Assembly (NCBI GenBank): GCA_002502215.1
Contig: DAPT01000102.1
Location: forward strand, 1 to 53,792
DNA from: Euryarchaeota archaeon UBA124
GTDB lineage: Archaea; Thermoplasmatota; Poseidoniia; Poseidoniales; Poseidoniaceae
Length of the DNA: 53,792 bases
Reading direction: 5' to 3'
How positions within the stretch are numbered: the stretch's first letter is position 1; each line of letters opens with the position of its first letter. A program made the position numbers and the translations under genes. The notes under the pieces are model-generated. The model did no database searches and was not told the DNA's origin. It saw only the letters and a list, made by a program, of their open reading frames with translations. This document shows, one piece after another, positions 1-53,792 of this stretch.

Positions 1-1
1 A

Positions 2-241
2 AATTTTCTTGTTTTTACGGGTCGTTTCTGCGGGTATTGCACGGCCGCTACGCGATTGTTGACGCGAAAAAATCTCCCATTTGTGGAAATCTCGTTTGAG
101 AAGCACCCTCCCGAACTGAGAGACGAAGTGGTTCAGGCTACGATGCATCGCACCGTTCCTGTGATTTTCGATGTACGCGGAGAAGATCGGATCTTCATCG
201 GAGGATTTGATGAACTGAGTAAATATCCACTCAATGAATGA
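2..241 (+). CDS. Glutaredoxin (5' end cut by window edge)
   Basis: Frame 2 is open from nt 2. Translation NFLVFTGRFCGYCTAA...TVPVIF...IGGFDEL has a CxxC (CGYC) active site and the TVP / GG motifs of the glutaredoxin fold. The ORF track shows only the part after an internal TTG (56..241). Confidence 0.8.
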   Translation, partial: NFLVFTGRFCGYCTAATRLLTRKNLPFVEISFEKHPPELRDEVVQATMHRTVPVIFDVRGEDRIFIGGFDELSKYPLNE

Positions 242-836
242 GGTCGTTGAGCCAATCTTTGAGCACATCGTGATGCTCTGTCGGAATCATATGTCCCTTT
301 TCGTGCTCAACCAACTCAACGCTCCAACCAGCAGCCTCAAACAAGTGGGCAACAGCCCATCCATCTTCGATTGGAACACGCACATCTCGGACACCATGCA
401 TCCAAAACATTCGCTTTTCATCAAGCTCTTCGAGCCGAAGGCGGAGTTCCATTGGGCGAACCAGTCGGGTTCCTAACGCCACAATTCCTGCAATTCGATG
501 TGCGAGAGGAAGTTGCAACATTTCTTGCGCCATTGCTCCGCCTTGAGAAAAACCACCGACGATGAGAGGCCCCATGGGTGCTTCTTCTGCAATGAGTTTT
601 TCCAATTGCGACAGAGATGAATCAACATCCATGAGTTCTTTTCGAGAAAGTTGCAGCCTCCTTGTCACATCAGGGTTCTCATCTTCGTATCGCCACCATG
701 TCTTTCCACGACGGGGGTGGTTAAACCGGGCATCTGGAACCAACAAAGTCCAGCCCTCAGGTAAGATTTTCTCGGCAAATGGACGCATCATTTCAGCCGT
801 TCCGGTCATACCGTGCATCATGATAAGAGTCGGCAT
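231..836 (-). CDS. Alpha/beta hydrolase, phospholipase/carboxylesterase-like
   Basis: GFSQGGAM nucleophile elbow (GxSxG) with C-terminal Asp and His (VRDVRVP, EKGHMI). Start moved to ATG 836 (MPTLIMMHG) because a TGAGGTGA Shine-Dalgarno lies 5 nt upstream. The ORF track start at 869 overlaps the upstream gene. Confidence 0.8.
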   Translation of the reverse strand: MPTLIMMHGMTGTAEMMRPFAEKILPEGWTLLVPDARFNHPRRGKTWWRYEDENPDVTRRLQLSRKELMDVDSSLSQLEKLIAEEAPMGPLIVGGFSQGGAMAQEMLQLPLAHRIAGIVALGTRLVRPMELRLRLEELDEKRMFWMHGVRDVRVPIEDGWAVAHLFEAAGWSVELVEHEKGHMIPTEHHDVLKDWLNDLIH

Positions 837-841
837 CTCAG

Positions 842-849
842 TCACCTCA
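842..849 (-). promoter_or_regulatory. Stop-fused Shine-Dalgarno (TGAGGTGA) before the hydrolase gene
   Basis: Reverse complement TGAGGTGA. The TGA is the stop of 847..1812. Then CTGAG and ATG 836. Confidence 0.7.
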
Positions 850-1812
850 AAGTGTCCATTGGAACACAAGTGCTCCAGCGACCTTGAGGTGTATGTAGGA
901 GGAAGGACCTCGTACTGTTACAGTTAACGAATAATCCCCTGAATTTGAAGGAATCGTACCTATTGCACCCTTCTCTGTGGCTCCTGAGCCCCATGCACGA
1001 GTAAGTGGAGATGCACCAGCATGATCCTTCATTGTCAAGGAACCTGAGCCTCCACCCGAGGCGATTTCAACGTCAAGGTACCAAACCAATGTGTCCCAGT
1101 CTCCTTCGGACGGATGACCTGAATCAAGGAAGGAATCATAAATTTCTTGATCGTTTTCTTCGTACATGCGATCGATGAGGTCTCTTGCTCGATAAAAGAA
1201 GACGTCGCCATCGTAGGCAGGACGAGCAATGTTTAGATCCATTCGAAGTTGAATCGTACCCTCGCTGTCTCGCCAAACAAGACGTTCGAGAAATCCATTG
1301 CTGCCACTGAATGTGTACGACAATTCGTGACCTTCTGACGAGTCAGCTTCGACTCGAGCATTCCCATTGTTAAGGGAGATTGTCGATGCGTCCCACTCCT
1401 GACCCAAGAGGGTAAACGACCAAGAATCACCAACCATCCAAGGGAACGAGAAAACTTCCTGTGGCTCGCCGTTTTCATAAACTGCAAGGGCATCAATGGT
1501 CATCCGACCAAGAAACGGATTGTGATTGATAACAGCATGCCGCTGAGCTTCACGTTCCGACGATATTCCGAGAATGTACTCGCCAGAAGCATTGTCAATC
1601 TCAGCGACGACGAGCCGAGCGCTGTCTTCTCCAAACTGAGGTGTGATGAAGGTATAGAGCCAATTTTGTCCAACTGTCCATTCAGGAAGGAGCTTTTCGT
1701 CTTCCGTCATACCGTTGCTTGAATCCGACGAGGCATCGTTCGTCGTGCAGCCTGCAAGGCTCATGCAGAGCAATAATGCAACCAAAAAGAGGCTACGATG
1801 CATTGCTTGCAT
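847..1812 (-). CDS. Secreted lipoprotein, function unknown
   Basis: N-terminal signal peptide ending in the lipobox LAGC (MQAMHRSLFLVALLLCMSLAGCTT). No recognisable catalytic motif. Confidence 0.6.
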   Translation of the reverse strand: MQAMHRSLFLVALLLCMSLAGCTTNDASSDSSNGMTEDEKLLPEWTVGQNWLYTFITPQFGEDSARLVVAEIDNASGEYILGISSEREAQRHAVINHNPFLGRMTIDALAVYENGEPQEVFSFPWMVGDSWSFTLLGQEWDASTISLNNGNARVEADSSEGHELSYTFSGSNGFLERLVWRDSEGTIQLRMDLNIARPAYDGDVFFYRARDLIDRMYEENDQEIYDSFLDSGHPSEGDWDTLVWYLDVEIASGGGSGSLTMKDHAGASPLTRAWGSGATEKGAIGTIPSNSGDYSLTVTVRGPSSYIHLKVAGALVFQWTL

Positions 1813-1858
1813 GTCTTGGCCTATCGACCCCTGTTCAAGAGGCTAACGCTTGAGGAAC

Positions 1859-3961
1859 TCAGAGAAGTCCCTTCTCGGTTAGTTTACCAGTTCCTGCCAT
1901 TACAACTGCAACGATGGACATCAACTTGATCAGAATGTTGAGCGATGGACCAGAAGTGTCCTTGAATGGGTCACCGATGGTGTCACCGATAACGGCCGCA
2001 TCGTGAGCATCATCGCCCTTCTTTGCACCTGGAATGTGATTTTGTTCAATCGCTTTCTTTGCGTTGTCCCAGGCTCCACCAGCGTTGGCCATGAAGAGTG
2101 CCATGAGAACGCCCGTAACCAGGGAACCTGCGAGAAGACCGCCTAGAGCGTTCCAACCGAGTATGTATCCTACGATGACTGGGGCTACAATTGCCACAAC
2201 GCCTGGTCCGACCATTTCACGAAGAGCAGCCTTTGTCGAGATGTCAACACAAGTTTGTGAATCTGGCTTTACACCCTCTTTGCCCTCAAGGAGTCCGGGG
2301 ATTTCCTTGAATTGACGTCGAATTTCAACAACCATGTCACCGGCAGCCTTTCCAACCGAAGTCATGGTCATTGCAGCGACAACGAATGGTAGCCCGCCAC
2401 CAATGAGTAAGCCAATGACGACCATCGGTTCTGTGAGTTCAAGATTGAGGAGGGAGGCGCCAGTTGTGGCATCTGTACCTATCGCTGCCGTATATGCTGC
2501 AAACAGTGCGAGAGCAGTGAGAGCAGCAGATCCGATTGCGAATCCTTTACCGACTGCTGCAGTCGTGTTTCCGATTGAATCAAGTTCATCTGTGATTGCG
2601 CGAACATCTTCTCCAAGACCACTCATCTCTGCAATTCCACCAGCATTGTCTGCAACGGGACCGTATGCGTCTACCGTCATGGTGACACCAACTGTTCCAA
2701 GCATACCCATTGCAGCCATTGCAATACAATACAAGCCGTGATCGGCACCACCAAATTCGTTGGCTCCAAGAATACCGAGAGAGATTAAAACAACTGGTAT
2801 GAATGTGGACATCATACCAACCGACAATCCTGCGATTGCGTTTGTAGCGGGCCCAGTCTTGGACATTTCGCCAATGTGAGGGATTGCTTTTGTCTTAATT
2901 CCAAAGACAGGTTCGATACCGGTGTAGTATTCTGTCACGAGTCCAATGAGGATTCCGATTACGCTTCCAAGAACAACGGAGTGCATGATGCCGTATTCTA
3001 CTTCGATGAGACCTTGCTGGATTGCGAGATAACCACCTGCCCAGAACAAAGCAGCTGCAATAAATGTGGTATTTCGCAGAGCCGCTGCTGGGTCATTCCC
3101 ATTCTTGAGGAAGGTCATGGAGAATACACCAATGATTGATGCTGTGTATCCGATGAATCCGAGTAGGATTGGGAGAAGAACGTAGTCGCTGGTGTTCGTA
3201 CCAGTGAAATCGTTTGCAATGATCATAGCCGCAATAATTGAACCAACAAAGGATTCGAAGATGTCTGCACCCATTCCAGCAACGTCACCAACGTTATCAC
3301 CGACGTTGTCAGCAATAACACCTGGGTTGCGTGGGTCGTCTTCTGGTATACCTGCTTCGACCTTACCGACGAGATCTGCCCCGACGTCTGCTGCCTTGGT
3401 GTAAATTCCGCCACCAACACGAGCAAAGAGAGCGATGGATGAGGCACCCATTCCAAACCCTGCAGCTGCACTAACAGGGTTCATGGTACCATCAGTTGCA
3501 GTTTCTCCTGCATTTAGCCAGAAGGCGATCAGAGAAATACCTAGTAGACCGAGTCCACCTACGGACAATCCCATTACTGCTCCACCGTTGTATGAAACTG
3601 CGAGTGCTCCTGCTTGACCGTCATTCTTCGCAGCCATTGCAGTTCGACCGTTTGCCGAAGTTGCAGCACGCATACCAGAGAATCCAGCGAGAACGGATGC
3701 GATTGCACCAGCGAAGAATGCAATTGCTGTTTCAATGTCGTTGAGCCATGCCAATACAGCACCTACGACAACGACAAAGATCGTCAATATACGGTATTCT
3801 GCAAAGAGGAACGCCATTGCTCCCTTTTGAATTTCGTCTGTGATATCTGCAACAACTTCGTTGTCGATATTTACTTTCTTAACTTGGCCGTATAGGTAAA
3901 AGGCAATCAAAAGCCCAACGGCTCCTGCACTTGCTGCAATCAACGGTATATTTTCCATCAT
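1859..3961 (-). CDS. hppA: Membrane-bound pyrophosphate-energised cation pump (H+/Na+-PPase)
   Basis: Multi-TM protein with the diagnostic motifs [44 protein letters not shown] and [26 protein letters not shown] 3961 is preceded by AGGTG (3968..3972) at 6 nt. The track start 3970 is a GTG. Confidence 0.97.
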
Positions 3962-4111
3962 TATGTACACCTGTGCTTCGCCCGACCTGAGAACCCCTCA
4001 TAAGAGATTCCCTGCGACGACAGGCTTGAACCGCTAGTTTTTGCCCTCTATTCCTTACGCCGAGGCCCTCCACAACCAATCGTTGAAAGAGGTGGACGCT
4101 TTGGGTGCATC

Positions 4112-4429
4112 ATGGGCATCAGTGCGGAAGAGATCCTCGCCGAGATTGGCCCTGTTCAAGAGATACTTGATGAGCATGATGGCGTGGTGACCGTGCTTGA
4201 CACAAGCGAAGGCAACATCATGCTCTCCTTGGATGGAGGTTGCACTGGCTGCTCCTCAACACCGATGACGGCTATGCAAATTTACTACTCACTCAAGAAA
4301 CTGGACGCCGTCAACGATGTGATCTTCGTGAACGGTGAATTACCGGAGTACATGCGTACCTTCATCAATCAAAAAATGGAAAAAGAAGCCGCTGAGTCGA
4401 CCGAAGAAGAACCCGGTGAGATTCTCTGA
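4112..4429 (+). CDS. NifU/Nfu-like Fe-S cluster scaffold domain protein
   Basis: About 100 aa with the GGCTGCSSTPMT motif (CxxC followed by ..T), typical of the NifU C-terminal/Nfu domain. Confidence 0.7.
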   Translation: MGISAEEILAEIGPVQEILDEHDGVVTVLDTSEGNIMLSLDGGCTGCSSTPMTAMQIYYSLKKLDAVNDVIFVNGELPEYMRTFINQKMEKEAAESTEEEPGEIL

Positions 4430-4792
4430 TTACTCTTCCTCAACGTTTCGGCCAATGCTGTGTGGGTTGGCTCCAAATGAAACATTTTGACCCTTTATGT
4501 TCATTCGAGCTGCTATCGCCAAGACAATGCATACGATTGAAAGCGGACGTGGAAGATAGTTCGATCCCCACAACGAGCCTCCTGCTAGTGAAAGCCACCA
4601 CAACGACGCTGCGGCAAGGAGAAGTGTCGTGAAGATGATGTTCTGTACCAATAATTCTGCCCTTTCAGAGCGTGAGAAGGTTGCAACAAACATGAACAAA
4701 ACAGCAGAAATACCGCAGAACGATTGGACGAGGATGGATATGAATTCAACCTCGACCATGATTTGACCAAACGCAGGGGGTTTTTGAAACAA
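4430..4792 (-). CDS. Small integral membrane protein, unknown function
   Basis: Three to four hydrophobic helices. Its stop directly abuts the nifU-like stop. The start is uncertain (alternative internal Met codons). Confidence 0.45.
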   Translation of the reverse strand: MFQKPPAFGQIMVEVEFISILVQSFCGISAVLFMFVATFSRSERAELLVQNIIFTTLLLAAASLWWLSLAGGSLWGSNYLPRPLSIVCIVLAIAARMNIKGQNVSFGANPHSIGRNVEEE

Positions 4793-4834
4793 CCACTTGC
4801 CATCCTTTTTGAGTCGTGGACACTAGAATATGTC

Positions 4835-6778
4835 ATGGCAGGCAGTGCATTCACACTCCCAAGGGCACGTCCAAGCGGAGCACCTTATTTTTCTCGCAAT
4901 CAAGTCGCAGCAGTTTTGCACCAGGTTGCTGTCTTGCTCGAACTACAGGGAGCCAACGTCTTTCGTGTTCGCTCGTACCAAAACGGAAGTCGCTTAATCG
5001 GTACCTTGACCGAGGACTTGCACGAACTAGTCGTCACAGGTCGATTGTTTGAGATGAAAGGAATCGGAAAAGGCCTCGGTTCAGCACTCTCGCAAGCGGT
5101 TCTTGAGGGAAAGTGGCCAGAGGATTGGGTACGATTGCATGAGGAAACACCTCAAGGAATGATCGAGATGCTTGGTATACCAGGCCTTGGACCAAAACGT
5201 ATCAAATTGATGCACGAGGAACTTGGTGTGGATTCCGTTGCAAGCCTCAAAGAAGCTGCTCAGCAAGGCCGAATTGCTCCAATGAAAGGTTTTGGAAAAA
5301 AGTCTGAGCAACGCATGCTCGATGGAATTGAACTGCTGTCGCGGTTTCGCGCACGGCGCCGTTTGGACATTGGACTGAAATACGGAACTGCTTTTGAGCA
5401 ACGCATTAAGTCGATTCAAGGTGTTCAACGAGTTCAACTCGCAGGAAGCGCTCGCCGTCGCAAGGAAACAATTGGTGACTTGGATATCGTTGTTGGTGTC
5501 GACTCAGAGCATCACGATGATGTTGCATCCGCCATTCTCGCTTTGCAAGGAATCGCTGATGTAAAAGGGGCCGGAGATTCAAAAATCAGTCTCATTCTCG
5601 AAGCGAGTATTTTCGAAGATGGTTTTTCGGTCGGACATATTGATGCGAATGTGCTTGATGCAATTGGTGGAGACGATTACGAACAATTGGAGAGCGCCGG
5701 CACGATTGATGCACAGGTTCGTTTGGTTCCTCCGGAGATGTTTGCCTTTACTTTGGCTTACTTCACTGGAAGCAAAGAACACAACATAGCGATGCGACAG
5801 CGTGCGATTGATCGAGGACTTCGATTGAATGAATTCGGATTAATTCCCGAAGAAAAAGCAGGAGCATTGAAAGGAATTGAAGCAGCACAATACTCGTTGT
5901 CGGCAATGACAGAGCAGGAAATCTATTCTCACCTCGACCTACAGTGGGTTCCCCCTGAATTGCGAGAGGATACAGGTGAAATTCAGTCTGGGAGCGAACA
6001 CAATCTTCCACAACTCTTGGAACTCGATGCAATTCAAGGTGCACTCCACAACCACACAGTTGTATCGGATGGTGAAGCAACTCTGGAACAAATGGCTGAT
6101 GCTGCACAAGCAATGGGTTGGTCTTGGCTCGGTATTGCGGACCATTCTCCTACGTTGAAGATTGCAAACGGAGCACCAGCTGAACGTTTGCTTGAGCAAG
6201 GTCAGAAAATCCGAGATTACAACCAAAACTGGCAGGATGAAGGGGTAAATTTCAGATTGTTTCACGGTGTCGAGTCTGATATTCTTGCAGGAGGAAAATT
6301 GGACCATCCTGATGAAGTCCTCAACCAACTGGATTACGTTGTCGCTTCGGTTCATGCTATGACGAAATGGCGCGGTCGAGACGAAAGCGAAAATACGGAA
6401 GAATTGTTGAAAGTACTGGATCATCCAGCGACCAAGGTTCTCGGACACCCAACGGGTCGTATTCTTCAAGGACGAGAAGGCTATGAAGTCGATGTGCATC
6501 GACTGGTCGATGCTATGGCGGAACACATTCAAGATGGCCGGTTCAAATCGATCGAATTGAATGCAAGCCCATACCGTTTGGACATTGATTATCGTCTCTG
6601 CAAATATGCAAAACTGATGGGTGTTCCGGTAGCGATTAGCCCGGATGCACATTCAACACGAGGATTAGCTGACATCCAGTATGGCGTCATGACTGCACGG
6701 AAAGGATGGCTGGAACCAAACGACATCATCAATTCCATGAGTTCTGATGCTTTAGCACAGCAATTGTCGCTTCATTGA
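4835..6778 (+). CDS. polX: Family X DNA polymerase with C-terminal PHP (histidinol-phosphatase-like) domain
   Basis: HhH repeats (GIGKGLG, GIPGLGPKR), Pol-beta nucleotidyltransferase motif GSARRRKETIGDLDIVV and PHP motif LHNHTVVSDG...GIADHSP. ATG 4835 is preferred over the track start 4724, which overlaps the opposite-strand gene 4430..4792. Confidence 0.93.
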   Translation: MAGSAFTLPRARPSGAPYFSRNQVAAVLHQVAVLLELQGANVFRVRSYQNGSRLIGTLTEDLHELVVTGRLFEMKGIGKGLGSALSQAVLEGKWPEDWVRLHEETPQGMIEMLGIPGLGPKRIKLMHEELGVDSVASLKEAAQQGRIAPMKGFGKKSEQRMLDGIELLSRFRARRRLDIGLKYGTAFEQRIKSIQGVQRVQLAGSARRRKETIGDLDIVVGVDSEHHDDVASAILALQGIADVKGAGDSKISLILEASIFEDGFSVGHIDANVLDAIGGDDYEQLESAGTIDAQVRLVPPEMFAFTLAYFTGSKEHNIAMRQRAIDRGLRLNEFGLIPEEKAGALKGIEAAQYSLSAMTEQEIYSHLDLQWVPPELREDTGEIQSGSEHNLPQLLELDAIQGALHNHTVVSDGEATLEQMADAAQAMGWSWLGIADHSPTLKIANGAPAERLLEQGQKIRDYNQNWQDEGVNFRLFHGVESDILAGGKLDHPDEVLNQLDYVVASVHAMTKWRGRDESENTEELLKVLDHPATKVLGHPTGRILQGREGYEVDVHRLVDAMAEHIQDGRFKSIELNASPYRLDIDYRLCKYAKLMGVPVAISPDAHSTRGLADIQYGVMTARKGWLEPNDIINSMSSDALAQQLSLH

Positions 6779-6815
6779 AGCAACAGTTCTTCAATGAGAG
6801 CAGGGTCGTTTATCC

Positions 6816-7022
6816 ATGCGACTAACAAGAACACTCATTATGGGGACGCTGATGGTAATCCCAGGATTGTTTCTAGGCTTGCTGTTGTGGATACTGATCG
6901 GTCAACCACAAGACGGTGAATCCCCAATCATCGAAGCACTTGTTTGCAATGCAATCCCTCTCGCGAGCATCACCTCTGGTTTGTTCTTTGGTTGGGTGAC
7001 CGGCTCAGAGTACGCTGAATAG
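6816..7022 (+). CDS. Small two-TM membrane protein
   Basis: 68 aa with two hydrophobic helices. Fits exactly between polX and nth, and its TAG stop is fused to the SD of nth. Confidence 0.45.
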   Translation: MRLTRTLIMGTLMVIPGLFLGLLLWILIGQPQDGESPIIEALVCNAIPLASITSGLFFGWVTGSEYAE

Positions 7023-7026
7023 GTGG
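7021..7026 (+). promoter_or_regulatory. Stop-fused Shine-Dalgarno (TAGGTGG) before nth
   Basis: TAG stop (7020..7022) overlaps AGGTGG, followed by TTGG and ATG 7031. Confidence 0.6.
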
Positions 7027-7030
7027 TTGG

Positions 7031-7702
7031 ATGAAGCGCAAGGAAAAAGCCGAGCGCATCCAAGGTATGCTTGAAGAACTGTATCCAGAAACCCCTGTAC
7101 CACTTGACCATGAGACGCCGTTTCAACTCCTCATTGCTGTACTCATGAGTGCGCAAACAACCGATTTGAAAGTAAATCAGGTCACACCCGAATTGTTCAA
7201 ACACGGCCCAACTCCAAAAAAAATGGCCCGTTTGGAGGTCTCTCAGATTCAATCGATGATTCGAGAGGTTGGTCTTGCACCTACCAAGGCCAAGAACATT
7301 CGACGTTTATCTGAGCTCCTTCTCGAGCGACATCAAGGAGAAATACCAAACACGTTTGAAGAACTTGAAGCACTTCCTGGCGTTGGTCACAAGACTGCTG
7401 GTGTCGTTCTCGCTCAGGCTTTTGGGATACCTGCATTTCCTGTTGATACACACATTCACAGACTCGCTGCACGTTGGGGATTATCCAACGGCAAGAACGT
7501 TGACCAGACTGAAAAAGATCTCAAGGCAGTGTTTCCAAAGAATGCTTGGAATGCCCTTCACTTGCAAATCATCTTTTTTGGACGTGAATATTGTCCTGCC
7601 CGATATCACGATTTGTCACAATGTCCAATTTGCTCTTGGGCTGCAACAAAAAAACGAATCAAAAATGAGGCGAGAATGAACAAACCAAAGAAATCAAAGT
7701 GA
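7031..7702 (+). CDS. nth: Endonuclease III (bifunctional DNA glycosylase/AP lyase)
   Basis: HhH-GPD motif LPGVGHKTAGVVL (catalytic Lys) and VDTHIHRLAARWGL (catalytic Asp). The C-terminal Cys cluster is present but non-canonical (see findings). Confidence 0.93.
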   Translation: MKRKEKAERIQGMLEELYPETPVPLDHETPFQLLIAVLMSAQTTDLKVNQVTPELFKHGPTPKKMARLEVSQIQSMIREVGLAPTKAKNIRRLSELLLERHQGEIPNTFEELEALPGVGHKTAGVVLAQAFGIPAFPVDTHIHRLAARWGLSNGKNVDQTEKDLKAVFPKNAWNALHLQIIFFGREYCPARYHDLSQCPICSWAATKKRIKNEARMNKPKKSK

Positions 7703-8137
7703 AATGCTCAGGTTAAATCCAGAACCAAGCATTTGCAACAACATGACTGTTCCTAAAATAAGTAAGGTAATTCGCAGCGCAGGCGTTGTTGTATCCTCAT
7801 CGTATGCTTCACGAACAAATGCGTAACCAATAAGTCCAACACCAGTCATCGCAATCATCGTAGCAAGGGTGTCCATAACTCGTTCAAAGTCGTTGTAAGA
7901 TTCAGTATCTTGGTTAAAGTTCCTGGGATAATTCTCATCGCTTGAATCGTAATCAATTGCTGCCGGTGGTCCTGTAAAATCAGGTAGGACGCTGATCAAT
8001 CCTGCAATGAGTATGAGGATAACTCCAATCATGAGAAATTTGTGTAAGGAAAACAATCCGCCACTCAACATCGCTTGTTGCGGTGGATGATACATGTTCG
8101 TCGCAGGTGGGCTAGCTTGTTGTGCGGGTGGTTGCAT
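7694..8137 (-). CDS. Membrane protein with Pro/Gln-rich N-terminus; last gene of the archaellum-strand chain
   Basis: 147 aa: MQPPAQQASPPATNMYHPPQQ followed by three hydrophobic helices. It starts 36 nt downstream of the arlJ stop on the same strand. Confidence 0.5.
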   Translation of the reverse strand: MQPPAQQASPPATNMYHPPQQAMLSGGLFSLHKFLMIGVILILIAGLISVLPDFTGPPAAIDYDSSDENYPRNFNQDTESYNDFERVMDTLATMIAMTGVGLIGYAFVREAYDEDTTTPALRITLLILGTVMLLQMLGSGFNLSISL

Positions 8138-8159
8138 GTTACCACAATCGACAACGAGG

Positions 8160-8167
8160 CATATACT
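8160..8167 (-). promoter_or_regulatory. Possible internal TATA box for the 147-aa gene downstream of arlJ
   Basis: Minus strand reads AAAAAGAGTATATG followed by 22 nt and then ATG 8137. The spacing matches the tbp promoter. Confidence 0.35.
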
Positions 8168-8173
8168 CTTTTT

Positions 8174-9976
8174 CTAGAGACCAAAGATTGAGGAGGCACC
8201 CTCAAGCAAGACAGCTGTAATCCACGATGTGATGCCAGCTATCCAAAGCAATTGAATGGCTTGGCCAGCAGCGCTTGTTTTCCCACCACCACGCAAGCGT
8301 GTAGCAATTGCAGAAACCGCAACAATTTGGCCTATGATTAGAATCGATACAATGACCTTGAACATGCGGATGTTATCATCAACAGAGGATGCATCTTCCA
8401 TAACGGGTAAAGCAATACCGCCTCCGAAGTCCTGCAAAGCACCGACATCGGTTGACGCAAGACCCGTTGCTACACCGGCAATCGCTTCACCAAGTTGCAA
8501 AACAATCGAGATGGTGACGTTAAGGGATGTTACGCTAGCAATAAGCAATCCCAATGCTACACCCCACATTGTGTTTGCAGAGAGGGATCTACGTCGCCTT
8601 AGTGAGAGGAGGTTACCGACAGAACGTGATACCATTTCTGCAGTCTGAGCTGGTTTACCTGAGGATTGAGACCCTTCAATGTAAATTCGGGTGTATCGAG
8701 AAATGACCGCTGAATTGGTGTCTGCGTTGAAGTAATCCCATGCTCGGTCTGAGTCAATTCGAGTTGCAAGGCGGCGTTCGAGCCGGTCAATCGATGCGTC
8801 GAGCATACCAAAATCAACACCACGTAATGCTTTGATGGTCGCTGAAGGCTCTGCGCTTCGGGCTTGGGCTGTACCTCCCAGTGCGCGTATAAAGTCGGGA
8901 TATGCTCCGTCACGTCGTTGTACGTATGCTTCTTCTCGACCGATCAGCCATGCAGGAATCAGCATCGGTGAAAGAGGTGCTGCAAGAAGAATGAGTCCAT
9001 ATCGATCCCATTGAGAGCTGATTTCCTGCCACGTTGAGATAACAACAAAAATCGTGACGAGAAGGAGTACCAATGATACAGCTCCTGCTGACAAAATCGA
9101 ACGCGTGAAATTGACTCGGAAAGGAGTATCCAATTCGTCACGGGCAAAGATGAGGTCACGTGGAATTGTGGCCCGAAACGCCAGCATGGCCCCCACTTGT
9201 ATAATGATAAACATCAGAGAAGCGAGCAGGAGGAAACGTAGACGAGATGCAACTTCAATTGGAGTATCGTTGGCCCCGCCAACCTCGAAGAGAACAAGAT
9301 GTATCCCTGCAATGACCAGTCCAAAGAGTCCTGCAGTAACCAGTGAGACATAGATTTCTTGCATCGTATCAACACTCTCCAGTCGCGTATCATAGAGCGT
9401 ATTGTACTGTTCAGCAACCGTTTCCTGTTCGGATCTCATGAATTCGTCAATTGGTTGACCTGCTTCAATTGAAAACGCCATTCGATCGAGGAAATCAGTC
9501 CATAGCGGACTCGGACTTTGTTGTGCGACGATGCGTGCAGCTTCCGGAAGGGATGTATGCCACTTGTCAACAAGCGTTTCGATGCGCTGAACCTCGGAAG
9601 CAAGTTCGCCATAATCACGCATTTGTTTGAGGATATCGAAAATGGATTGCGCACCCACCTCTCCAAGGGAAAGGATACCCATTCGCGTGATGAACATGTG
9701 CATTTCTCGCTCAATGAGGTTCGCAGACCGACTCACCTCAAGCAGAGGAAAGGCAAATGCTCCAAATGCAGCAAGAATTGGGAGAAGAAACAGAAGAAGC
9801 ACGCCTGATAAACCAGCAAAAAGAGCGCCATCGGCGAATCCACCGGTAATGAAAATCAGCAGCAGTGATGCGAGTAGGCCACCAACAAAAGCGCCTCCTA
9901 CGTACAGTGTAACGAAACGAGCCACCGGCATCTCAAGCCGACGGATGGCAATCTGCCACATCGGCATTCGTTCCAA
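8174..9976 (-). CDS. arlJ: Archaellum assembly platform membrane protein ArlJ (FlaJ)
   Basis: 600-aa polytopic membrane protein with two cytoplasmic T2SS-F-like domains, lying directly after arlI. TTG start 9976 sits 9 nt after the GGAGG core. Confidence 0.85.
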   Translation of the reverse strand: MERMPMWQIAIRRLEMPVARFVTLYVGGAFVGGLLASLLLIFITGGFADGALFAGLSGVLLLFLLPILAAFGAFAFPLLEVSRSANLIEREMHMFITRMGILSLGEVGAQSIFDILKQMRDYGELASEVQRIETLVDKWHTSLPEAARIVAQQSPSPLWTDFLDRMAFSIEAGQPIDEFMRSEQETVAEQYNTLYDTRLESVDTMQEIYVSLVTAGLFGLVIAGIHLVLFEVGGANDTPIEVASRLRFLLLASLMFIIIQVGAMLAFRATIPRDLIFARDELDTPFRVNFTRSILSAGAVSLVLLLVTIFVVISTWQEISSQWDRYGLILLAAPLSPMLIPAWLIGREEAYVQRRDGAYPDFIRALGGTAQARSAEPSATIKALRGVDFGMLDASIDRLERRLATRIDSDRAWDYFNADTNSAVISRYTRIYIEGSQSSGKPAQTAEMVSRSVGNLLSLRRRRSLSANTMWGVALGLLIASVTSLNVTISIVLQLGEAIAGVATGLASTDVGALQDFGGGIALPVMEDASSVDDNIRMFKVIVSILIIGQIVAVSAIATRLRGGGKTSAAGQAIQLLWIAGITSWITAVLLEGASSIFGL

Positions 9977-9983
9977 CGTTCAT

Positions 9984-9993
9984 TCCCTCCTCA
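9984..9993 (-). promoter_or_regulatory. Stop-fused Shine-Dalgarno (TGAGGAGGGA) before arlJ
   Basis: Reverse complement TGAGGAGGGA. The TGA is the arlI stop. TTG 9976 lies 9 nt after the GGAGG core. Confidence 0.6.
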
Positions 9994-11709
9994 CTTGTGG
10001 TTGACGCCGACCCATGAATCAACGGCGCTGTCAAAATATTCCCAACCACTGTTGTAGTAAATATTCAGTAGATCGAAGACATCATCGTAATGGGTCAAAT
10101 CGCGATCTGCCATTCGCTCAATCGCAGCAGCACGTCGCAACATTTCATCGTAGATGTCACGCTTGTTCGCAAACCCTGCCATTGCAGCAATTTTGTTTTC
10201 AAGCAAGTGTGATTGGAACATACCTCGGAAGTAATGTTTGTCTTTGACCGGGTCCCATTCAAACATTCCTCTGGTCAATACACCATCGCTGTGTTTGTTG
10301 TATCCGATGACCTCGTCAATACCTGTAATTCGTCGGGCAATTCCTCCACCAGGTGCTTCGACAACTTCTTGGAAAATTGCAAAATTAAGGTTGTCGAAGA
10401 AACGGATTGGCACGTTGATCGGATCCCCTGTGAAACGTTGAATCATTTTGACGATGGAAGATGCGTGGAATGTAGCGATAACTGGGTGGCCTGTCTGCAT
10501 CGCTTGGAAGGCTGTTGCACCCTCTACACCACGTATCTCACCAATGATGATGTAACGTGGACGAGAACGCAAAGCGGCTTTGAGAAGATCGAACATCTCA
10601 ACACGTGAATCCTCATTTTTCGAATCACGTGTAACGAGGCGCTGCCAAATCTTGTGACGTACCTTCACTTCAGGTGTATCCTCTGCGGAATAAATCTTGA
10701 CGTTATGGTCAATAAAGGGAAGGATTGCATTTAGCGTTGTTGTCTTACCCGATGCTGTCTCACCAGATACCAGAACGGACATACCGTACTCCAAACAAAT
10801 CCAAATGTATGCTGCTTGTTGGGCACTCATTGTACCCCATTTTATGAGTTGAATAACGGATATTGTTTCTTCAGCGAATTTACGTATCGTGAAAGACGGT
10901 CCCAACATCGAGACGTCGTCTGAGAAAATGATGTTGATACGGGATCCATCGAGGAGTGCACCATCGATGATTGGCTTGTTGTCCGAAACAGGTCGACCGA
11001 TACGCTCAGACATGGCTCGAAGATATCGGGTAAGAATTTCGCGCTCTCTGAATCGGATGTTGGATGTAACCATCCCGAAGACCTTGTGATCCATGTGAAT
11101 GTGCTTCAATCCCACCGAGTGGATATCTTCCAGCATCTCATCGGACAGCAGAGTTTCAAGTGGGCCATTTCGGATCAAATCACGGATAACGATGTACCGC
11201 AGTCTATCACGTTGTGCATCCGAGACAACAATTCGCTTGTCGTCCAATCCGACCAGTTCCCAAATACGTCCACGACGCCTTGAGACGATGCTTGCTTCAG
11301 ATTGGGAAATCGTAAACCTGTCAATCATTTGGCCAAGGATGGTCTCAAATTCAGAATCTGTGGTAAATGAAGGGGCTGAGGGTGCTTCTTGAAGAAGTGT
11401 CTCAACCAAGTCACGGCGGAGGTTTTCCTCCTCTTCGTTCAATTGAGGTTCCAATCCAAACCAGAGAATTTGTCCCCCACCATCCTCGTCACTTGGAGGT
11501 TCATAGATGTGTACGAAGACCGGTTCTTTGGTAATGTAAATCAAATTGAGTGGGCGTTGTTTCCGAGCTCCACGATCGAGCGGACCATAGTAGATTGGAC
11601 GTGAGCCGTATCGCTTCTCAAAGTCACGAACCCAGTCTCCAACGTGACTGTGCGCAGCCATGACGCCTGCAAGGTCGCCTCGTTGAAATTTGAGTTCTTC
11701 ATCAGCCAT
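9991..11709 (-). CDS. arlI: Archaellum motor/assembly ATPase ArlI (FlaI)
   Basis: VirB11/GspE-type ATPase with Walker A SGETASGKTT, Walker B YIIIGEIRG and the His box ATFHA. Size and position are typical of FlaI. Confidence 0.95.
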   Translation of the reverse strand: MADEELKFQRGDLAGVMAAHSHVGDWVRDFEKRYGSRPIYYGPLDRGARKQRPLNLIYITKEPVFVHIYEPPSDEDGGGQILWFGLEPQLNEEEENLRRDLVETLLQEAPSAPSFTTDSEFETILGQMIDRFTISQSEASIVSRRRGRIWELVGLDDKRIVVSDAQRDRLRYIVIRDLIRNGPLETLLSDEMLEDIHSVGLKHIHMDHKVFGMVTSNIRFREREILTRYLRAMSERIGRPVSDNKPIIDGALLDGSRINIIFSDDVSMLGPSFTIRKFAEETISVIQLIKWGTMSAQQAAYIWICLEYGMSVLVSGETASGKTTTLNAILPFIDHNVKIYSAEDTPEVKVRHKIWQRLVTRDSKNEDSRVEMFDLLKAALRSRPRYIIIGEIRGVEGATAFQAMQTGHPVIATFHASSIVKMIQRFTGDPINVPIRFFDNLNFAIFQEVVEAPGGGIARRITGIDEVIGYNKHSDGVLTRGMFEWDPVKDKHYFRGMFQSHLLENKIAAMAGFANKRDIYDEMLRRAAAIERMADRDLTHYDDVFDLLNIYYNSGWEYFDSAVDSWVGVNHK

Positions 11710-11713
11710 AATT

Positions 11714-11721
11714 TCACCTCA
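11714..11721 (-). promoter_or_regulatory. Stop-fused Shine-Dalgarno (TGAGGTGA) before arlI
   Basis: Reverse complement TGAGGTGA followed by AATT and ATG 11709. The TGA is the arlH stop. Confidence 0.75.
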
Positions 11722-12444
11722 GCTTACCGCCGTAATGTCGACAATGAAGCCCATTCCTGGTTCAACACGCCAACCTATGGACGATTGAACCGGCCCTGCA
11801 GCACGCAAGTAGCGTGTGACGAGGAGTGTGCGCTTCAAGTCACCACCAATCAAATTGGTCGATAGGTCAAGAACAACTTCAGCACTCGCTCGAAGCGAAT
11901 GCAAGAGTTTTGCATCCATTTCATCTCGATCGAGCATCAGCATAAGGCTTCGTCCTGTTGACGCAATCCTGCGCAGGCGCTGAATCATGTCAAAGCGTGC
12001 TTGGTCATCCATACCGCCTGGCATCAGTGAACTCGCTGAATCAATAACAACAATGTCGGCCTCTTCAAGCGCTTCGCTTGCAAGAACCTCATCCAGACCA
12101 ACATTGGGAATTGGATCTGCGACGGTACCAAAACGAGAAAAGATCATCAGATTTCCTTTGGTCAAGGCATCCGTAACACCGTAACCGATTGATTCCATTT
12201 GTTCGATGTATCCTCGTGTTGTAAGTTCAGTTGTAATAACAAGAACCTTCACATCATTGTGGAGCAAACCATGAACGAATCGTTGACTGACAAGCGATTT
12301 TCCGGCCCCAACCTCTCCTTGAAGCAAGATGAGACTACGATTTGGCAAGCGCAGACCAAGTGAATCAGCCAGACTGTCCGTCTCAACATCGTATGGAAAA
12401 CCATCTTCGATGGGTTTTGGTTTCTCTGAGAGTCGCTCAACCAT
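11719..12444 (-). CDS. arlH: Archaellum KaiC/RecA-like ATP-binding protein ArlH (FlaH)
   Basis: Walker A GEVGAGKS, RecA-like core (IVVIDSAS), about 240 aa, positioned between arlG and arlI. Confidence 0.88.
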   Translation of the reverse strand: MVERLSEKPKPIEDGFPYDVETDSLADSLGLRLPNRSLILLQGEVGAGKSLVSQRFVHGLLHNDVKVLVITTELTTRGYIEQMESIGYGVTDALTKGNLMIFSRFGTVADPIPNVGLDEVLASEALEEADIVVIDSASSLMPGGMDDQARFDMIQRLRRIASTGRSLMLMLDRDEMDAKLLHSLRASAEVVLDLSTNLIGGDLKRTLLVTRYLRAAGPVQSSIGWRVEPGMGFIVDITAVS

Positions 12445-12931
12445 GCAATCGCACCTCCACTGACATTGAGTCTGAGCCGCGATAACCGTTGGTTACCTCA
12501 GAGGATACGACAGCTGTAATCGAGACATCATCGCCTGATTGATAGGACCATCCATTATCACTCACGGTCACTTGCAAGAGATGATCTTCATCCCATTCAC
12601 CTGTAGCAGGTACAAGCGAGGATACGATCGATGAGGTCACGGTTTGACCATCAACAATCACAACCAACGTCGATGAATCCAACAATGTGGTTCCAGTATT
12701 TTGTAAGTAGAAGGTAATCTCGTTTGGTGATGCAGTCGTGTCCAAATCAACCATCATTGGATCACCTGCGAAATCAACGCTTGTGGCTTCTTGCACCTCA
12801 ATTGCTGCAGTTTCCTGTGCAGTAATCTGAGCGATGTCACCCCATTGATTGATGAGGACAACGCTCACCAAACCTGAAACGAGCAATGCTGTTGTCAGGA
12901 AAATAAACGATGATGCTCCGCCGTCAGCCAT
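12437..12931 (-). CDS. arlG: Archaellum stator-associated protein ArlG (FlaG)-like
   Basis: N-terminal archaellin-like hydrophobic helix (SSFIFLTTALLVSGLVSVVL) followed by a beta-rich domain (FYLQNTGTTLL, VVIVDG). Occupies the canonical position before arlH. Confidence 0.6.
   Translation of the reverse strand: MADGGASSFIFLTTALLVSGLVSVVLINQWGDIAQITAQETAAIEVQEATSVDFAGDPMMVDLDTTASPNEITFYLQNTGTTLLDSSTLVVIVDGQTVTSSIVSSLVPATGEWDEDHLLQVTVSDNGWSYQSGDDVSITAVVSSEVTNGYRGSDSMSVEVRLHG
12452..12458 (-). promoter_or_regulatory. Shine-Dalgarno (GGAGGTG) before arlH, inside arlG
   Basis: Reverse complement GGAGGTG, 7 nt before ATG 12444. arlH and arlG overlap as ATGGTTGA (12437..12444). Confidence 0.7.
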
Positions 12932-12935
12932 AGTA

Positions 12936-12943
12936 TCTCCTCA
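12936..12943 (-). promoter_or_regulatory. Stop-fused Shine-Dalgarno (TGAGGAGA) before arlG
   Basis: Reverse complement TGAGGAGA followed by TACT and ATG 12931. The TGA is the arlF stop. Confidence 0.7.
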
Positions 12944-13600
12944 TGCTAGTGTATGGGCCGCCGTCATGCCGCCTGCGGTAAGGGAGATCCGTTCGTACGT
13001 CGTCGGTCCGTCTTCGGACCAATCGAGGAAGATTGTTTCTCCGGGGTACCAGTTCGTGCTGCTAATCGATGGTGTGTAAGCCGAACCCAAGTTTGTCGGT
13101 GTCTGGGAGGTGCCTCCATCGAGGAAGAGCCAGACCTCTCGTAGGGGTAGCGTTACAGTTCCAGTGTTGGTAAGATTGCCGTAGATGTGATTTCCAATGT
13201 CGGAGCTGAGCGAGGCCGTAACACTCACACCGGATTGTCCAGACGGATCGACTGTGATTGTAGGAGGGGACGAGTAATTGCCGCGACTGGTGATTGTCAC
13301 GGTTTCTATTCCTCCTGCTGAATCGACAGTAAACGTTCCAGAGAATCCGCTTCCTGTTCCTGTTGCAACCAACGTTCCATCCACGTATCCACTTCCGTTG
13401 TTGTTGATGTTGATGGTGAGTACAGCACCTTCCCAGAGGGTAGTATCATCGATACGGAATGACGGTAAAGGGTCTCCAGCATCATCGATGGCCTCGAGGC
13501 TAGCATCCAAGCGGTTGTCGAGCGTCTGCACTGCAAGTGCAAAAACCAACAACAACGAGGTACCAACAACGAGAGCACCAACACCTACCGAAGCACCCAT
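12941..13600 (-). CDS. arlF: Archaellum stator-associated protein ArlF (FlaF)-like
   Basis: N-terminal hydrophobic helix (GVGALVVGTSLLLVFALAV), beta-rich ectodomain, WYPGETIFLDW near the C-terminus. Occupies the canonical position before arlG. Longer than typical FlaF. Confidence 0.55.
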   Translation of the reverse strand: MGASVGVGALVVGTSLLLVFALAVQTLDNRLDASLEAIDDAGDPLPSFRIDDTTLWEGAVLTININNNGSGYVDGTLVATGTGSGFSGTFTVDSAGGIETVTITSRGNYSSPPTITVDPSGQSGVSVTASLSSDIGNHIYGNLTNTGTVTLPLREVWLFLDGGTSQTPTNLGSAYTPSISSTNWYPGETIFLDWSEDGPTTYERISLTAGGMTAAHTLA

Positions 13601-13603
13601 TGA

Positions 13604-13613
13604 TCATTCCTCC
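13604..13613 (-). promoter_or_regulatory. Shine-Dalgarno (GGAGGAATGA) before arlF, with the upstream stop codon at its 3' end
   Basis: Reverse complement GGAGGAATGA followed by TCA and ATG 13600. The TGA is the stop of 13604..14449. Confidence 0.7.
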
Positions 13614-14449
13614 GATTTCATTGATTGTGAACGCCAAGATTCAACAATCGCTGAAAAGGTAAGCAGTTTGCGATGCGAAAGATGGTCGTTTAATGCCGAT
13701 TCTGCCTCACCAGGTGCGGCCAACTGAACGATTGCGAGGACTGCTCGCCCTTCGTCTTCGCTCAGCATCCCGCTCTGAACAGCCTTCTGAGCAAAACTCA
13801 CGGCTGCCATCCCAGAGAGATTATCCAGCAACAGTGCGGCAACCATTGCCGCACCTACGCCATCGTTCGCAGCTTGCTCGTAGGAACCCTTCGCTAGGAA
13901 GGGATTCGCTGCAAGAGCCTGCGCCTCATACAATTCAACAAGGCGTGCTTCATCGGATTGTCGCAATCGATCGACGCCGTCGCCTACAGGAAGAACTTCT
14001 CCATCTGCAGTTACGATGGTATCGCCTTCTGCTCCATCAACGGAAACAACATCATCACCGGTGCCTTCAGCGAAATCTTCCTCGCCTTCAACAGCAGGTG
14101 CAACGTTTGCTTGCTCCATCTTGTTTGAAATCAGTCCAAGCACATCTTCGACCATGTCGAGACGGCTACTGATCATACGTTCCAGTCCAGATGTATCCAC
14201 CTGAGCGTTGACGGGTGCTGCCGGTTGAGGCGCTAGCGTCGCTGCTACAGATGGTACAGATCCTATACTGTTCAATCGTGCTCGAGTCGGACCGGGGGAT
14301 ATGGTCCATGCATCCTCTTCACTCAACTCCCCTTGTTCAGGGAGTGGCACTTGTTCAATGGCCACATTGGCCATAATCTTCAAGCGCTCTTCTGCGAGTT
14401 CAGCGTCTGCGTCCCGGTCGTTCCCTGCATTGCCAAATGGCCATGCCAT
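13604..14449 (-). CDS. Acidic soluble archaellum accessory protein, ArlD/E (FlaD/E)-like by position
   Basis: Sits between the archaellins and arlF, where euryarchaeal flaC/D/E genes lie. Has no TM helix, a short coiled segment (LERMISSRLDMVEDVLGLISNKMEQ) and LYEAQALAANPFL. Homology not verified. Confidence 0.4.
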   Translation of the reverse strand: MAWPFGNAGNDRDADAELAEERLKIMANVAIEQVPLPEQGELSEEDAWTISPGPTRARLNSIGSVPSVAATLAPQPAAPVNAQVDTSGLERMISSRLDMVEDVLGLISNKMEQANVAPAVEGEEDFAEGTGDDVVSVDGAEGDTIVTADGEVLPVGDGVDRLRQSDEARLVELYEAQALAANPFLAKGSYEQAANDGVGAAMVAALLLDNLSGMAAVSFAQKAVQSGMLSEDEGRAVLAIVQLAAPGEAESALNDHLSHRKLLTFSAIVESWRSQSMKSEE

Positions 14450-14455
14450 GGAATA

Positions 14456-14462
14456 ACCTCCT
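14456..14462 (-). promoter_or_regulatory. Shine-Dalgarno (AGGAGGT) before the ArlD/E-like gene
   Basis: Reverse complement AGGAGGT, 6 nt before ATG 14449. It lies in the 3' arm of the hairpin 14457..14500. Confidence 0.7.
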
Positions 14463-14500
14463 GTGCTCGACCTGCTAGAAGCAAGTCATTGCACAGGGAG
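14457..14500 (-). promoter_or_regulatory. Interrupted RNA hairpin immediately 3' of the archaellin genes that occludes the next gene's SD
   Basis: Minus-strand RNA: CUCCCUGUGC-AAUGA-CUUGCU-UCU-AGCAGG-UCGA-GCACAGGAGG. The outer 7-bp stem is CCUGUGC/GCACAGG, with two more pairs after a mismatch. The inner 6-bp stem is CUUGCU/AGCAGG (one G-U pair) with a 3-nt loop. The 3' arm contains AGGAGG. Confidence 0.55.
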
Positions 14501-14502
14501 AC

Positions 14503-15081
14503 TCAGACCACCACTGCTCCAGCAGAGTCGTCGTTGACCTTGAGAACGTCGTAGGTTGTTCCACCGCCAACGACGTGGAGGTAGAGCGTTGCCTTGACGT
14601 TGTTCGTGAACAATGCGTTAGGACCGCAGTCACCGACTCCGTCATCTGCGGAAACGGTGGTTCTGTATCCCGTACCAGCAGCAGCAGTATTAACCGCAGC
14701 AGCGCCAGATAGTGGGTCAATTGCTGAATCGCCGAAATCGCCGGCGATTCGATCCATTCCTGCTGCACCATCATCACAGAAAATCTGGAAGAGGATGTCA
14801 GCGTCTGCCGTGTCATCGGAACCAGCAGCGAGTCTGAAGTAGACCTCGAAACTGGAATCGTCAGCAACAAAGACGTTGAGGACTTGGACTTTACCAGACA
14901 TTTCGTCAGTGGTATCGTCACCAGTGGATTGTGCGTTCTGTTGAAGCTTCTCTGCAGTCTGGATAATGACCGCAGCAGCGACAGCAGCAACAAGAATCAA
15001 TGCAATGAATACAATCATTGCACCAATACCGATTGCGGCTAGGTTATCGTTTTTCATGTTCTTATCTTGTGTATTCTTCAT
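14503..15081 (-). CDS. arlB: Archaellin (second copy)
   Basis: Class III signal peptide plus the conserved hydrophobic N-terminus AIGIGAMIVFIALILVAAVAAAVIIQTAEKLQQNAQ. ATG 15081 lies 5 nt after GAGGTGAT. Confidence 0.93.
   Translation of the reverse strand: MKNTQDKNMKNDNLAAIGIGAMIVFIALILVAAVAAAVIIQTAEKLQQNAQSTGDDTTDEMSGKVQVLNVFVADDSSFEVYFRLAAGSDDTADADILFQIFCDDGAAGMDRIAGDFGDSAIDPLSGAAAVNTAAAGTGYRTTVSADDGVGDCGPNALFTNNVKATLYLHVVGGGTTYDVLKVNDDSAGAVVV
14929..15039 (-). repeat. Conserved archaellin N-terminal segment (copy in arlB2), paralogous to 15513..15623
   Basis: 37 codons (AAIGIG...QQNAQ) encode an amino-acid sequence identical to the other copy, but about 17 codons differ at synonymous sites. 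Confidence 0.85.
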
Positions 15082-15086
15082 CTTTC

Positions 15087-15095
15087 ATCACCTCA
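15087..15095 (-). promoter_or_regulatory. Stop-fused Shine-Dalgarno (TGAGGTGAT) between the two archaellin genes
   Basis: Reverse complement TGAGGTGAT followed by GAAAG and ATG 15081. The TGA is the stop of the first archaellin. Confidence 0.75.
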
Positions 15096-15659
15096 GACTA
15101 CAACGTCTCCTACCGCCGGAGCGCTACCATATTGGAGTTCTTCGTATGTGGATCCGCCACCGATAACAGAGATCACAAGAATGTGGTCTGTGTTTGCAGT
15201 TGGGCCACAGGTTGGTACGTCAATGACAACAACATAGGTTGTTCCTGGATTCAATGTGATTCCAGCGACAGTTTCGCCGTTTCCATCGTGAGCAGTTGCT
15301 CCGCTGAAGTCACCATCATCGAATGCAGCACTGCCTGCACCATCATCACAAATGACAGTGAAAGCGAGGTCCGTACCTAGAATGGGTTCTGAACCGGGTG
15401 CCAACTCAAAGGTGGAGAAGAGTTCTTCTGCACCTCCGGTCATGTCGTCAATGACGGTCGAGAGCAGAATGACCTTTGTGGACATTTGCTCTTGGGTGTC
15501 GTCACCACTGGCTTGTGCGTTCTGTTGCAGCTTTTCAGCGGTCTGTATAATGACCGCAGCCGCTACTGCCGCAACCAGAATCAGCGCAATGAAGACAATC
15601 ATCGCACCAATACCGATCGCAGCAAGTTCGTCTTGCTTCGTTTCTTTTTCGGTTTTCAT
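15093..15659 (-). CDS. arlB: Archaellin (first copy)
   Basis: Same conserved N-terminus as the downstream copy. ATG 15659 (MKTEKETKQDELA/AIGIG) lies 5 nt after AGGTGA. The ORF track start 15668 is a GTG inside that SD. Confidence 0.93.
   Translation of the reverse strand: MKTEKETKQDELAAIGIGAMIVFIALILVAAVAAAVIIQTAEKLQQNAQASGDDTQEQMSTKVILLSTVIDDMTGGAEELFSTFELAPGSEPILGTDLAFTVICDDGAGSAAFDDGDFSGATAHDGNGETVAGITLNPGTTYVVVIDVPTCGPTANTDHILVISVIGGGSTYEELQYGSAPAVGDVVV
15513..15623 (-). repeat. Conserved archaellin N-terminal segment (copy in arlB1), paralogous to 14929..15039
   Basis: See the partner entry. Identical at the protein level, divergent at third codon positions. Confidence 0.85.
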
Positions 15660-15664
15660 TTTTT

Positions 15665-15670
15665 TCACCT
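15665..15670 (-). promoter_or_regulatory. Shine-Dalgarno (AGGTGA) before the first archaellin
   Basis: Reverse complement AAAAAGGTGAAAAAAATG, giving 5 nt of spacing to ATG 15659. Confidence 0.6.
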
Positions 15671-15682
15671 TTTTTTACTCGT

Positions 15683-15702
15683 CCTCCCTCAAGTGAGGGT
15701 GG
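15683..15702 (-). promoter_or_regulatory. Short GC-rich hairpin in the spacer upstream of the first archaellin
   Basis: Minus-strand RNA CCACCCUC-ACUU-GAGGGAGG: a 5-bp perfect stem CCCUC/GAGGG, a mismatch, two more G-C pairs, and a tetraloop. Confidence 0.4.
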
Positions 15703-15715
15703 AATGGGATGTGGG

Positions 15716-16708
15716 TCACGGAGCACCTCCATGACCCAAGTCAATTCGAAGTGGTACTCGAAGAACAGCCACTTCGTCTGGCGATAGCCTGCTAATGAAC
15801 GGCACCTTGTCGGCAGTAAAGCCGGGTGGCATCCATGGTTGAATGAGAACATCGACGAGTGGTTCCATCGACCTGTTTTGTGCACGAACGGTTACTGTCA
15901 CGTTACCATTCCTCATTTCGTACCCGGTCGCGATTGAAAGTTTTCGTGAAAGTGGGATTTCATCGGCACCCTGTCTCCGGTGTGCTTGTATCTCAAATCT
16001 GACCGGAAGATTTCCTCCTGGGCCAATCACTGGAACATCGATAAAGGATGGTTTTGCTTCCCATCCCTCTGGAACAGGGGGCGCAAGACGCATCATTGGA
16101 AGAGGAATATCACCGTCGTTGATGATGCGGACAAGAAGGATGCCGATTTCTCCACCAGCAGGCCATCGTGTATCAACAGAGAGCCAGAAGTGACGGAAAA
16201 GGAACGGGTTGAGCGTCGAAGAGTTGCCTCCAATGAGGTCGTCTACGAGGTACTCGACTTCGGTTGCAGCGTATCCAACATCTCCGATTTCTGCAGCTCC
16301 TGTGGCATTGCGAAGTCGACGGAGTACGTTCTCAACTTCTTCTTCTGCGAGGGCCTTCTCTCGCAACAATCGATGCAGCATTGCAATGCTTCTTCGCAAG
16401 TAAAGGACATCCTCTTCGAGGACGTTGAGGGCTTTTTCAGCCCGACGCACACTCTTTCGAGCACGGCGCAAGCGATGTGTTTCCAAGAACGTCTTTGCCT
16501 GAAGGAGATCGAGTTCTGTGGTAGCAAGGGAGTTGACTTCATCACTCACAACGTTTTGTACGAGGGACTCAAGTTCTCGACTCGCTTGCATCAGTCTTTG
16601 AGCGCTTTCATTGGATGCAGCAATCGCAGCTTGTGCATCGGTGAGATCTCCCTCGCCTAATTCAGAATCCATGATGAAGTCATCTTGCTCAGACTTGCTC
16701 TTCGCCAT
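15716..16708 (-). CDS. Cytoplasmic coiled-coil protein with C-terminal NEW3/CARDB-like beta-sandwich; possible ArlC-like accessory protein
   Basis: No signal peptide or TM helix. Residues about 30-135 are heptad-rich (LESLVQNV..., RRAEKALNVLEEDVLYLRRSIAMLHRLLREKALAEEEVENVLRRL), followed by NPFL. The C-terminal part, IINDGDIPL...PPVPEGWEAKP...GPGGNLPVRFEI, resembles NEW3/CARDB modules. A strong SD (GAGGAGGTGAT) lies 5 nt upstream. Confidence 0.7.
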   Translation of the reverse strand: MAKSKSEQDDFIMDSELGEGDLTDAQAAIAASNESAQRLMQASRELESLVQNVVSDEVNSLATTELDLLQAKTFLETHRLRRARKSVRRAEKALNVLEEDVLYLRRSIAMLHRLLREKALAEEEVENVLRRLRNATGAAEIGDVGYAATEVEYLVDDLIGGNSSTLNPFLFRHFWLSVDTRWPAGGEIGILLVRIINDGDIPLPMMRLAPPVPEGWEAKPSFIDVPVIGPGGNLPVRFEIQAHRRQGADEIPLSRKLSIATGYEMRNGNVTVTVRAQNRSMEPLVDVLIQPWMPPGFTADKVPFISRLSPDEVAVLRVPLRIDLGHGGAP

Positions 16709-19700
16709 TTGGAATCACCTCCTCATTGGTATCCGCACCGTTTTGGTTATCAGAAGTCGCAGTCGATTGCGGTGTGTCGAGGATTGCGGATAAGTCCAAA
16801 CCATCCATTGCAAGGTCATTCAGGAGACGAGCAGGGTCGCCCAAGTCTCGCTCAATTCGCGTTGCTTTCACTTCGATATCGGTGAGTTTTCCGTAGAGCG
16901 AACCGTAGAGCCTGTTCGAACGACGTAAGACGAACCATACAACGATGGTTGAAACGAGGATGTAAGACACGAGTGATATCAGGTTGATTTCATCGGGCGT
17001 CATTTGTGGAGGTAGCCCCAAAACAACACCAATGAACCCGAGCAGAGGCAGACTCAAGATGATGGTGAGTTGTCGGCGTGAATCGGTTAAGGCTTGGAAG
17101 TGGTCAGCGTAGATGGTGGAAATGCCCTTTCGTGCGCGTTGGTAGTCTTCGTGGATGTAGCGGAATTCTTCACTGCTCCGCCATGCCATTCGCCAAACCC
17201 ACAGCGATGCCAAAACGATTGTGACCGGACCCCACCACGTTGCGTCATAGAGATGGAAAAGGAAACCGAGCATGATTGTACCAGAATAGACAGCGCCCAA
17301 ACGGTATTTTTCGTTCTGGTTGGTCAATCCAAGCAAACCAATCGTGATGATCAGAGCGATACCAAATCCTGCAAAAGAGGTTAGTGTCGAAGGTGCACTT
17401 GAATCAACTTCCTGACTGAAATTCAATTCATCGTTTTCAACGAGGTTGTTGAAAGCATAGTCTGAAACAATCCGAACCGAGCATTCAGCATCCCTGCTTT
17501 GTTCCCACCAATCGAGTGTTTCGCCGGTAACCTCCCAGCGAAGAGCCTTGCTTGTTCTCACGTCAAGCACCGGTACATAACTTGGTACATTTTCGATAAC
17601 CATGCCTTCACAAAGAAGTTCGGAATTTATTCCAAATGCAGGAGCAGTCCCCTTGTTTTTCAAGTCGAATTCAAGGAAAGCTGTCTGCCCTTCCATGATG
17701 AAGTCGATTTCCTTCCCAGTCGCATCGACGATTCGTTGCGATTCAGGATCAATCATCGGATCGGCATAGGCATTGAGGGCAAAGCGGAATGTTTCTTCAG
17801 TCACTGGTTCGGCCGGGTCAGGATGGTGAAGGAGCATCTTGATGTCGTATCCATCGCCGGCCATCACGTTTGGATATGGAAGTTTGATGTTGAACAGCAT
17901 GTTGGTTGGGGTGTTCGCAGACAGTTCAGGGAGTTCAATCAATTCACTACCAGGGACGCATGGAGCAGTGAGATTGATGTAATGATCTTCTCCAGGGAGA
18001 TTCGTAAGGGATATGTTCCAGACATAATCTTCTTCCTCAGCATTCTCGATATCGTCGAAATCGAGAATTCGCTCGATGCCACAAAACTCGATTGAATAGG
18101 CAACCGGATCATTGTTGAGGTATGGTATGTGTGAATATGTGATGGGCACATAGACAGGGCTGTCGCTTGCCGGTGCTTCAAGACTCGCTGCGAATCCAAT
18201 ATCAAACAGACGCTTCATCCGAAGGGATGTCATCAGTTCTCCGCTTTCGTCAATATCGACAGCCGTTGGAACGATTGTGACCCGGAGATCTGCAGCGGTT
18301 GTTAAGGTGGTGCTACTGCTGCCTGCTGAGTTCTTGTCGACGCTCACAGTTAACTCGACAGGGACTTGGATTGGAAGGAAGAGTTGGCTCGATGAATCTG
18401 CATTAACAACCCAATCGTCGCTCAATGTGGTTAAACCGGGTGCTCGAACTTCGTAGCCTAAATCCACGGTTACATCCACGTTTCCTGTATTCGTGATGAT
18501 TGCTTTCCAGTTCCTGTTATCTCCCTCATGGAAAAAGTACTCATTTTCCCAACCCTCGATAGTATAAGTGAAGATTGGTGCAACTACCAATTCCACTTTC
18601 TTGAGGGCGTACACTTCATCCGTTACTGAATTGTAGACGGTCAGATTTGCATAGTGGATGGCTCCGTCGAGAAGATTATCTGTTCCATCGAGTGCGGGAA
18701 TATCGATATCGAAAGAGCCGCTGGAGTCTCCATCAATCGGAACTGTGAACGACTGAACAGTAGGTGTCGTGCTCCAACCACCGTCGACTGTAATATTGAT
18801 GTTGACGGTCTCAACAAGGTTCCCTGTGTTGAAAAGACTGAATGGCAGCGTCAGGGTCGTACCTGGAGTAGCAGAGAGTGAGTCGTCTGCGATAAGTTGG
18901 ACATCATGTACCTCAGAGACGTTTGCAACGATGTTGGCTTTGAGCTCGACAAGATCTCCGTTTTCATCGGCCATCGAGACGGTGAGAATCGCCATGTAGA
19001 AGTCGTCTGCGCTAGCATCTGGTGAAGGAACAATGTTGACTCGAACGGAGGATTCATACCCCGCAGCGATGATAATGCTTGAGGAGGAATCGAGTTCAAA
19101 CAACACATCCTCGTATCCGCCGTTATCAAGTTCGATAGAGTAGGTCGTAGGAGCGTTTCCAGTGTTTTCGATGTTGACAAACGCTGAGAGCTGCTCAAAC
19201 GGTGTGATGTCGATTGACTGGTTTGTGGGAGTCAGCGAAGCATTGATTGTTTCGCCGACGCGTATATCCATTGTTTGTTGGCCGATGTAACTACCAGAGT
19301 CAAGATCGTAGTATCGAACGGTCAAAGGCTGGAGGAGTCCAGACGGAGCAAGTGGGTTCGTCTTAACCGTAAGTGTGACCAGGGACAAATGACCTCCACT
19401 TGTTGCAGGATAATCTTCGAAATCACTTGCAAGTTCCAGAATGGTGTTATTAGGACCTGTTGTGGTCAGGTTAGCATACCACCCACTCGGAAGGTTTTCG
19501 ACGATTTCGAGGCGATACGATGAACGGTCGTTTCCTGTGTTTCCAAACGTGAACATGAAGTCTGTGTCCACGCCAACATCTGCATCAAGAGGACCGGTCT
19601 CCGTGATCTCGCCATTGACCACCTTTGGTACAACGATGGAGAGATTTTGCTCGATAACAGGCGAGTATACCGCAGATGAGGTATGGACACCTCCAAGGGT

Positions 19701-21575
19701 GGGCGTGGTTGTGATTGGTATTTTCACAGTTCCTGCCAAAGGAAGTTGGCCTGTTCGACTTTGGATACCAAGCGAAGCGGGGAAGGATTCCCCTAGGGTT
19801 AGTCCTGTCGCTTCTCCAGGAGTAATGGTCGCATTCCATCGGTCTGCCTCGTTAAATCCACCCGATGTAAGCGCTTCGAAGGTGATGTCCCCTACAGTGA
19901 TGTTGGCGTCGATTGTTTCGGAAAGGTCGGAAACAAGATTGTGACGGACTTGAACCTCCAAGGCAAGAATTTCATTCACACCTGTGGAGGCGCCTGCGTT
20001 CATGACATCGTTTTGAGTCAAAACAATGGTGTCAACAGGGAGCCCAGGGTCAACGACAATCGCAGGGCGAACTTCAATCTGGCCTGCGTCCGTGGTAGGG
20101 ATACTGCCAACATCTGCTTGTGCGATGATGTATGCACTGAGACTGTCCCCGGCACGATTGTGTTCAGCGTCGACCAAGGGCAACTGAATTGGCGGGACCT
20201 CAACATGGATGAAGCCTGAAATTGATTCTCCTACTTTCAACTCGCCCGTACTCTCTATGGAGAGGTTGTAATTCCAATTTAGTGCATTCAAGGACAGCCC
20301 AGCTATGAGGTTGAAGTCACCGTCTGCATTGCCCGTGTTTGTAACATTGAAACCTATGGTGTCGGTCTTGCCGGGTAGAACGTACGTTGTATCGTTCGTG
20401 ATGTCTACGGTGGCTTGAAGGAACTCTCCTGCCATGACACGGGTTGTGTCTGAGAGAGGGTATCCACTACCTGACGAGGTCAACGTGAGGGTGACGATGT
20501 CCACAGCCGACTGAAGTGCGCTTTGTGGTACGTCAACAACAACAGAAATGGTTGTTGTTTGTCCGGCAGTTAGGGGGGTTGTCGAGGTGCCGTCCAGTGT
20601 AGTATCTGCCCAGCCCAACGAACTGCTAACGCCAATGTCGAATATGTCTGTTGTTGCGCCTATGTTTTTGATGATGTAGTAGAGCGTGGTTGAGTCTCCG
20701 GGAATGGTGGTGCGATCTGCAGGACCTACCATCTCTGCAATGTAGTCGCTGAAAATCACATCGAATTCAACATGCGTAAATGATTCAGGTCCGGCTGAGC
20801 CGTTGGTCCATACAACCACGGAAACGTTCCATAGTCCTGTCAATATGGATGCCGAAAAACCTGCGCTAAGGACTTCTCCTTGTGCCTCTGAAAAAATAGA
20901 ACCAGGTTCGATGGTTTCGGTGTTAGATGCAGCCCAATGCTCTATTGTCTCTCCGGTTGATGCATTGAACAACACCAAACCCATAACCGCAGAGAATTCC
21001 ATGACGCCATCGTTACGAATTGTTGCATTGAATGTGTGCGATTGACGGTCGAGGAAAACATTGGTGTTTCCTGGCGCTGGAGAGGGGAAATCATCGGATT
21101 CGATAAACGATTTACGATAGGTTTCAACGTCGAAGTCCCATCGATATTCGTTGTTGGCCGTGTTGCCATCGTTGGCCCCGGAAACTCGAGCAAACAACGT
21201 TTGCGATGGTCCGGTTGTAGCTGTCCAACTGAGTAGATAGGTGGTCGTCCCCGAACTTGCAGCCACAGGACCGAGATCAACGGTATCAACGATTTGTTCA
21301 GCGGCGCTTGGAGAACCCTTGTGGACAAGCGACAGGAAGGCACTACCGGTGGAGGTCCCTGCGTTGTCGACATCGACTCGTACGGTATGTGTGCTCGGAG
21401 CGAGAATCAAGCCGGTGCTCGTAGAGACGGACCCTGCCCCATCAAATTCCATGTTGACAACGCGGAAGTCAGGGCCTGCACGACCGCTCGTTGAGGATGC
21501 GTCTGCAAATGGAAGCGCCAAGTGCCCAAGTAGCAAAACAACAAGAAGAAGAGGCAACCCTCTTTGCTTAAACAT
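16689..21575 (-). CDS. Giant surface protein: signal peptide, about ten CARDB/NEW3-like beta-sandwich repeats, five C-terminal TM helices, cytoplasmic acidic tail
   Basis: MFKQRGLPLLLVVLLLGHLALPFADA signal. A recurring xNxGN motif appears roughly every 110-120 aa (VDNAGTS, IRNDGVM, IKNIGAT, VTNTGNA, FGNTGND, IENTGNA, LFNTGNL, ITNTGNV, LKNKGTA), with P.GW motifs (LPSGWYANL). Five hydrophobic segments map to about nt 16920..17390. ATG 21575 lies 6 nt after GGAGGTG. Confidence 0.85.
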   Translation of the reverse strand: MFKQRGLPLLLVVLLLGHLALPFADASSTSGRAGPDFRVVNMEFDGAGSVSTSTGLILAPSTHTVRVDVDNAGTSTGSAFLSLVHKGSPSAAEQIVDTVDLGPVAASSGTTTYLLSWTATTGPSQTLFARVSGANDGNTANNEYRWDFDVETYRKSFIESDDFPSPAPGNTNVFLDRQSHTFNATIRNDGVMEFSAVMGLVLFNASTGETIEHWAASNTETIEPGSIFSEAQGEVLSAGFSASILTGLWNVSVVVWTNGSAGPESFTHVEFDVIFSDYIAEMVGPADRTTIPGDSTTLYYIIKNIGATTDIFDIGVSSSLGWADTTLDGTSTTPLTAGQTTTISVVVDVPQSALQSAVDIVTLTLTSSGSGYPLSDTTRVMAGEFLQATVDITNDTTYVLPGKTDTIGFNVTNTGNADGDFNLIAGLSLNALNWNYNLSIESTGELKVGESISGFIHVEVPPIQLPLVDAEHNRAGDSLSAYIIAQADVGSIPTTDAGQIEVRPAIVVDPGLPVDTIVLTQNDVMNAGASTGVNEILALEVQVRHNLVSDLSETIDANITVGDITFEALTSGGFNEADRWNATITPGEATGLTLGESFPASLGIQSRTGQLPLAGTVKIPITTTPTLGGVHTSSAVYSPVIEQNLSIVVPKVVNGEITETGPLDADVGVDTDFMFTFGNTGNDRSSYRLEIVENLPSGWYANLTTTGPNNTILELASDFEDYPATSGGHLSLVTLTVKTNPLAPSGLLQPLTVRYYDLDSGSYIGQQTMDIRVGETINASLTPTNQSIDITPFEQLSAFVNIENTGNAPTTYSIELDNGGYEDVLFELDSSSSIIIAAGYESSVRVNIVPSPDASADDFYMAILTVSMADENGDLVELKANIVANVSEVHDVQLIADDSLSATPGTTLTLPFSLFNTGNLVETVNINITVDGGWSTTPTVQSFTVPIDGDSSGSFDIDIPALDGTDNLLDGAIHYANLTVYNSVTDEVYALKKVELVVAPIFTYTIEGWENEYFFHEGDNRNWKAIITNTGNVDVTVDLGYEVRAPGLTTLSDDWVVNADSSSQLFLPIQVPVELTVSVDKNSAGSSSTTLTTAADLRVTIVPTAVDIDESGELMTSLRMKRLFDIGFAASLEAPASDSPVYVPITYSHIPYLNNDPVAYSIEFCGIERILDFDDIENAEEEDYVWNISLTNLPGEDHYINLTAPCVPGSELIELPELSANTPTNMLFNIKLPYPNVMAGDGYDIKMLLHHPDPAEPVTEETFRFALNAYADPMIDPESQRIVDATGKEIDFIMEGQTAFLEFDLKNKGTAPAFGINSELLCEGMVIENVPSYVPVLDVRTSKALRWEVTGETLDWWEQSRDAECSVRIVSDYAFNNLVENDELNFSQEVDSSAPSTLTSFAGFGIALIITIGLLGLTNQNEKYRLGAVYSGTIMLGFLFHLYDATWWGPVTIVLASLWVWRMAWRSSEEFRYIHEDYQRARKGISTIYADHFQALTDSRRQLTIILSLPLLGFIGVVLGLPPQMTPDEINLISLVSYILVSTIVVWFVLRRSNRLYGSLYGKLTDIEVKATRIERDLGDPARLLNDLAMDGLDLSAILDTPQSTATSDNQNGADTNEEVIPNGEEQV
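16714..16724 (-). promoter_or_regulatory. Strong Shine-Dalgarno (GAGGAGGTGAT) for the coiled-coil gene, embedded in the last codons of the giant gene
   Basis: Reverse complement GAGGAGGTGAT followed by TCCAA and ATG 16708. The giant ORF continues to its TGA at 16689, giving a 20-nt overlap. Confidence 0.75.
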
Positions 21576-22008
21576 CAGCTGCACCTCCAGCCCGCTCAAA
21601 TCGTTGGATGGTTATGGAGCGACCTTGGGACTTCCAAATTTCGAGAAGTTGATCGAGAAGTCGGTCGTGCTCGTCATCCGAAATACCCAATCTTCGCCGC
21701 TCTTCCCAAAGGAGGAGTTGTTCCGTGCGGGTCAAGAGCGCATCGCGAAGATACAATTCGAGGGTTCGTCGGTAAGCGTCTCTGTCGGATACAGCGTAAA
21801 CAATCGAGTTGCCGGGCAGTTGATCAGCACGGTTTTGGATGAAGTTACCAAGATTCAGTGCTTCATCGTAAGAGATGTTGCGCCGGTCAAGATTGCTTTG
21901 AATCGTCGAAGCGATGCTCTGCAAATCATAGCGAGTTTTCGCTCTCTGGATTTTTTTGAAGTATTTGCGGCTTCGTCGCGTCATGCTTGGAGCCGCCATG
22001 AGTGACAT
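21568..22008 (-). CDS. Small basic helical protein, unknown function (first gene of the chain)
   Basis: Arg/Lys-rich N-terminus (MTRRSRKYFKKIQRAKTRY) and a predicted all-helical body (LTRTEQLLLWEERRRLGISDDEHDRLLDQLL). Its TAA overlaps the giant gene ATG (ATGTTTAA). Start uncertain: TTG 22029, ATG 22008, 21999 or 21984. Confidence 0.5.
   Translation of the reverse strand: MSLMAAPSMTRRSRKYFKKIQRAKTRYDLQSIASTIQSNLDRRNISYDEALNLGNFIQNRADQLPGNSIVYAVSDRDAYRRTLELYLRDALLTRTEQLLLWEERRRLGISDDEHDRLLDQLLEIWKSQGRSITIQRFERAGGAADV
21582..21588 (-). promoter_or_regulatory. Shine-Dalgarno (GGAGGTG) for the giant gene, embedded in the 153-aa gene
   Basis: Reverse complement GGAGGTG followed by CAGCTG and ATG 21575. 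Stop and start overlap as ATGTTTAA (21568..21575). Confidence 0.75.
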
Positions 22009-22065
22009 GCCTAACCGGCAGTTTATCAAACAATTGGAGGAAAAGCGTGAGTTTATTCATAACGC

Positions 22066-22080
22066 ATGAAAATATATGCA
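22066..22080. promoter_or_regulatory. AT-rich, near-palindromic TATA-like element in the divergent spacer between the 153-aa gene and bcp
   Basis: ATGAAAATATATGCA is the only AT-rich block between the two divergent genes. It could serve either or both directions. Confidence 0.3.
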
Positions 22081-22155
22081 GAGTACATCCACTGTTGAAT
22101 CACGCTCTTGTGGTTTGAACCAAGCATTGATGATGTCCAATGCCACCCACAAGTC

Positions 22156-22641
22156 ATGAACAAACCTGTTGATCTAGAAATTGGGTCAAAAAGCCCACTG
22201 TTTTCATGCCTCGACTCTGCTGGAAACACCCATGATCTTGAAGCATACATGAACCAAGGAAAAAAAGTCATTCTGTATTTTTACCCACGCGATTCAACCC
22301 CAGGCTGCACAAACCAAGCATGCAATTTCCGTGACAATATGGCTCGACTTGCAACCGAAGGCTATGTTGTCTTGGGCGTCTCAAAAGGCTCGGAATCCTC
22401 GCATGAGAAATTTATTGCAAAAGAGGAACTCAATTTCCCATTGCTCATGGACATGGACGGACAACTCCACGAAACCTTTGGAACATGGAGAATCAAGAAG
22501 AACTACGGCAAGGAATACCTCGGATGCGTTCGCTCAACGTTTGTCATTGACAGCAACGGCGACATTGCTTGGTGCAGATACAACGTACGTGCAACAGGCC
22601 ACGTCGATATGCTCATGAGAGAACTCGAAATTGTATCGTGA
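22156..22641 (+). CDS. bcp: Peroxiredoxin, Bcp/PrxQ type
   Basis: YFYPRDSTPGCTNQAC: peroxidatic Cys in the PxxxTxxC context plus a resolving Cys five residues later. ATG 22156 (MNKPVDLEIGSKSP) fits family N-termini. The track start 22108 is a TTG. Confidence 0.9.
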   Translation: MNKPVDLEIGSKSPLFSCLDSAGNTHDLEAYMNQGKKVILYFYPRDSTPGCTNQACNFRDNMARLATEGYVVLGVSKGSESSHEKFIAKEELNFPLLMDMDGQLHETFGTWRIKKNYGKEYLGCVRSTFVIDSNGDIAWCRYNVRATGHVDMLMRELEIVS

Positions 22642-22646
22642 GGTGG
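22639..22646 (+). promoter_or_regulatory. Stop-fused Shine-Dalgarno (TGAGGTGG) between bcp and the acetyltransferase gene
   Basis: TGAGGTGG followed by TTCG and ATG 22651. The TGA is the bcp stop. Confidence 0.7.
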
Positions 22647-22650
22647 TTCG

Positions 22651-23118
22651 ATGAACATAGACATTGGAGGCGAACGTATCCAGTTGTCAACCACATCATG
22701 TGCCTACAAACCTTGCTACATTGGAAAAAATCTCAACATCGGCGAGAACGTATCCATCGGATCGATGTGCCATATTGGAAGAAACGTGACCATCGGAGAC
22801 AATTCCAATATCCAAGGTTCGAACTACATCGCCGACCAAACCATCGTCGGAGTTTCTGTGTTTATCGGGCCAAACTCTACAATCCTGAACGATAAGTATC
22901 CCCCGTCGGGCGATGCCGCAAGATGGTCACCCGTTACAATTCACAATAATGCAATCGTTGGCGGAGGCTGCACCATATTGCCGGGGGCAAGCGTAGGAGA
23001 AGCTGCTGTACTCGGAGGAGGTTCTGTTCTGACCAAGCCATTACCACCCGGCGAGGTTTGGGCCGGCAACCCGGCAAAATTTCTTATGAAAAGGGAAGAT
23101 TACGACAACAAGGAGTAA
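22651..23118 (+). CDS. Left-handed beta-helix (hexapeptide repeat) acyl/acetyltransferase
   Basis: Tandem hexapeptide repeats (IGENVSIGSMCHIGRNVTIGDNSNIQG..., VGGGCTILPGASVGEAAVLGGGSVL) and the C-terminal GNPAKFL typical of sugar O-/N-acetyltransferases. Confidence 0.85.
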   Translation: MNIDIGGERIQLSTTSCAYKPCYIGKNLNIGENVSIGSMCHIGRNVTIGDNSNIQGSNYIADQTIVGVSVFIGPNSTILNDKYPPSGDAARWSPVTIHNNAIVGGGCTILPGASVGEAAVLGGGSVLTKPLPPGEVWAGNPAKFLMKREDYDNKE

Positions 23119-23123
23119 TCGCT

Positions 23124-23927
23124 ATGGAAGGGAAGGCCCACGTTGTATCGTTTCTCAAAAAATGCATCGATTATGCCAATGCATCCATCAAACGGAAACA
23201 AAAGCGGGGCGAAATCGACGACATCTCAAGATGGGAAGCGTATCGCGATTTTACTGAACACGCCTTGATGGAGGTTGAGGCAGGAGAACTCGATCGATGG
23301 TTCCCTCCCCAACCAGACCTTCTCGGAGAAAAGGACGTTACATCCGTCGATCTTTCATCACTCACGCATGAAATGCGCTCCGCTTGGCTCACAAATCTTG
23401 CAAGTCCCCGGCCTCTCGCTCTCATTGGTACATCATCGGAAGAAGGAGAACACAACCTTGCGCCTTACACCTCGATGTCGGTTGTATCAAATTCACCTCC
23501 GCTCGCAGTCGTATCCCTCTCTGCGAACCGTCACGATCGGTGGCGCGACACCCTCATCAATCTCAAGCAAACAAAACAGGCGGTTCTCAATTTCCTCCCA
23601 GCTTCGGAAAAGGCGGTTAAGGTCGTCGAGCAAACTGCGCAACCACTCGATTATGGGACAAGTGAATGGGATGAATTCTCAGTGGAAGGACTGCCGTCAA
23701 ACTCTTTGGTCATGAAAGAGGCAGCGTTTGCGATTCTTGGGCAAGTGATTCAAGAGATTGACTTGGTTGAAGGAAAGGCAAAACTGGTTGTCCTCAAACT
23801 TTCAGAAGTACTTGTTCCAGGAAAGTTCGAAGCCGATCAACCAGCGCATATTCTCTGCCAACATGGTTTAAACAAACTCATGGCAACGCCAACTGAATGG
23901 CATCACAACATTGACCGAAGTGTTTGA
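23124..23927 (+). CDS. Flavin reductase-like FMN-binding domain protein with N-terminal extension
   Basis: PLALIGTSSEEGEHNLAPYTSMSVVSNSPPLAVVSLS matches the core of the flavin-reductase-like split-barrel domain. ATG 23124 is preceded by AAGGAG (23110..23115). Confidence 0.65.
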   Translation: MEGKAHVVSFLKKCIDYANASIKRKQKRGEIDDISRWEAYRDFTEHALMEVEAGELDRWFPPQPDLLGEKDVTSVDLSSLTHEMRSAWLTNLASPRPLALIGTSSEEGEHNLAPYTSMSVVSNSPPLAVVSLSANRHDRWRDTLINLKQTKQAVLNFLPASEKAVKVVEQTAQPLDYGTSEWDEFSVEGLPSNSLVMKEAAFAILGQVIQEIDLVEGKAKLVVLKLSEVLVPGKFEADQPAHILCQHGLNKLMATPTEWHHNIDRSV

Positions 23928-24856
23928 AGAAGCCCGTCTTCGAGCGAGGTCTCAGCCTTCCATTGCAACGCATTTTCGACCTCCGAAAGATTCGGAAGAC
24001 GTCGCTTTGAGTCGCCTGGATATCCTTCGCTAAAGTCGACAGAGACGATCTGGCCGGTTTCTTGTTCGATAAGTCTGGCTATGCGTTTTGCAAGTTCAGA
24101 CATTGAAATTTCATCCTCAGAACCCAGATTAACACACATCCCTGCAGCATCGTTCTTCAAGCCTGAAGCCAACATACCCTGGACGAGATCATCGATGTAG
24201 GTCAGTGAACGTGTTTGAGAGCCATCCCCGTGTACTGAAATGACGCCGTCCTGAAGCGCTGAATTGATCATCATTGCAACAACCTGGCCGTATTCATTTC
24301 CTAACAATCGAGGACCGTATCCATTGAAAGGACGAACAATTCGAGCATCTATGCCGTTGCGAACAGCATGATGAACAGCAAGTTCCCCTAGATATTTGCT
24401 CGCACCATAGGCATGTCTCTGATGGTGATGCGAGGCTGAGAACACAGCAGGTTCATCGCCACCAAGTGGCATTTTTTCGGATTCCCCATACGCTTCTGGA
24501 GATGAGGTGAACACATATCGGCAGTCATGATCTTCAGCAAATTCCAGTGAACGAAGCGTCGAATTTATGTTAACATCCATAACAAGCCGAGATTTCTCAT
24601 GAAACCACTTTGTTCCATTTATTGCGGCCAAGTGATAGACAACGTCAATCGAATGCGGGTCAGCAATGCTAGCATAGGACGAAGGTAAACAGGCGTCTGC
24701 CTCAATCAATGAAATCCGATCGAGAACGGCATGTAAATTCCCCTTTTCCCCTCTCCAAAGATTGTCTAGGACTACGACGTCATGTCCAAGGTCCACGAGA
24801 GACTCAACCAAACTTGAGCCAAGAAATCCTGCTCCTCCTGTTACAAGGAAACGCAT
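23903..24856 (-). CDS. NAD-dependent nucleotide-sugar epimerase/dehydratase (extended SDR)
   Basis: Rossmann motif VTGGAGFLGSSL and catalytic YGASK (YxxxK). ATG 24856 (MRFLVTGG) lies 4 nt after the AcnX stop. Confidence 0.9.
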   Translation of the reverse strand: MRFLVTGGAGFLGSSLVESLVDLGHDVVVLDNLWRGEKGNLHAVLDRISLIEADACLPSSYASIADPHSIDVVYHLAAINGTKWFHEKSRLVMDVNINSTLRSLEFAEDHDCRYVFTSSPEAYGESEKMPLGGDEPAVFSASHHHQRHAYGASKYLGELAVHHAVRNGIDARIVRPFNGYGPRLLGNEYGQVVAMMINSALQDGVISVHGDGSQTRSLTYIDDLVQGMLASGLKNDAAGMCVNLGSEDEISMSELAKRIARLIEQETGQIVSVDFSEGYPGDSKRRLPNLSEVENALQWKAETSLEDGLLQTLRSML

Positions 24857-24860
24857 TGAC

Positions 24861-26597
24861 TCACGCCCGTTCAATGACTTCGATGGAGACGTTTTCTTGT
24901 TCACGCTTGAAGCGAATTCGGTCACCATCGTTGATAATCATGCACGGATCTTCATCAAAACCGTGGCCGTATGGAACGTTCAACAAAGAACAAGCAGGGA
25001 GCGTGAGTGGACACACATCACGGTTGATGACAGCGAGGGGTCCTTTGTTCTCGTACAATAAACCCATCAGTACGTACGGTGCGACCGTCGATCCAGATCC
25101 TTTTGGATAGATCAAGATTGTATTTTCAATCGCTCGTCCATCCAAAGGATGACCTGGTTCTTCGACGACACCCGTGTCCCTGTTTACATAGCCCAAATAG
25201 GTGATCGGCACATCCGTGACCATTGCTGTTCCTTCAATCGAGAAATCCCCTTGTGAACTTAATCCAGACCCAGCAATGCTCTTCAGACCTGTTTGATGCG
25301 TCTTTGAGCTTTTCTGACCTCCGTGAGAAGCTTGGGTGAGGCTAGGGGTTGGGCCCTTGGCAAGGTGGGGGTCGATTGCATGCCTCACGCATTCCTGTAT
25401 CGAAGCCACACTGGTTGGTATACGATTCAGCCCGCTCGTGAGATAATGCTCTGCTTTCATTGAGTTGGTGAGCAAGTGATTGTACTTTTCTCGGTTGTAA
25501 GGAGTCACCTCAGGACATGTATCAACAAGGACGAGCGAACCTGCTTCTTCCAATATTGAAATCGTCCCATCGGCTTCTGCGAGTGCATAATTTTCCTGGC
25601 TTGTAAAAACCCAGAGACGTTGATTTGGAACGGATTCACCAAACTCCATGTGCGTTCGTAACGCTGCTGCGGTTGTACGCATCTCTTCCAAACTTGCTTG
25701 CGGGCAACCAATTACAACCAAATCTACCTGTCCTCGTGGGCGAAGTTCTTGATAGCGTTCATCGAGATCTTCTTTTGTAAAGGTAAGAACACCTTGCCAA
25801 TCGATGGAATCTTCTGGGGGCTCTGTATGCCCGTCAACCCACATCATTGGTGTACCATAATTCGCCGCTGCTGCGGTCAAGGCCTTTTTGCGAGCAAAAG
25901 AAACGTAGTCGTCTAAGCCCTGTATGAACGGCATTGGGCCAAATGGAAGGTCCCATTCCGGTTTGGCATTCTTTCCAATCCAATCTCCAAGTATGGAATA
26001 GTCCGAGAGCGTCTCAAGTTCGCACTCGACAACCACTCGGATGTTCGGTTTTCGATTCGATTCAAGATGCAGTCCCCATGCAGGTGCAAATCCAGTCAAT
26101 GCAGTTGCAAGAGCACTCAGACCCGATTCTCGGTTCGTAATCAGCGATGTCCAGGTGTTCGAATAGCAAACGGCATTGGATTCTGCCCAAGAAGCAACCT
26201 CACCCTCGATCTGAATTCCACGATCGTATGGCGTGCATGACAAAGTTGCTTCAATCCCAAGTCGGTCATATGCTTGGACAATTTCGAATTGTTGCTCTAG
26301 AAAATCCGGCCAAAGAATCTCCATCTCTTCCATTTTCTGGCGATCACATCCTGCCGAATTGAGGGTCGTTGGAATCACAACGGTTCCAGTTTCATCCCCA
26401 CTAAGGTCATTGAGGAAAGTACGCAACCCGTGTCCACCGGTGATAACTGAAACACCGGAAACATGGGCATGGTCGACTGCAACAAACGACTCTGCCTTTG
26501 CGACTCGAGCAAGGTCAACGACAAGACGCGCAGCCTTTTGACGCGTGGGTCCTTCCTTTCCTTCCAACTGCTCAGCCAAGCGCTTGGGAAGTTCCAT
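24861..26597 (-). CDS. Aconitase X family protein, single-chain fusion of large (DUF521) and small/swivel (DUF126) modules
   Basis: N-terminal part: VAVDHAHVSGVS...TTLNSAGCD...LSCTPYDRG, typical of DUF521/AcnX. C-terminal part: GTAMVTDVPITYLGYVNRDTGVV...GRAIENTILIYPKGSGSTVAPYVL...GPLAVIN, typical of DUF126. The two are joined by a low-complexity linker at about nt 25246..25374. Start ATG 26597 (MELPKRLAEQLEG) or 26624. Confidence 0.85.
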   Translation of the reverse strand: MELPKRLAEQLEGKEGPTRQKAARLVVDLARVAKAESFVAVDHAHVSGVSVITGGHGLRTFLNDLSGDETGTVVIPTTLNSAGCDRQKMEEMEILWPDFLEQQFEIVQAYDRLGIEATLSCTPYDRGIQIEGEVASWAESNAVCYSNTWTSLITNRESGLSALATALTGFAPAWGLHLESNRKPNIRVVVECELETLSDYSILGDWIGKNAKPEWDLPFGPMPFIQGLDDYVSFARKKALTAAAANYGTPMMWVDGHTEPPEDSIDWQGVLTFTKEDLDERYQELRPRGQVDLVVIGCPQASLEEMRTTAAALRTHMEFGESVPNQRLWVFTSQENYALAEADGTISILEEAGSLVLVDTCPEVTPYNREKYNHLLTNSMKAEHYLTSGLNRIPTSVASIQECVRHAIDPHLAKGPTPSLTQASHGGQKSSKTHQTGLKSIAGSGLSSQGDFSIEGTAMVTDVPITYLGYVNRDTGVVEEPGHPLDGRAIENTILIYPKGSGSTVAPYVLMGLLYENKGPLAVINRDVCPLTLPACSLLNVPYGHGFDEDPCMIINDGDRIRFKREQENVSIEVIERA

Positions 26598-26721
26598 GAA
26601 CAATCCCAAACATTGGGGCTTCATCAAGACTCGTGTTCTCAACCGATGGTTTTGATACGGTTGACGTCGCTCCAGCAATTATGTCCTCTACTGAGAACAA
26701 CACACAAGGAGCCCGCCGTGA

Positions 26722-27564
26722 TCAATGGATGGTTTGGGATTGATGGCGATCGATGCAATACGAGCATGATTCACCTGGAACGTATGCAGGATGCAACTGC
26801 TCCTTTGGCGTGAGGGGTTCGCGACAAGCAAAACAAATCGTTGTCCCCGTTTCAGTTAGGTTTGGAAGAAGAGCAACCCGTTTGTCAAACACAAAGCATT
26901 CACCGTCCCAGTAATCGCCACCTACCTGTTCAAAGTATCCGAGAATACCGCCCTCGAGTTGCTTAATGTTGGTAAAACCAGCATCCTTCATGATTACGCT
27001 GGCTTTCTCACACCGCACTCCGCCGGTACAGAACATGACAATTTCTTTGTCCTTGTATTCCTCACCAAGTTTAGCAACTGCTTCTGGGAAAGACCGGAAG
27101 GTATCGAGGTCCAATTCGATGGCGTTCTGGAAGGTACCAAGTCGTGTTTCATAGGTGTTACGCGTATCGAGGAGAACAAGGTCATCGTCGTTGAGCAGCC
27201 TCTCGTGAAGTTCTTGCGGCCGAATGCGTCCATCCTCCGGTTCAATTCGATCAAAGTTGGGCAGACCCACGGAAATGATTTCATTCTTCAAACGTACATT
27301 CATTCGATTAAATGGTTGGTGTTCTGAATAGGACTGCTTAAACTCAATGTCAGCAAATCGCTCATCGTTCAGAAGACTCGTTCGAAAGGCATTGATGTTT
27401 TCTTCAGGACCTGCGATGAAGATGTTGATTCCTTCAAAACTGAGAAGGATTGTTCCTCTCAACCCAAGTTCGTCGCATTGTTGTTTCAAGGGTTGACGCA
27501 AAGCATCTCGATCGGGAAGTACAACGAATTTGTACCCCGCGATGTTGAGATGTTGGTTCGTCAT
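26722..27564 (-). CDS. trhO: Rhodanese-domain protein of the YceA/TrhO (UPF0176) family
   Basis: N-terminal IAGYKFVVL...GTILLSFEGIN, rhodanese core LLDTRNTYE...FCTGGVRCEKAS (active-site Cys loop), and a C-terminal Cys-rich tail CFACRE...CSYC. Confidence 0.85.
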   Translation of the reverse strand: MTNQHLNIAGYKFVVLPDRDALRQPLKQQCDELGLRGTILLSFEGINIFIAGPEENINAFRTSLLNDERFADIEFKQSYSEHQPFNRMNVRLKNEIISVGLPNFDRIEPEDGRIRPQELHERLLNDDDLVLLDTRNTYETRLGTFQNAIELDLDTFRSFPEAVAKLGEEYKDKEIVMFCTGGVRCEKASVIMKDAGFTNIKQLEGGILGYFEQVGGDYWDGECFVFDKRVALLPNLTETGTTICFACREPLTPKEQLHPAYVPGESCSYCIDRHQSQTIH

Positions 27565-27601
27565 GATGCTTCGTTAACCATCATGCTCTTATGTTCATCG
27601 A

Positions 27602-29383
27602 TTAGCGACGCCAATCATGTTTGCTGGCAAGTGGATGTCGCCAGCCTTGACCAAATGCTCGTGATGAGACACGAGGTGCTGGCGACATCTGCCAACGTTT
27701 GTGTTCATTGGCTTCGAGGCGTTGCAAGACGGACACAACCGTTTCATAATCAAAGCCAAGTTTAGCGATTGTTTCTGCACCAAGTCCTTTTTCGATGTGG
27801 TTTTTGAGAATCTCATCAAGTGTTTCGTACGGTGGAAGCGTGTCGTCATCTCGTTGGTCTGGAGCAAGTTCCGCAGAGGGTGGCTTGGTCATGGTCGAGG
27901 TGTTCACAGGAGGTTTCTGTTGGCGTTCAAGAGCACGACGGTTAAACACTTCAGCGAGTCCGTAGACTTCCATTTTGTAGACGTCTCCCAAAGGAGTGTA
28001 TCCCCCTGCCATATCACCGTACAGTGTACAGTATCCTTGAGCGAGTTCTGATTTGTTTCCAGTTGCAATAGCCATTCGTCCCTGCGCATTTGCATGTGCC
28101 ATTACAAGAATTCCGCGTAGACGTGATTGAATGTTCTCCGCAGCGACTTTGGAACCTTCCTCAAGCATTTGTTCGAGGTGTTGTTCAATCCCCGAGTGAT
28201 GGGAATCAATCGAAATCGTAGCATACTCCATTCCGAGGGCTTCCGCGGTGTACTTTGCATCATCCATGGAATGCTGAGATGAAAAACGGGAGGGCATCGA
28301 TATTCCCAGAACATTTTCTGGCCCGACAGCTTCTGCGGCTACACATGCCGCAACCGCAGAGTCAATGCCGCCGCTTAATCCCAGAACGATTTGTTCAATC
28401 CCTGATTTCTGACAATAATCACGCAGTCCAATGATGACTGCGTCGGCGAGTTCTTCAAGAACATCCTCACGCTCATTCCCAATTCCGTCGGGCGAGAAGT
28501 GTTTGACTTCACCTTCTTTGGATTCCATTGAAATCCAAGTCGTCGCTTGTGGATCGTTGATGTCGACAAGAAGGATGCCTTCTTGCCATGACGGGGCGAC
28601 AACCACATCGCCGGATGGCCATGCTGCGAGTGAACGACCGTCGAAAAGGAGGTCATCGTTACCGCCTATTTGATTTGAGAGAAGAAAGGGGTGCCCGAGG
28701 GTTTTAGCTGCTGTTCGGGCTACGTGAAGACGGGTCTGAATTTTGTTTGAGTGGTAGGGCGATGCAGAAAGGTTCACCGTTGCATCAAGATTGACACCTT
28801 GACGGCCCCATTCTGCCAATTGTTCGATGGGATCTGCATCGTATTCGGATGGAGTCTCTCCAGCGATTTGCCAAGCATCCTCACAAACCGTTACCCCCAA
28901 CTCGAGGGGTGACAAGAGTGTACGGGCAATCCCAGGCCGGTCGTCCGAGTCGAAGTAACGGGCCTCATCAAAAACATCGTAAGTAGGGAGCAATTGCTTT
29001 CTCGCAACAATTTTCACTGGCGCTTTGTTTCCAAGAAGAGCAACTCCATTGCCTGGTTTTCCACGGTCATGGTCCGGAATTGTAGGCGTTCCAATCAACG
29101 ACGGAATCTCAACATCGAGTTCCCATACTGCGTGTTGTGCAATCTCGACAAAATTTGATTGCATCAACAAATCGCGAGGAGGATATCCACAAATGGCTAA
29201 TTCTGTACTGACGGTTGCAACCGCTCCAGAAGCGGCCGCAGTTCGAATAAATCGTTCAAGACGTTGCGCATTTCCGGCGATGTCGCCCACGGTTGGGTTG
29301 AGTTGAAGCAGTGCAATGATGCTCCCATCTTGCTCGCCCATGACCATCCCACGTGGTCGGGTTTCATAGAAATGATGCATCAT
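27602..29383 (-). CDS. nadE: Glutamine-dependent NAD+ synthetase (CN-hydrolase domain + PP-loop synthetase domain)
   Basis: N-terminal nitrilase-like domain (IALLQLNPTVGDIAGN, VCEDAW) and C-terminal PP-loop LGLSGGIDSAV. Start ambiguous: ATG 29383 overlaps the upstream stop as ATGA. ATG 29347 or 29341 would fit family N-termini better. Confidence 0.92.
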   Translation of the reverse strand: MMHHFYETRPRGMVMGEQDGSIIALLQLNPTVGDIAGNAQRLERFIRTAAASGAVATVSTELAICGYPPRDLLMQSNFVEIAQHAVWELDVEIPSLIGTPTIPDHDRGKPGNGVALLGNKAPVKIVARKQLLPTYDVFDEARYFDSDDRPGIARTLLSPLELGVTVCEDAWQIAGETPSEYDADPIEQLAEWGRQGVNLDATVNLSASPYHSNKIQTRLHVARTAAKTLGHPFLLSNQIGGNDDLLFDGRSLAAWPSGDVVVAPSWQEGILLVDINDPQATTWISMESKEGEVKHFSPDGIGNEREDVLEELADAVIIGLRDYCQKSGIEQIVLGLSGGIDSAVAACVAAEAVGPENVLGISMPSRFSSQHSMDDAKYTAEALGMEYATISIDSHHSGIEQHLEQMLEEGSKVAAENIQSRLRGILVMAHANAQGRMAIATGNKSELAQGYCTLYGDMAGGYTPLGDVYKMEVYGLAEVFNRRALERQQKPPVNTSTMTKPPSAELAPDQRDDDTLPPYETLDEILKNHIEKGLGAETIAKLGFDYETVVSVLQRLEANEHKRWQMSPAPRVSSRAFGQGWRHPLASKHDWRR

Positions 29384-32300
29384 TTGTATTGCAGGATTTC
29401 GCCGTTTGCATCTTTGTACCACCAGCTACCGTCTTGTTGATTTTGCCACCACCAAATACCATCGGAACCTTGCGTCCAACCATCAGCAGTTGTTGCTTGA
29501 GCGGTTGATGCAGGCTGAACGCTTGCGGTTTCGACCGGTGCTGAGTCGTTGATTGGTTCATTCAAGGCCAGATCGTCATCTTCATCGACGTAATCGTCCT
29601 CATCTTCGTCAAGATAGTCTGAATATTCGTCCCACTCGTATTCAGATTTTGCACCTCGGCGCACCGTTGCATTGCGGGCCATCAGCAGCAAAGCGAGAAT
29701 GATTGAGAGGCCGAGGAGTGCACCAATCGCTCCGAGGACTGGGTTCACATCCCCAAACACTGCCTCGGTGAAGGAGGGGTCACTTTGCGGACGAACATCG
29801 ACCGACGGACCGTTACCGGTTGCACCGCTATCAAGAACAACTTCAATCCACTGCAACCCTTCTTGCTCTGGAGCCCAATCGATGAGAATTGTGCCGACGC
29901 CACCTTCTGCAACGTCGACTTCGGTCTGACGCAGGATTTCAGATGTACCGTCTGCACGAACAATGGAGATGGTTGCAGCACTGGTTCCGTCCAAGGTACC
30001 GACGTTCTTTACAAAGATCTGCACGGCAGTTGAATCACCGGTTTGGAGATTCAATCGAGAGTATTCCATGGCTGGCGTTTCCAGTTCAAATTTCGGTTGT
30101 CGCCATTCCATTAACCAAGAAGTAACGGCGTTCCCTGCTGATTGCCCTTCTCCTCCAAGAACAAGGTTTCCTGCAAGGTCTCGGCCTTCAATGAGCACAT
30201 AGACAGTAAATCGATCAATGAGCATATCATCGGTGATAACACTCAAATCCATGGTACCTGTTCCGATAAGATTCAGGCCACTGATTTCCGTTCCTTGCAG
30301 AAGGAATAGGCTGTCACCTCCACGGATGAACTCACCTGTTACGGTGTCTTCGACCCACCAAGCAAGCCGTAGAGATTCAAAATCGATTCCTCCTTCCTCA
30401 GAAAGTACAATGGTTACTTGGTGTTCTTCTGCTGAAAGAACCGACCCAGGACGAGGCGTCTGCACTTCTTGCGGCTCTGGACCAAGCCCATCAACAATCA
30501 TCCATTTGACTGAGGATTCTTTCTCCGTTGCATCCACACCTTGAGGAGGTAAACATCCAACCGACCATGTAAGTGGAATGGTTCCTGATGTTGGTGGCGA
30601 TTGAAGTTCAACGTTCCAAATACCATCGTAGGTCTCAGCCGTGTAGGTTTGTCCTGCAAACATTACATCCACACTGCAATTGAAGTTGGGTATGGTTTCG
30701 GTTGTTTCAAACATCAAACCGCCGGTCAACTCGAACGGTGAGGTTGGAGGCAACCTTGCCCCGTCTTCAAGAACCGTTCCTTGCGTAAGAACCAACGAGA
30801 CTGATTCTTGAGGAATCATCAACGCAGGGGAGAATCGCCAGCGTAAAGCGGGGAAGGTCTGGAGGACTTCTTGTCCGGCTCGGTCGATAATTTTGACACT
30901 AGGCTCTCGGAACGTTTCGCCGAGATCCGGTGTTGTCCAAGCCAACTCCAGCTCTGTTACCAATCTTGTCTCCTTTTCATATGGTCCAGCTGTGGTTCCA
31001 TCCAGTGCGAGCATATTGCAGTCATGGATGATGAGATGAATGCTGTTTGAAACACACGAATCGGTTCTGAAATCCCACGTAAAGGAGAGCGGTGAAGTCA
31101 AACTATTCGATGCAAGTTGAATTTCGACCGTGGTTAAATCCGATGCACCGTTTGGCTCGGTCATGTCAACACGCATCGTGTATGCTTGGCTTGGGTGGAG
31201 CCACGGCTTCGCCCCACCATTCCACGACATTGCAGTTGCGGACAGAGTTGGAGGGCCGTCCGGACCAATTTGATACATGAATAAGTGTTCACCATCTTCA
31301 CCTGTGCCTGCGTCTTCCAGGGCCTGTCCAGAAGCATCTGAACCGACCAAGTATCCTGCGACCTTCTGGCCCTGCGACCCCATCGAGTCATCAAATAAGA
31401 GTGTGTAGAGACCGGTTGAGAGGCTCATATCAGTTGGAATGATGAGCGAACGGGGTTTGTATTCATCCGCACTTGGCCATCCGTTAAGATCAACATCGTC
31501 CAGCCATTCTCTCCACAACATGACCTGAACGTCCGATGGAAGCAGCACTGGATCAAGAATCTGGAACTGAACTGTTTGGCTCGTCGATGCGAGTCGGTGG
31601 TCGTACCATTCGACGGACGTTGCGATGACAGCCGGTGCCGTTGGATCGATCTTGAACGTTCGAGTGTACTCTGATTCCTCAACGATATCACCGCCGTTGA
31701 GGGGGAGGACACGAACAGTCCATGTCAAATCTCCGAAGGAGTATGGTGCAACGTCAGAAATATTCCACGTATCAACATCGAGACTTGTCGTGTTGGCGAC
31801 CATTGTACTTCCTTGCCAAAGTTGAACCTCAGCATCTCCATCAGCAAACGCATCGATTCCCTCAACACCTTCGTAGCCAACATCGATTGAGAAATTCAAT
31901 CCTCCACCCGCGGCAAGATATTCTGTTGATGGGTCAATAAGTCCGTTGTCATCGCTAATTTCAACAGATTTGATGACCAAATCGTTCTCGAAGGCTTGTC
32001 CACCACCGACACCACTCCACATGTATTGACCAGGCCGAGAAATGACATCGTTGTCAAGGACAACACGCATTTTAGCTGTCAACAAATCCTCATCATCCCA
32101 CCCTTGTTCAACTCGGAATTTTACGGTAATGTCGCTCACAGTTGCCGAGACTGTTGCGATGCTGAGTGACTCTGTAGGATGGAGCTCCACCAACGAGCTA
32201 TCACCTTGGCCGAGCGCAGCGCCACCGCCTGTTGGTTGGAGCCAAGTAGCGTGGTTGTTTTGGCCTTGTACGTCCAATCGGACCAAGGAGATTGAGCGTG

Positions 32301-34491
32301 CGGCGTCGACATCGAATGGTGCTGTAAAAGACAGCCATCGTTGCGAAGGCGTGAGTGGATTTGAAGCGTTTTCCATGGACACCGGGTAGTATACAGCGAC
32401 TTCGTCACTGAATTCCATATCTGTTGCTTCAACGATCAACTTACCGTTGGAAAGACCGGAGAATGGGAATTCAATGGATAGAGAGGGAACAGGCGTACGG
32501 TACGCTGAGTTCGCAGCCATGACAAGCGGCGATTGTTGGTTTGCGGAGATTGTTGCTAGCGTTGCGTATGGAGCTGCAAGATTGGAGAAGGTTGCGATTC
32601 CATTTCCATACACTTCCATTTCAACAAGAGCATAACCTTGACCCATGTTGTTTAACAATGCACCCTGGCTACTAAGCGTCGTTTTGAGGAGCGATTGTTC
32701 GGACGCATTGAGTTCGAGGCGATAAACGGTCACGTTGTCAAGCGTCTTTGTGAGGACAGTTGATCCTCCGATGCGCAAAGACATGCCCGTCATGTTCCCA
32801 TTTTCGCTTGTCATGGAGACTCCAAATTGCTCGAGATTTGTTGCCGGTATCCACGCTGAAGCCTCAGCAAGCCCGGAAAATCCAAACGATGCTTTGTGGG
32901 ATTTTTCACCGGTCGAGAAATGATCCTGAAAGCCCCATGAACCGATTCTGACATCAGGATCGCCCCATTCCAAGAGATCATCTCCATCGAGGTCCAACAT
33001 TGGCGAGTGCACTCGCTGACCTGTTGACATCGTCACCTGAACCTCATCGAGCAGGGCGGGTTGAGATGTATTGTGCATAAACATGAATTGGAAAGCATGC
33101 TCATTCGGAGAAAGAATACCGGAATATGGTAGAGAAATCGGAGTCCAAGGTTCGGATTCAGCGTGGCGAACAAAAGAATCAAAATCTTGCAATACCGCTG
33201 CAATTTGATAACCAGCAAGTGGGGAATTGCTGGTGTACCAAGGTGAGTGAACCGTTCCGTTCGCTATGGATGAAATTGCGCCAGCGAGGTACGTACTGTT
33301 GTTGAGCGACCATCCTCTCAATGTTGGATCCGTCGAAAAGCTGTCTTTGGCCAAACCACCACCAGAGATTGATTCGACCGAGGGCATTGAATTGCTGTCC
33401 AACCCCTCAAACATGAGACGAAGTCGTAGAGATCCGTAATGTTGCCAATCGACTGCATCGAGGTGAACGGTCGTACCTTCAATGGATTCGAACCCAGAGA
33501 TGTTGTCTCCTGTTTGTGCATCGATGAGGGTCCAATGCAGCGTTGAACCCAAGGGCAGATTTGCGTTGATGTGCATTGGCGCATACGGCCCTTCAGCCAA
33601 TGAGAAACTGTTGGAAGAATTGTAACCAAACGTTGGGCTTGTCCATGAAGTAACAGGCGGTAGGACGACTTTGACATCGTCGATAAACCAATAGTCACAG
33701 CATGTGCCAGTTCCAGTCGTTTGTTGAATTCGGAACTGTGAGGTGGAGTGCAGGGCTGCTGCTGGGAGCGTGGTTGCGTATTGGAAATTACTGGTTTGTG
33801 TTCCGCCACCTTGGAAGGTGTGGAACACAGTCCATTGCCCAGTTGCGGTTTTGTACAGGAACTGGAGATTCTCGCTGGGATCTGGGGTTTCTCCACACCC
33901 TAAACGTCCTTCGTGAACCCATGCGTGGAAGGGAATTGTGGAACGTCCGGCTAAATTTGTTGTCGGCGACGTAGCATACTCGGGTGTCGTGCTGGCTTGG
34001 GTCTTGATGGATCCTCCACTCGATCCGTTGTAACCGCAAGCATTGCTTGTGTATGGCCCAACATACGTCGATGAAGAGACAGTCCAACCTTGGAGTCCGT
34101 TGTTAAAATCATAGCCTGGAGCCGACCCGTCTCCGCTTAAAACACCAGATTGAGCGAATGTGTTGTTGTGCGTAGCATCCACATGGTTCCAAGAAGCATC
34201 CCCTTCCCATAGCAAGGTTTGAGAATTTGCCATGGTCGCTGATTGTACGGCCAAATCGAGTGAAGTAATTGATCCAGTCGATGATGGCACATCAAGCATA
34301 AACGAAGATTGGCTTCCTTGACCGGGCCGCACGTCGACTGTCACAGGGGTGCCCTCAGTGACAAAGTTGGGCTTTTGCATCTCATCCAAAAGTAAAGCAG
34401 GAGCAGGTGGGACCAACGTCATGTACGGCCCCATGACAAACAAAAGCAACACCAAGAAGGCAACACTCCGCCCCTTGTATGAGTCGGCCAT
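29380..34491 (-). CDS. Giant (1703 aa) secreted, C-terminally membrane-anchored surface protein
   Basis: N-terminal signal/anchor (SVAFLVLLLFVMGPYMTL), a long beta-rich ectodomain with an early MAM / choice-of-anchor-J-like module ending CCDYWFIDDVKV, a single TM near the C-terminus (VLGAIGALLGLSIILALLLMA), then an acidic (DEDEDDYVDEDDD) and Trp-rich tail. Confidence 0.85.
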   Translation of the reverse strand: MADSYKGRSVAFLVLLLFVMGPYMTLVPPAPALLLDEMQKPNFVTEGTPVTVDVRPGQGSQSSFMLDVPSSTGSITSLDLAVQSATMANSQTLLWEGDASWNHVDATHNNTFAQSGVLSGDGSAPGYDFNNGLQGWTVSSSTYVGPYTSNACGYNGSSGGSIKTQASTTPEYATSPTTNLAGRSTIPFHAWVHEGRLGCGETPDPSENLQFLYKTATGQWTVFHTFQGGGTQTSNFQYATTLPAAALHSTSQFRIQQTTGTGTCCDYWFIDDVKVVLPPVTSWTSPTFGYNSSNSFSLAEGPYAPMHINANLPLGSTLHWTLIDAQTGDNISGFESIEGTTVHLDAVDWQHYGSLRLRLMFEGLDSNSMPSVESISGGGLAKDSFSTDPTLRGWSLNNSTYLAGAISSIANGTVHSPWYTSNSPLAGYQIAAVLQDFDSFVRHAESEPWTPISLPYSGILSPNEHAFQFMFMHNTSQPALLDEVQVTMSTGQRVHSPMLDLDGDDLLEWGDPDVRIGSWGFQDHFSTGEKSHKASFGFSGLAEASAWIPATNLEQFGVSMTSENGNMTGMSLRIGGSTVLTKTLDNVTVYRLELNASEQSLLKTTLSSQGALLNNMGQGYALVEMEVYGNGIATFSNLAAPYATLATISANQQSPLVMAANSAYRTPVPSLSIEFPFSGLSNGKLIVEATDMEFSDEVAVYYPVSMENASNPLTPSQRWLSFTAPFDVDAARSISLVRLDVQGQNNHATWLQPTGGGAALGQGDSSLVELHPTESLSIATVSATVSDITVKFRVEQGWDDEDLLTAKMRVVLDNDVISRPGQYMWSGVGGGQAFENDLVIKSVEISDDNGLIDPSTEYLAAGGGLNFSIDVGYEGVEGIDAFADGDAEVQLWQGSTMVANTTSLDVDTWNISDVAPYSFGDLTWTVRVLPLNGGDIVEESEYTRTFKIDPTAPAVIATSVEWYDHRLASTSQTVQFQILDPVLLPSDVQVMLWREWLDDVDLNGWPSADEYKPRSLIIPTDMSLSTGLYTLLFDDSMGSQGQKVAGYLVGSDASGQALEDAGTGEDGEHLFMYQIGPDGPPTLSATAMSWNGGAKPWLHPSQAYTMRVDMTEPNGASDLTTVEIQLASNSLTSPLSFTWDFRTDSCVSNSIHLIIHDCNMLALDGTTAGPYEKETRLVTELELAWTTPDLGETFREPSVKIIDRAGQEVLQTFPALRWRFSPALMIPQESVSLVLTQGTVLEDGARLPPTSPFELTGGLMFETTETIPNFNCSVDVMFAGQTYTAETYDGIWNVELQSPPTSGTIPLTWSVGCLPPQGVDATEKESSVKWMIVDGLGPEPQEVQTPRPGSVLSAEEHQVTIVLSEEGGIDFESLRLAWWVEDTVTGEFIRGGDSLFLLQGTEISGLNLIGTGTMDLSVITDDMLIDRFTVYVLIEGRDLAGNLVLGGEGQSAGNAVTSWLMEWRQPKFELETPAMEYSRLNLQTGDSTAVQIFVKNVGTLDGTSAATISIVRADGTSEILRQTEVDVAEGGVGTILIDWAPEQEGLQWIEVVLDSGATGNGPSVDVRPQSDPSFTEAVFGDVNPVLGAIGALLGLSIILALLLMARNATVRRGAKSEYEWDEYSDYLDEDEDDYVDEDDDLALNEPINDSAPVETASVQPASTAQATTADGWTQGSDGIWWWQNQQDGSWWYKDANGEILQYK

Positions 34492-34587
34492 AGCCTTGCC
34501 TACTTTTCAAAGGACTTGAATGTGTCAGTGCTTTCTACTGCGATGATTGAAGGGAGAGATTGAAAACAAAGGCGCATTTCGCAGGTT

Positions 34588-37500
34588 ATGGTTCGACCAA
34601 GCCCTGCAGGCGACTTGGATGCTGTTGCCCTTGAAACAGCGCTGCTCGAAACGTGGAAGAACGAAGAAACATTCCAACAGTCCATTGGTTCAAACAGGGA
34701 CGGTGCTCCTTTCATTTTCCTTGAAGGCCCCCCCACCGCCAACGGGAAACCGGGGATTCATCACGTCGTTGCACGCGCCTACAAGGATCTCGTTTGCCGA
34801 TGGAAATCAATGGAAGGGTTTCTTGTTGAGCGCAAAGGTGGTTGGGATACACACGGGCTTCCTGTCGAAATCGAAGTGCAAAAACGAATGGACCTTATGA
34901 GCAATGAAGCGATTGAAAACTTTGGGATGCAAGCGTTTAATGACGCATGCAGAGAAAGTGTTTGGACCTATGAAAGTGCATGGCGTGAAATGACGGAGCG
35001 CATGGCATATTGGGTTGATTTGGACAACCCATATGTGACGCTTCACAACGACTACATTGAATCATGTTGGTGGGCACTCAAGCAGATGTTTGACAAGGAC
35101 CTGCTGTACAGAGGTCACAAAGTCTTGCCGTACTGCCCGCAAACCGGAACATCCTACTCCAGCCATGAAGTTGCCCTCGGATACAAAGAGGTTGAGGAAC
35201 CTTCAGTCTATGTTAAATTCAAGTTGACGGATGATTCAGCATCGATTCTTGCTTGGACGACCACACCTTGGACCCTTCCAGGCAACGTCGGACTTGCCGT
35301 TGGTCCGGATGTAACCTATGCACGCTGCCGTGTCCGCGAGGAACCGGACGGTTGGCATGGACGAGGTGGTGCATCGGTTGGCGAGGAGCTGATCCTGGCA
35401 AAGGATTTGATGGGGGAAGTCCTTCGTCATCACGTCGATGTTATCGAGGAAATTCAAGGTTCTGAACTCGTTGGAAAATCCTACGAACCACTCTTTCCAG
35501 ATGCCGTTCCCCGTGGCGAATCCACCACAGCATGGACGGTCCTATCGGCTGATTGGGTCACCACAACGGACGGAACCGGTGTTGTACACACAGCCGTAAT
35601 GTACGGTGAAGACGATTACAATCTTGGAATGGAAGTCGGTTTACCGGCCTATCATACCGTTACCATGGAAGGAAATTTTGTTGACGGAGTACACCCGCAA
35701 CTTGATGGCCATTACGTCAAGTCGTGCGACGATGCGGTCATGGAAATTCTCGTTGGTCGGAACGAAGCAATTGCGTCCGGCCTTCTCTATCGAGAGAAGA
35801 GTTACCTCCACGATTACCCACACTGTTGGCGAACCGATCATCCACTCCTCTACTATGCCATGGACTCATGGTTCGTTCGAATGACTGCCGTGAAAGAACG
35901 TCTTCTTGAATTCAACGATGGCGTGGAATGGGCACCGGATTGGGTCGGTGAAGGTCGATTTGGCGAATGGCTCCGCAACGTCAAGGATTGGGCAATCTCG
36001 AGGGAACGCTACTGGGGTACACCTCTACCGGTTTGGAGAGACGAGGACGGGAACATGAAGTGCATTGGTTCAATCGCAGAATTGCAAGAAGAGGTTGCAA
36101 AAGCGAACGCCGCAGGTTATGATAATCCAGAGTGTCCTGACGATGTCGATTTGCATCGTCCAGTTGTCGATGCGTTCACGCTTATTTCAGACGGTGGGAA
36201 GCCAATGCAAAGGGAACCTTTTGTCATGGATTGCTGGTTTGATTCGGGATGTGCTCCTTTCGCCCAGTGGCATCACCCGTTCGATGAAAACAAAACGTTT
36301 GACTCATCGTTCCCCGTTGATTACATCTGCGAAGGTGTCGATCAAACTCGTGGTTGGTTCTACACTCTACTAGCGGTCTCAACAACCGTCTTTGATTCGC
36401 CTGCCTACAAACGATGCCTATCGCTTGGTTTAATTCTGGATGCTGATGGTAAGAAGATGTCGAAGTCGAGAGGAAACATTGTCGACCCGTGGGACCACTT
36501 TAATCGAGAAGGTGCTGATGCAACACGGTGGTACATGGTGACTGCAGGAGCTCCCTGGAATCCTCTAAAATTCGACTCCAATGGCGTTCGTGAAACCTAT
36601 GCAAAAATGTTCCTTACACTGTGGAATGTCTACCGTTTCCATGCCGATTATGCTGCCTTGGATTCGTTTGATCCCTCCACTTCTCAGTCAAGCGTTGAAC
36701 AACGTCCACGTCTCGATCGCTGGATTCTTTCCAAACTTCATTCCACGGCGAAAGCATATCACGATGGGTTCGCAAACTGGAATTTCCACAAAGCGTGTCG
36801 AGAACTCGAGGATTTCATTGTCAACGATTTGTCGAATTGGTACGTTCGTCGAAGTCGCCGCCGACTGTGGGAAGAAGCTGATTCAGGTGACAAACTCGCA
36901 TGTCAACACACATTGCATGAAATCCTCGTGACGCTTTGCAGACTCATCGCACCTGTCAGCCCGTTTATGGTCGACACGATTCATCGCAACCTGACTGGAG
37001 AAACCGTTCATACGGCATCTTGGCCTCTTGGCACGCCCGGCTCAACGGAGGGAGCTACCGCTGATTCTTGGAACGAAGACCTTGTCGAAGCAACGGCTGA
37101 ACTACCCCCACAGGATCTTGATTTGGAACGGGAGATGGAACTGGTTCGCGAACTAGCGGAGACTGGGCGTCGAATTCGTATCGATGCCCAACGCCGACAA
37201 CGTCTACCATGTGCAGAAGGTTGGATTGTTGCTGGACCTGATTTGCAGCCTTACCACGACTTGTTGTGTGAGGAATTGAACGTGGAGGGCATATCCGTCG
37301 AAACCGACCTCGACCGTTTCCAGCAAGTCGAGTTGGCAGTAAATTTCAGAGCCCTTGCTCCTCGAGCAAAGGGTGATGTCAATGCAATTGCAAGTCAAAT
37401 CAAGAATCACCCTGACCAAGAATCGCTCCTTGCTGAAATCCAGAACGGTTCGTGCACCATCATGGGCGTGGATATCTTAGTGTCCGACATCGAGGTCCGA

Positions 37501-37863
37501 CGAGCGGAACGCGAAGGATATGCAGCCGCTACCATCACGATTGGTGAATCAGATGATGCATCGCACGTTAGCTTGGTGCTTGATATGCAGGACACACCTC
37601 ACCTCCTATCGAAGGGACTTGCACGAGACATTACACGTCGAATTCAATCCAAACGAAAGGACATGGACTTGGAAATTGAAGCCATGATCGATGTCGAGGT
37701 TTGGATGAAAGACGCCCCTGAATTGTTCGCAGAAGATCAGACTTGGATTGCAAAGGAGACTCGATCGTCTGGAATTGTATTCAATGTTGATGAGGCTCCA
37801 TCCGACACCGAAGCCTTCGACGTCGATGGCGCACAGATCGCGTATCGCGTTCACAAGGTGTGA
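34588..37863 (+). CDS. ileS: Isoleucyl-tRNA synthetase
   Basis: HIGH-type motif PPTANGKPGIHHV, KMSKS motif GKKMSKSRGN, editing-domain-sized insertion, 1091 aa. Confidence 0.97.
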   Translation: MVRPSPAGDLDAVALETALLETWKNEETFQQSIGSNRDGAPFIFLEGPPTANGKPGIHHVVARAYKDLVCRWKSMEGFLVERKGGWDTHGLPVEIEVQKRMDLMSNEAIENFGMQAFNDACRESVWTYESAWREMTERMAYWVDLDNPYVTLHNDYIESCWWALKQMFDKDLLYRGHKVLPYCPQTGTSYSSHEVALGYKEVEEPSVYVKFKLTDDSASILAWTTTPWTLPGNVGLAVGPDVTYARCRVREEPDGWHGRGGASVGEELILAKDLMGEVLRHHVDVIEEIQGSELVGKSYEPLFPDAVPRGESTTAWTVLSADWVTTTDGTGVVHTAVMYGEDDYNLGMEVGLPAYHTVTMEGNFVDGVHPQLDGHYVKSCDDAVMEILVGRNEAIASGLLYREKSYLHDYPHCWRTDHPLLYYAMDSWFVRMTAVKERLLEFNDGVEWAPDWVGEGRFGEWLRNVKDWAISRERYWGTPLPVWRDEDGNMKCIGSIAELQEEVAKANAAGYDNPECPDDVDLHRPVVDAFTLISDGGKPMQREPFVMDCWFDSGCAPFAQWHHPFDENKTFDSSFPVDYICEGVDQTRGWFYTLLAVSTTVFDSPAYKRCLSLGLILDADGKKMSKSRGNIVDPWDHFNREGADATRWYMVTAGAPWNPLKFDSNGVRETYAKMFLTLWNVYRFHADYAALDSFDPSTSQSSVEQRPRLDRWILSKLHSTAKAYHDGFANWNFHKACRELEDFIVNDLSNWYVRRSRRRLWEEADSGDKLACQHTLHEILVTLCRLIAPVSPFMVDTIHRNLTGETVHTASWPLGTPGSTEGATADSWNEDLVEATAELPPQDLDLEREMELVRELAETGRRIRIDAQRRQRLPCAEGWIVAGPDLQPYHDLLCEELNVEGISVETDLDRFQQVELAVNFRALAPRAKGDVNAIASQIKNHPDQESLLAEIQNGSCTIMGVDILVSDIEVRRAEREGYAAATITIGESDDASHVSLVLDMQDTPHLLSKGLARDITRRIQSKRKDMDLEIEAMIDVEVWMKDAPELFAEDQTWIAKETRSSGIVFNVDEAPSDTEAFDVDGAQIAYRVHKV

Positions 37864-37872
37864 GGCGAAAGC

Positions 37873-38640
37873 ATGCGAGTGATTTCGCTCGTGCCAAGCC
37901 TTACATTGACACTTGCAGAATTGGGTCTTGACGCATCGCAACTCGTGGGTCGAACACCATGGTGCATCCATCCTGCGGACTACATCAAGGATGTACGAGT
38001 CGTTGGTGGAACAAAGACACCTAATCTCAACAAAATTCGAGATGCAAAACCAGACTTGGTTTTACTGGATCGAGAAGAAAACCCAAAGGAAGTCTTCGAA
38101 GAATTAACCAGACTCGGTATCAATACCTACGTTAGCTACGTAGAGGGGCCCGGCGATGTCCCCAATATGTTGCTCGAACTTGGTCAACTGTTGGGGTTGG
38201 AGGCCAATGCTCGAGAACTTGCGAATGCTGTTCAAGAAGAAATCGCAATTTGTCAGCAAGGGGCTGGGCCGGTGGTGTTACCCATGATTTGGCATGAACC
38301 GCTCATGGCCGTTTCGCCACAGAAATATTCTGGAGCATTGCTTGAAGCATGTGGATTTCGAGTTCCAGATATCGAACCAAACGGAAACGGTTACCCTGTC
38401 GTTACCGTGGAGCATATCACCTTGAACGGGATTGAAGGACTCCTTCTTTCAAGTGAACCTCATGAGTTTTCAAAACAAGAAGGCGAAGCAATCTGTGATT
38501 CAGTCGAAGCAATCGGCGGTCGTCGACCTTGGACGCTGTGCATCGATGGAGAGGCATTAACTTGGTTCGGTAGCCACACACTTACAGGCCTTCGGACGTT
38601 TAATGCGCTATGCAAGGATTTGAAAACAGCCGCCGATTAG
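37873..38640 (+). CDS. TroA/BtuF-like periplasmic-binding-protein fold protein (cobalamin/metal-chelate binding) without signal peptide
   Basis: MRVISLVPSLTLTLAELGL...LVGRTPWCIHP...KPDLVLLD matches the N-terminal lobe of class III substrate-binding proteins. No hydrophobic leader. Confidence 0.65.
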   Translation: MRVISLVPSLTLTLAELGLDASQLVGRTPWCIHPADYIKDVRVVGGTKTPNLNKIRDAKPDLVLLDREENPKEVFEELTRLGINTYVSYVEGPGDVPNMLLELGQLLGLEANARELANAVQEEIAICQQGAGPVVLPMIWHEPLMAVSPQKYSGALLEACGFRVPDIEPNGNGYPVVTVEHITLNGIEGLLLSSEPHEFSKQEGEAICDSVEAIGGRRPWTLCIDGEALTWFGSHTLTGLRTFNALCKDLKTAAD

Positions 38641-38647
38641 TTATGCC

Positions 38648-40051
38648 ATGCGCAGAGGTGTTCTCGCCGTAATGCTCGTATGCAGCATGGTCCTTGCAGG
38701 ATGTTACGGTGACGGTGAATCGATTGTTGAGAATGAGGAATACCAATCAGCATGGGAGAGTTATGTCCTTATCGACGAGCAGGCTCACGAATCTCCGCGC
38801 GAATTTATGACCGTCGACCTTCGGTCCAATGAAACAACCAACATGACGTGGGCAGTGTTCGATGAGTCCAAAGGTGGTAATTGTTGTGAGCATTACATCG
38901 CAACCACCATTTCGGGTTCTATTCTCAACATTGGAGGCGAATATCCTGTCTGGTCAGTCGATCGAGGTCATGACTGGGATACGTGGATTCCCGGTGTTAC
39001 ACCGGACCTACAGTGCCGTACATTCATCCCAACCAACCCTGGGACTGAAGGTCTAGGCGAAGGTAGCATTGTTCAAGCAACCAATGGCGACATTATTTCG
39101 ATGTCGTGGTTCCCATACGTGGGAGGTGACCTCAAGTTGGACAAATTCTATGCTATCCTCTACGATGATTCTGAATTGGAATGGAAATGGTGTTACAACC
39201 GTATAACCGAGCCTTTCTACGATCGAAGTTGGCAAGTTGAAGTTGTTGGACCTATTACATCGAGCATCGGTGATGGCGAGTGGGCATCGTTGGTCGTTTC
39301 CAACTTCTGGCATCAAACTCAAAACGCTGGCGGGCAAATTTCGGTGGATGGACTGAATTATTATCCGATTCAATTTCCGAGCCGTTCATCCACACAACCA
39401 GACATTGAGGTTGACCTTGACTTCACGAACGCCTCGCTTGATTTTTACTGGGACGTGAACAAACCCCACAAGGAAATGCGAGCGTTCGCTGTCCCGAGTG
39501 GAGGACTTCTGTTCCCGCAATACTTCGATAACGGCAACGCTGCCTTCCTCGACACGACGCTTTCATGGAACGAGCTTCCCGTGCAATTCCCTAGCGAGTA
39601 CTGCCAGATTGATATGACCGGTACAATTCACTGCGTCGCAAACTCGGGAACGGCGTTTACGCACTACACATCAACCGATGGCGCCGTTAGTTGGAACAAT
39701 CACACATACGATCTTGGAAGTGCTGCCTCAAGCATTGAAGAGTGGGAATTCCAAGCCAACGGTGAGCATGATCTGTTTGTACTCAACGTCCGATACCAAT
39801 CGAGCGATGGACCGGATGTGGACGTTTTGTTTCACACCAGAGACTACAGCCAAGACCTCAGTCCAGACACACTCACCTACATTGGCCAGGGTGACCTTGA
39901 TTCAACATCAGGTGCGGGGAATGACATTCGATTCGATTTCGCCAGTTTAGCAATTCTTCGGGATGGCGGCGTCGTTGTAGCATACCATGATTCAACGCAT
40001 GTCGACCCGTTGTTTGCGGTTGAACTTCATCTCCCAGTTTACCAACAATAA
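38648..40051 (+). CDS. Lipoprotein with BNR/Asp-box repeats (sialidase-like beta-propeller?)
   Basis: Lipobox MVLAGC. Two Asp-box-like motifs, SVDRGHDW and STDGAVSW (SxDxGxxW). Confidence 0.6.
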   Translation: MRRGVLAVMLVCSMVLAGCYGDGESIVENEEYQSAWESYVLIDEQAHESPREFMTVDLRSNETTNMTWAVFDESKGGNCCEHYIATTISGSILNIGGEYPVWSVDRGHDWDTWIPGVTPDLQCRTFIPTNPGTEGLGEGSIVQATNGDIISMSWFPYVGGDLKLDKFYAILYDDSELEWKWCYNRITEPFYDRSWQVEVVGPITSSIGDGEWASLVVSNFWHQTQNAGGQISVDGLNYYPIQFPSRSSTQPDIEVDLDFTNASLDFYWDVNKPHKEMRAFAVPSGGLLFPQYFDNGNAAFLDTTLSWNELPVQFPSEYCQIDMTGTIHCVANSGTAFTHYTSTDGAVSWNNHTYDLGSAASSIEEWEFQANGEHDLFVLNVRYQSSDGPDVDVLFHTRDYSQDLSPDTLTYIGQGDLDSTSGAGNDIRFDFASLAILRDGGVVVAYHDSTHVDPLFAVELHLPVYQQ

Positions 40052-40101
40052 GGTCGAATTGGGGGTTATCCTCAAAAGCCCTTGACAAACCATGCAAGCC
40101 G

Positions 40102-42093
40102 ATGGTGCTGACGAACTTACCGGGTATCGGCGAGCGATTGATGAAGCGATTGGATGACCATTTCGGCGGACGCCATGAACTGATTAAGACCCTTGAATCA
40201 GGTGACATCTCACGGATCGCCGAGGTCGATGGAATCTCAATCAAGCGTGCATTGTCTCTAGCGCGTGAATACAACGGGGCAGAAGCGACGTTCCTTGCAA
40301 CCCCAGAAGCTGAGAAAATGCACGGGCAACTCATTGCTTCCATGCAACGGTTTGCTTCGAATGGGGCGAGTTCTTCGCGAATGCAGATGTTGATGCCACT
40401 CCACCAAGTAGAGGCGCGTCGAGAACGTTGCAAGGAGATGCTCGCATTTGCCGAGGAGGTCCCAGAAGCATATGTTCATCTCCGTTCAATGTTCAAAGAT
40501 TTGAGTTACACTCGAAGACCAGCACAACGATATGAGCGAGTTATTGTTAGTCAACAAGAACACCCTGAATGGAGCCAATACGTCCGTATCCTTACCCCGA
40601 GTGCTCAAGAGTCATGGAAAGACTACACTGTCTTCAAAACCGTTACCTGGGTTGGTCGATATGGACCTGAAGATGTGCCTCCTGGATGGCTGGTATTACC
40701 GGAAAACGGACGTTCAGATGTCATGATTCCCGAATACACGCTTGACTGGTTCACGAATAATCGCAAGGCGCTCAAGGTCATCCTCGACCTCATGCAATGG
40801 AGGAACGAAGACGAGAAAGCCATTCACCCAACGCTGGAGAAAATCTTCCACGTGACTGAAGGTTTGGAACAACTCACGACCGTCTTTGCCATGATGAGCG
40901 ATTCCGGTGACGTCGAAACAATGGAAGCGATTCGTGATGGGTTATGGAATACTGCAAAGCAATTGGAAGACGATCTGAATCAGAGAATTTCTGCAGGTAT
41001 GGAATCTACATCCCTTGATTTGACGGGTTCTGACATGCTCGAAGCGCTCGCTGATGCTGCAACATTCCAACGAAAACTGGCATCAGCCACACAGGACGTT
41101 ATCGTGGATATTCTCGAACAGGGTCGAAGTGAACTGTCTGCATATCTTGAACCAAGTGGATTACAAACACCCTTTGACCTCTTCGCCTCGAATTGGCCGG
41201 TGAAACTTAACCGCTCTGTTTTGGATAAAATCAATGATGAGTTGGAACGTCGTATCAACGACAGTCGTAACGACCATCTCCTTCGATTGGCCACGAAATT
41301 AGCAGACCTCAAACCGCTCTGTGAAACAGCCATTCAACGGCTCATCGAGCATGATATGTGGTACAGCATTGCTTCTTGGGCACGTCACAACAATGCCACA
41401 CTTCCAGAATTGGTTCAACATGGCATTTGGTTTGATCAAGGACGGCATCTGTTCATCGAAGGTGAGGTTCAACCCGTCAACTATGGGTTGGGCCTTGCAG
41501 CACCAAAAGGCGATCGCCAATCCATCGCTTTGCTTACCGGAGCAAACAGTGGAGGAAAGACAACGTTGCTTGAGCTGGTTGCTCACATTGCAATTTTGGC
41601 ACACATGGGGCTCCCAGTGCCTGCAGAACACGCACTGATTGGTCGCGTTGAGGCCTTGCATGTGCTTGCGAAATCAAGCGGTACGCAGAGTGCAGGCGCC
41701 CTCGAGACAACCTTGGTTGATCTTGCGCAGGTCGTCAGCAACACACAACCCAAACTGATTCTTGCTGACGAACTAGAGGCGATTACTGAACCTGGCGCTG
41801 GTGCAAGAATCATTGCGGGGATGTTGCGAGCCGCCCAACAACAATCGGATACAAGCATGGTACTTGTTACCCATCTTGCACCTGCAATTCTTGAAGCCTA
41901 TGGCAGCGATAATTTGCGCATTGATGGTATCGAGGCCAAAGGATTGGATGAACATCTCGAACTAATTGTTGACCGTACACCTCAGCGGAATTGTCTGGCT
42001 CGGTCGACACCTGAGCTTATTGTTCGCAGATTGGTTGAACGATCATCCGGCGATGCAAAGGCTGTGTTTGGTGACATCTTGTCACTCTTTTAG
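40102..42093 (+). CDS. MutS-related ATPase (MutS domain V only; archaeal MutS2/MutS5-like) with N-terminal HhH motifs
   Basis: Walker A LLTGANSGGKTTLL, MutS-type Walker B/signature LILADELEAITEPGAGA...VLVTH, and N-terminal LPGIGERLMKRL / VDGISIKRAL helix-hairpin-helix motifs. No mismatch-recognition or Smr domain is evident. Confidence 0.8.
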   Translation: MVLTNLPGIGERLMKRLDDHFGGRHELIKTLESGDISRIAEVDGISIKRALSLAREYNGAEATFLATPEAEKMHGQLIASMQRFASNGASSSRMQMLMPLHQVEARRERCKEMLAFAEEVPEAYVHLRSMFKDLSYTRRPAQRYERVIVSQQEHPEWSQYVRILTPSAQESWKDYTVFKTVTWVGRYGPEDVPPGWLVLPENGRSDVMIPEYTLDWFTNNRKALKVILDLMQWRNEDEKAIHPTLEKIFHVTEGLEQLTTVFAMMSDSGDVETMEAIRDGLWNTAKQLEDDLNQRISAGMESTSLDLTGSDMLEALADAATFQRKLASATQDVIVDILEQGRSELSAYLEPSGLQTPFDLFASNWPVKLNRSVLDKINDELERRINDSRNDHLLRLATKLADLKPLCETAIQRLIEHDMWYSIASWARHNNATLPELVQHGIWFDQGRHLFIEGEVQPVNYGLGLAAPKGDRQSIALLTGANSGGKTTLLELVAHIAILAHMGLPVPAEHALIGRVEALHVLAKSSGTQSAGALETTLVDLAQVVSNTQPKLILADELEAITEPGAGARIIAGMLRAAQQQSDTSMVLVTHLAPAILEAYGSDNLRIDGIEAKGLDEHLELIVDRTPQRNCLARSTPELIVRRLVERSSGDAKAVFGDILSLF

Positions 42094-42094
42094 T

Positions 42095-43936
42095 TCAGCA
42101 CACCCGACCGCTGTCACTCGAGTAATTGAGCATTGGTGCTTGGAATAAATCATCACAGGTTCGCTCGATGAGTGGTAGCGTGAGTGTGCTTTGAGACCAA
42201 TCAATTGCCACTGCTCCAGAGGCTGCAGGTGATGGAACATAGTCCTCTCCCGTTTGTGTCACTGTCAAAATAATTCCTTCTCCAGCTTGGAGAACGACAT
42301 CCATCGGCATAAACTCCATCAAAGCCGTAACTGAAGAGAACGGTATCAAGACTTCTTGGCCAGATCGGCCCCCTGCATGGAATCGCAAATCCATCACTGC
42401 ATGGCCAAGGTGCATTCCGGTACCATCCGTCATTTCAATGAAAAGATGTCCACCGGACAGACCGGGTGTTGCATCTATGTGGAAGGTTGGCATTCCAATG
42501 ATTCGAGTCTCATCTTCGAATGGACCGTAACTGAGTGTTACTGAACTGGTCGCTGAAACCGTGGAACCAGTTGGAGCGAGGTCGCTTCCGGTCAACTCAA
42601 GATTTTCGACGTCCATTGGCGGATAGGTTTGTTCAAAACGCCATCCTCCTCGATTGTCCTGCATTTCGACGCCGAGTGTAGGTGCTCGACCTTCTCCTTT
42701 GAGGTACCAATCAAACCAGTAAAGCATCTCATCGGCCCAGTCCCATCTGAGCGTGTAAGGATACGCCTCTGCACCTCGACCTGACCCTTGTGAGGAGTGC
42801 CCCTCGACACGGTCGGGATAATCATGTGCCCATTGTCCTGCGAGTGTTTTGATTTCGATGCCAGCGTCTTCGACTTGTTGATGAACAGGGAACGACATGT
42901 GAGGATCGACGTTCCAATCTTGCATGCCTTGAATCAAGTACACAGAACCGTTGTAGTTCTGAAGCACGCGATCGAGGAAGGAACGTTCCGTCCAGTACGT
43001 GTTTCCTGCATAATCGACCATGCCCCCACTAAGGTAAGCAGCAGGACCATTAGCGTATCCTTGTATGTAACCCTCGCAAAGGGTATGACTGTCTTCCGTA
43101 TCTCCATCGATTCCAAACGAACCGTAAACACCGTTGTGCATAATCATCCCACGGGCTTCCATACTTCCATTGCGCCACATCAATTCATGGACACCAATCA
43201 ATCCGGACATTGGGACGATGGTTGCAAGATGAGGATTTCCGAACGTTGCTGCCTGCCAGGGCGTTGACCCATCATATGATTTGCCGATGATACCAACGTT
43301 CCCGTTCGACCATGACTGCGTTCCAAGCCAAGTAACTGCAGCGTCAATACCGCGCTGTTCGTCAGTTCCCATGAGATCCATGCAGTGATTTGACTCACCT
43401 GTTCCAAATACGGAAACTTGGGCTACACCGAAACCGTGCGGGACGTAGTTTTCAATCAGCATTCGGCCCAGCCGATTGGCAGGCGTCAATGCATCAACGT
43501 CTCCATCGTTGTAGTAGGGCCCAATTTCTGCAATGACGGGAACCAAGCACTCCTCACTCAAATTCTCTGTAGAAGAATAATCGCATCCTTCAATCACAGG
43601 TAGCCAAAGGCCGAGGTGAACCACTGCTCCTCCGGCAGCTCCAGCACCTCCATCGGCGATGGTTATGCTGGGAACATCGACGAAAACGGATTGAACAGGT
43701 CCAATGTCGAACGTCCCGTTCATAGTAACCCGTGCAAAGACGTCTGTGTCATCGTAAACCAGGCTCGAACGATCCCAAGGTTCGGGGTAACTCTCGTTGC
43801 TGGGAACATCTCCCATGTTTTGGAGATCTTCTCCGAAGCATCCCGACAGGAGGGACGGGAGAAGAAAAATCATCAGCAACGATATGCTTCGCATTGATAC
43901 CACCGTCACAAAACCGACATATGACGCTTTTCGCAT
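42095..43936 (-). CDS. CocE/NonD family (peptidase S15-like, Xaa-Pro dipeptidyl-peptidase-type) hydrolase, lipoprotein
   Basis: Nucleophile elbow IGKSYDGS (GxSYxG), a large C-terminal beta-sandwich region and the lipobox LLSGC. Its start ATG 43936 shares one nt with the trx stop (TAATG). Confidence 0.8.
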
Positions 43937-44310
43937 TATGCTAATTCTTCTGAATCTCTCTCATCAAGTTCTGCTCGCACTTCGTCCATGTCCAGTTCCT
44001 GAAGTTTTCCGATCAAATCCCTTAATGCGTCTTCAGGGAGTGCTCCTGGTTGCATAAAGACACCAATGCCTTCCTTGAATGCGATGGTTGTTGGTATGGA
44101 GCGAATTCCAAAAGAGCCAGCGAGTGCTTGCTCGACTTCTGTGTCGACCTTCGCAAACACTACGTCTGGGAATTCTTCAGAGACGCGCTCAAACACAGGT
44201 GCGTAGGCTCTGCAGGGGCCACACCACTCAGCCCAGAAGTCGATGATAACCAGATTGTTTCCTTCGACTATTTCAGTGAAGGAAGAATTCTGCATTTCCA
44301 ATGTTGCCAT
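43936..44310 (-). CDS. trxA: Thioredoxin
   Basis: WAEWCGPCR active site; 124 aa with an acidic C-terminal extension. Confidence 0.95.
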
Positions 44311-44330
44311 ATTTCGCCCTGAGGGTCAAA

Positions 44331-44338
44331 GTATATTT
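44331..44338 (-). promoter_or_regulatory. Possible TATA box for trxA (leaderless) in the divergent spacer
   Basis: Minus strand reads AAATATAC followed by 20 nt and then ATG 44310. It is the only AT-rich element in the 92-nt spacer. Confidence 0.35.
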
Positions 44339-44402
44339 GCTCATGCATTTTACCAAAGCCCTCAATCGACGGGTTGATGTGCTTAATGAGCAAGGCAGTG
44401 TT

Positions 44403-46931
44403 ATGGGCAGAGTGTCTTCAATCGTCACAGCGTTTCTTCTTCTCTGTGTTCTGATGGCACCTCTTGGGCACTCCCAAGAAACAACCGAAGACGAGGCATC
44501 AGCCCAATCCATCATCATCTCTGAAGTTCTTGCCTCGCCCAATGGAATGAAGAACAACGAAACCTGCTCGAATTGTTACAACGCTACTGATTGGAACGGA
44601 GATGGTGAATATGGGAAGTTCTCAGACCAATTTATCGAATTGCACAACCCAACATCAAATCCAATCAACATCTCAAACTGGGTCCTTGACGACATAGCAG
44701 ATGGCGGTAGTGCTCCTTGCCAGTTGGCCAGAAACACCATCATTCAGCCGGGAGAGTATGTTTCTGTCTTCATCAATGCTTCAAGGATTGAGTTGGATTA
44801 TTACGACGGAGACACGGTGAATCTGTACAATGATCAGGGTACACTAATCGATGCTTTGTCCTATCCAGATCAAGACTCATGGTACGGGAACTCCTACATT
44901 CCATTGGACAACGGAACCATATGGAAGGTTCGACCTCCAACACCAGGGTATGCACAAAACGAATCGTTCGATGTCGCTCAGAACATGATCGGTTGCTTTG
45001 GAATAAGCGATGGAGGATACGTCGACTCAATGCTCCTCAAAGGGCGTGTCGTTACAATGAACAGCATTTCTGATGTCATCAATGAAGGACATGTACTTGT
45101 TCGCGATGGAAAGATTGCGGCGGTATGGGGAGGCGATAACATTCCGCAGAATGTTGACCTGACTGGTGTTCCTGTAATCGAAACCAATGGAACCATCTAT
45201 CCGGGGTTGATCGATACGCACAACCACATGCACTACAACCACATTCCACTGTGGGACTTTGAGGTCCATACCTCTGTAACTTCTGAGGAGGGAGGTTATT
45301 CCAACCGAAACCAATGGAAGAACAATCCAAACTACAAGCGCGATATCTCATGGATGAAGACGTTCGTCCAAACAGCATCGATGTGGAACATGGCGGATCA
45401 ACAGATGAAGTATGCTGAAGTGATGGCCGTTGCAGGTGGCGTCACCTCGGTGCAAGGTTCGCCCACTAGCAACACAGACGCCTGGGACAGCATGCTGTCC
45501 AGAAACATTGAGTTGTACAATTTTGGTGGCGATGGAATTCATACAAAAGTTACAACACTTGAATCCGATTACACTGGCAACCATATCACGTCTGGCAACG
45601 CTAGCGGGAGCTTGAACGCTTGGTACTTGCATTTGTCCGAAGGTGTTGACGAAGTAAGCCGTGCGGAGTTTGATATTCTGGTCCAAAACAACCTGCTTGT
45701 TGGTGAATTGATCGTCATCCATGGGACTGCATTAACTTCTGTTGAGTTCGAGAAAATGGGACAAGCCGGAGCTGACCTTGCTTGGTCACCGCTCTCAAAT
45801 CTGCTTCTTTATGGAGATACGACCGATGTTGTCGCTGCAGACCAAGCGGGAGTACGAATTTCTCTGGCCCCTGATTGGGGACCCAGCGGCTCAAAGAATG
45901 TCCTTCATGAACTGAAGATTGCAGACATGTGGAATACCAACAATCTTGGGTCCTATTTCTCTGATTACGAACTTGCTGCAATGGTGACAAAGAATCCGGC
46001 TCTTGCAAGCAACTGGCATAATTTCGTTGGAACCATCAATGCAGGACTGTATGCAGACCTCGTTGTGCTGGATACTTTCCATCAAGATCCCTACAGAAAC
46101 CTCATCGAAGCCATCGATGCAGATGTTCGGCTTACCATCGTGAACGGGCAACCTGTGTTTGGTGATGTTGATCTCATGTCTGAACTCAAAGGAGATGATT
46201 GGGAGTTGATTGAGGGACCAGGCTTCAACAAAGCCGTCGATGTCACGGACCGTTCGATTCCGGAAGGCACGCAATCATGGGCTACCATTCTCCAAGACAT
46301 GGAAATGGCGATGGAACTCAATCCGGATGATATCGCATCCACATGGTCATCCAGCACAGACAGTTATTCATCCATGCAAGGCAACGTCCTCAACAACATT
46401 TTCACGACGGGCGATACTCGCCATTTTGGAGTCATTACGGGGTCAAATCATGCGAACACGCACATTAATTTGGCTCAACTTGAGAATTACTACGATATAC
46501 CAATGGAGAACGGGGATCGTACAGGTGTGAATGTTGTCCTTGAGCCTCAAGACAACACGGGAGGTTCAACAATCTCCGATCCGGTTGATACCACACCGGT
46601 GGATAACGATAGCGGCGACAGCAACGATGATGCAGATACCGGTGGCGATTCGGCCCGGGATTCTGAGTGTCCTCCAAACTGTATCCTTGGCGAGGATGTT
46701 GAAGACGCTTCAGCGGAAGAATCTTCCTTCTTTGGTGCAGAAGCTCTGCTTGCAATCATCGTTATTGCTTTACTCGTTGCAATTGGACTCATCACACGAA
46801 ACACTGAGGAAGATGAGGAAATGGATGCTGACCAGACCGTGATGATTGAAAAAGAATGGAACGATGAAAACAAGCAATTCATACCGGAATTACCGCCGCT
46901 CGCCCCTCCACCTTCAAACGAAGAGGAATGA
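44403..46931 (+). CDS. Secreted amidohydrolase-superfamily enzyme with N-terminal lamin-tail domain (LTD) and C-terminal TM anchor
   Basis: Signal peptide MGRVSSIVTAFLLLCVLMAPLG. LTD-like IIISEVLASPNG...DQFIELHNPTSNPINISNWVLDD. Metal-binding GLIDTHNHMHYN and later VIHGTAL / DWGPSGS. C-terminal TM LLAIIVIALLVAIGLI plus an acidic and Pro-rich tail. Confidence 0.8.
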   Translation: MGRVSSIVTAFLLLCVLMAPLGHSQETTEDEASAQSIIISEVLASPNGMKNNETCSNCYNATDWNGDGEYGKFSDQFIELHNPTSNPINISNWVLDDIADGGSAPCQLARNTIIQPGEYVSVFINASRIELDYYDGDTVNLYNDQGTLIDALSYPDQDSWYGNSYIPLDNGTIWKVRPPTPGYAQNESFDVAQNMIGCFGISDGGYVDSMLLKGRVVTMNSISDVINEGHVLVRDGKIAAVWGGDNIPQNVDLTGVPVIETNGTIYPGLIDTHNHMHYNHIPLWDFEVHTSVTSEEGGYSNRNQWKNNPNYKRDISWMKTFVQTASMWNMADQQMKYAEVMAVAGGVTSVQGSPTSNTDAWDSMLSRNIELYNFGGDGIHTKVTTLESDYTGNHITSGNASGSLNAWYLHLSEGVDEVSRAEFDILVQNNLLVGELIVIHGTALTSVEFEKMGQAGADLAWSPLSNLLLYGDTTDVVAADQAGVRISLAPDWGPSGSKNVLHELKIADMWNTNNLGSYFSDYELAAMVTKNPALASNWHNFVGTINAGLYADLVVLDTFHQDPYRNLIEAIDADVRLTIVNGQPVFGDVDLMSELKGDDWELIEGPGFNKAVDVTDRSIPEGTQSWATILQDMEMAMELNPDDIASTWSSSTDSYSSMQGNVLNNIFTTGDTRHFGVITGSNHANTHINLAQLENYYDIPMENGDRTGVNVVLEPQDNTGGSTISDPVDTTPVDNDSGDSNDDADTGGDSARDSECPPNCILGEDVEDASAEESSFFGAEALLAIIVIALLVAIGLITRNTEEDEEMDADQTVMIEKEWNDENKQFIPELPPLAPPPSNEEE

Positions 46932-48419
46932 TTACTCAAGTTCCCATTTCGGACCTTCCGCAGTATCGGTTACCACGACACCTAGTTCACTCAATTGGTC
47001 TCGAATAGCATCCGCTCGTGGCCAATCTTTGTTTGCCCTTGCATCGCTTCTCTCAACCAGCAGGGCTTCGACTTGGTCAGCGATTTCCGCTTTGCGTGGA
47101 TCTTCCTCTGGCTCGGCCAGGAGAAGATCCGGAGATGGTAAAATCCCGAGGATGTTTCCTGCAGTCTCCTCGAGCCATTCTTTTGCATAATTGCCAATCG
47201 CCCGTTTATCTCCGTCATCGGTACCAAGCGTCATTAGGTGTTGCAATTGCTTTGTCGCTGCGAGCACTTTTGCAACGGCATCTCGACTGTTAAAATCATC
47301 ATCCATGGCTTGAGCAAATCCTTCAACGAGTCGTTCGAGTAGGCCAAGACTCTTCGCCAAAGGATCGCTGCTTGCTATATCAGGTGTTGGCAAAGCATGT
47401 TGACGACCATCCATCGCCGATCGCAACGCAGATTCGTAAACTTGGAGAATACGGCTGTGGTTGCGTTGAGCATCCTTGAGCAATTGTTCATTCATATCGA
47501 TTGGAGAACGGTAATGTGCATTGACCAGGGCAAGCCGAAGAACAAACGGATCAACCTTCTGAACAATGTCACGAATCGTCCAAAAATTTCCGAGCGACTT
47601 GCTCATTTTTTCTCCGTCAATGTTGACGAAGCCGTTGTGCAACCAATAGCCTGCGAGTGGAGCATGCCCTGTGTGACATTCGCTTTGGAAAATCTCAGCT
47701 TCATGATGCGGGAATCGAAGATCATGTCCTCCTCCGTGGATATCGAATGATGCTCCAAAATGGTCGAGACTCATAGCTGTGCATTCAATGTGCCAACCAG
47801 GGCGGCCTTCTCCCCACGGAGAGGGCCATACTGGCTCACCGGGTTTGGCTTGCTTCCATAATGCGAAATCTTTGTGATCTCGCTTCCCACCACCTGTTTC
47901 ATTGACTCGGCCACCTGCACCTTGTCGGACTGCATCGATGGATTGGCCAGTCAATTGACCATACTTTTCTGGCGCTGAATCAACATGGAAATAAACACCA
48001 TCATCTGCAACATAGGCGTGTTCTTTTTGAACGAGGTCATCAATGATGTGAATCATTGAGTCGACGTACTCGGTGCAACGAGGGTAGTGATCTGCTCGAA
48101 GTATGTTTAATGCATCCATGTCCTCAAAATATGTCGCGATGTTTCGGTCGACGATGTCTCTCCAGTCCTCACCTGACTCGATCGAACGCAAAATAATTTT
48201 ATCGTCGATGTCAGTGAAATTTTGAACATAGTCGACATCGTAACCAGAGGCTTCAAGCCAACGATGGATCAAATCAAATGCAATGTAACAACGTGCATGA
48301 CCAAGATGACAATGGTCGTAAACAGTTACACCACAAACGTACATCGAGACCCGTCCTGGGGATTGAGTTGTAAAATCAACCTTTTCGCGACGGCGTGTGT
48401 CGTGCACTCGTAACGGCAT
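46932..48419 (-). CDS. cysS: Cysteinyl-tRNA synthetase
   Basis: [18 protein letters not shown] (HIGH) and [11 protein letters not shown] 48419 ([16 protein letters not shown]) fits family N-termini. Confidence 0.96.
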
Positions 48420-48486
48420 GTGAACATATCTCCGAGCCACACCTCTCACTTGAAGATTGATACGTAATAGGTGCGAGGGGGATTCA

Positions 48487-49227
48487 ATGGCGAGGTTGGA
48501 CATCAAGAACCCGGAGGGAATTCGATTCTCTTCGTATGTTCTTCAAGATGCGCATCTCGTCAAGTTGGGGTGGATGGTACCGCTTTTCACGGTTTTAGGA
48601 GCAGTAAGTCTTCATTTGTTGCTCGGCAATCATCGTGACATACCGTTCTTCATCTCGGAATCAGATTACCCAGGAATTGAAGGATTTGTTTTCACAGCAG
48701 GTCTTTTTGTTTCATCCGTATTTCAATTCCTAATCGCCCTCCGGTTGTATTTTTTGTTCAAGGAGAAAGCACGACCGAGAGTTCTTCTTATCGGGACTAT
48801 ACTCGGTGTGGCAAGTTCAACCCATTTGTCCGTCCTTGCGTTTGCCGATATGTACCAGTACCTCTCAATTCACGTCTACACGTCAATCATCGTCTTTCAT
48901 GGTGGTTTTGCTTGGGCTTTTCTTGCTCATCTCTCACTCCCAAATCCCAATCCACTAGGGCGAAACCTTCGGTTGGTGTCTCTGACATTGGCACTTGTTT
49001 CACTCGCAGTTATGACAACGACACTCGCAAGAGGAATCGATGAACAAAGTACCAAACTTGGTCTTGCACCTGACAACATTCCGTTGGACCAACTTCAGCC
49101 TTGGATCGACGTTGCTGCGCCTGCTGAATTCATTCTTTTCTTCTCATTGCTTGGTTGTCTTGCCTCATTTTCATGGGATATTTTAGGACACGCCAACCAA
49201 TTCGAGGATCCTTCGATCGAGAGTTGA
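48487..49227 (+). CDS. Six-TM membrane protein, possibly Frag1/DRAM/Sfk1-like
   Basis: Six hydrophobic helices. After TM1 comes IPFFISESDYPGIEGFVFTAGLF, resembling the P-[YF]-IS-[DE] signature of that family. ATG 48487 is preceded by GAGGGGGAT. The track start 48457 is a TTG. Confidence 0.5.
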   Translation: MARLDIKNPEGIRFSSYVLQDAHLVKLGWMVPLFTVLGAVSLHLLLGNHRDIPFFISESDYPGIEGFVFTAGLFVSSVFQFLIALRLYFLFKEKARPRVLLIGTILGVASSTHLSVLAFADMYQYLSIHVYTSIIVFHGGFAWAFLAHLSLPNPNPLGRNLRLVSLTLALVSLAVMTTTLARGIDEQSTKLGLAPDNIPLDQLQPWIDVAAPAEFILFFSLLGCLASFSWDILGHANQFEDPSIES

Positions 49228-50112
49228 TAGCGCAACTGCATTTGGATCAGTTCCGTTCGTTCCATCGGATTTCCACACAGATACAACCATTTCTCGGTGA
49301 GATAAATGATGTCGAATCGTACCAAGAAATTCACAATTTGTTGTCTTCAAATCTGAAGCCATTTCTGGACCCCATAATCCAGCGAACAGCCCGGTATTGG
49401 GTCGCTGGTGGAGTTCTGGAAGTCCTTCTGAATCAATTCGAACAATGCAATTGTATTCGACAATTCTTTTCTTCGATTTTCTTGGAAGAGGAAGTTGATG
49501 CGCTCGCAAACGGCCTTTGCAAGAATTTGCGATAGGACAATCTTCGCAAGAGGGGTTTCTTGGTCTGCAAACAAGTGCCCCCAGTTCCATCATCGCTTGA
49601 TTCCAATCTCCTGGTGATTTTGAAACAAGATGAGTGTCTGCAAACGACTGAACCTGCTTCATCGACGGTTGTTCTTGGTTGGTTTGACGGGCCATCACTC
49701 GGCGTATGTTTCCATCGACACAAGCAACTGGTTGCATAAATGCGATTGAAGCGATTGCTGCTGCAGTGTAAGGGCCGATACCTGGAAGCTGAAGTAATCC
49801 CTCGTAGTCGTTCGGAAGAACGCCTCCATGCAATTCCATGACATCAAGTGCCAATGCGTGAAGTCGACGTGCTCGAGAGTAATATCCAGCCCCTTGCCAC
49901 AGTTGGAGGACTTCATCTACACTTGATTCTGCCATTGATTGAATCGTTGGGAATCGCTTCAATAATTTCGCATGATAGGCAATACCGCGTTCCATTTGGG
50001 TTTGTTGTAGAAGAATTTCAGAAAGAAGAATCGACCACGGTGAAGGCTCCAGTCGCCATGGTAGTGGGCGCTGAATACGCCGGTACCAAGAAAGCAGGGC
50101 TTCTTGATTCAT
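49183..50112 (-). CDS. mutY: A/G-specific adenine DNA glycosylase
   Basis: WYRRIQRPLPWR, LLSEILLQQTQ, GAGYYSRARRL, HhH LPGIGPYTAAAIASIAF and a canonical 4Fe-4S loop CRPRNPSCEDCPIANSC (C-x6-C-x2-C-x5-C). Confidence 0.93.
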   Translation of the reverse strand: MNQEALLSWYRRIQRPLPWRLEPSPWSILLSEILLQQTQMERGIAYHAKLLKRFPTIQSMAESSVDEVLQLWQGAGYYSRARRLHALALDVMELHGGVLPNDYEGLLQLPGIGPYTAAAIASIAFMQPVACVDGNIRRVMARQTNQEQPSMKQVQSFADTHLVSKSPGDWNQAMMELGALVCRPRNPSCEDCPIANSCKGRLRAHQLPLPRKSKKRIVEYNCIVRIDSEGLPELHQRPNTGLFAGLWGPEMASDLKTTNCEFLGTIRHHLSHREMVVSVWKSDGTNGTDPNAVALSTLDRRILELVGVS

Positions 50113-50130
50113 TCACATCATCTGCTGATT

Positions 50131-52173
50131 TCAAGCCGCTTTGGCTTGTTCGATTTTCGCATCGTTGGCTTTGATCTGCTCCCAAACCAATTCTGCAATA
50201 TCTTTCACTTCCATTTCCGCATCGATGGCCGATAAACCATCGGTGACCATCGTCGAGCAGAACGGACAACCAACTGCAACGGTGTCTGCTCCTGTGGAAG
50301 CAAGTTCTTTTGCGCGAATAATGTTGACACGATCGTTGCCTTCAGGAACATGTTCCTCCATCCACATCTGTGCGCCACCCGCTCCACAGCAAAATGAACC
50401 ACGGCCGTGACGTTCGGGTTCCACATCGACCCCACCAATAGCGTCTCTTGGAGCATCGTATTCTCCGCCAATTCGACCGAGATAACACGGGTCGTGATAG
50501 GTCACAGATCCATCGTGCTTTGGTTCTGGTAGTTTCCCCTCGTGTTGCAGGTGGGAAATCAGTTGCGAATGATGCATGACCTCGATGTCCTCGCCACCGT
50601 AGTCCTTGTACTCCTTACCAAGCGTATGGAAACAATGTGGACAGGAAGCGACAACTTTCTTGACGCCAAGTTCATTGAACGTCTCCAAGTTTGTTTCAGC
50701 AAGCATCTGGAACAAATACTCGTTACCAGCACGACGAGCAGCATCGCCGCTGCATCCTTCCTGCATTCCAAGTATACCGACATCGAGGCCTGCTTCTTTC
50801 ATGATGGAGATTGTGTCTCTAGCAACCTTCTTGTTACGTTCATCGAACGAGGCCGCACAACCTGCGAAATAGATGTACTCAGCGGGTTCAGAGACCTTCA
50901 CATCAAGATCTGCAGCCCAATCTCCACGCTCGTGAGAAGGCAGACCGTAGGGGTTTGAGTCCGATTCGAGATTTTCAATTGTCGCCATCAACGGCATGAT
51001 TGTGTCCTCAACCGCTTCATCAAATTCCATTCGTTCCATCATCAAGTGACGTCGAGCGTCGGTTAATTTTGGAACGTGTTCAATGTTGACCGGGCAGACG
51101 TCAACGCATGCATGGCACGTTGTGCAAGCCCAGATTGATTCCTCTCCAAATCGGGCAATGATGTCCTCTTCAGGGCTTTCTCCAGCAAACAGTTGTGAGG
51201 CATGATCGTTGGCATAATTTCGTACGTCATGAACGATTTGCATTGGATTCAGCGCTTTCCCACTGGCATAGGCTGGGCAAACGTCTTGGCATCGTGCGCA
51301 CGATGTGCAGGCCCAGCCATCGATGAGACTCCTCCATGTGAGTTGTGTGTAATTTGCAGCACCGAAGGATTCGATATCAAGTTCCTCTAAGGATACTGCA
51401 GAACCACTTTCATCGGTTGCAAGCGGTCGCATCTTCGCCATGGGTTGGGTATCATAGAAAGCCACGTTTGGCAATGCCATGACCAAATGCATGTGCTTGG
51501 AGAGAGGAATAAGGAACAGGAATGTGCAGATGGCAACCATGTGTGCCCAATATGCAGCGTTGACAATGGTTTGAGATGGGGCGAACGTATCAGCAACCCA
51601 TGCTCCGATCATTTCCCAAGTTGGGTGTGGGTTTTCACCAGCCTCGACAATGTAGGAGGTGGTGCAGATGGTCATGATAAGAAGAAGGATGACATTTCCT
51701 TCAAGTTGTGATTTGCCTTTCAGCTTCTCAGGTGTGAATAAAACTCGGCGGTTAAGAGCGAGGAAGCAACCGATGAGTGCGCTCGTGTAGCCGAGTTCAA
51801 CCATCCCGTTCCATATTCCATTCAAGGCCTCAGGTAGAATGTGTTCACTGAATCGATTTGCTGAAGCAAGATCAAGCATGTCCGAAGAAAGCATGAGGAA
51901 GCCCCAAAACATCAGGACGTGCATTGTGCCTGCAACCTTGTCTTCCAAGACTTTTCGTTGTCCGAGCCAAACTGTGAGGGTCTCTTTCATACGCTTCCCC
52001 CATGAATCAAAACGCTTGTCTGGAGCTCCAAGGAGGACCAATCGAGTTGCTTTCTGGACTTGGTAAGCGAAGAAAGTGATCGAGATACCACCAAGAACAA
52101 GAAGCAGGTAATACCCCTTGATTCCCGCGTAGGTAACGTCGAGCGGATGCTCCATCATGTACGACCCAAGCAT
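50131..52173 (-). CDS. Membrane-bound Fe-S oxidoreductase: NarI/HdrE-like membrane domain fused to an HdrD/GlpC-like module (two 4Fe-4S motifs, two CCG domains)
   Basis: N-terminal ~250 aa contains about five TM helices with conserved His (GTMHVLMFWGF, YWAHMVAI, SKHMHLV). Ferredoxin motifs CTSCARCQDVCP and CTTCHACVDVCP. Cys-rich CCG-type regions (FAGCAASF...; CPHCFHTL...SFCCGAGG...GCPFC). Start ATG 52173 or TTG 52179. Confidence 0.85.
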   Translation of the reverse strand: MLGSYMMEHPLDVTYAGIKGYYLLLVLGGISITFFAYQVQKATRLVLLGAPDKRFDSWGKRMKETLTVWLGQRKVLEDKVAGTMHVLMFWGFLMLSSDMLDLASANRFSEHILPEALNGIWNGMVELGYTSALIGCFLALNRRVLFTPEKLKGKSQLEGNVILLLIMTICTTSYIVEAGENPHPTWEMIGAWVADTFAPSQTIVNAAYWAHMVAICTFLFLIPLSKHMHLVMALPNVAFYDTQPMAKMRPLATDESGSAVSLEELDIESFGAANYTQLTWRSLIDGWACTSCARCQDVCPAYASGKALNPMQIVHDVRNYANDHASQLFAGESPEEDIIARFGEESIWACTTCHACVDVCPVNIEHVPKLTDARRHLMMERMEFDEAVEDTIMPLMATIENLESDSNPYGLPSHERGDWAADLDVKVSEPAEYIYFAGCAASFDERNKKVARDTISIMKEAGLDVGILGMQEGCSGDAARRAGNEYLFQMLAETNLETFNELGVKKVVASCPHCFHTLGKEYKDYGGEDIEVMHHSQLISHLQHEGKLPEPKHDGSVTYHDPCYLGRIGGEYDAPRDAIGGVDVEPERHGRGSFCCGAGGAQMWMEEHVPEGNDRVNIIRAKELASTGADTVAVGCPFCSTMVTDGLSAIDAEMEVKDIAELVWEQIKANDAKIEQAKAA

Positions 52174-52241
52174 GCGCAATCCTTCAACCCAACGATGTAA
52201 TCAATACCAATCCTAATGGTTTAGATACGCTTCGACAAGAC

Positions 52242-53222
52242 ATGGTCAAAGCAAGTGCCCCGGGAAAGTGCATCCTCTTCGGAGAGCATGCTGTTGTCTA
52301 TGGCCAGCCTGCTCTGGCATGCAGCATCGACCAACGGATGATTATTGAAATTGAAAGTGAAAAAACGTTCAATGCATGGCGAGTCGATGGCCGCACACTG
52401 GATGCGAAAAAGCATCCTCACATCGAGTATATTCGCACCCGATTACCTCCGCATGACGGGCAACCTATGCGCATACGTATCCGGGGTACCATACCAAAAG
52501 CCTCAGGACTCGGTTCATCAGCGGCCTTATCTGTCGCGCTGTGTGGTGCACTCCAACAAATTCGGGATGAACCGATCGACCCTCTACAGGCGAGTGTTTT
52601 GTCCCATCTTGCTGAGGCCGAAGCTCAGGGTGGTCGAGCGAGTCCAATGGACACTGCCACAAGTTCTCTCGGAGGTTTTGTTGTTCTATCGGATGCCATC
52701 GAAGAAAGTCTGGATTACATCGAAACAAGGACGATGGATGTGAACGGAGAAACTCGTCAATGGCATCTTCATACGTTTAATGCCCAGATACCAGAAGGTA
52801 TTGCGCTTGTTGTAGGAAACACCGGCGTTCGTGGTTCAACATCGGCCATGGTCAATCAAGTCGCACGACTCATCGAAAAGAGCCCAAAACGCAAGGTTGA
52901 ACTCGAAACCATCGGCGCCATCGCCAGAAGGGGGATTCAGTCACTGCAAGAGGGGGACATGGAGGCCGTGGGACGAGCAATGACGGAGAACCACATCGTT
53001 TTGCGTTCTCTGGGCGTTTCTTCACCAGAACTCGAACGGTTGATTCGAGCTGCTGCGCCATCAAGCCTCGGGGTAAAAATGACCGGTGCCGGAGGGGGAG
53101 GATGCATGATTGCGTTAACAAGAAATCCAGAACAAACCGTTGGAGCGATTGAAATGGAAGGTGGCAGAGCATTCATCAGTGAATTCAAGGCTGAAGGACT
53201 GAAAATTGAGAATGCAAATTGA
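52242..53222 (+). CDS. mvk: Mevalonate kinase
   Basis: PGKCILFGEHAVVYG, GHMP motif PKASGLGSSAALSVA and C-terminal KMTGAGGGGCMIAL. Confidence 0.95.
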   Translation: MVKASAPGKCILFGEHAVVYGQPALACSIDQRMIIEIESEKTFNAWRVDGRTLDAKKHPHIEYIRTRLPPHDGQPMRIRIRGTIPKASGLGSSAALSVALCGALQQIRDEPIDPLQASVLSHLAEAEAQGGRASPMDTATSSLGGFVVLSDAIEESLDYIETRTMDVNGETRQWHLHTFNAQIPEGIALVVGNTGVRGSTSAMVNQVARLIEKSPKRKVELETIGAIARRGIQSLQEGDMEAVGRAMTENHIVLRSLGVSSPELERLIRAAAPSSLGVKMTGAGGGGCMIALTRNPEQTVGAIEMEGGRAFISEFKAEGLKIENAN

Positions 53223-53264
53223 CGGCACATGCAGTACGATTTCTATATGATAGGAGGCCTTTCT

Positions 53265-53272
53265 TTTATATA
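53265..53272 (+). promoter_or_regulatory. TATA box of tbp (leaderless transcript predicted)
   Basis: TTTATATA lies within an AT-rich tract, exactly 22 nt before ATG 53295. That spacing would place the TSS at or next to the start codon. No SD lies in between. Confidence 0.6.
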
Positions 53273-53294
53273 TACGGTATAAAAGCCACAACCC

Positions 53295-53792
53295 ATGACC
53301 ACCGATGAAGAGCGTTTGACAGTCGTCAACGTAGTAGCAAGCACCCGCGTAGCAGAAGAACTCGACCTCCCAGACATCGCAATTCAACTGAACTGCGAGT
53401 ATGAGCCTGAGCAATTCCCGGGTGTTGTTTACCGAGTTACAGACCCCAAACTCGCCATTCTCATGTTCCGATCTGGACGTGCTGTGTGCACCGGAGGGAA
53501 AGACGAAGACAACATCCACACCGGTATCGATCGTATGATCAAGGACCTGCGTGCCGCTGGAATTACCACATGGGATTTGAAAGATGTCGAAATTGAGGTT
53601 CAAAACATGGTTGCGACCTACGCTCTTCATTACCCGGAAGATTACGACGGAAACGACAAGTTCACTGGAGCGCCACTTGCTGGTGAGCCTCGCAAGTTAA
53701 ACCTCAACAACCTCACATTCCACCTCCCTTTCGACAAGGTCGAATACGAGCCTGAGCAGTTCCCCGGATTGATTTATCGACTCGATTACCCC
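53295..53792 (+). CDS. tbp: TATA-box binding protein (3' end cut by window edge)
   Basis: Not in the ORF track because it has no stop inside the window. My translation from ATG 53295 is MTTDEERLTVVNVVAS...CEYEPEQFPGVVYRVTDPKLAILMFRSGRAVCTGGK...VQNMVAT...VEYEPEQFPGLIYRLDYP. It shows both TBP repeats with their EYEPEQFPG signatures. Confidence 0.93.
   Translation, partial: MTTDEERLTVVNVVASTRVAEELDLPDIAIQLNCEYEPEQFPGVVYRVTDPKLAILMFRSGRAVCTGGKDEDNIHTGIDRMIKDLRAAGITTWDLKDVEIEVQNMVATYALHYPEDYDGNDKFTGAPLAGEPRKLNLNNLTFHLPFDKVEYEPEQFPGLIYRLDYP

Follow-up and report, generated by a model that had tools for sequence, protein, structure and literature searches.

The proteins that scaffold ArlH, ArlI and ArlJ on the cytoplasmic side of the archaellum are lineage-specific and lie outside its core, namely ArlX in Thermoproteota and ArlC/D/E in Euryarchaeota. 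The cytosolic ring component varies accordingly between lineages and is unidentified in Thaumarchaeota, and ArlX is described as a protein with a membrane anchor whose cytosolic part is helical (PMC8978795). ArlF and ArlG form a periplasmic stator that is anchored to the S-layer, and how the stator is held in Thermoplasmatota that have no S-layer is a question left open (PMC12448462). In Methanococcales (arCOG05057) and Thermococcales, archaellum loci encode S-layer-like multi-Ig proteins whose presumed site of action is the envelope surrounding the filament (bioRxiv 10.64898/2026.04.22.720090), while haloarchaeal type IV pilus loci of subclade 4F carry an S-layer-like secreted protein together with an intracellular coiled-coil arCOG07564 protein (PMC4858521). 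The MGII archaea have been reported to lack chemotaxis genes (PMC6461757; PMC6864105).

The window analysed here, a stretch of 53,792 nucleotides, belongs to a Poseidoniaceae (MGIIa) archaeon. Its minus strand carries, in this order, p143, p1628 and p330, which overlap one another and all lie ahead of arlB1, and then arlB1-arlB2-p281-arlF-G-H-I-J, as listed below. No account of a p1628/p330 module was found in the literature searched.

22022..22030, minus strand: TATA-like box TTTGATAAA, centred ~27 nt upstream of ATG 21999
21568..21999, minus strand: p143, basic protein starting at ATG 21999 (ORF form p153, 22029..21568)
16689..21575, minus strand: p1628, with signal peptide, ten Ig-like (CARDB/NEW3-like) repeats, unique region, ~5 TM and cytoplasmic tail
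17463..21392, minus strand: p1628 ectodomain with ten Ig-like repeats, residues 62-1371 (iterated HMM; Pfam Ig_VWA7, NPCBM_assoc, CARDB); repeats 1-5 at 62-132, 178-267, 293-381, 402-502 and 561-635, repeats 6-10 at 668-773, 799-885, 905-997, 1018-1111 and 1296-1371 (iterated HMM)
16692..17396, minus strand: p1628 membrane base (residues 1394-1551), cytoplasmic loop (1468-1500) and cytoplasmic tail (1552-1628), by hydropathy
15716..16708, minus strand: p330, cytoplasmic protein with helical region and Ig-like beta-sandwich
15682..15703, minus strand: hairpin in the p330-arlB1 spacer, TCC-A-CCCTC / loop / GAGGG-A-GGA
15093..15659, minus strand: arlB1, archaellin (Pfam Arch_flagellin, PF01917, E 4e-24)
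14503..15081, minus strand: arlB2, archaellin (Pfam Arch_flagellin, PF01917, E 1.8e-16)
13604..14449, minus strand: p281, Poseidoniales-specific cytoplasmic protein in the usual ArlC/D/E gene slot
8174..13600, minus strand: array of five co-oriented genes, arlF-like to arlJ
12941-13600, minus strand: arlF-like (NCBIfam ArlF 5e-8, under the curated cut-off)
12437-12931, minus strand: arlG-like (NCBIfam ArlG 2e-13, under the curated cut-off)
11719-12444, minus strand: arlH, KaiC-type ATPase
9991-11709, minus strand: arlI, 70% identical to the L081 gene with a T2SSE Pfam match
8174-9976, minus strand: arlJ, 48% identical to the L081 gene with a T2SSF Pfam match

The Arch_flagellin archaellins and the genes for ArlF, ArlG, ArlH, ArlI and ArlJ, co-oriented in one array, identify an archaellum (arl) cluster. 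The most likely start of arlB1 is ATG 15659 (alternative 15668), with the SD AGGTGA 6 nt upstream. An earlier note on this DNA had placed three co-oriented genes of 153, 1628 and 330 aa before the archaellins, joined by overlaps of 8 nt (p143/p1628, ATGTTTAA) and 20 nt (p1628/p330), with a strong SD buried within the upstream ORF. The order, the two larger lengths, both overlaps and the SDs (GGAGGTG before p1628, GAGGAGGTGA before p330) were recovered as described. The first ORF, on the other hand, almost certainly encodes 143 aa from ATG 21999, since its orthologues are 143-147 aa in length (mean column identity 80%) and the TTG at 22029 adjoins the TATA-like box at 22030..22022; the pI of 9.8 was computed for the 153-aa version. 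No match to p143 was obtained in Pfam, NCBIfam or PDB.

The pair p1628/p330 was found directly upstream of arlB in all evaluable loci. The giant gene is followed by a p330 relative and then by arlB in 77 of 77 evaluable GTDB species loci of Poseidoniaceae, and the metagenome loci fetched independently via p281 contained p330 in 37/37 and p1628 in 30/30 cases; as loci were located via p330 or p281, these counts apply to arl clusters with at least one of the two, and clusters without both would be missed. Within MGIIa, synteny extends over the entire neighbourhood and takes in the housekeeping genes bcp and nth, so the MGIIa counts carry little weight by themselves, and it is the MGIIb and distant loci, fewer in number, that support the linkage. 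The same gene order was observed in 8/8 places that hold distant homologues, at 25-33% identity and with a Thalassarchaeaceae MAG among them; the flanks there contain DUF373, primase and PolC DP2 instead of bcp and nth. Chance does not account for the position of the p1628/p330 module beside the arl genes. The earlier note had linked the whole trio to them, but the linked core consists of two genes, p1628 and p330: among the loci examined, p143 occurred only in MGIIa (Poseidoniaceae) and was not found in the MGIIb loci. In most of the tabulated loci the p1628 and p330 genes overlap by 8-20 nt or abut, the exceptions being a few fragmentary contigs.

p1628 starts with a hydrophobic signal segment (residues 5-28), has a pI of 4.1 and contains 20 N-x-S/T sequons. 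About ten repeats had been proposed for it, and the iterated HMM converged at 10; applied to the orthologues, the same HMM detected 10 repeats in every MGIIa protein and 9 in MGIIb. The Pfam matches of the repeats are weak (Ig_VWA7 4.5e-9, NEW3 2.2e-5, CARDB 1.1e-4) and pass the gathering thresholds marginally, with 36.9 bits for Ig_VWA7 (cut-off 27), 25.0 for NPCBM_assoc (24.4) and 22.8 for CARDB (22.7). Hydropathy agrees with the suggested five TM helices and acidic cytoplasmic tail, giving three strong and two moderate C-terminal hydrophobic segments, and the tail is placed in the cytoplasm by either TM count. The length of the orthologues is constant at about 1625-1670 aa, and the MGIIb homologue is collinear, with 24% identity across residues 9-1579 (E 3e-63). 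At the deeper MGIIa nodes the identity of p1628 is 36-46%, like that of the extracellular ArlB, ArlF and ArlG, and its best-conserved 40-residue windows are the cytoplasmic loop and the tail helix (0.77 vs ~0.5 elsewhere), the loop harboring invariant W, E, H, D, G and H residues. With the C-terminal module as query, only Poseidoniales or unnamed metagenome proteins were retrieved.

p330 consists of a variable acidic N-terminus, a helical region (residues 19-160) and an Ig-like beta-sandwich, with an NPF(L/F)F..FW motif marking the junction between the last two, and no TM or hydrophobic segment was detected in it. It had been described as a long coiled coil plus a NEW3-like module; the AF2 model (pLDDT 73) shows five helices at residues 19-160 in place of the coiled coil, followed by the beta-sandwich at residues 174-322, and the NEW3-like module is weakly supported by an NPCBM_assoc (NEW3) score of 17.0 bits, E 0.007, under the gathering threshold of 24.4. 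The p1628 repeat HMM matches the same region in many members of the p330 family (E 1e-4 to 1e-2), and Foldseek retrieved generic Ig-like domains with TM-scores ≤0.26. Neither a matching family model nor a solved structure was found for p330 in Pfam, NCBIfam and PDB. The family is small, as a search of 1.84 billion representatives yielded only 58 clusters at E≤1e-3, and its identity at the deeper MGIIa nodes is 62-73%, like that of ArlH (69-75%). Assignment of p330 to ArlC/D/E found no support, as neither FlaC_arch (PF05377) nor Arch_fla_DE (PF04659) matched at E≤0.1 (Pfam, NCBIfam) and p330 lies upstream of arlB1, the slot between the archaellins and arlF/G being taken by p281, which is kept in both MGIIa and MGIIb. 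Assignment to ArlX was likewise unsupported, since p330 has a helical region but no N-terminal TM helix, and carries an Ig-like C-terminal domain as well.

The expression signals suggest how the gene chain may be read. The TATA-like box at 22022..22030 is probably, judging from its sequence and position, the promoter of a leaderless transcript that opens the chain: a block (GATTC)TTTCAATAAC / TTGTTTGATAAAC stands at constant distance from the p143 ATG in 20 diverse MGIIa loci, and no SD was found before ATG 21999, while SDs serve arlB1, p1628, p330 and p281. The p330-arlB1 spacer had been said to lack a canonical TATA box and to hold a hairpin, and both points were borne out (15703..15682); across the MGIIa clade no canonical TATA box was found before arlB1. 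As many genes of the window have no obvious TATA box, the argument from its absence for co-transcription is weak, and as MGIIb loci carry TATA-like boxes before arlB, the archaellins need not depend on an upstream promoter. Co-transcription of p143-p1628-p330 with the archaellins is nevertheless plausible, given the promoter box ahead of p143, the dependence of the downstream starts on SDs and the covarying hairpin ahead of arlB1. This spacer hairpin recurs in 75 distinct spacers, and compensatory changes preserve it throughout MGIIa; aligning 36 of them gave 86.7% paired cells and a covariation score of 0.249 vs 0.085 in shuffles (0/500 shuffles reach 0.249), and one position shows the pair types UA12/GC9/UG9/CG5/AU1. 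Its folding energy is unremarkable alone (z -1.1) and it has no Rfam match. On its 3′ side a conserved GGACGAG, an A-run and the SD AGGTGA follow.

Because the pair always stands directly ahead of the archaellin genes, p1628 and p330 are probably a lineage-specific part or anchor of the archaellum, and we give about an even chance to their being a Poseidoniales-specific, envelope-spanning accessory or anchor module of it. MGIIa may be the lineage that added p143 to this module. In the mechanism proposed, the leaderless-type promoter before p143 would drive the gene chain, translation would be coupled through the overlapping stop and start codons and the strong SDs, and transcription would, in MGIIa, probably run on into arlB1-arlB2, where the conserved hairpins that bracket the two genes could make the archaellin mRNA stable and abundant. 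After export, p1628 would remain anchored in the membrane through its multi-TM base, and its ten-domain Ig-like ectodomain would project into the envelope that surrounds the archaellum or be one of its components. The conserved cytoplasmic loop and tail might dock the soluble p330, and the two proteins together might act as a membrane-spanning scaffold or anchor for the motor, a role analogous to that of the cytosolic ring proteins ArlX/ArlCDE and to the S-layer anchoring used by ArlF/G elsewhere. One may speculate that the pair replaces S-layer anchoring in Poseidoniales. In a bolder and rather doubtful form of this proposal, p1628/p330 would be the missing envelope anchor of an archaellum in a lineage that perhaps has no canonical S-layer, a trans-membrane stator or collar whose ectodomain encircles or supports the base of the filament and whose cytoplasmic face, via p330, is the ring made elsewhere by ArlX/ArlCDE; if true, archaellar motors would be anchored in a third way, structurally unrelated to the other two.

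A different though less likely reading, which we still take seriously, is that p1628 is a surface adhesin and p330 its cytoplasmic adaptor, co-expressed with archaella used for particle attachment and standing outside the machine. Adhesins typically have multi-Ig ectodomains of this kind, with CARDB/NEW3-like repeats, an adhesive function of the MGII archaellum has been proposed on the ground that chemotaxis genes are missing (PMC6461757), and co-regulation would fit the synteny data equally well. Typical adhesins vary in their repeats, however, and p1628 is unlike them in that its domain number and length stay fixed across the order, even at 24% identity; its best-conserved parts are cytoplasmic, the dedicated partner p330 is conserved as strongly as ArlH, and the pair was never seen apart from arlB. 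This last point bears also on the improbable alternative that p1628 is the main S-layer-like surface protein of Poseidoniales, with its own TM anchor, p330 as cytoplasmic organiser and a merely historical adjacency to arl. Such a protein could well be large, acidic, secreted, multi-Ig and rich in sequons, as p1628 is; S-layer-like proteins are known beside archaellum and pilus loci, and the entire MGIIa neighbourhood is syntenic. Yet the adjacency survives in MGIIb despite rearranged flanks, every examined member of the very small p330 family adjoins arlB, and a general envelope protein would be expected also in MGIIb genera without arl, and about half of all MGIIb genera are reported to lack the operon (PMC6461757), but no arl-less context appeared among the loci located via p330/p281.

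There is similarly little probability that p330, whether by itself or together with p281, represents a far-diverged ArlC/D/E or ArlX-like protein that has moved upstream of the archaellins, p1628 being an unrelated insertion. FlaC/D/E proteins are said to diverge strongly and to occur in varied fusions (PMC4858521), p330 does join a second domain to its helical part, and orthologues of p281 give a weak FlaC_arch signal (3/11 members, E 0.06, the only match of p281). Against this, p330 matches neither FlaC_arch, Arch_fla_DE nor any NCBIfam Arl model, has no TM segment, unlike ArlX, and is coupled to p1628 rather than to p281; an hhalign comparison of p330 with p281 aligned the NPFL motif only, at probability 0.3.

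Set beside the described systems, the earlier claim that nothing similar is known proved too strong, given the S-layer-like multi-Ig proteins in archaellum loci (bioRxiv 10.64898/2026.04.22.720090) and the pilus-locus pair (PMC4858521). p1628 is, like the proteins of the arCOG05057 type, a secreted multi-Ig protein in an arl locus, and the Methanococcales/Thermococcales proteins share with it large size, several Ig-like folds and a place inside or beside the cluster (bioRxiv 10.64898/2026.04.22.720090). The Poseidoniales pair differs from them in lying upstream of the archaellins and in being restricted to one order, and the multi-TM base, the conserved cytoplasmic loop and tail, and the coupled cytoplasmic partner are unmentioned for arCOG05057-type proteins, the comparison being one of descriptions. 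The subclade 4F pair offers a comparable pairing, also likened by description, but belongs to a pilus, not an archaellum, and to another lineage. By analogy, the p1628 cytoplasmic tail and p330 could fill a role like that of ArlX or ArlC/D/E; to these, no sequence similarity of p330/p1628 was detected (Pfam, NCBIfam), p330 has an Ig-like domain and no TM, the membrane anchor resides on a separate giant ectodomain protein, and the usual gene position of ArlC/D/E is already filled by p281 in Poseidoniales. The S-layer-anchored ArlF/ArlG stator shares the proposed role of holding the motor against the envelope (PMC12448462). Its ArlF-like and ArlG-like genes sit in the same operon as p1628/p330, yet ArlF and ArlG are small, archaellin-like and monotopic, whereas p1628 is ~ten times larger, polytopic and furnished with a conserved cytoplasmic face.

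The ORFs of the window form a single co-oriented chain on the minus strand, running from 22029 to 8174, in which three genes (p143, p1628 and p330) stand ahead of the archaellin genes. The members of the chain are as follows.

22029..21568, minus strand, ORF p153 (start revised below, p143)
21575..16689, minus strand, ORF p1628
16708..15716, minus strand, ORF p330
15668/15659..15093, minus strand, archaellin gene arlB1 (Pfam Arch_flagellin, 4e-24)
15081..14503, minus strand, archaellin gene arlB2 (Pfam Arch_flagellin, 1.8e-16)
14449..13604, minus strand, p281, no family
12941..13600, minus strand, ArlF-like gene (NCBIfam, 5e-8)
after the ArlF-like gene, minus strand, ArlG-like gene (NCBIfam, 2e-13)
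within the chain, minus strand, ArlH (KaiC-type)
end of the chain, minus strand, ArlI and ArlJ

The gene overlaps and Shine-Dalgarno (SD) sequences described in the earlier note were recovered: the stop of p153 and the start of p1628 fall together in ATGTTTAA, GGAGGTG standing seven bases upstream, and the ATG of p330, preceded by GAGGAGGTGA, is placed 20 nt within the p1628 gene. In most tabulated loci, the p1628 and p330 genes share 8-20 nt or directly adjoin. The first gene, previously read as 153 aa, had to be shortened to 143 aa with the ATG at 21999, its orthologues being 143-147 aa in length, and arlB1 probably starts at the ATG at 15659, behind AGGTGA.

A profile scan for p330, with one genome taken per GTDB species, yielded 169 relatives, 80 of which were kept; apart from two with bacterial labels, these come from Poseidoniales or unclassified archaeal MAGs, with names that include Candidatus Poseidoniaceae archaeon, and one locus (L049, CM001443) is the original MG-II genome; on these grounds, the window belongs to an archaeon of marine group IIa. 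The order p289-p155-bcp (opposite strand), p143-p1628-p330-arlB1-arlB2-p281-arlF-G-H-I-J-p147 and nth (opposite strand) was constant, with both neighbours of p330 conserved in all 77 loci whose contigs were long enough for evaluation. Since the housekeeping flanks are conserved too, synteny within MGIIa (Poseidoniaceae) is weak evidence by itself, and it is the remote members of the p330 family that decide the matter. This family amounted to only 58 clusters in an exhaustive HMMER search against 1.84 billion cluster representatives. Divergent full-length members (25-33% identical), one of them in a Thalassarchaeaceae MAG, lie between a giant gene and arlB in 8/8 places; the giant gene there encodes about 1560-1645 aa, once as two ORFs and in other cases cut by the contig end. 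Where visible, the flanks of these loci consist of a divergently transcribed 390-393-aa gene, a 254-256-aa gene, DNA primase and DUF373, with PolC DP2 on the other side. The distant giant proteins are collinear with residues 9-1579 of p1628 (24% identity, E 3e-63), and p281 is also conserved. Metagenome contigs retrieved independently through p281 carried p330 upstream in 37/37 cases and p1628 in all 30 loci with enough sequence. The three-gene feature is thus real, and its p1628-p330 core, which adjoins arlB wherever this could be evaluated, is linked to the archaellum cluster order-wide; the core comprises two genes and not the whole trio, as p143 was not found in the distant (MGIIb-type) loci where p1628 and p281 homologues occur. 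Two contigs, L003 (CALDQY010000305.1) and L012 (CAXQWT010000116.1), are filed under the MAG names 'uncultured Rhodobiaceae bacterium' and 'Salipiger bermudensis' and carry the archaeal cluster with 95-96% identical p330, so the bacterial labels are probably binning errors.

The p1628 protein begins with a hydrophobic signal segment and ends, as proposed, in a membrane base of five C-terminal hydrophobic segments (three strong, two moderate), followed by a 77-residue tail; by hydropathy, the loop 1468-1500 and the tail are cytoplasmic under either segment count. A repeat HMM, seeded with residues 283-395 and refined iteratively over 14 orthologues, settled on ten repeats for the window protein, agreeing with the earlier estimate of about ten; among the orthologues, it counted ten in each of those from MGIIa and nine in two from MGIIb. 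Both the length (about 1625-1670 aa) and the number of repeats are fixed among orthologues. A word-index-limited search with the C-terminal module returned fragments only, some labelled Poseidoniales or Thermoplasmatota and the majority unnamed, and no wider distribution. A second giant ORF of the window (1703 aa, 29380..34491, minus strand), which also has a C-terminal hydrophobic segment, was rejected as a p1628 paralogue by BLASTP.

No hydrophobic segment was found in p330. Its AF2 model, built from 38 sequences including MGIIb members, has a pLDDT of 73, with five helices at 19-160 and a beta-sandwich at 174-322 (pLDDT 80-90); an earlier model from 12 close sequences (pLDDT 59) was discarded. 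Neither p330 nor p143 has an informative Pfam or NCBIfam family, and sequence searches of the PDB with their profiles gave nothing meaningful. Foldseek of the p330 model against the PDB returned generic cytoplasmic or extracellular Ig-like domains only, at TM-scores ≤0.26 (e.g., ciliary ASH/PapD-like proteins, transglutaminase beta-barrels, TRAP and FixG-related proteins), with no archaellum or pilus component among the matches. The p1628 repeat HMM matches the p330 beta domain weakly and at a constant position, and it seems reasonable to place the two in the same fold class, homology not being claimed.

The conservation, the fixed length and repeat number and the gene overlap, taken together, present p1628 as a membrane-spanning protein whose cytoplasmic face is its most constrained part and which is made with a dedicated cytosolic partner. 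At deeper MGIIa nodes, its identity is 36-46%, like that of the extracellular ArlB, ArlF and ArlG. The most conserved 40-residue windows of p1628 are the TM3-TM4 cytoplasmic loop, with invariant W, E, H, D, G and H, and the tail helix (0.77 each vs about 0.5 elsewhere), while the identity of p330 at the same nodes (62-73%) is similar to that of ArlH (69-75%). The likeliest role for the pair, to which we give about an even chance, is that of an archaellum accessory or anchor that spans the envelope and is specific to this lineage. A co-regulated adhesin is a possible, if rather doubtful, role for p1628-p330. A general envelope protein appears improbable beside the order-wide linkage to arlB.

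Displaced, divergent ArlCDE-like proteins were also considered, and this explanation is quite unlikely. The slot usual for ArlC/D/E is occupied in MGIIa and MGIIb arl clusters by p281, an acidic cytoplasmic protein without a family match, three of whose 11 orthologues match FlaC_arch faintly; in p330, no likeness to ArlC/D/E or ArlX was detectable by Pfam, NCBIfam or hydropathy. An invariant NPFL motif is common to p281 and p330, and an hhalign test of paralogy between the two detected this motif alone, without significance. The ArlF-like protein (219 aa) matches the ArlF model in its C-terminal 85 residues only, preceded by an extra Gly/Ser/Thr-rich segment. Directly 3′ of arlJ, a small membrane protein, p147 (7694..8137, minus strand), is kept in most MGIIa loci; MGIIb loci hold a 323-342-aa gene at this place, and the copy in L086 is a weak match to the archaeal prepilin peptidase C-terminal domain (Arc_PepC_II).

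In 20 diverse MGIIa loci, the p143 ATG is preceded at about 27 nt by a conserved block, (GATTC)TTTCAATAAC, which in the window is TTGTTTGATAAAC, with no SD beside it. In archaea, a TATA-like box about 27 nt before an ATG that lacks an SD fits a leaderless promoter, and the predicted box before p143 has this geometry. Strong SDs were observed at all the downstream starts (p1628, p330, arlB1 and p281), and no box comparable to that of p143 was found in the 56-nt p330-arlB1 spacer. The hairpin noted earlier in this spacer was located at 15703..15682; after it come GGACGAG, which is conserved, then an A-run and the SD. In an alignment of 36 representative MGIIa spacers, 86.7% of cells are paired, one stem position appearing as UA, GC, UG, CG and AU, and the covariation score of 0.249 exceeds that of shuffles (0.085; 0/500 reach 0.249) and all slid controls. 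The folding energy is unremarkable (z -1.1) and there was no Rfam match to the spacer; we favour an RNA structure because of the G-U pairs. The arlB2-p281 spacer (14460..14497, minus strand) contains an inverted repeat, CCTGTGC...GCACAGG, around a smaller stem-loop, ending at the p281 SD, and the stems in other MGIIa clades differ yet complement, e.g., CTGAGTCC/GGACTCAG and CTAAGGGC/GCCCTTAG. These compensatory stems therefore place hairpins on both sides of the archaellin genes, which suggests post-transcriptional control of the supply of filament subunits. It is a reasonable inference that the p143 promoter would give rise to one long RNA, in which the arlB1-arlB2 portion, bounded by hairpins, would be stabilised. 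In some bacterial pilus operons, the mRNA level of the major subunit is increased by comparable means.

Co-transcription of the trio with the archaellins, as raised in the earlier note, is plausible, and caution is needed because many genes in the window have no obvious TATA box, some MGIIa clades have an A-rich tract at a promoter-compatible distance, and TATA-like boxes lie 35-50 nt before arlB in MGIIb and related loci. The promoter/terminator scan is bacterial in type and uninformative for an archaeon. The p330 stop is likewise followed by a short perfect hairpin in MGIIb and distant loci (ATTCCTC-cccgaac-GAGGAAT at about 11057..11085 in L083; CACACC-tacg-GGTGTG at about 2670..2690 in L085). 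With TATA-like boxes between it and arlB, this hairpin may mark the 3′ end of an upstream unit in these loci. The intergenic region that separates p143 from the divergently oriented bcp-like gene (22108..22641, plus strand) holds, at 22040..22100, AT-rich, partly palindromic motifs of the ATGCA...TGCAT type upstream of the TATA-like box; these recur in other MGIIa loci and could be regulator sites common to both genes.

The Poseidoniales belong to the most abundant archaea of the surface ocean. Their arl cluster also contains three or more conserved genes that lack annotation (p1628, p330 and p281), to which the MGIIa clade adds p143 as a fourth. The MGII archaellum has been described from flaB, flaH, flaI and flaJ only, chemotaxis genes being missing (PMC6461757; PMC6864105); the upstream genes go unmentioned in the papers found, as do the trio genes in an MGII metatranscriptome paper (PMC9723583). 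Elsewhere, the cytosolic ring component differs by lineage, being ArlX, ArlCDE or, in Thaumarchaeota, unidentified (PMC8978795), and for Thermoplasmatota it has yet to be explained how ArlF/G are anchored where an S-layer is missing (PMC12448462). The findings bear on motor anchoring without an S-layer (PMC12448462) and on ArlX/ArlCDE replacement in some lineages (PMC8978795), and p1628, with its conserved cytoplasmic face, together with p330 is a testable candidate for both questions, testability being limited because the organisms are uncultured. The pair is similar in kind to the S-layer-like multi-Ig proteins of Methanococcales (arCOG05057) and Thermococcales archaellum loci, and to a haloarchaeal pilus locus that combines an S-layer-like protein with a coiled-coil cytoplasmic protein. 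However, it differs from the S-layer-like loci, ArlX/ArlCDE and ArlF/G in its polytopic base, whose cytoplasmic face is conserved, its coupled cytosolic partner, its location ahead of the archaellins and its new sequence families.
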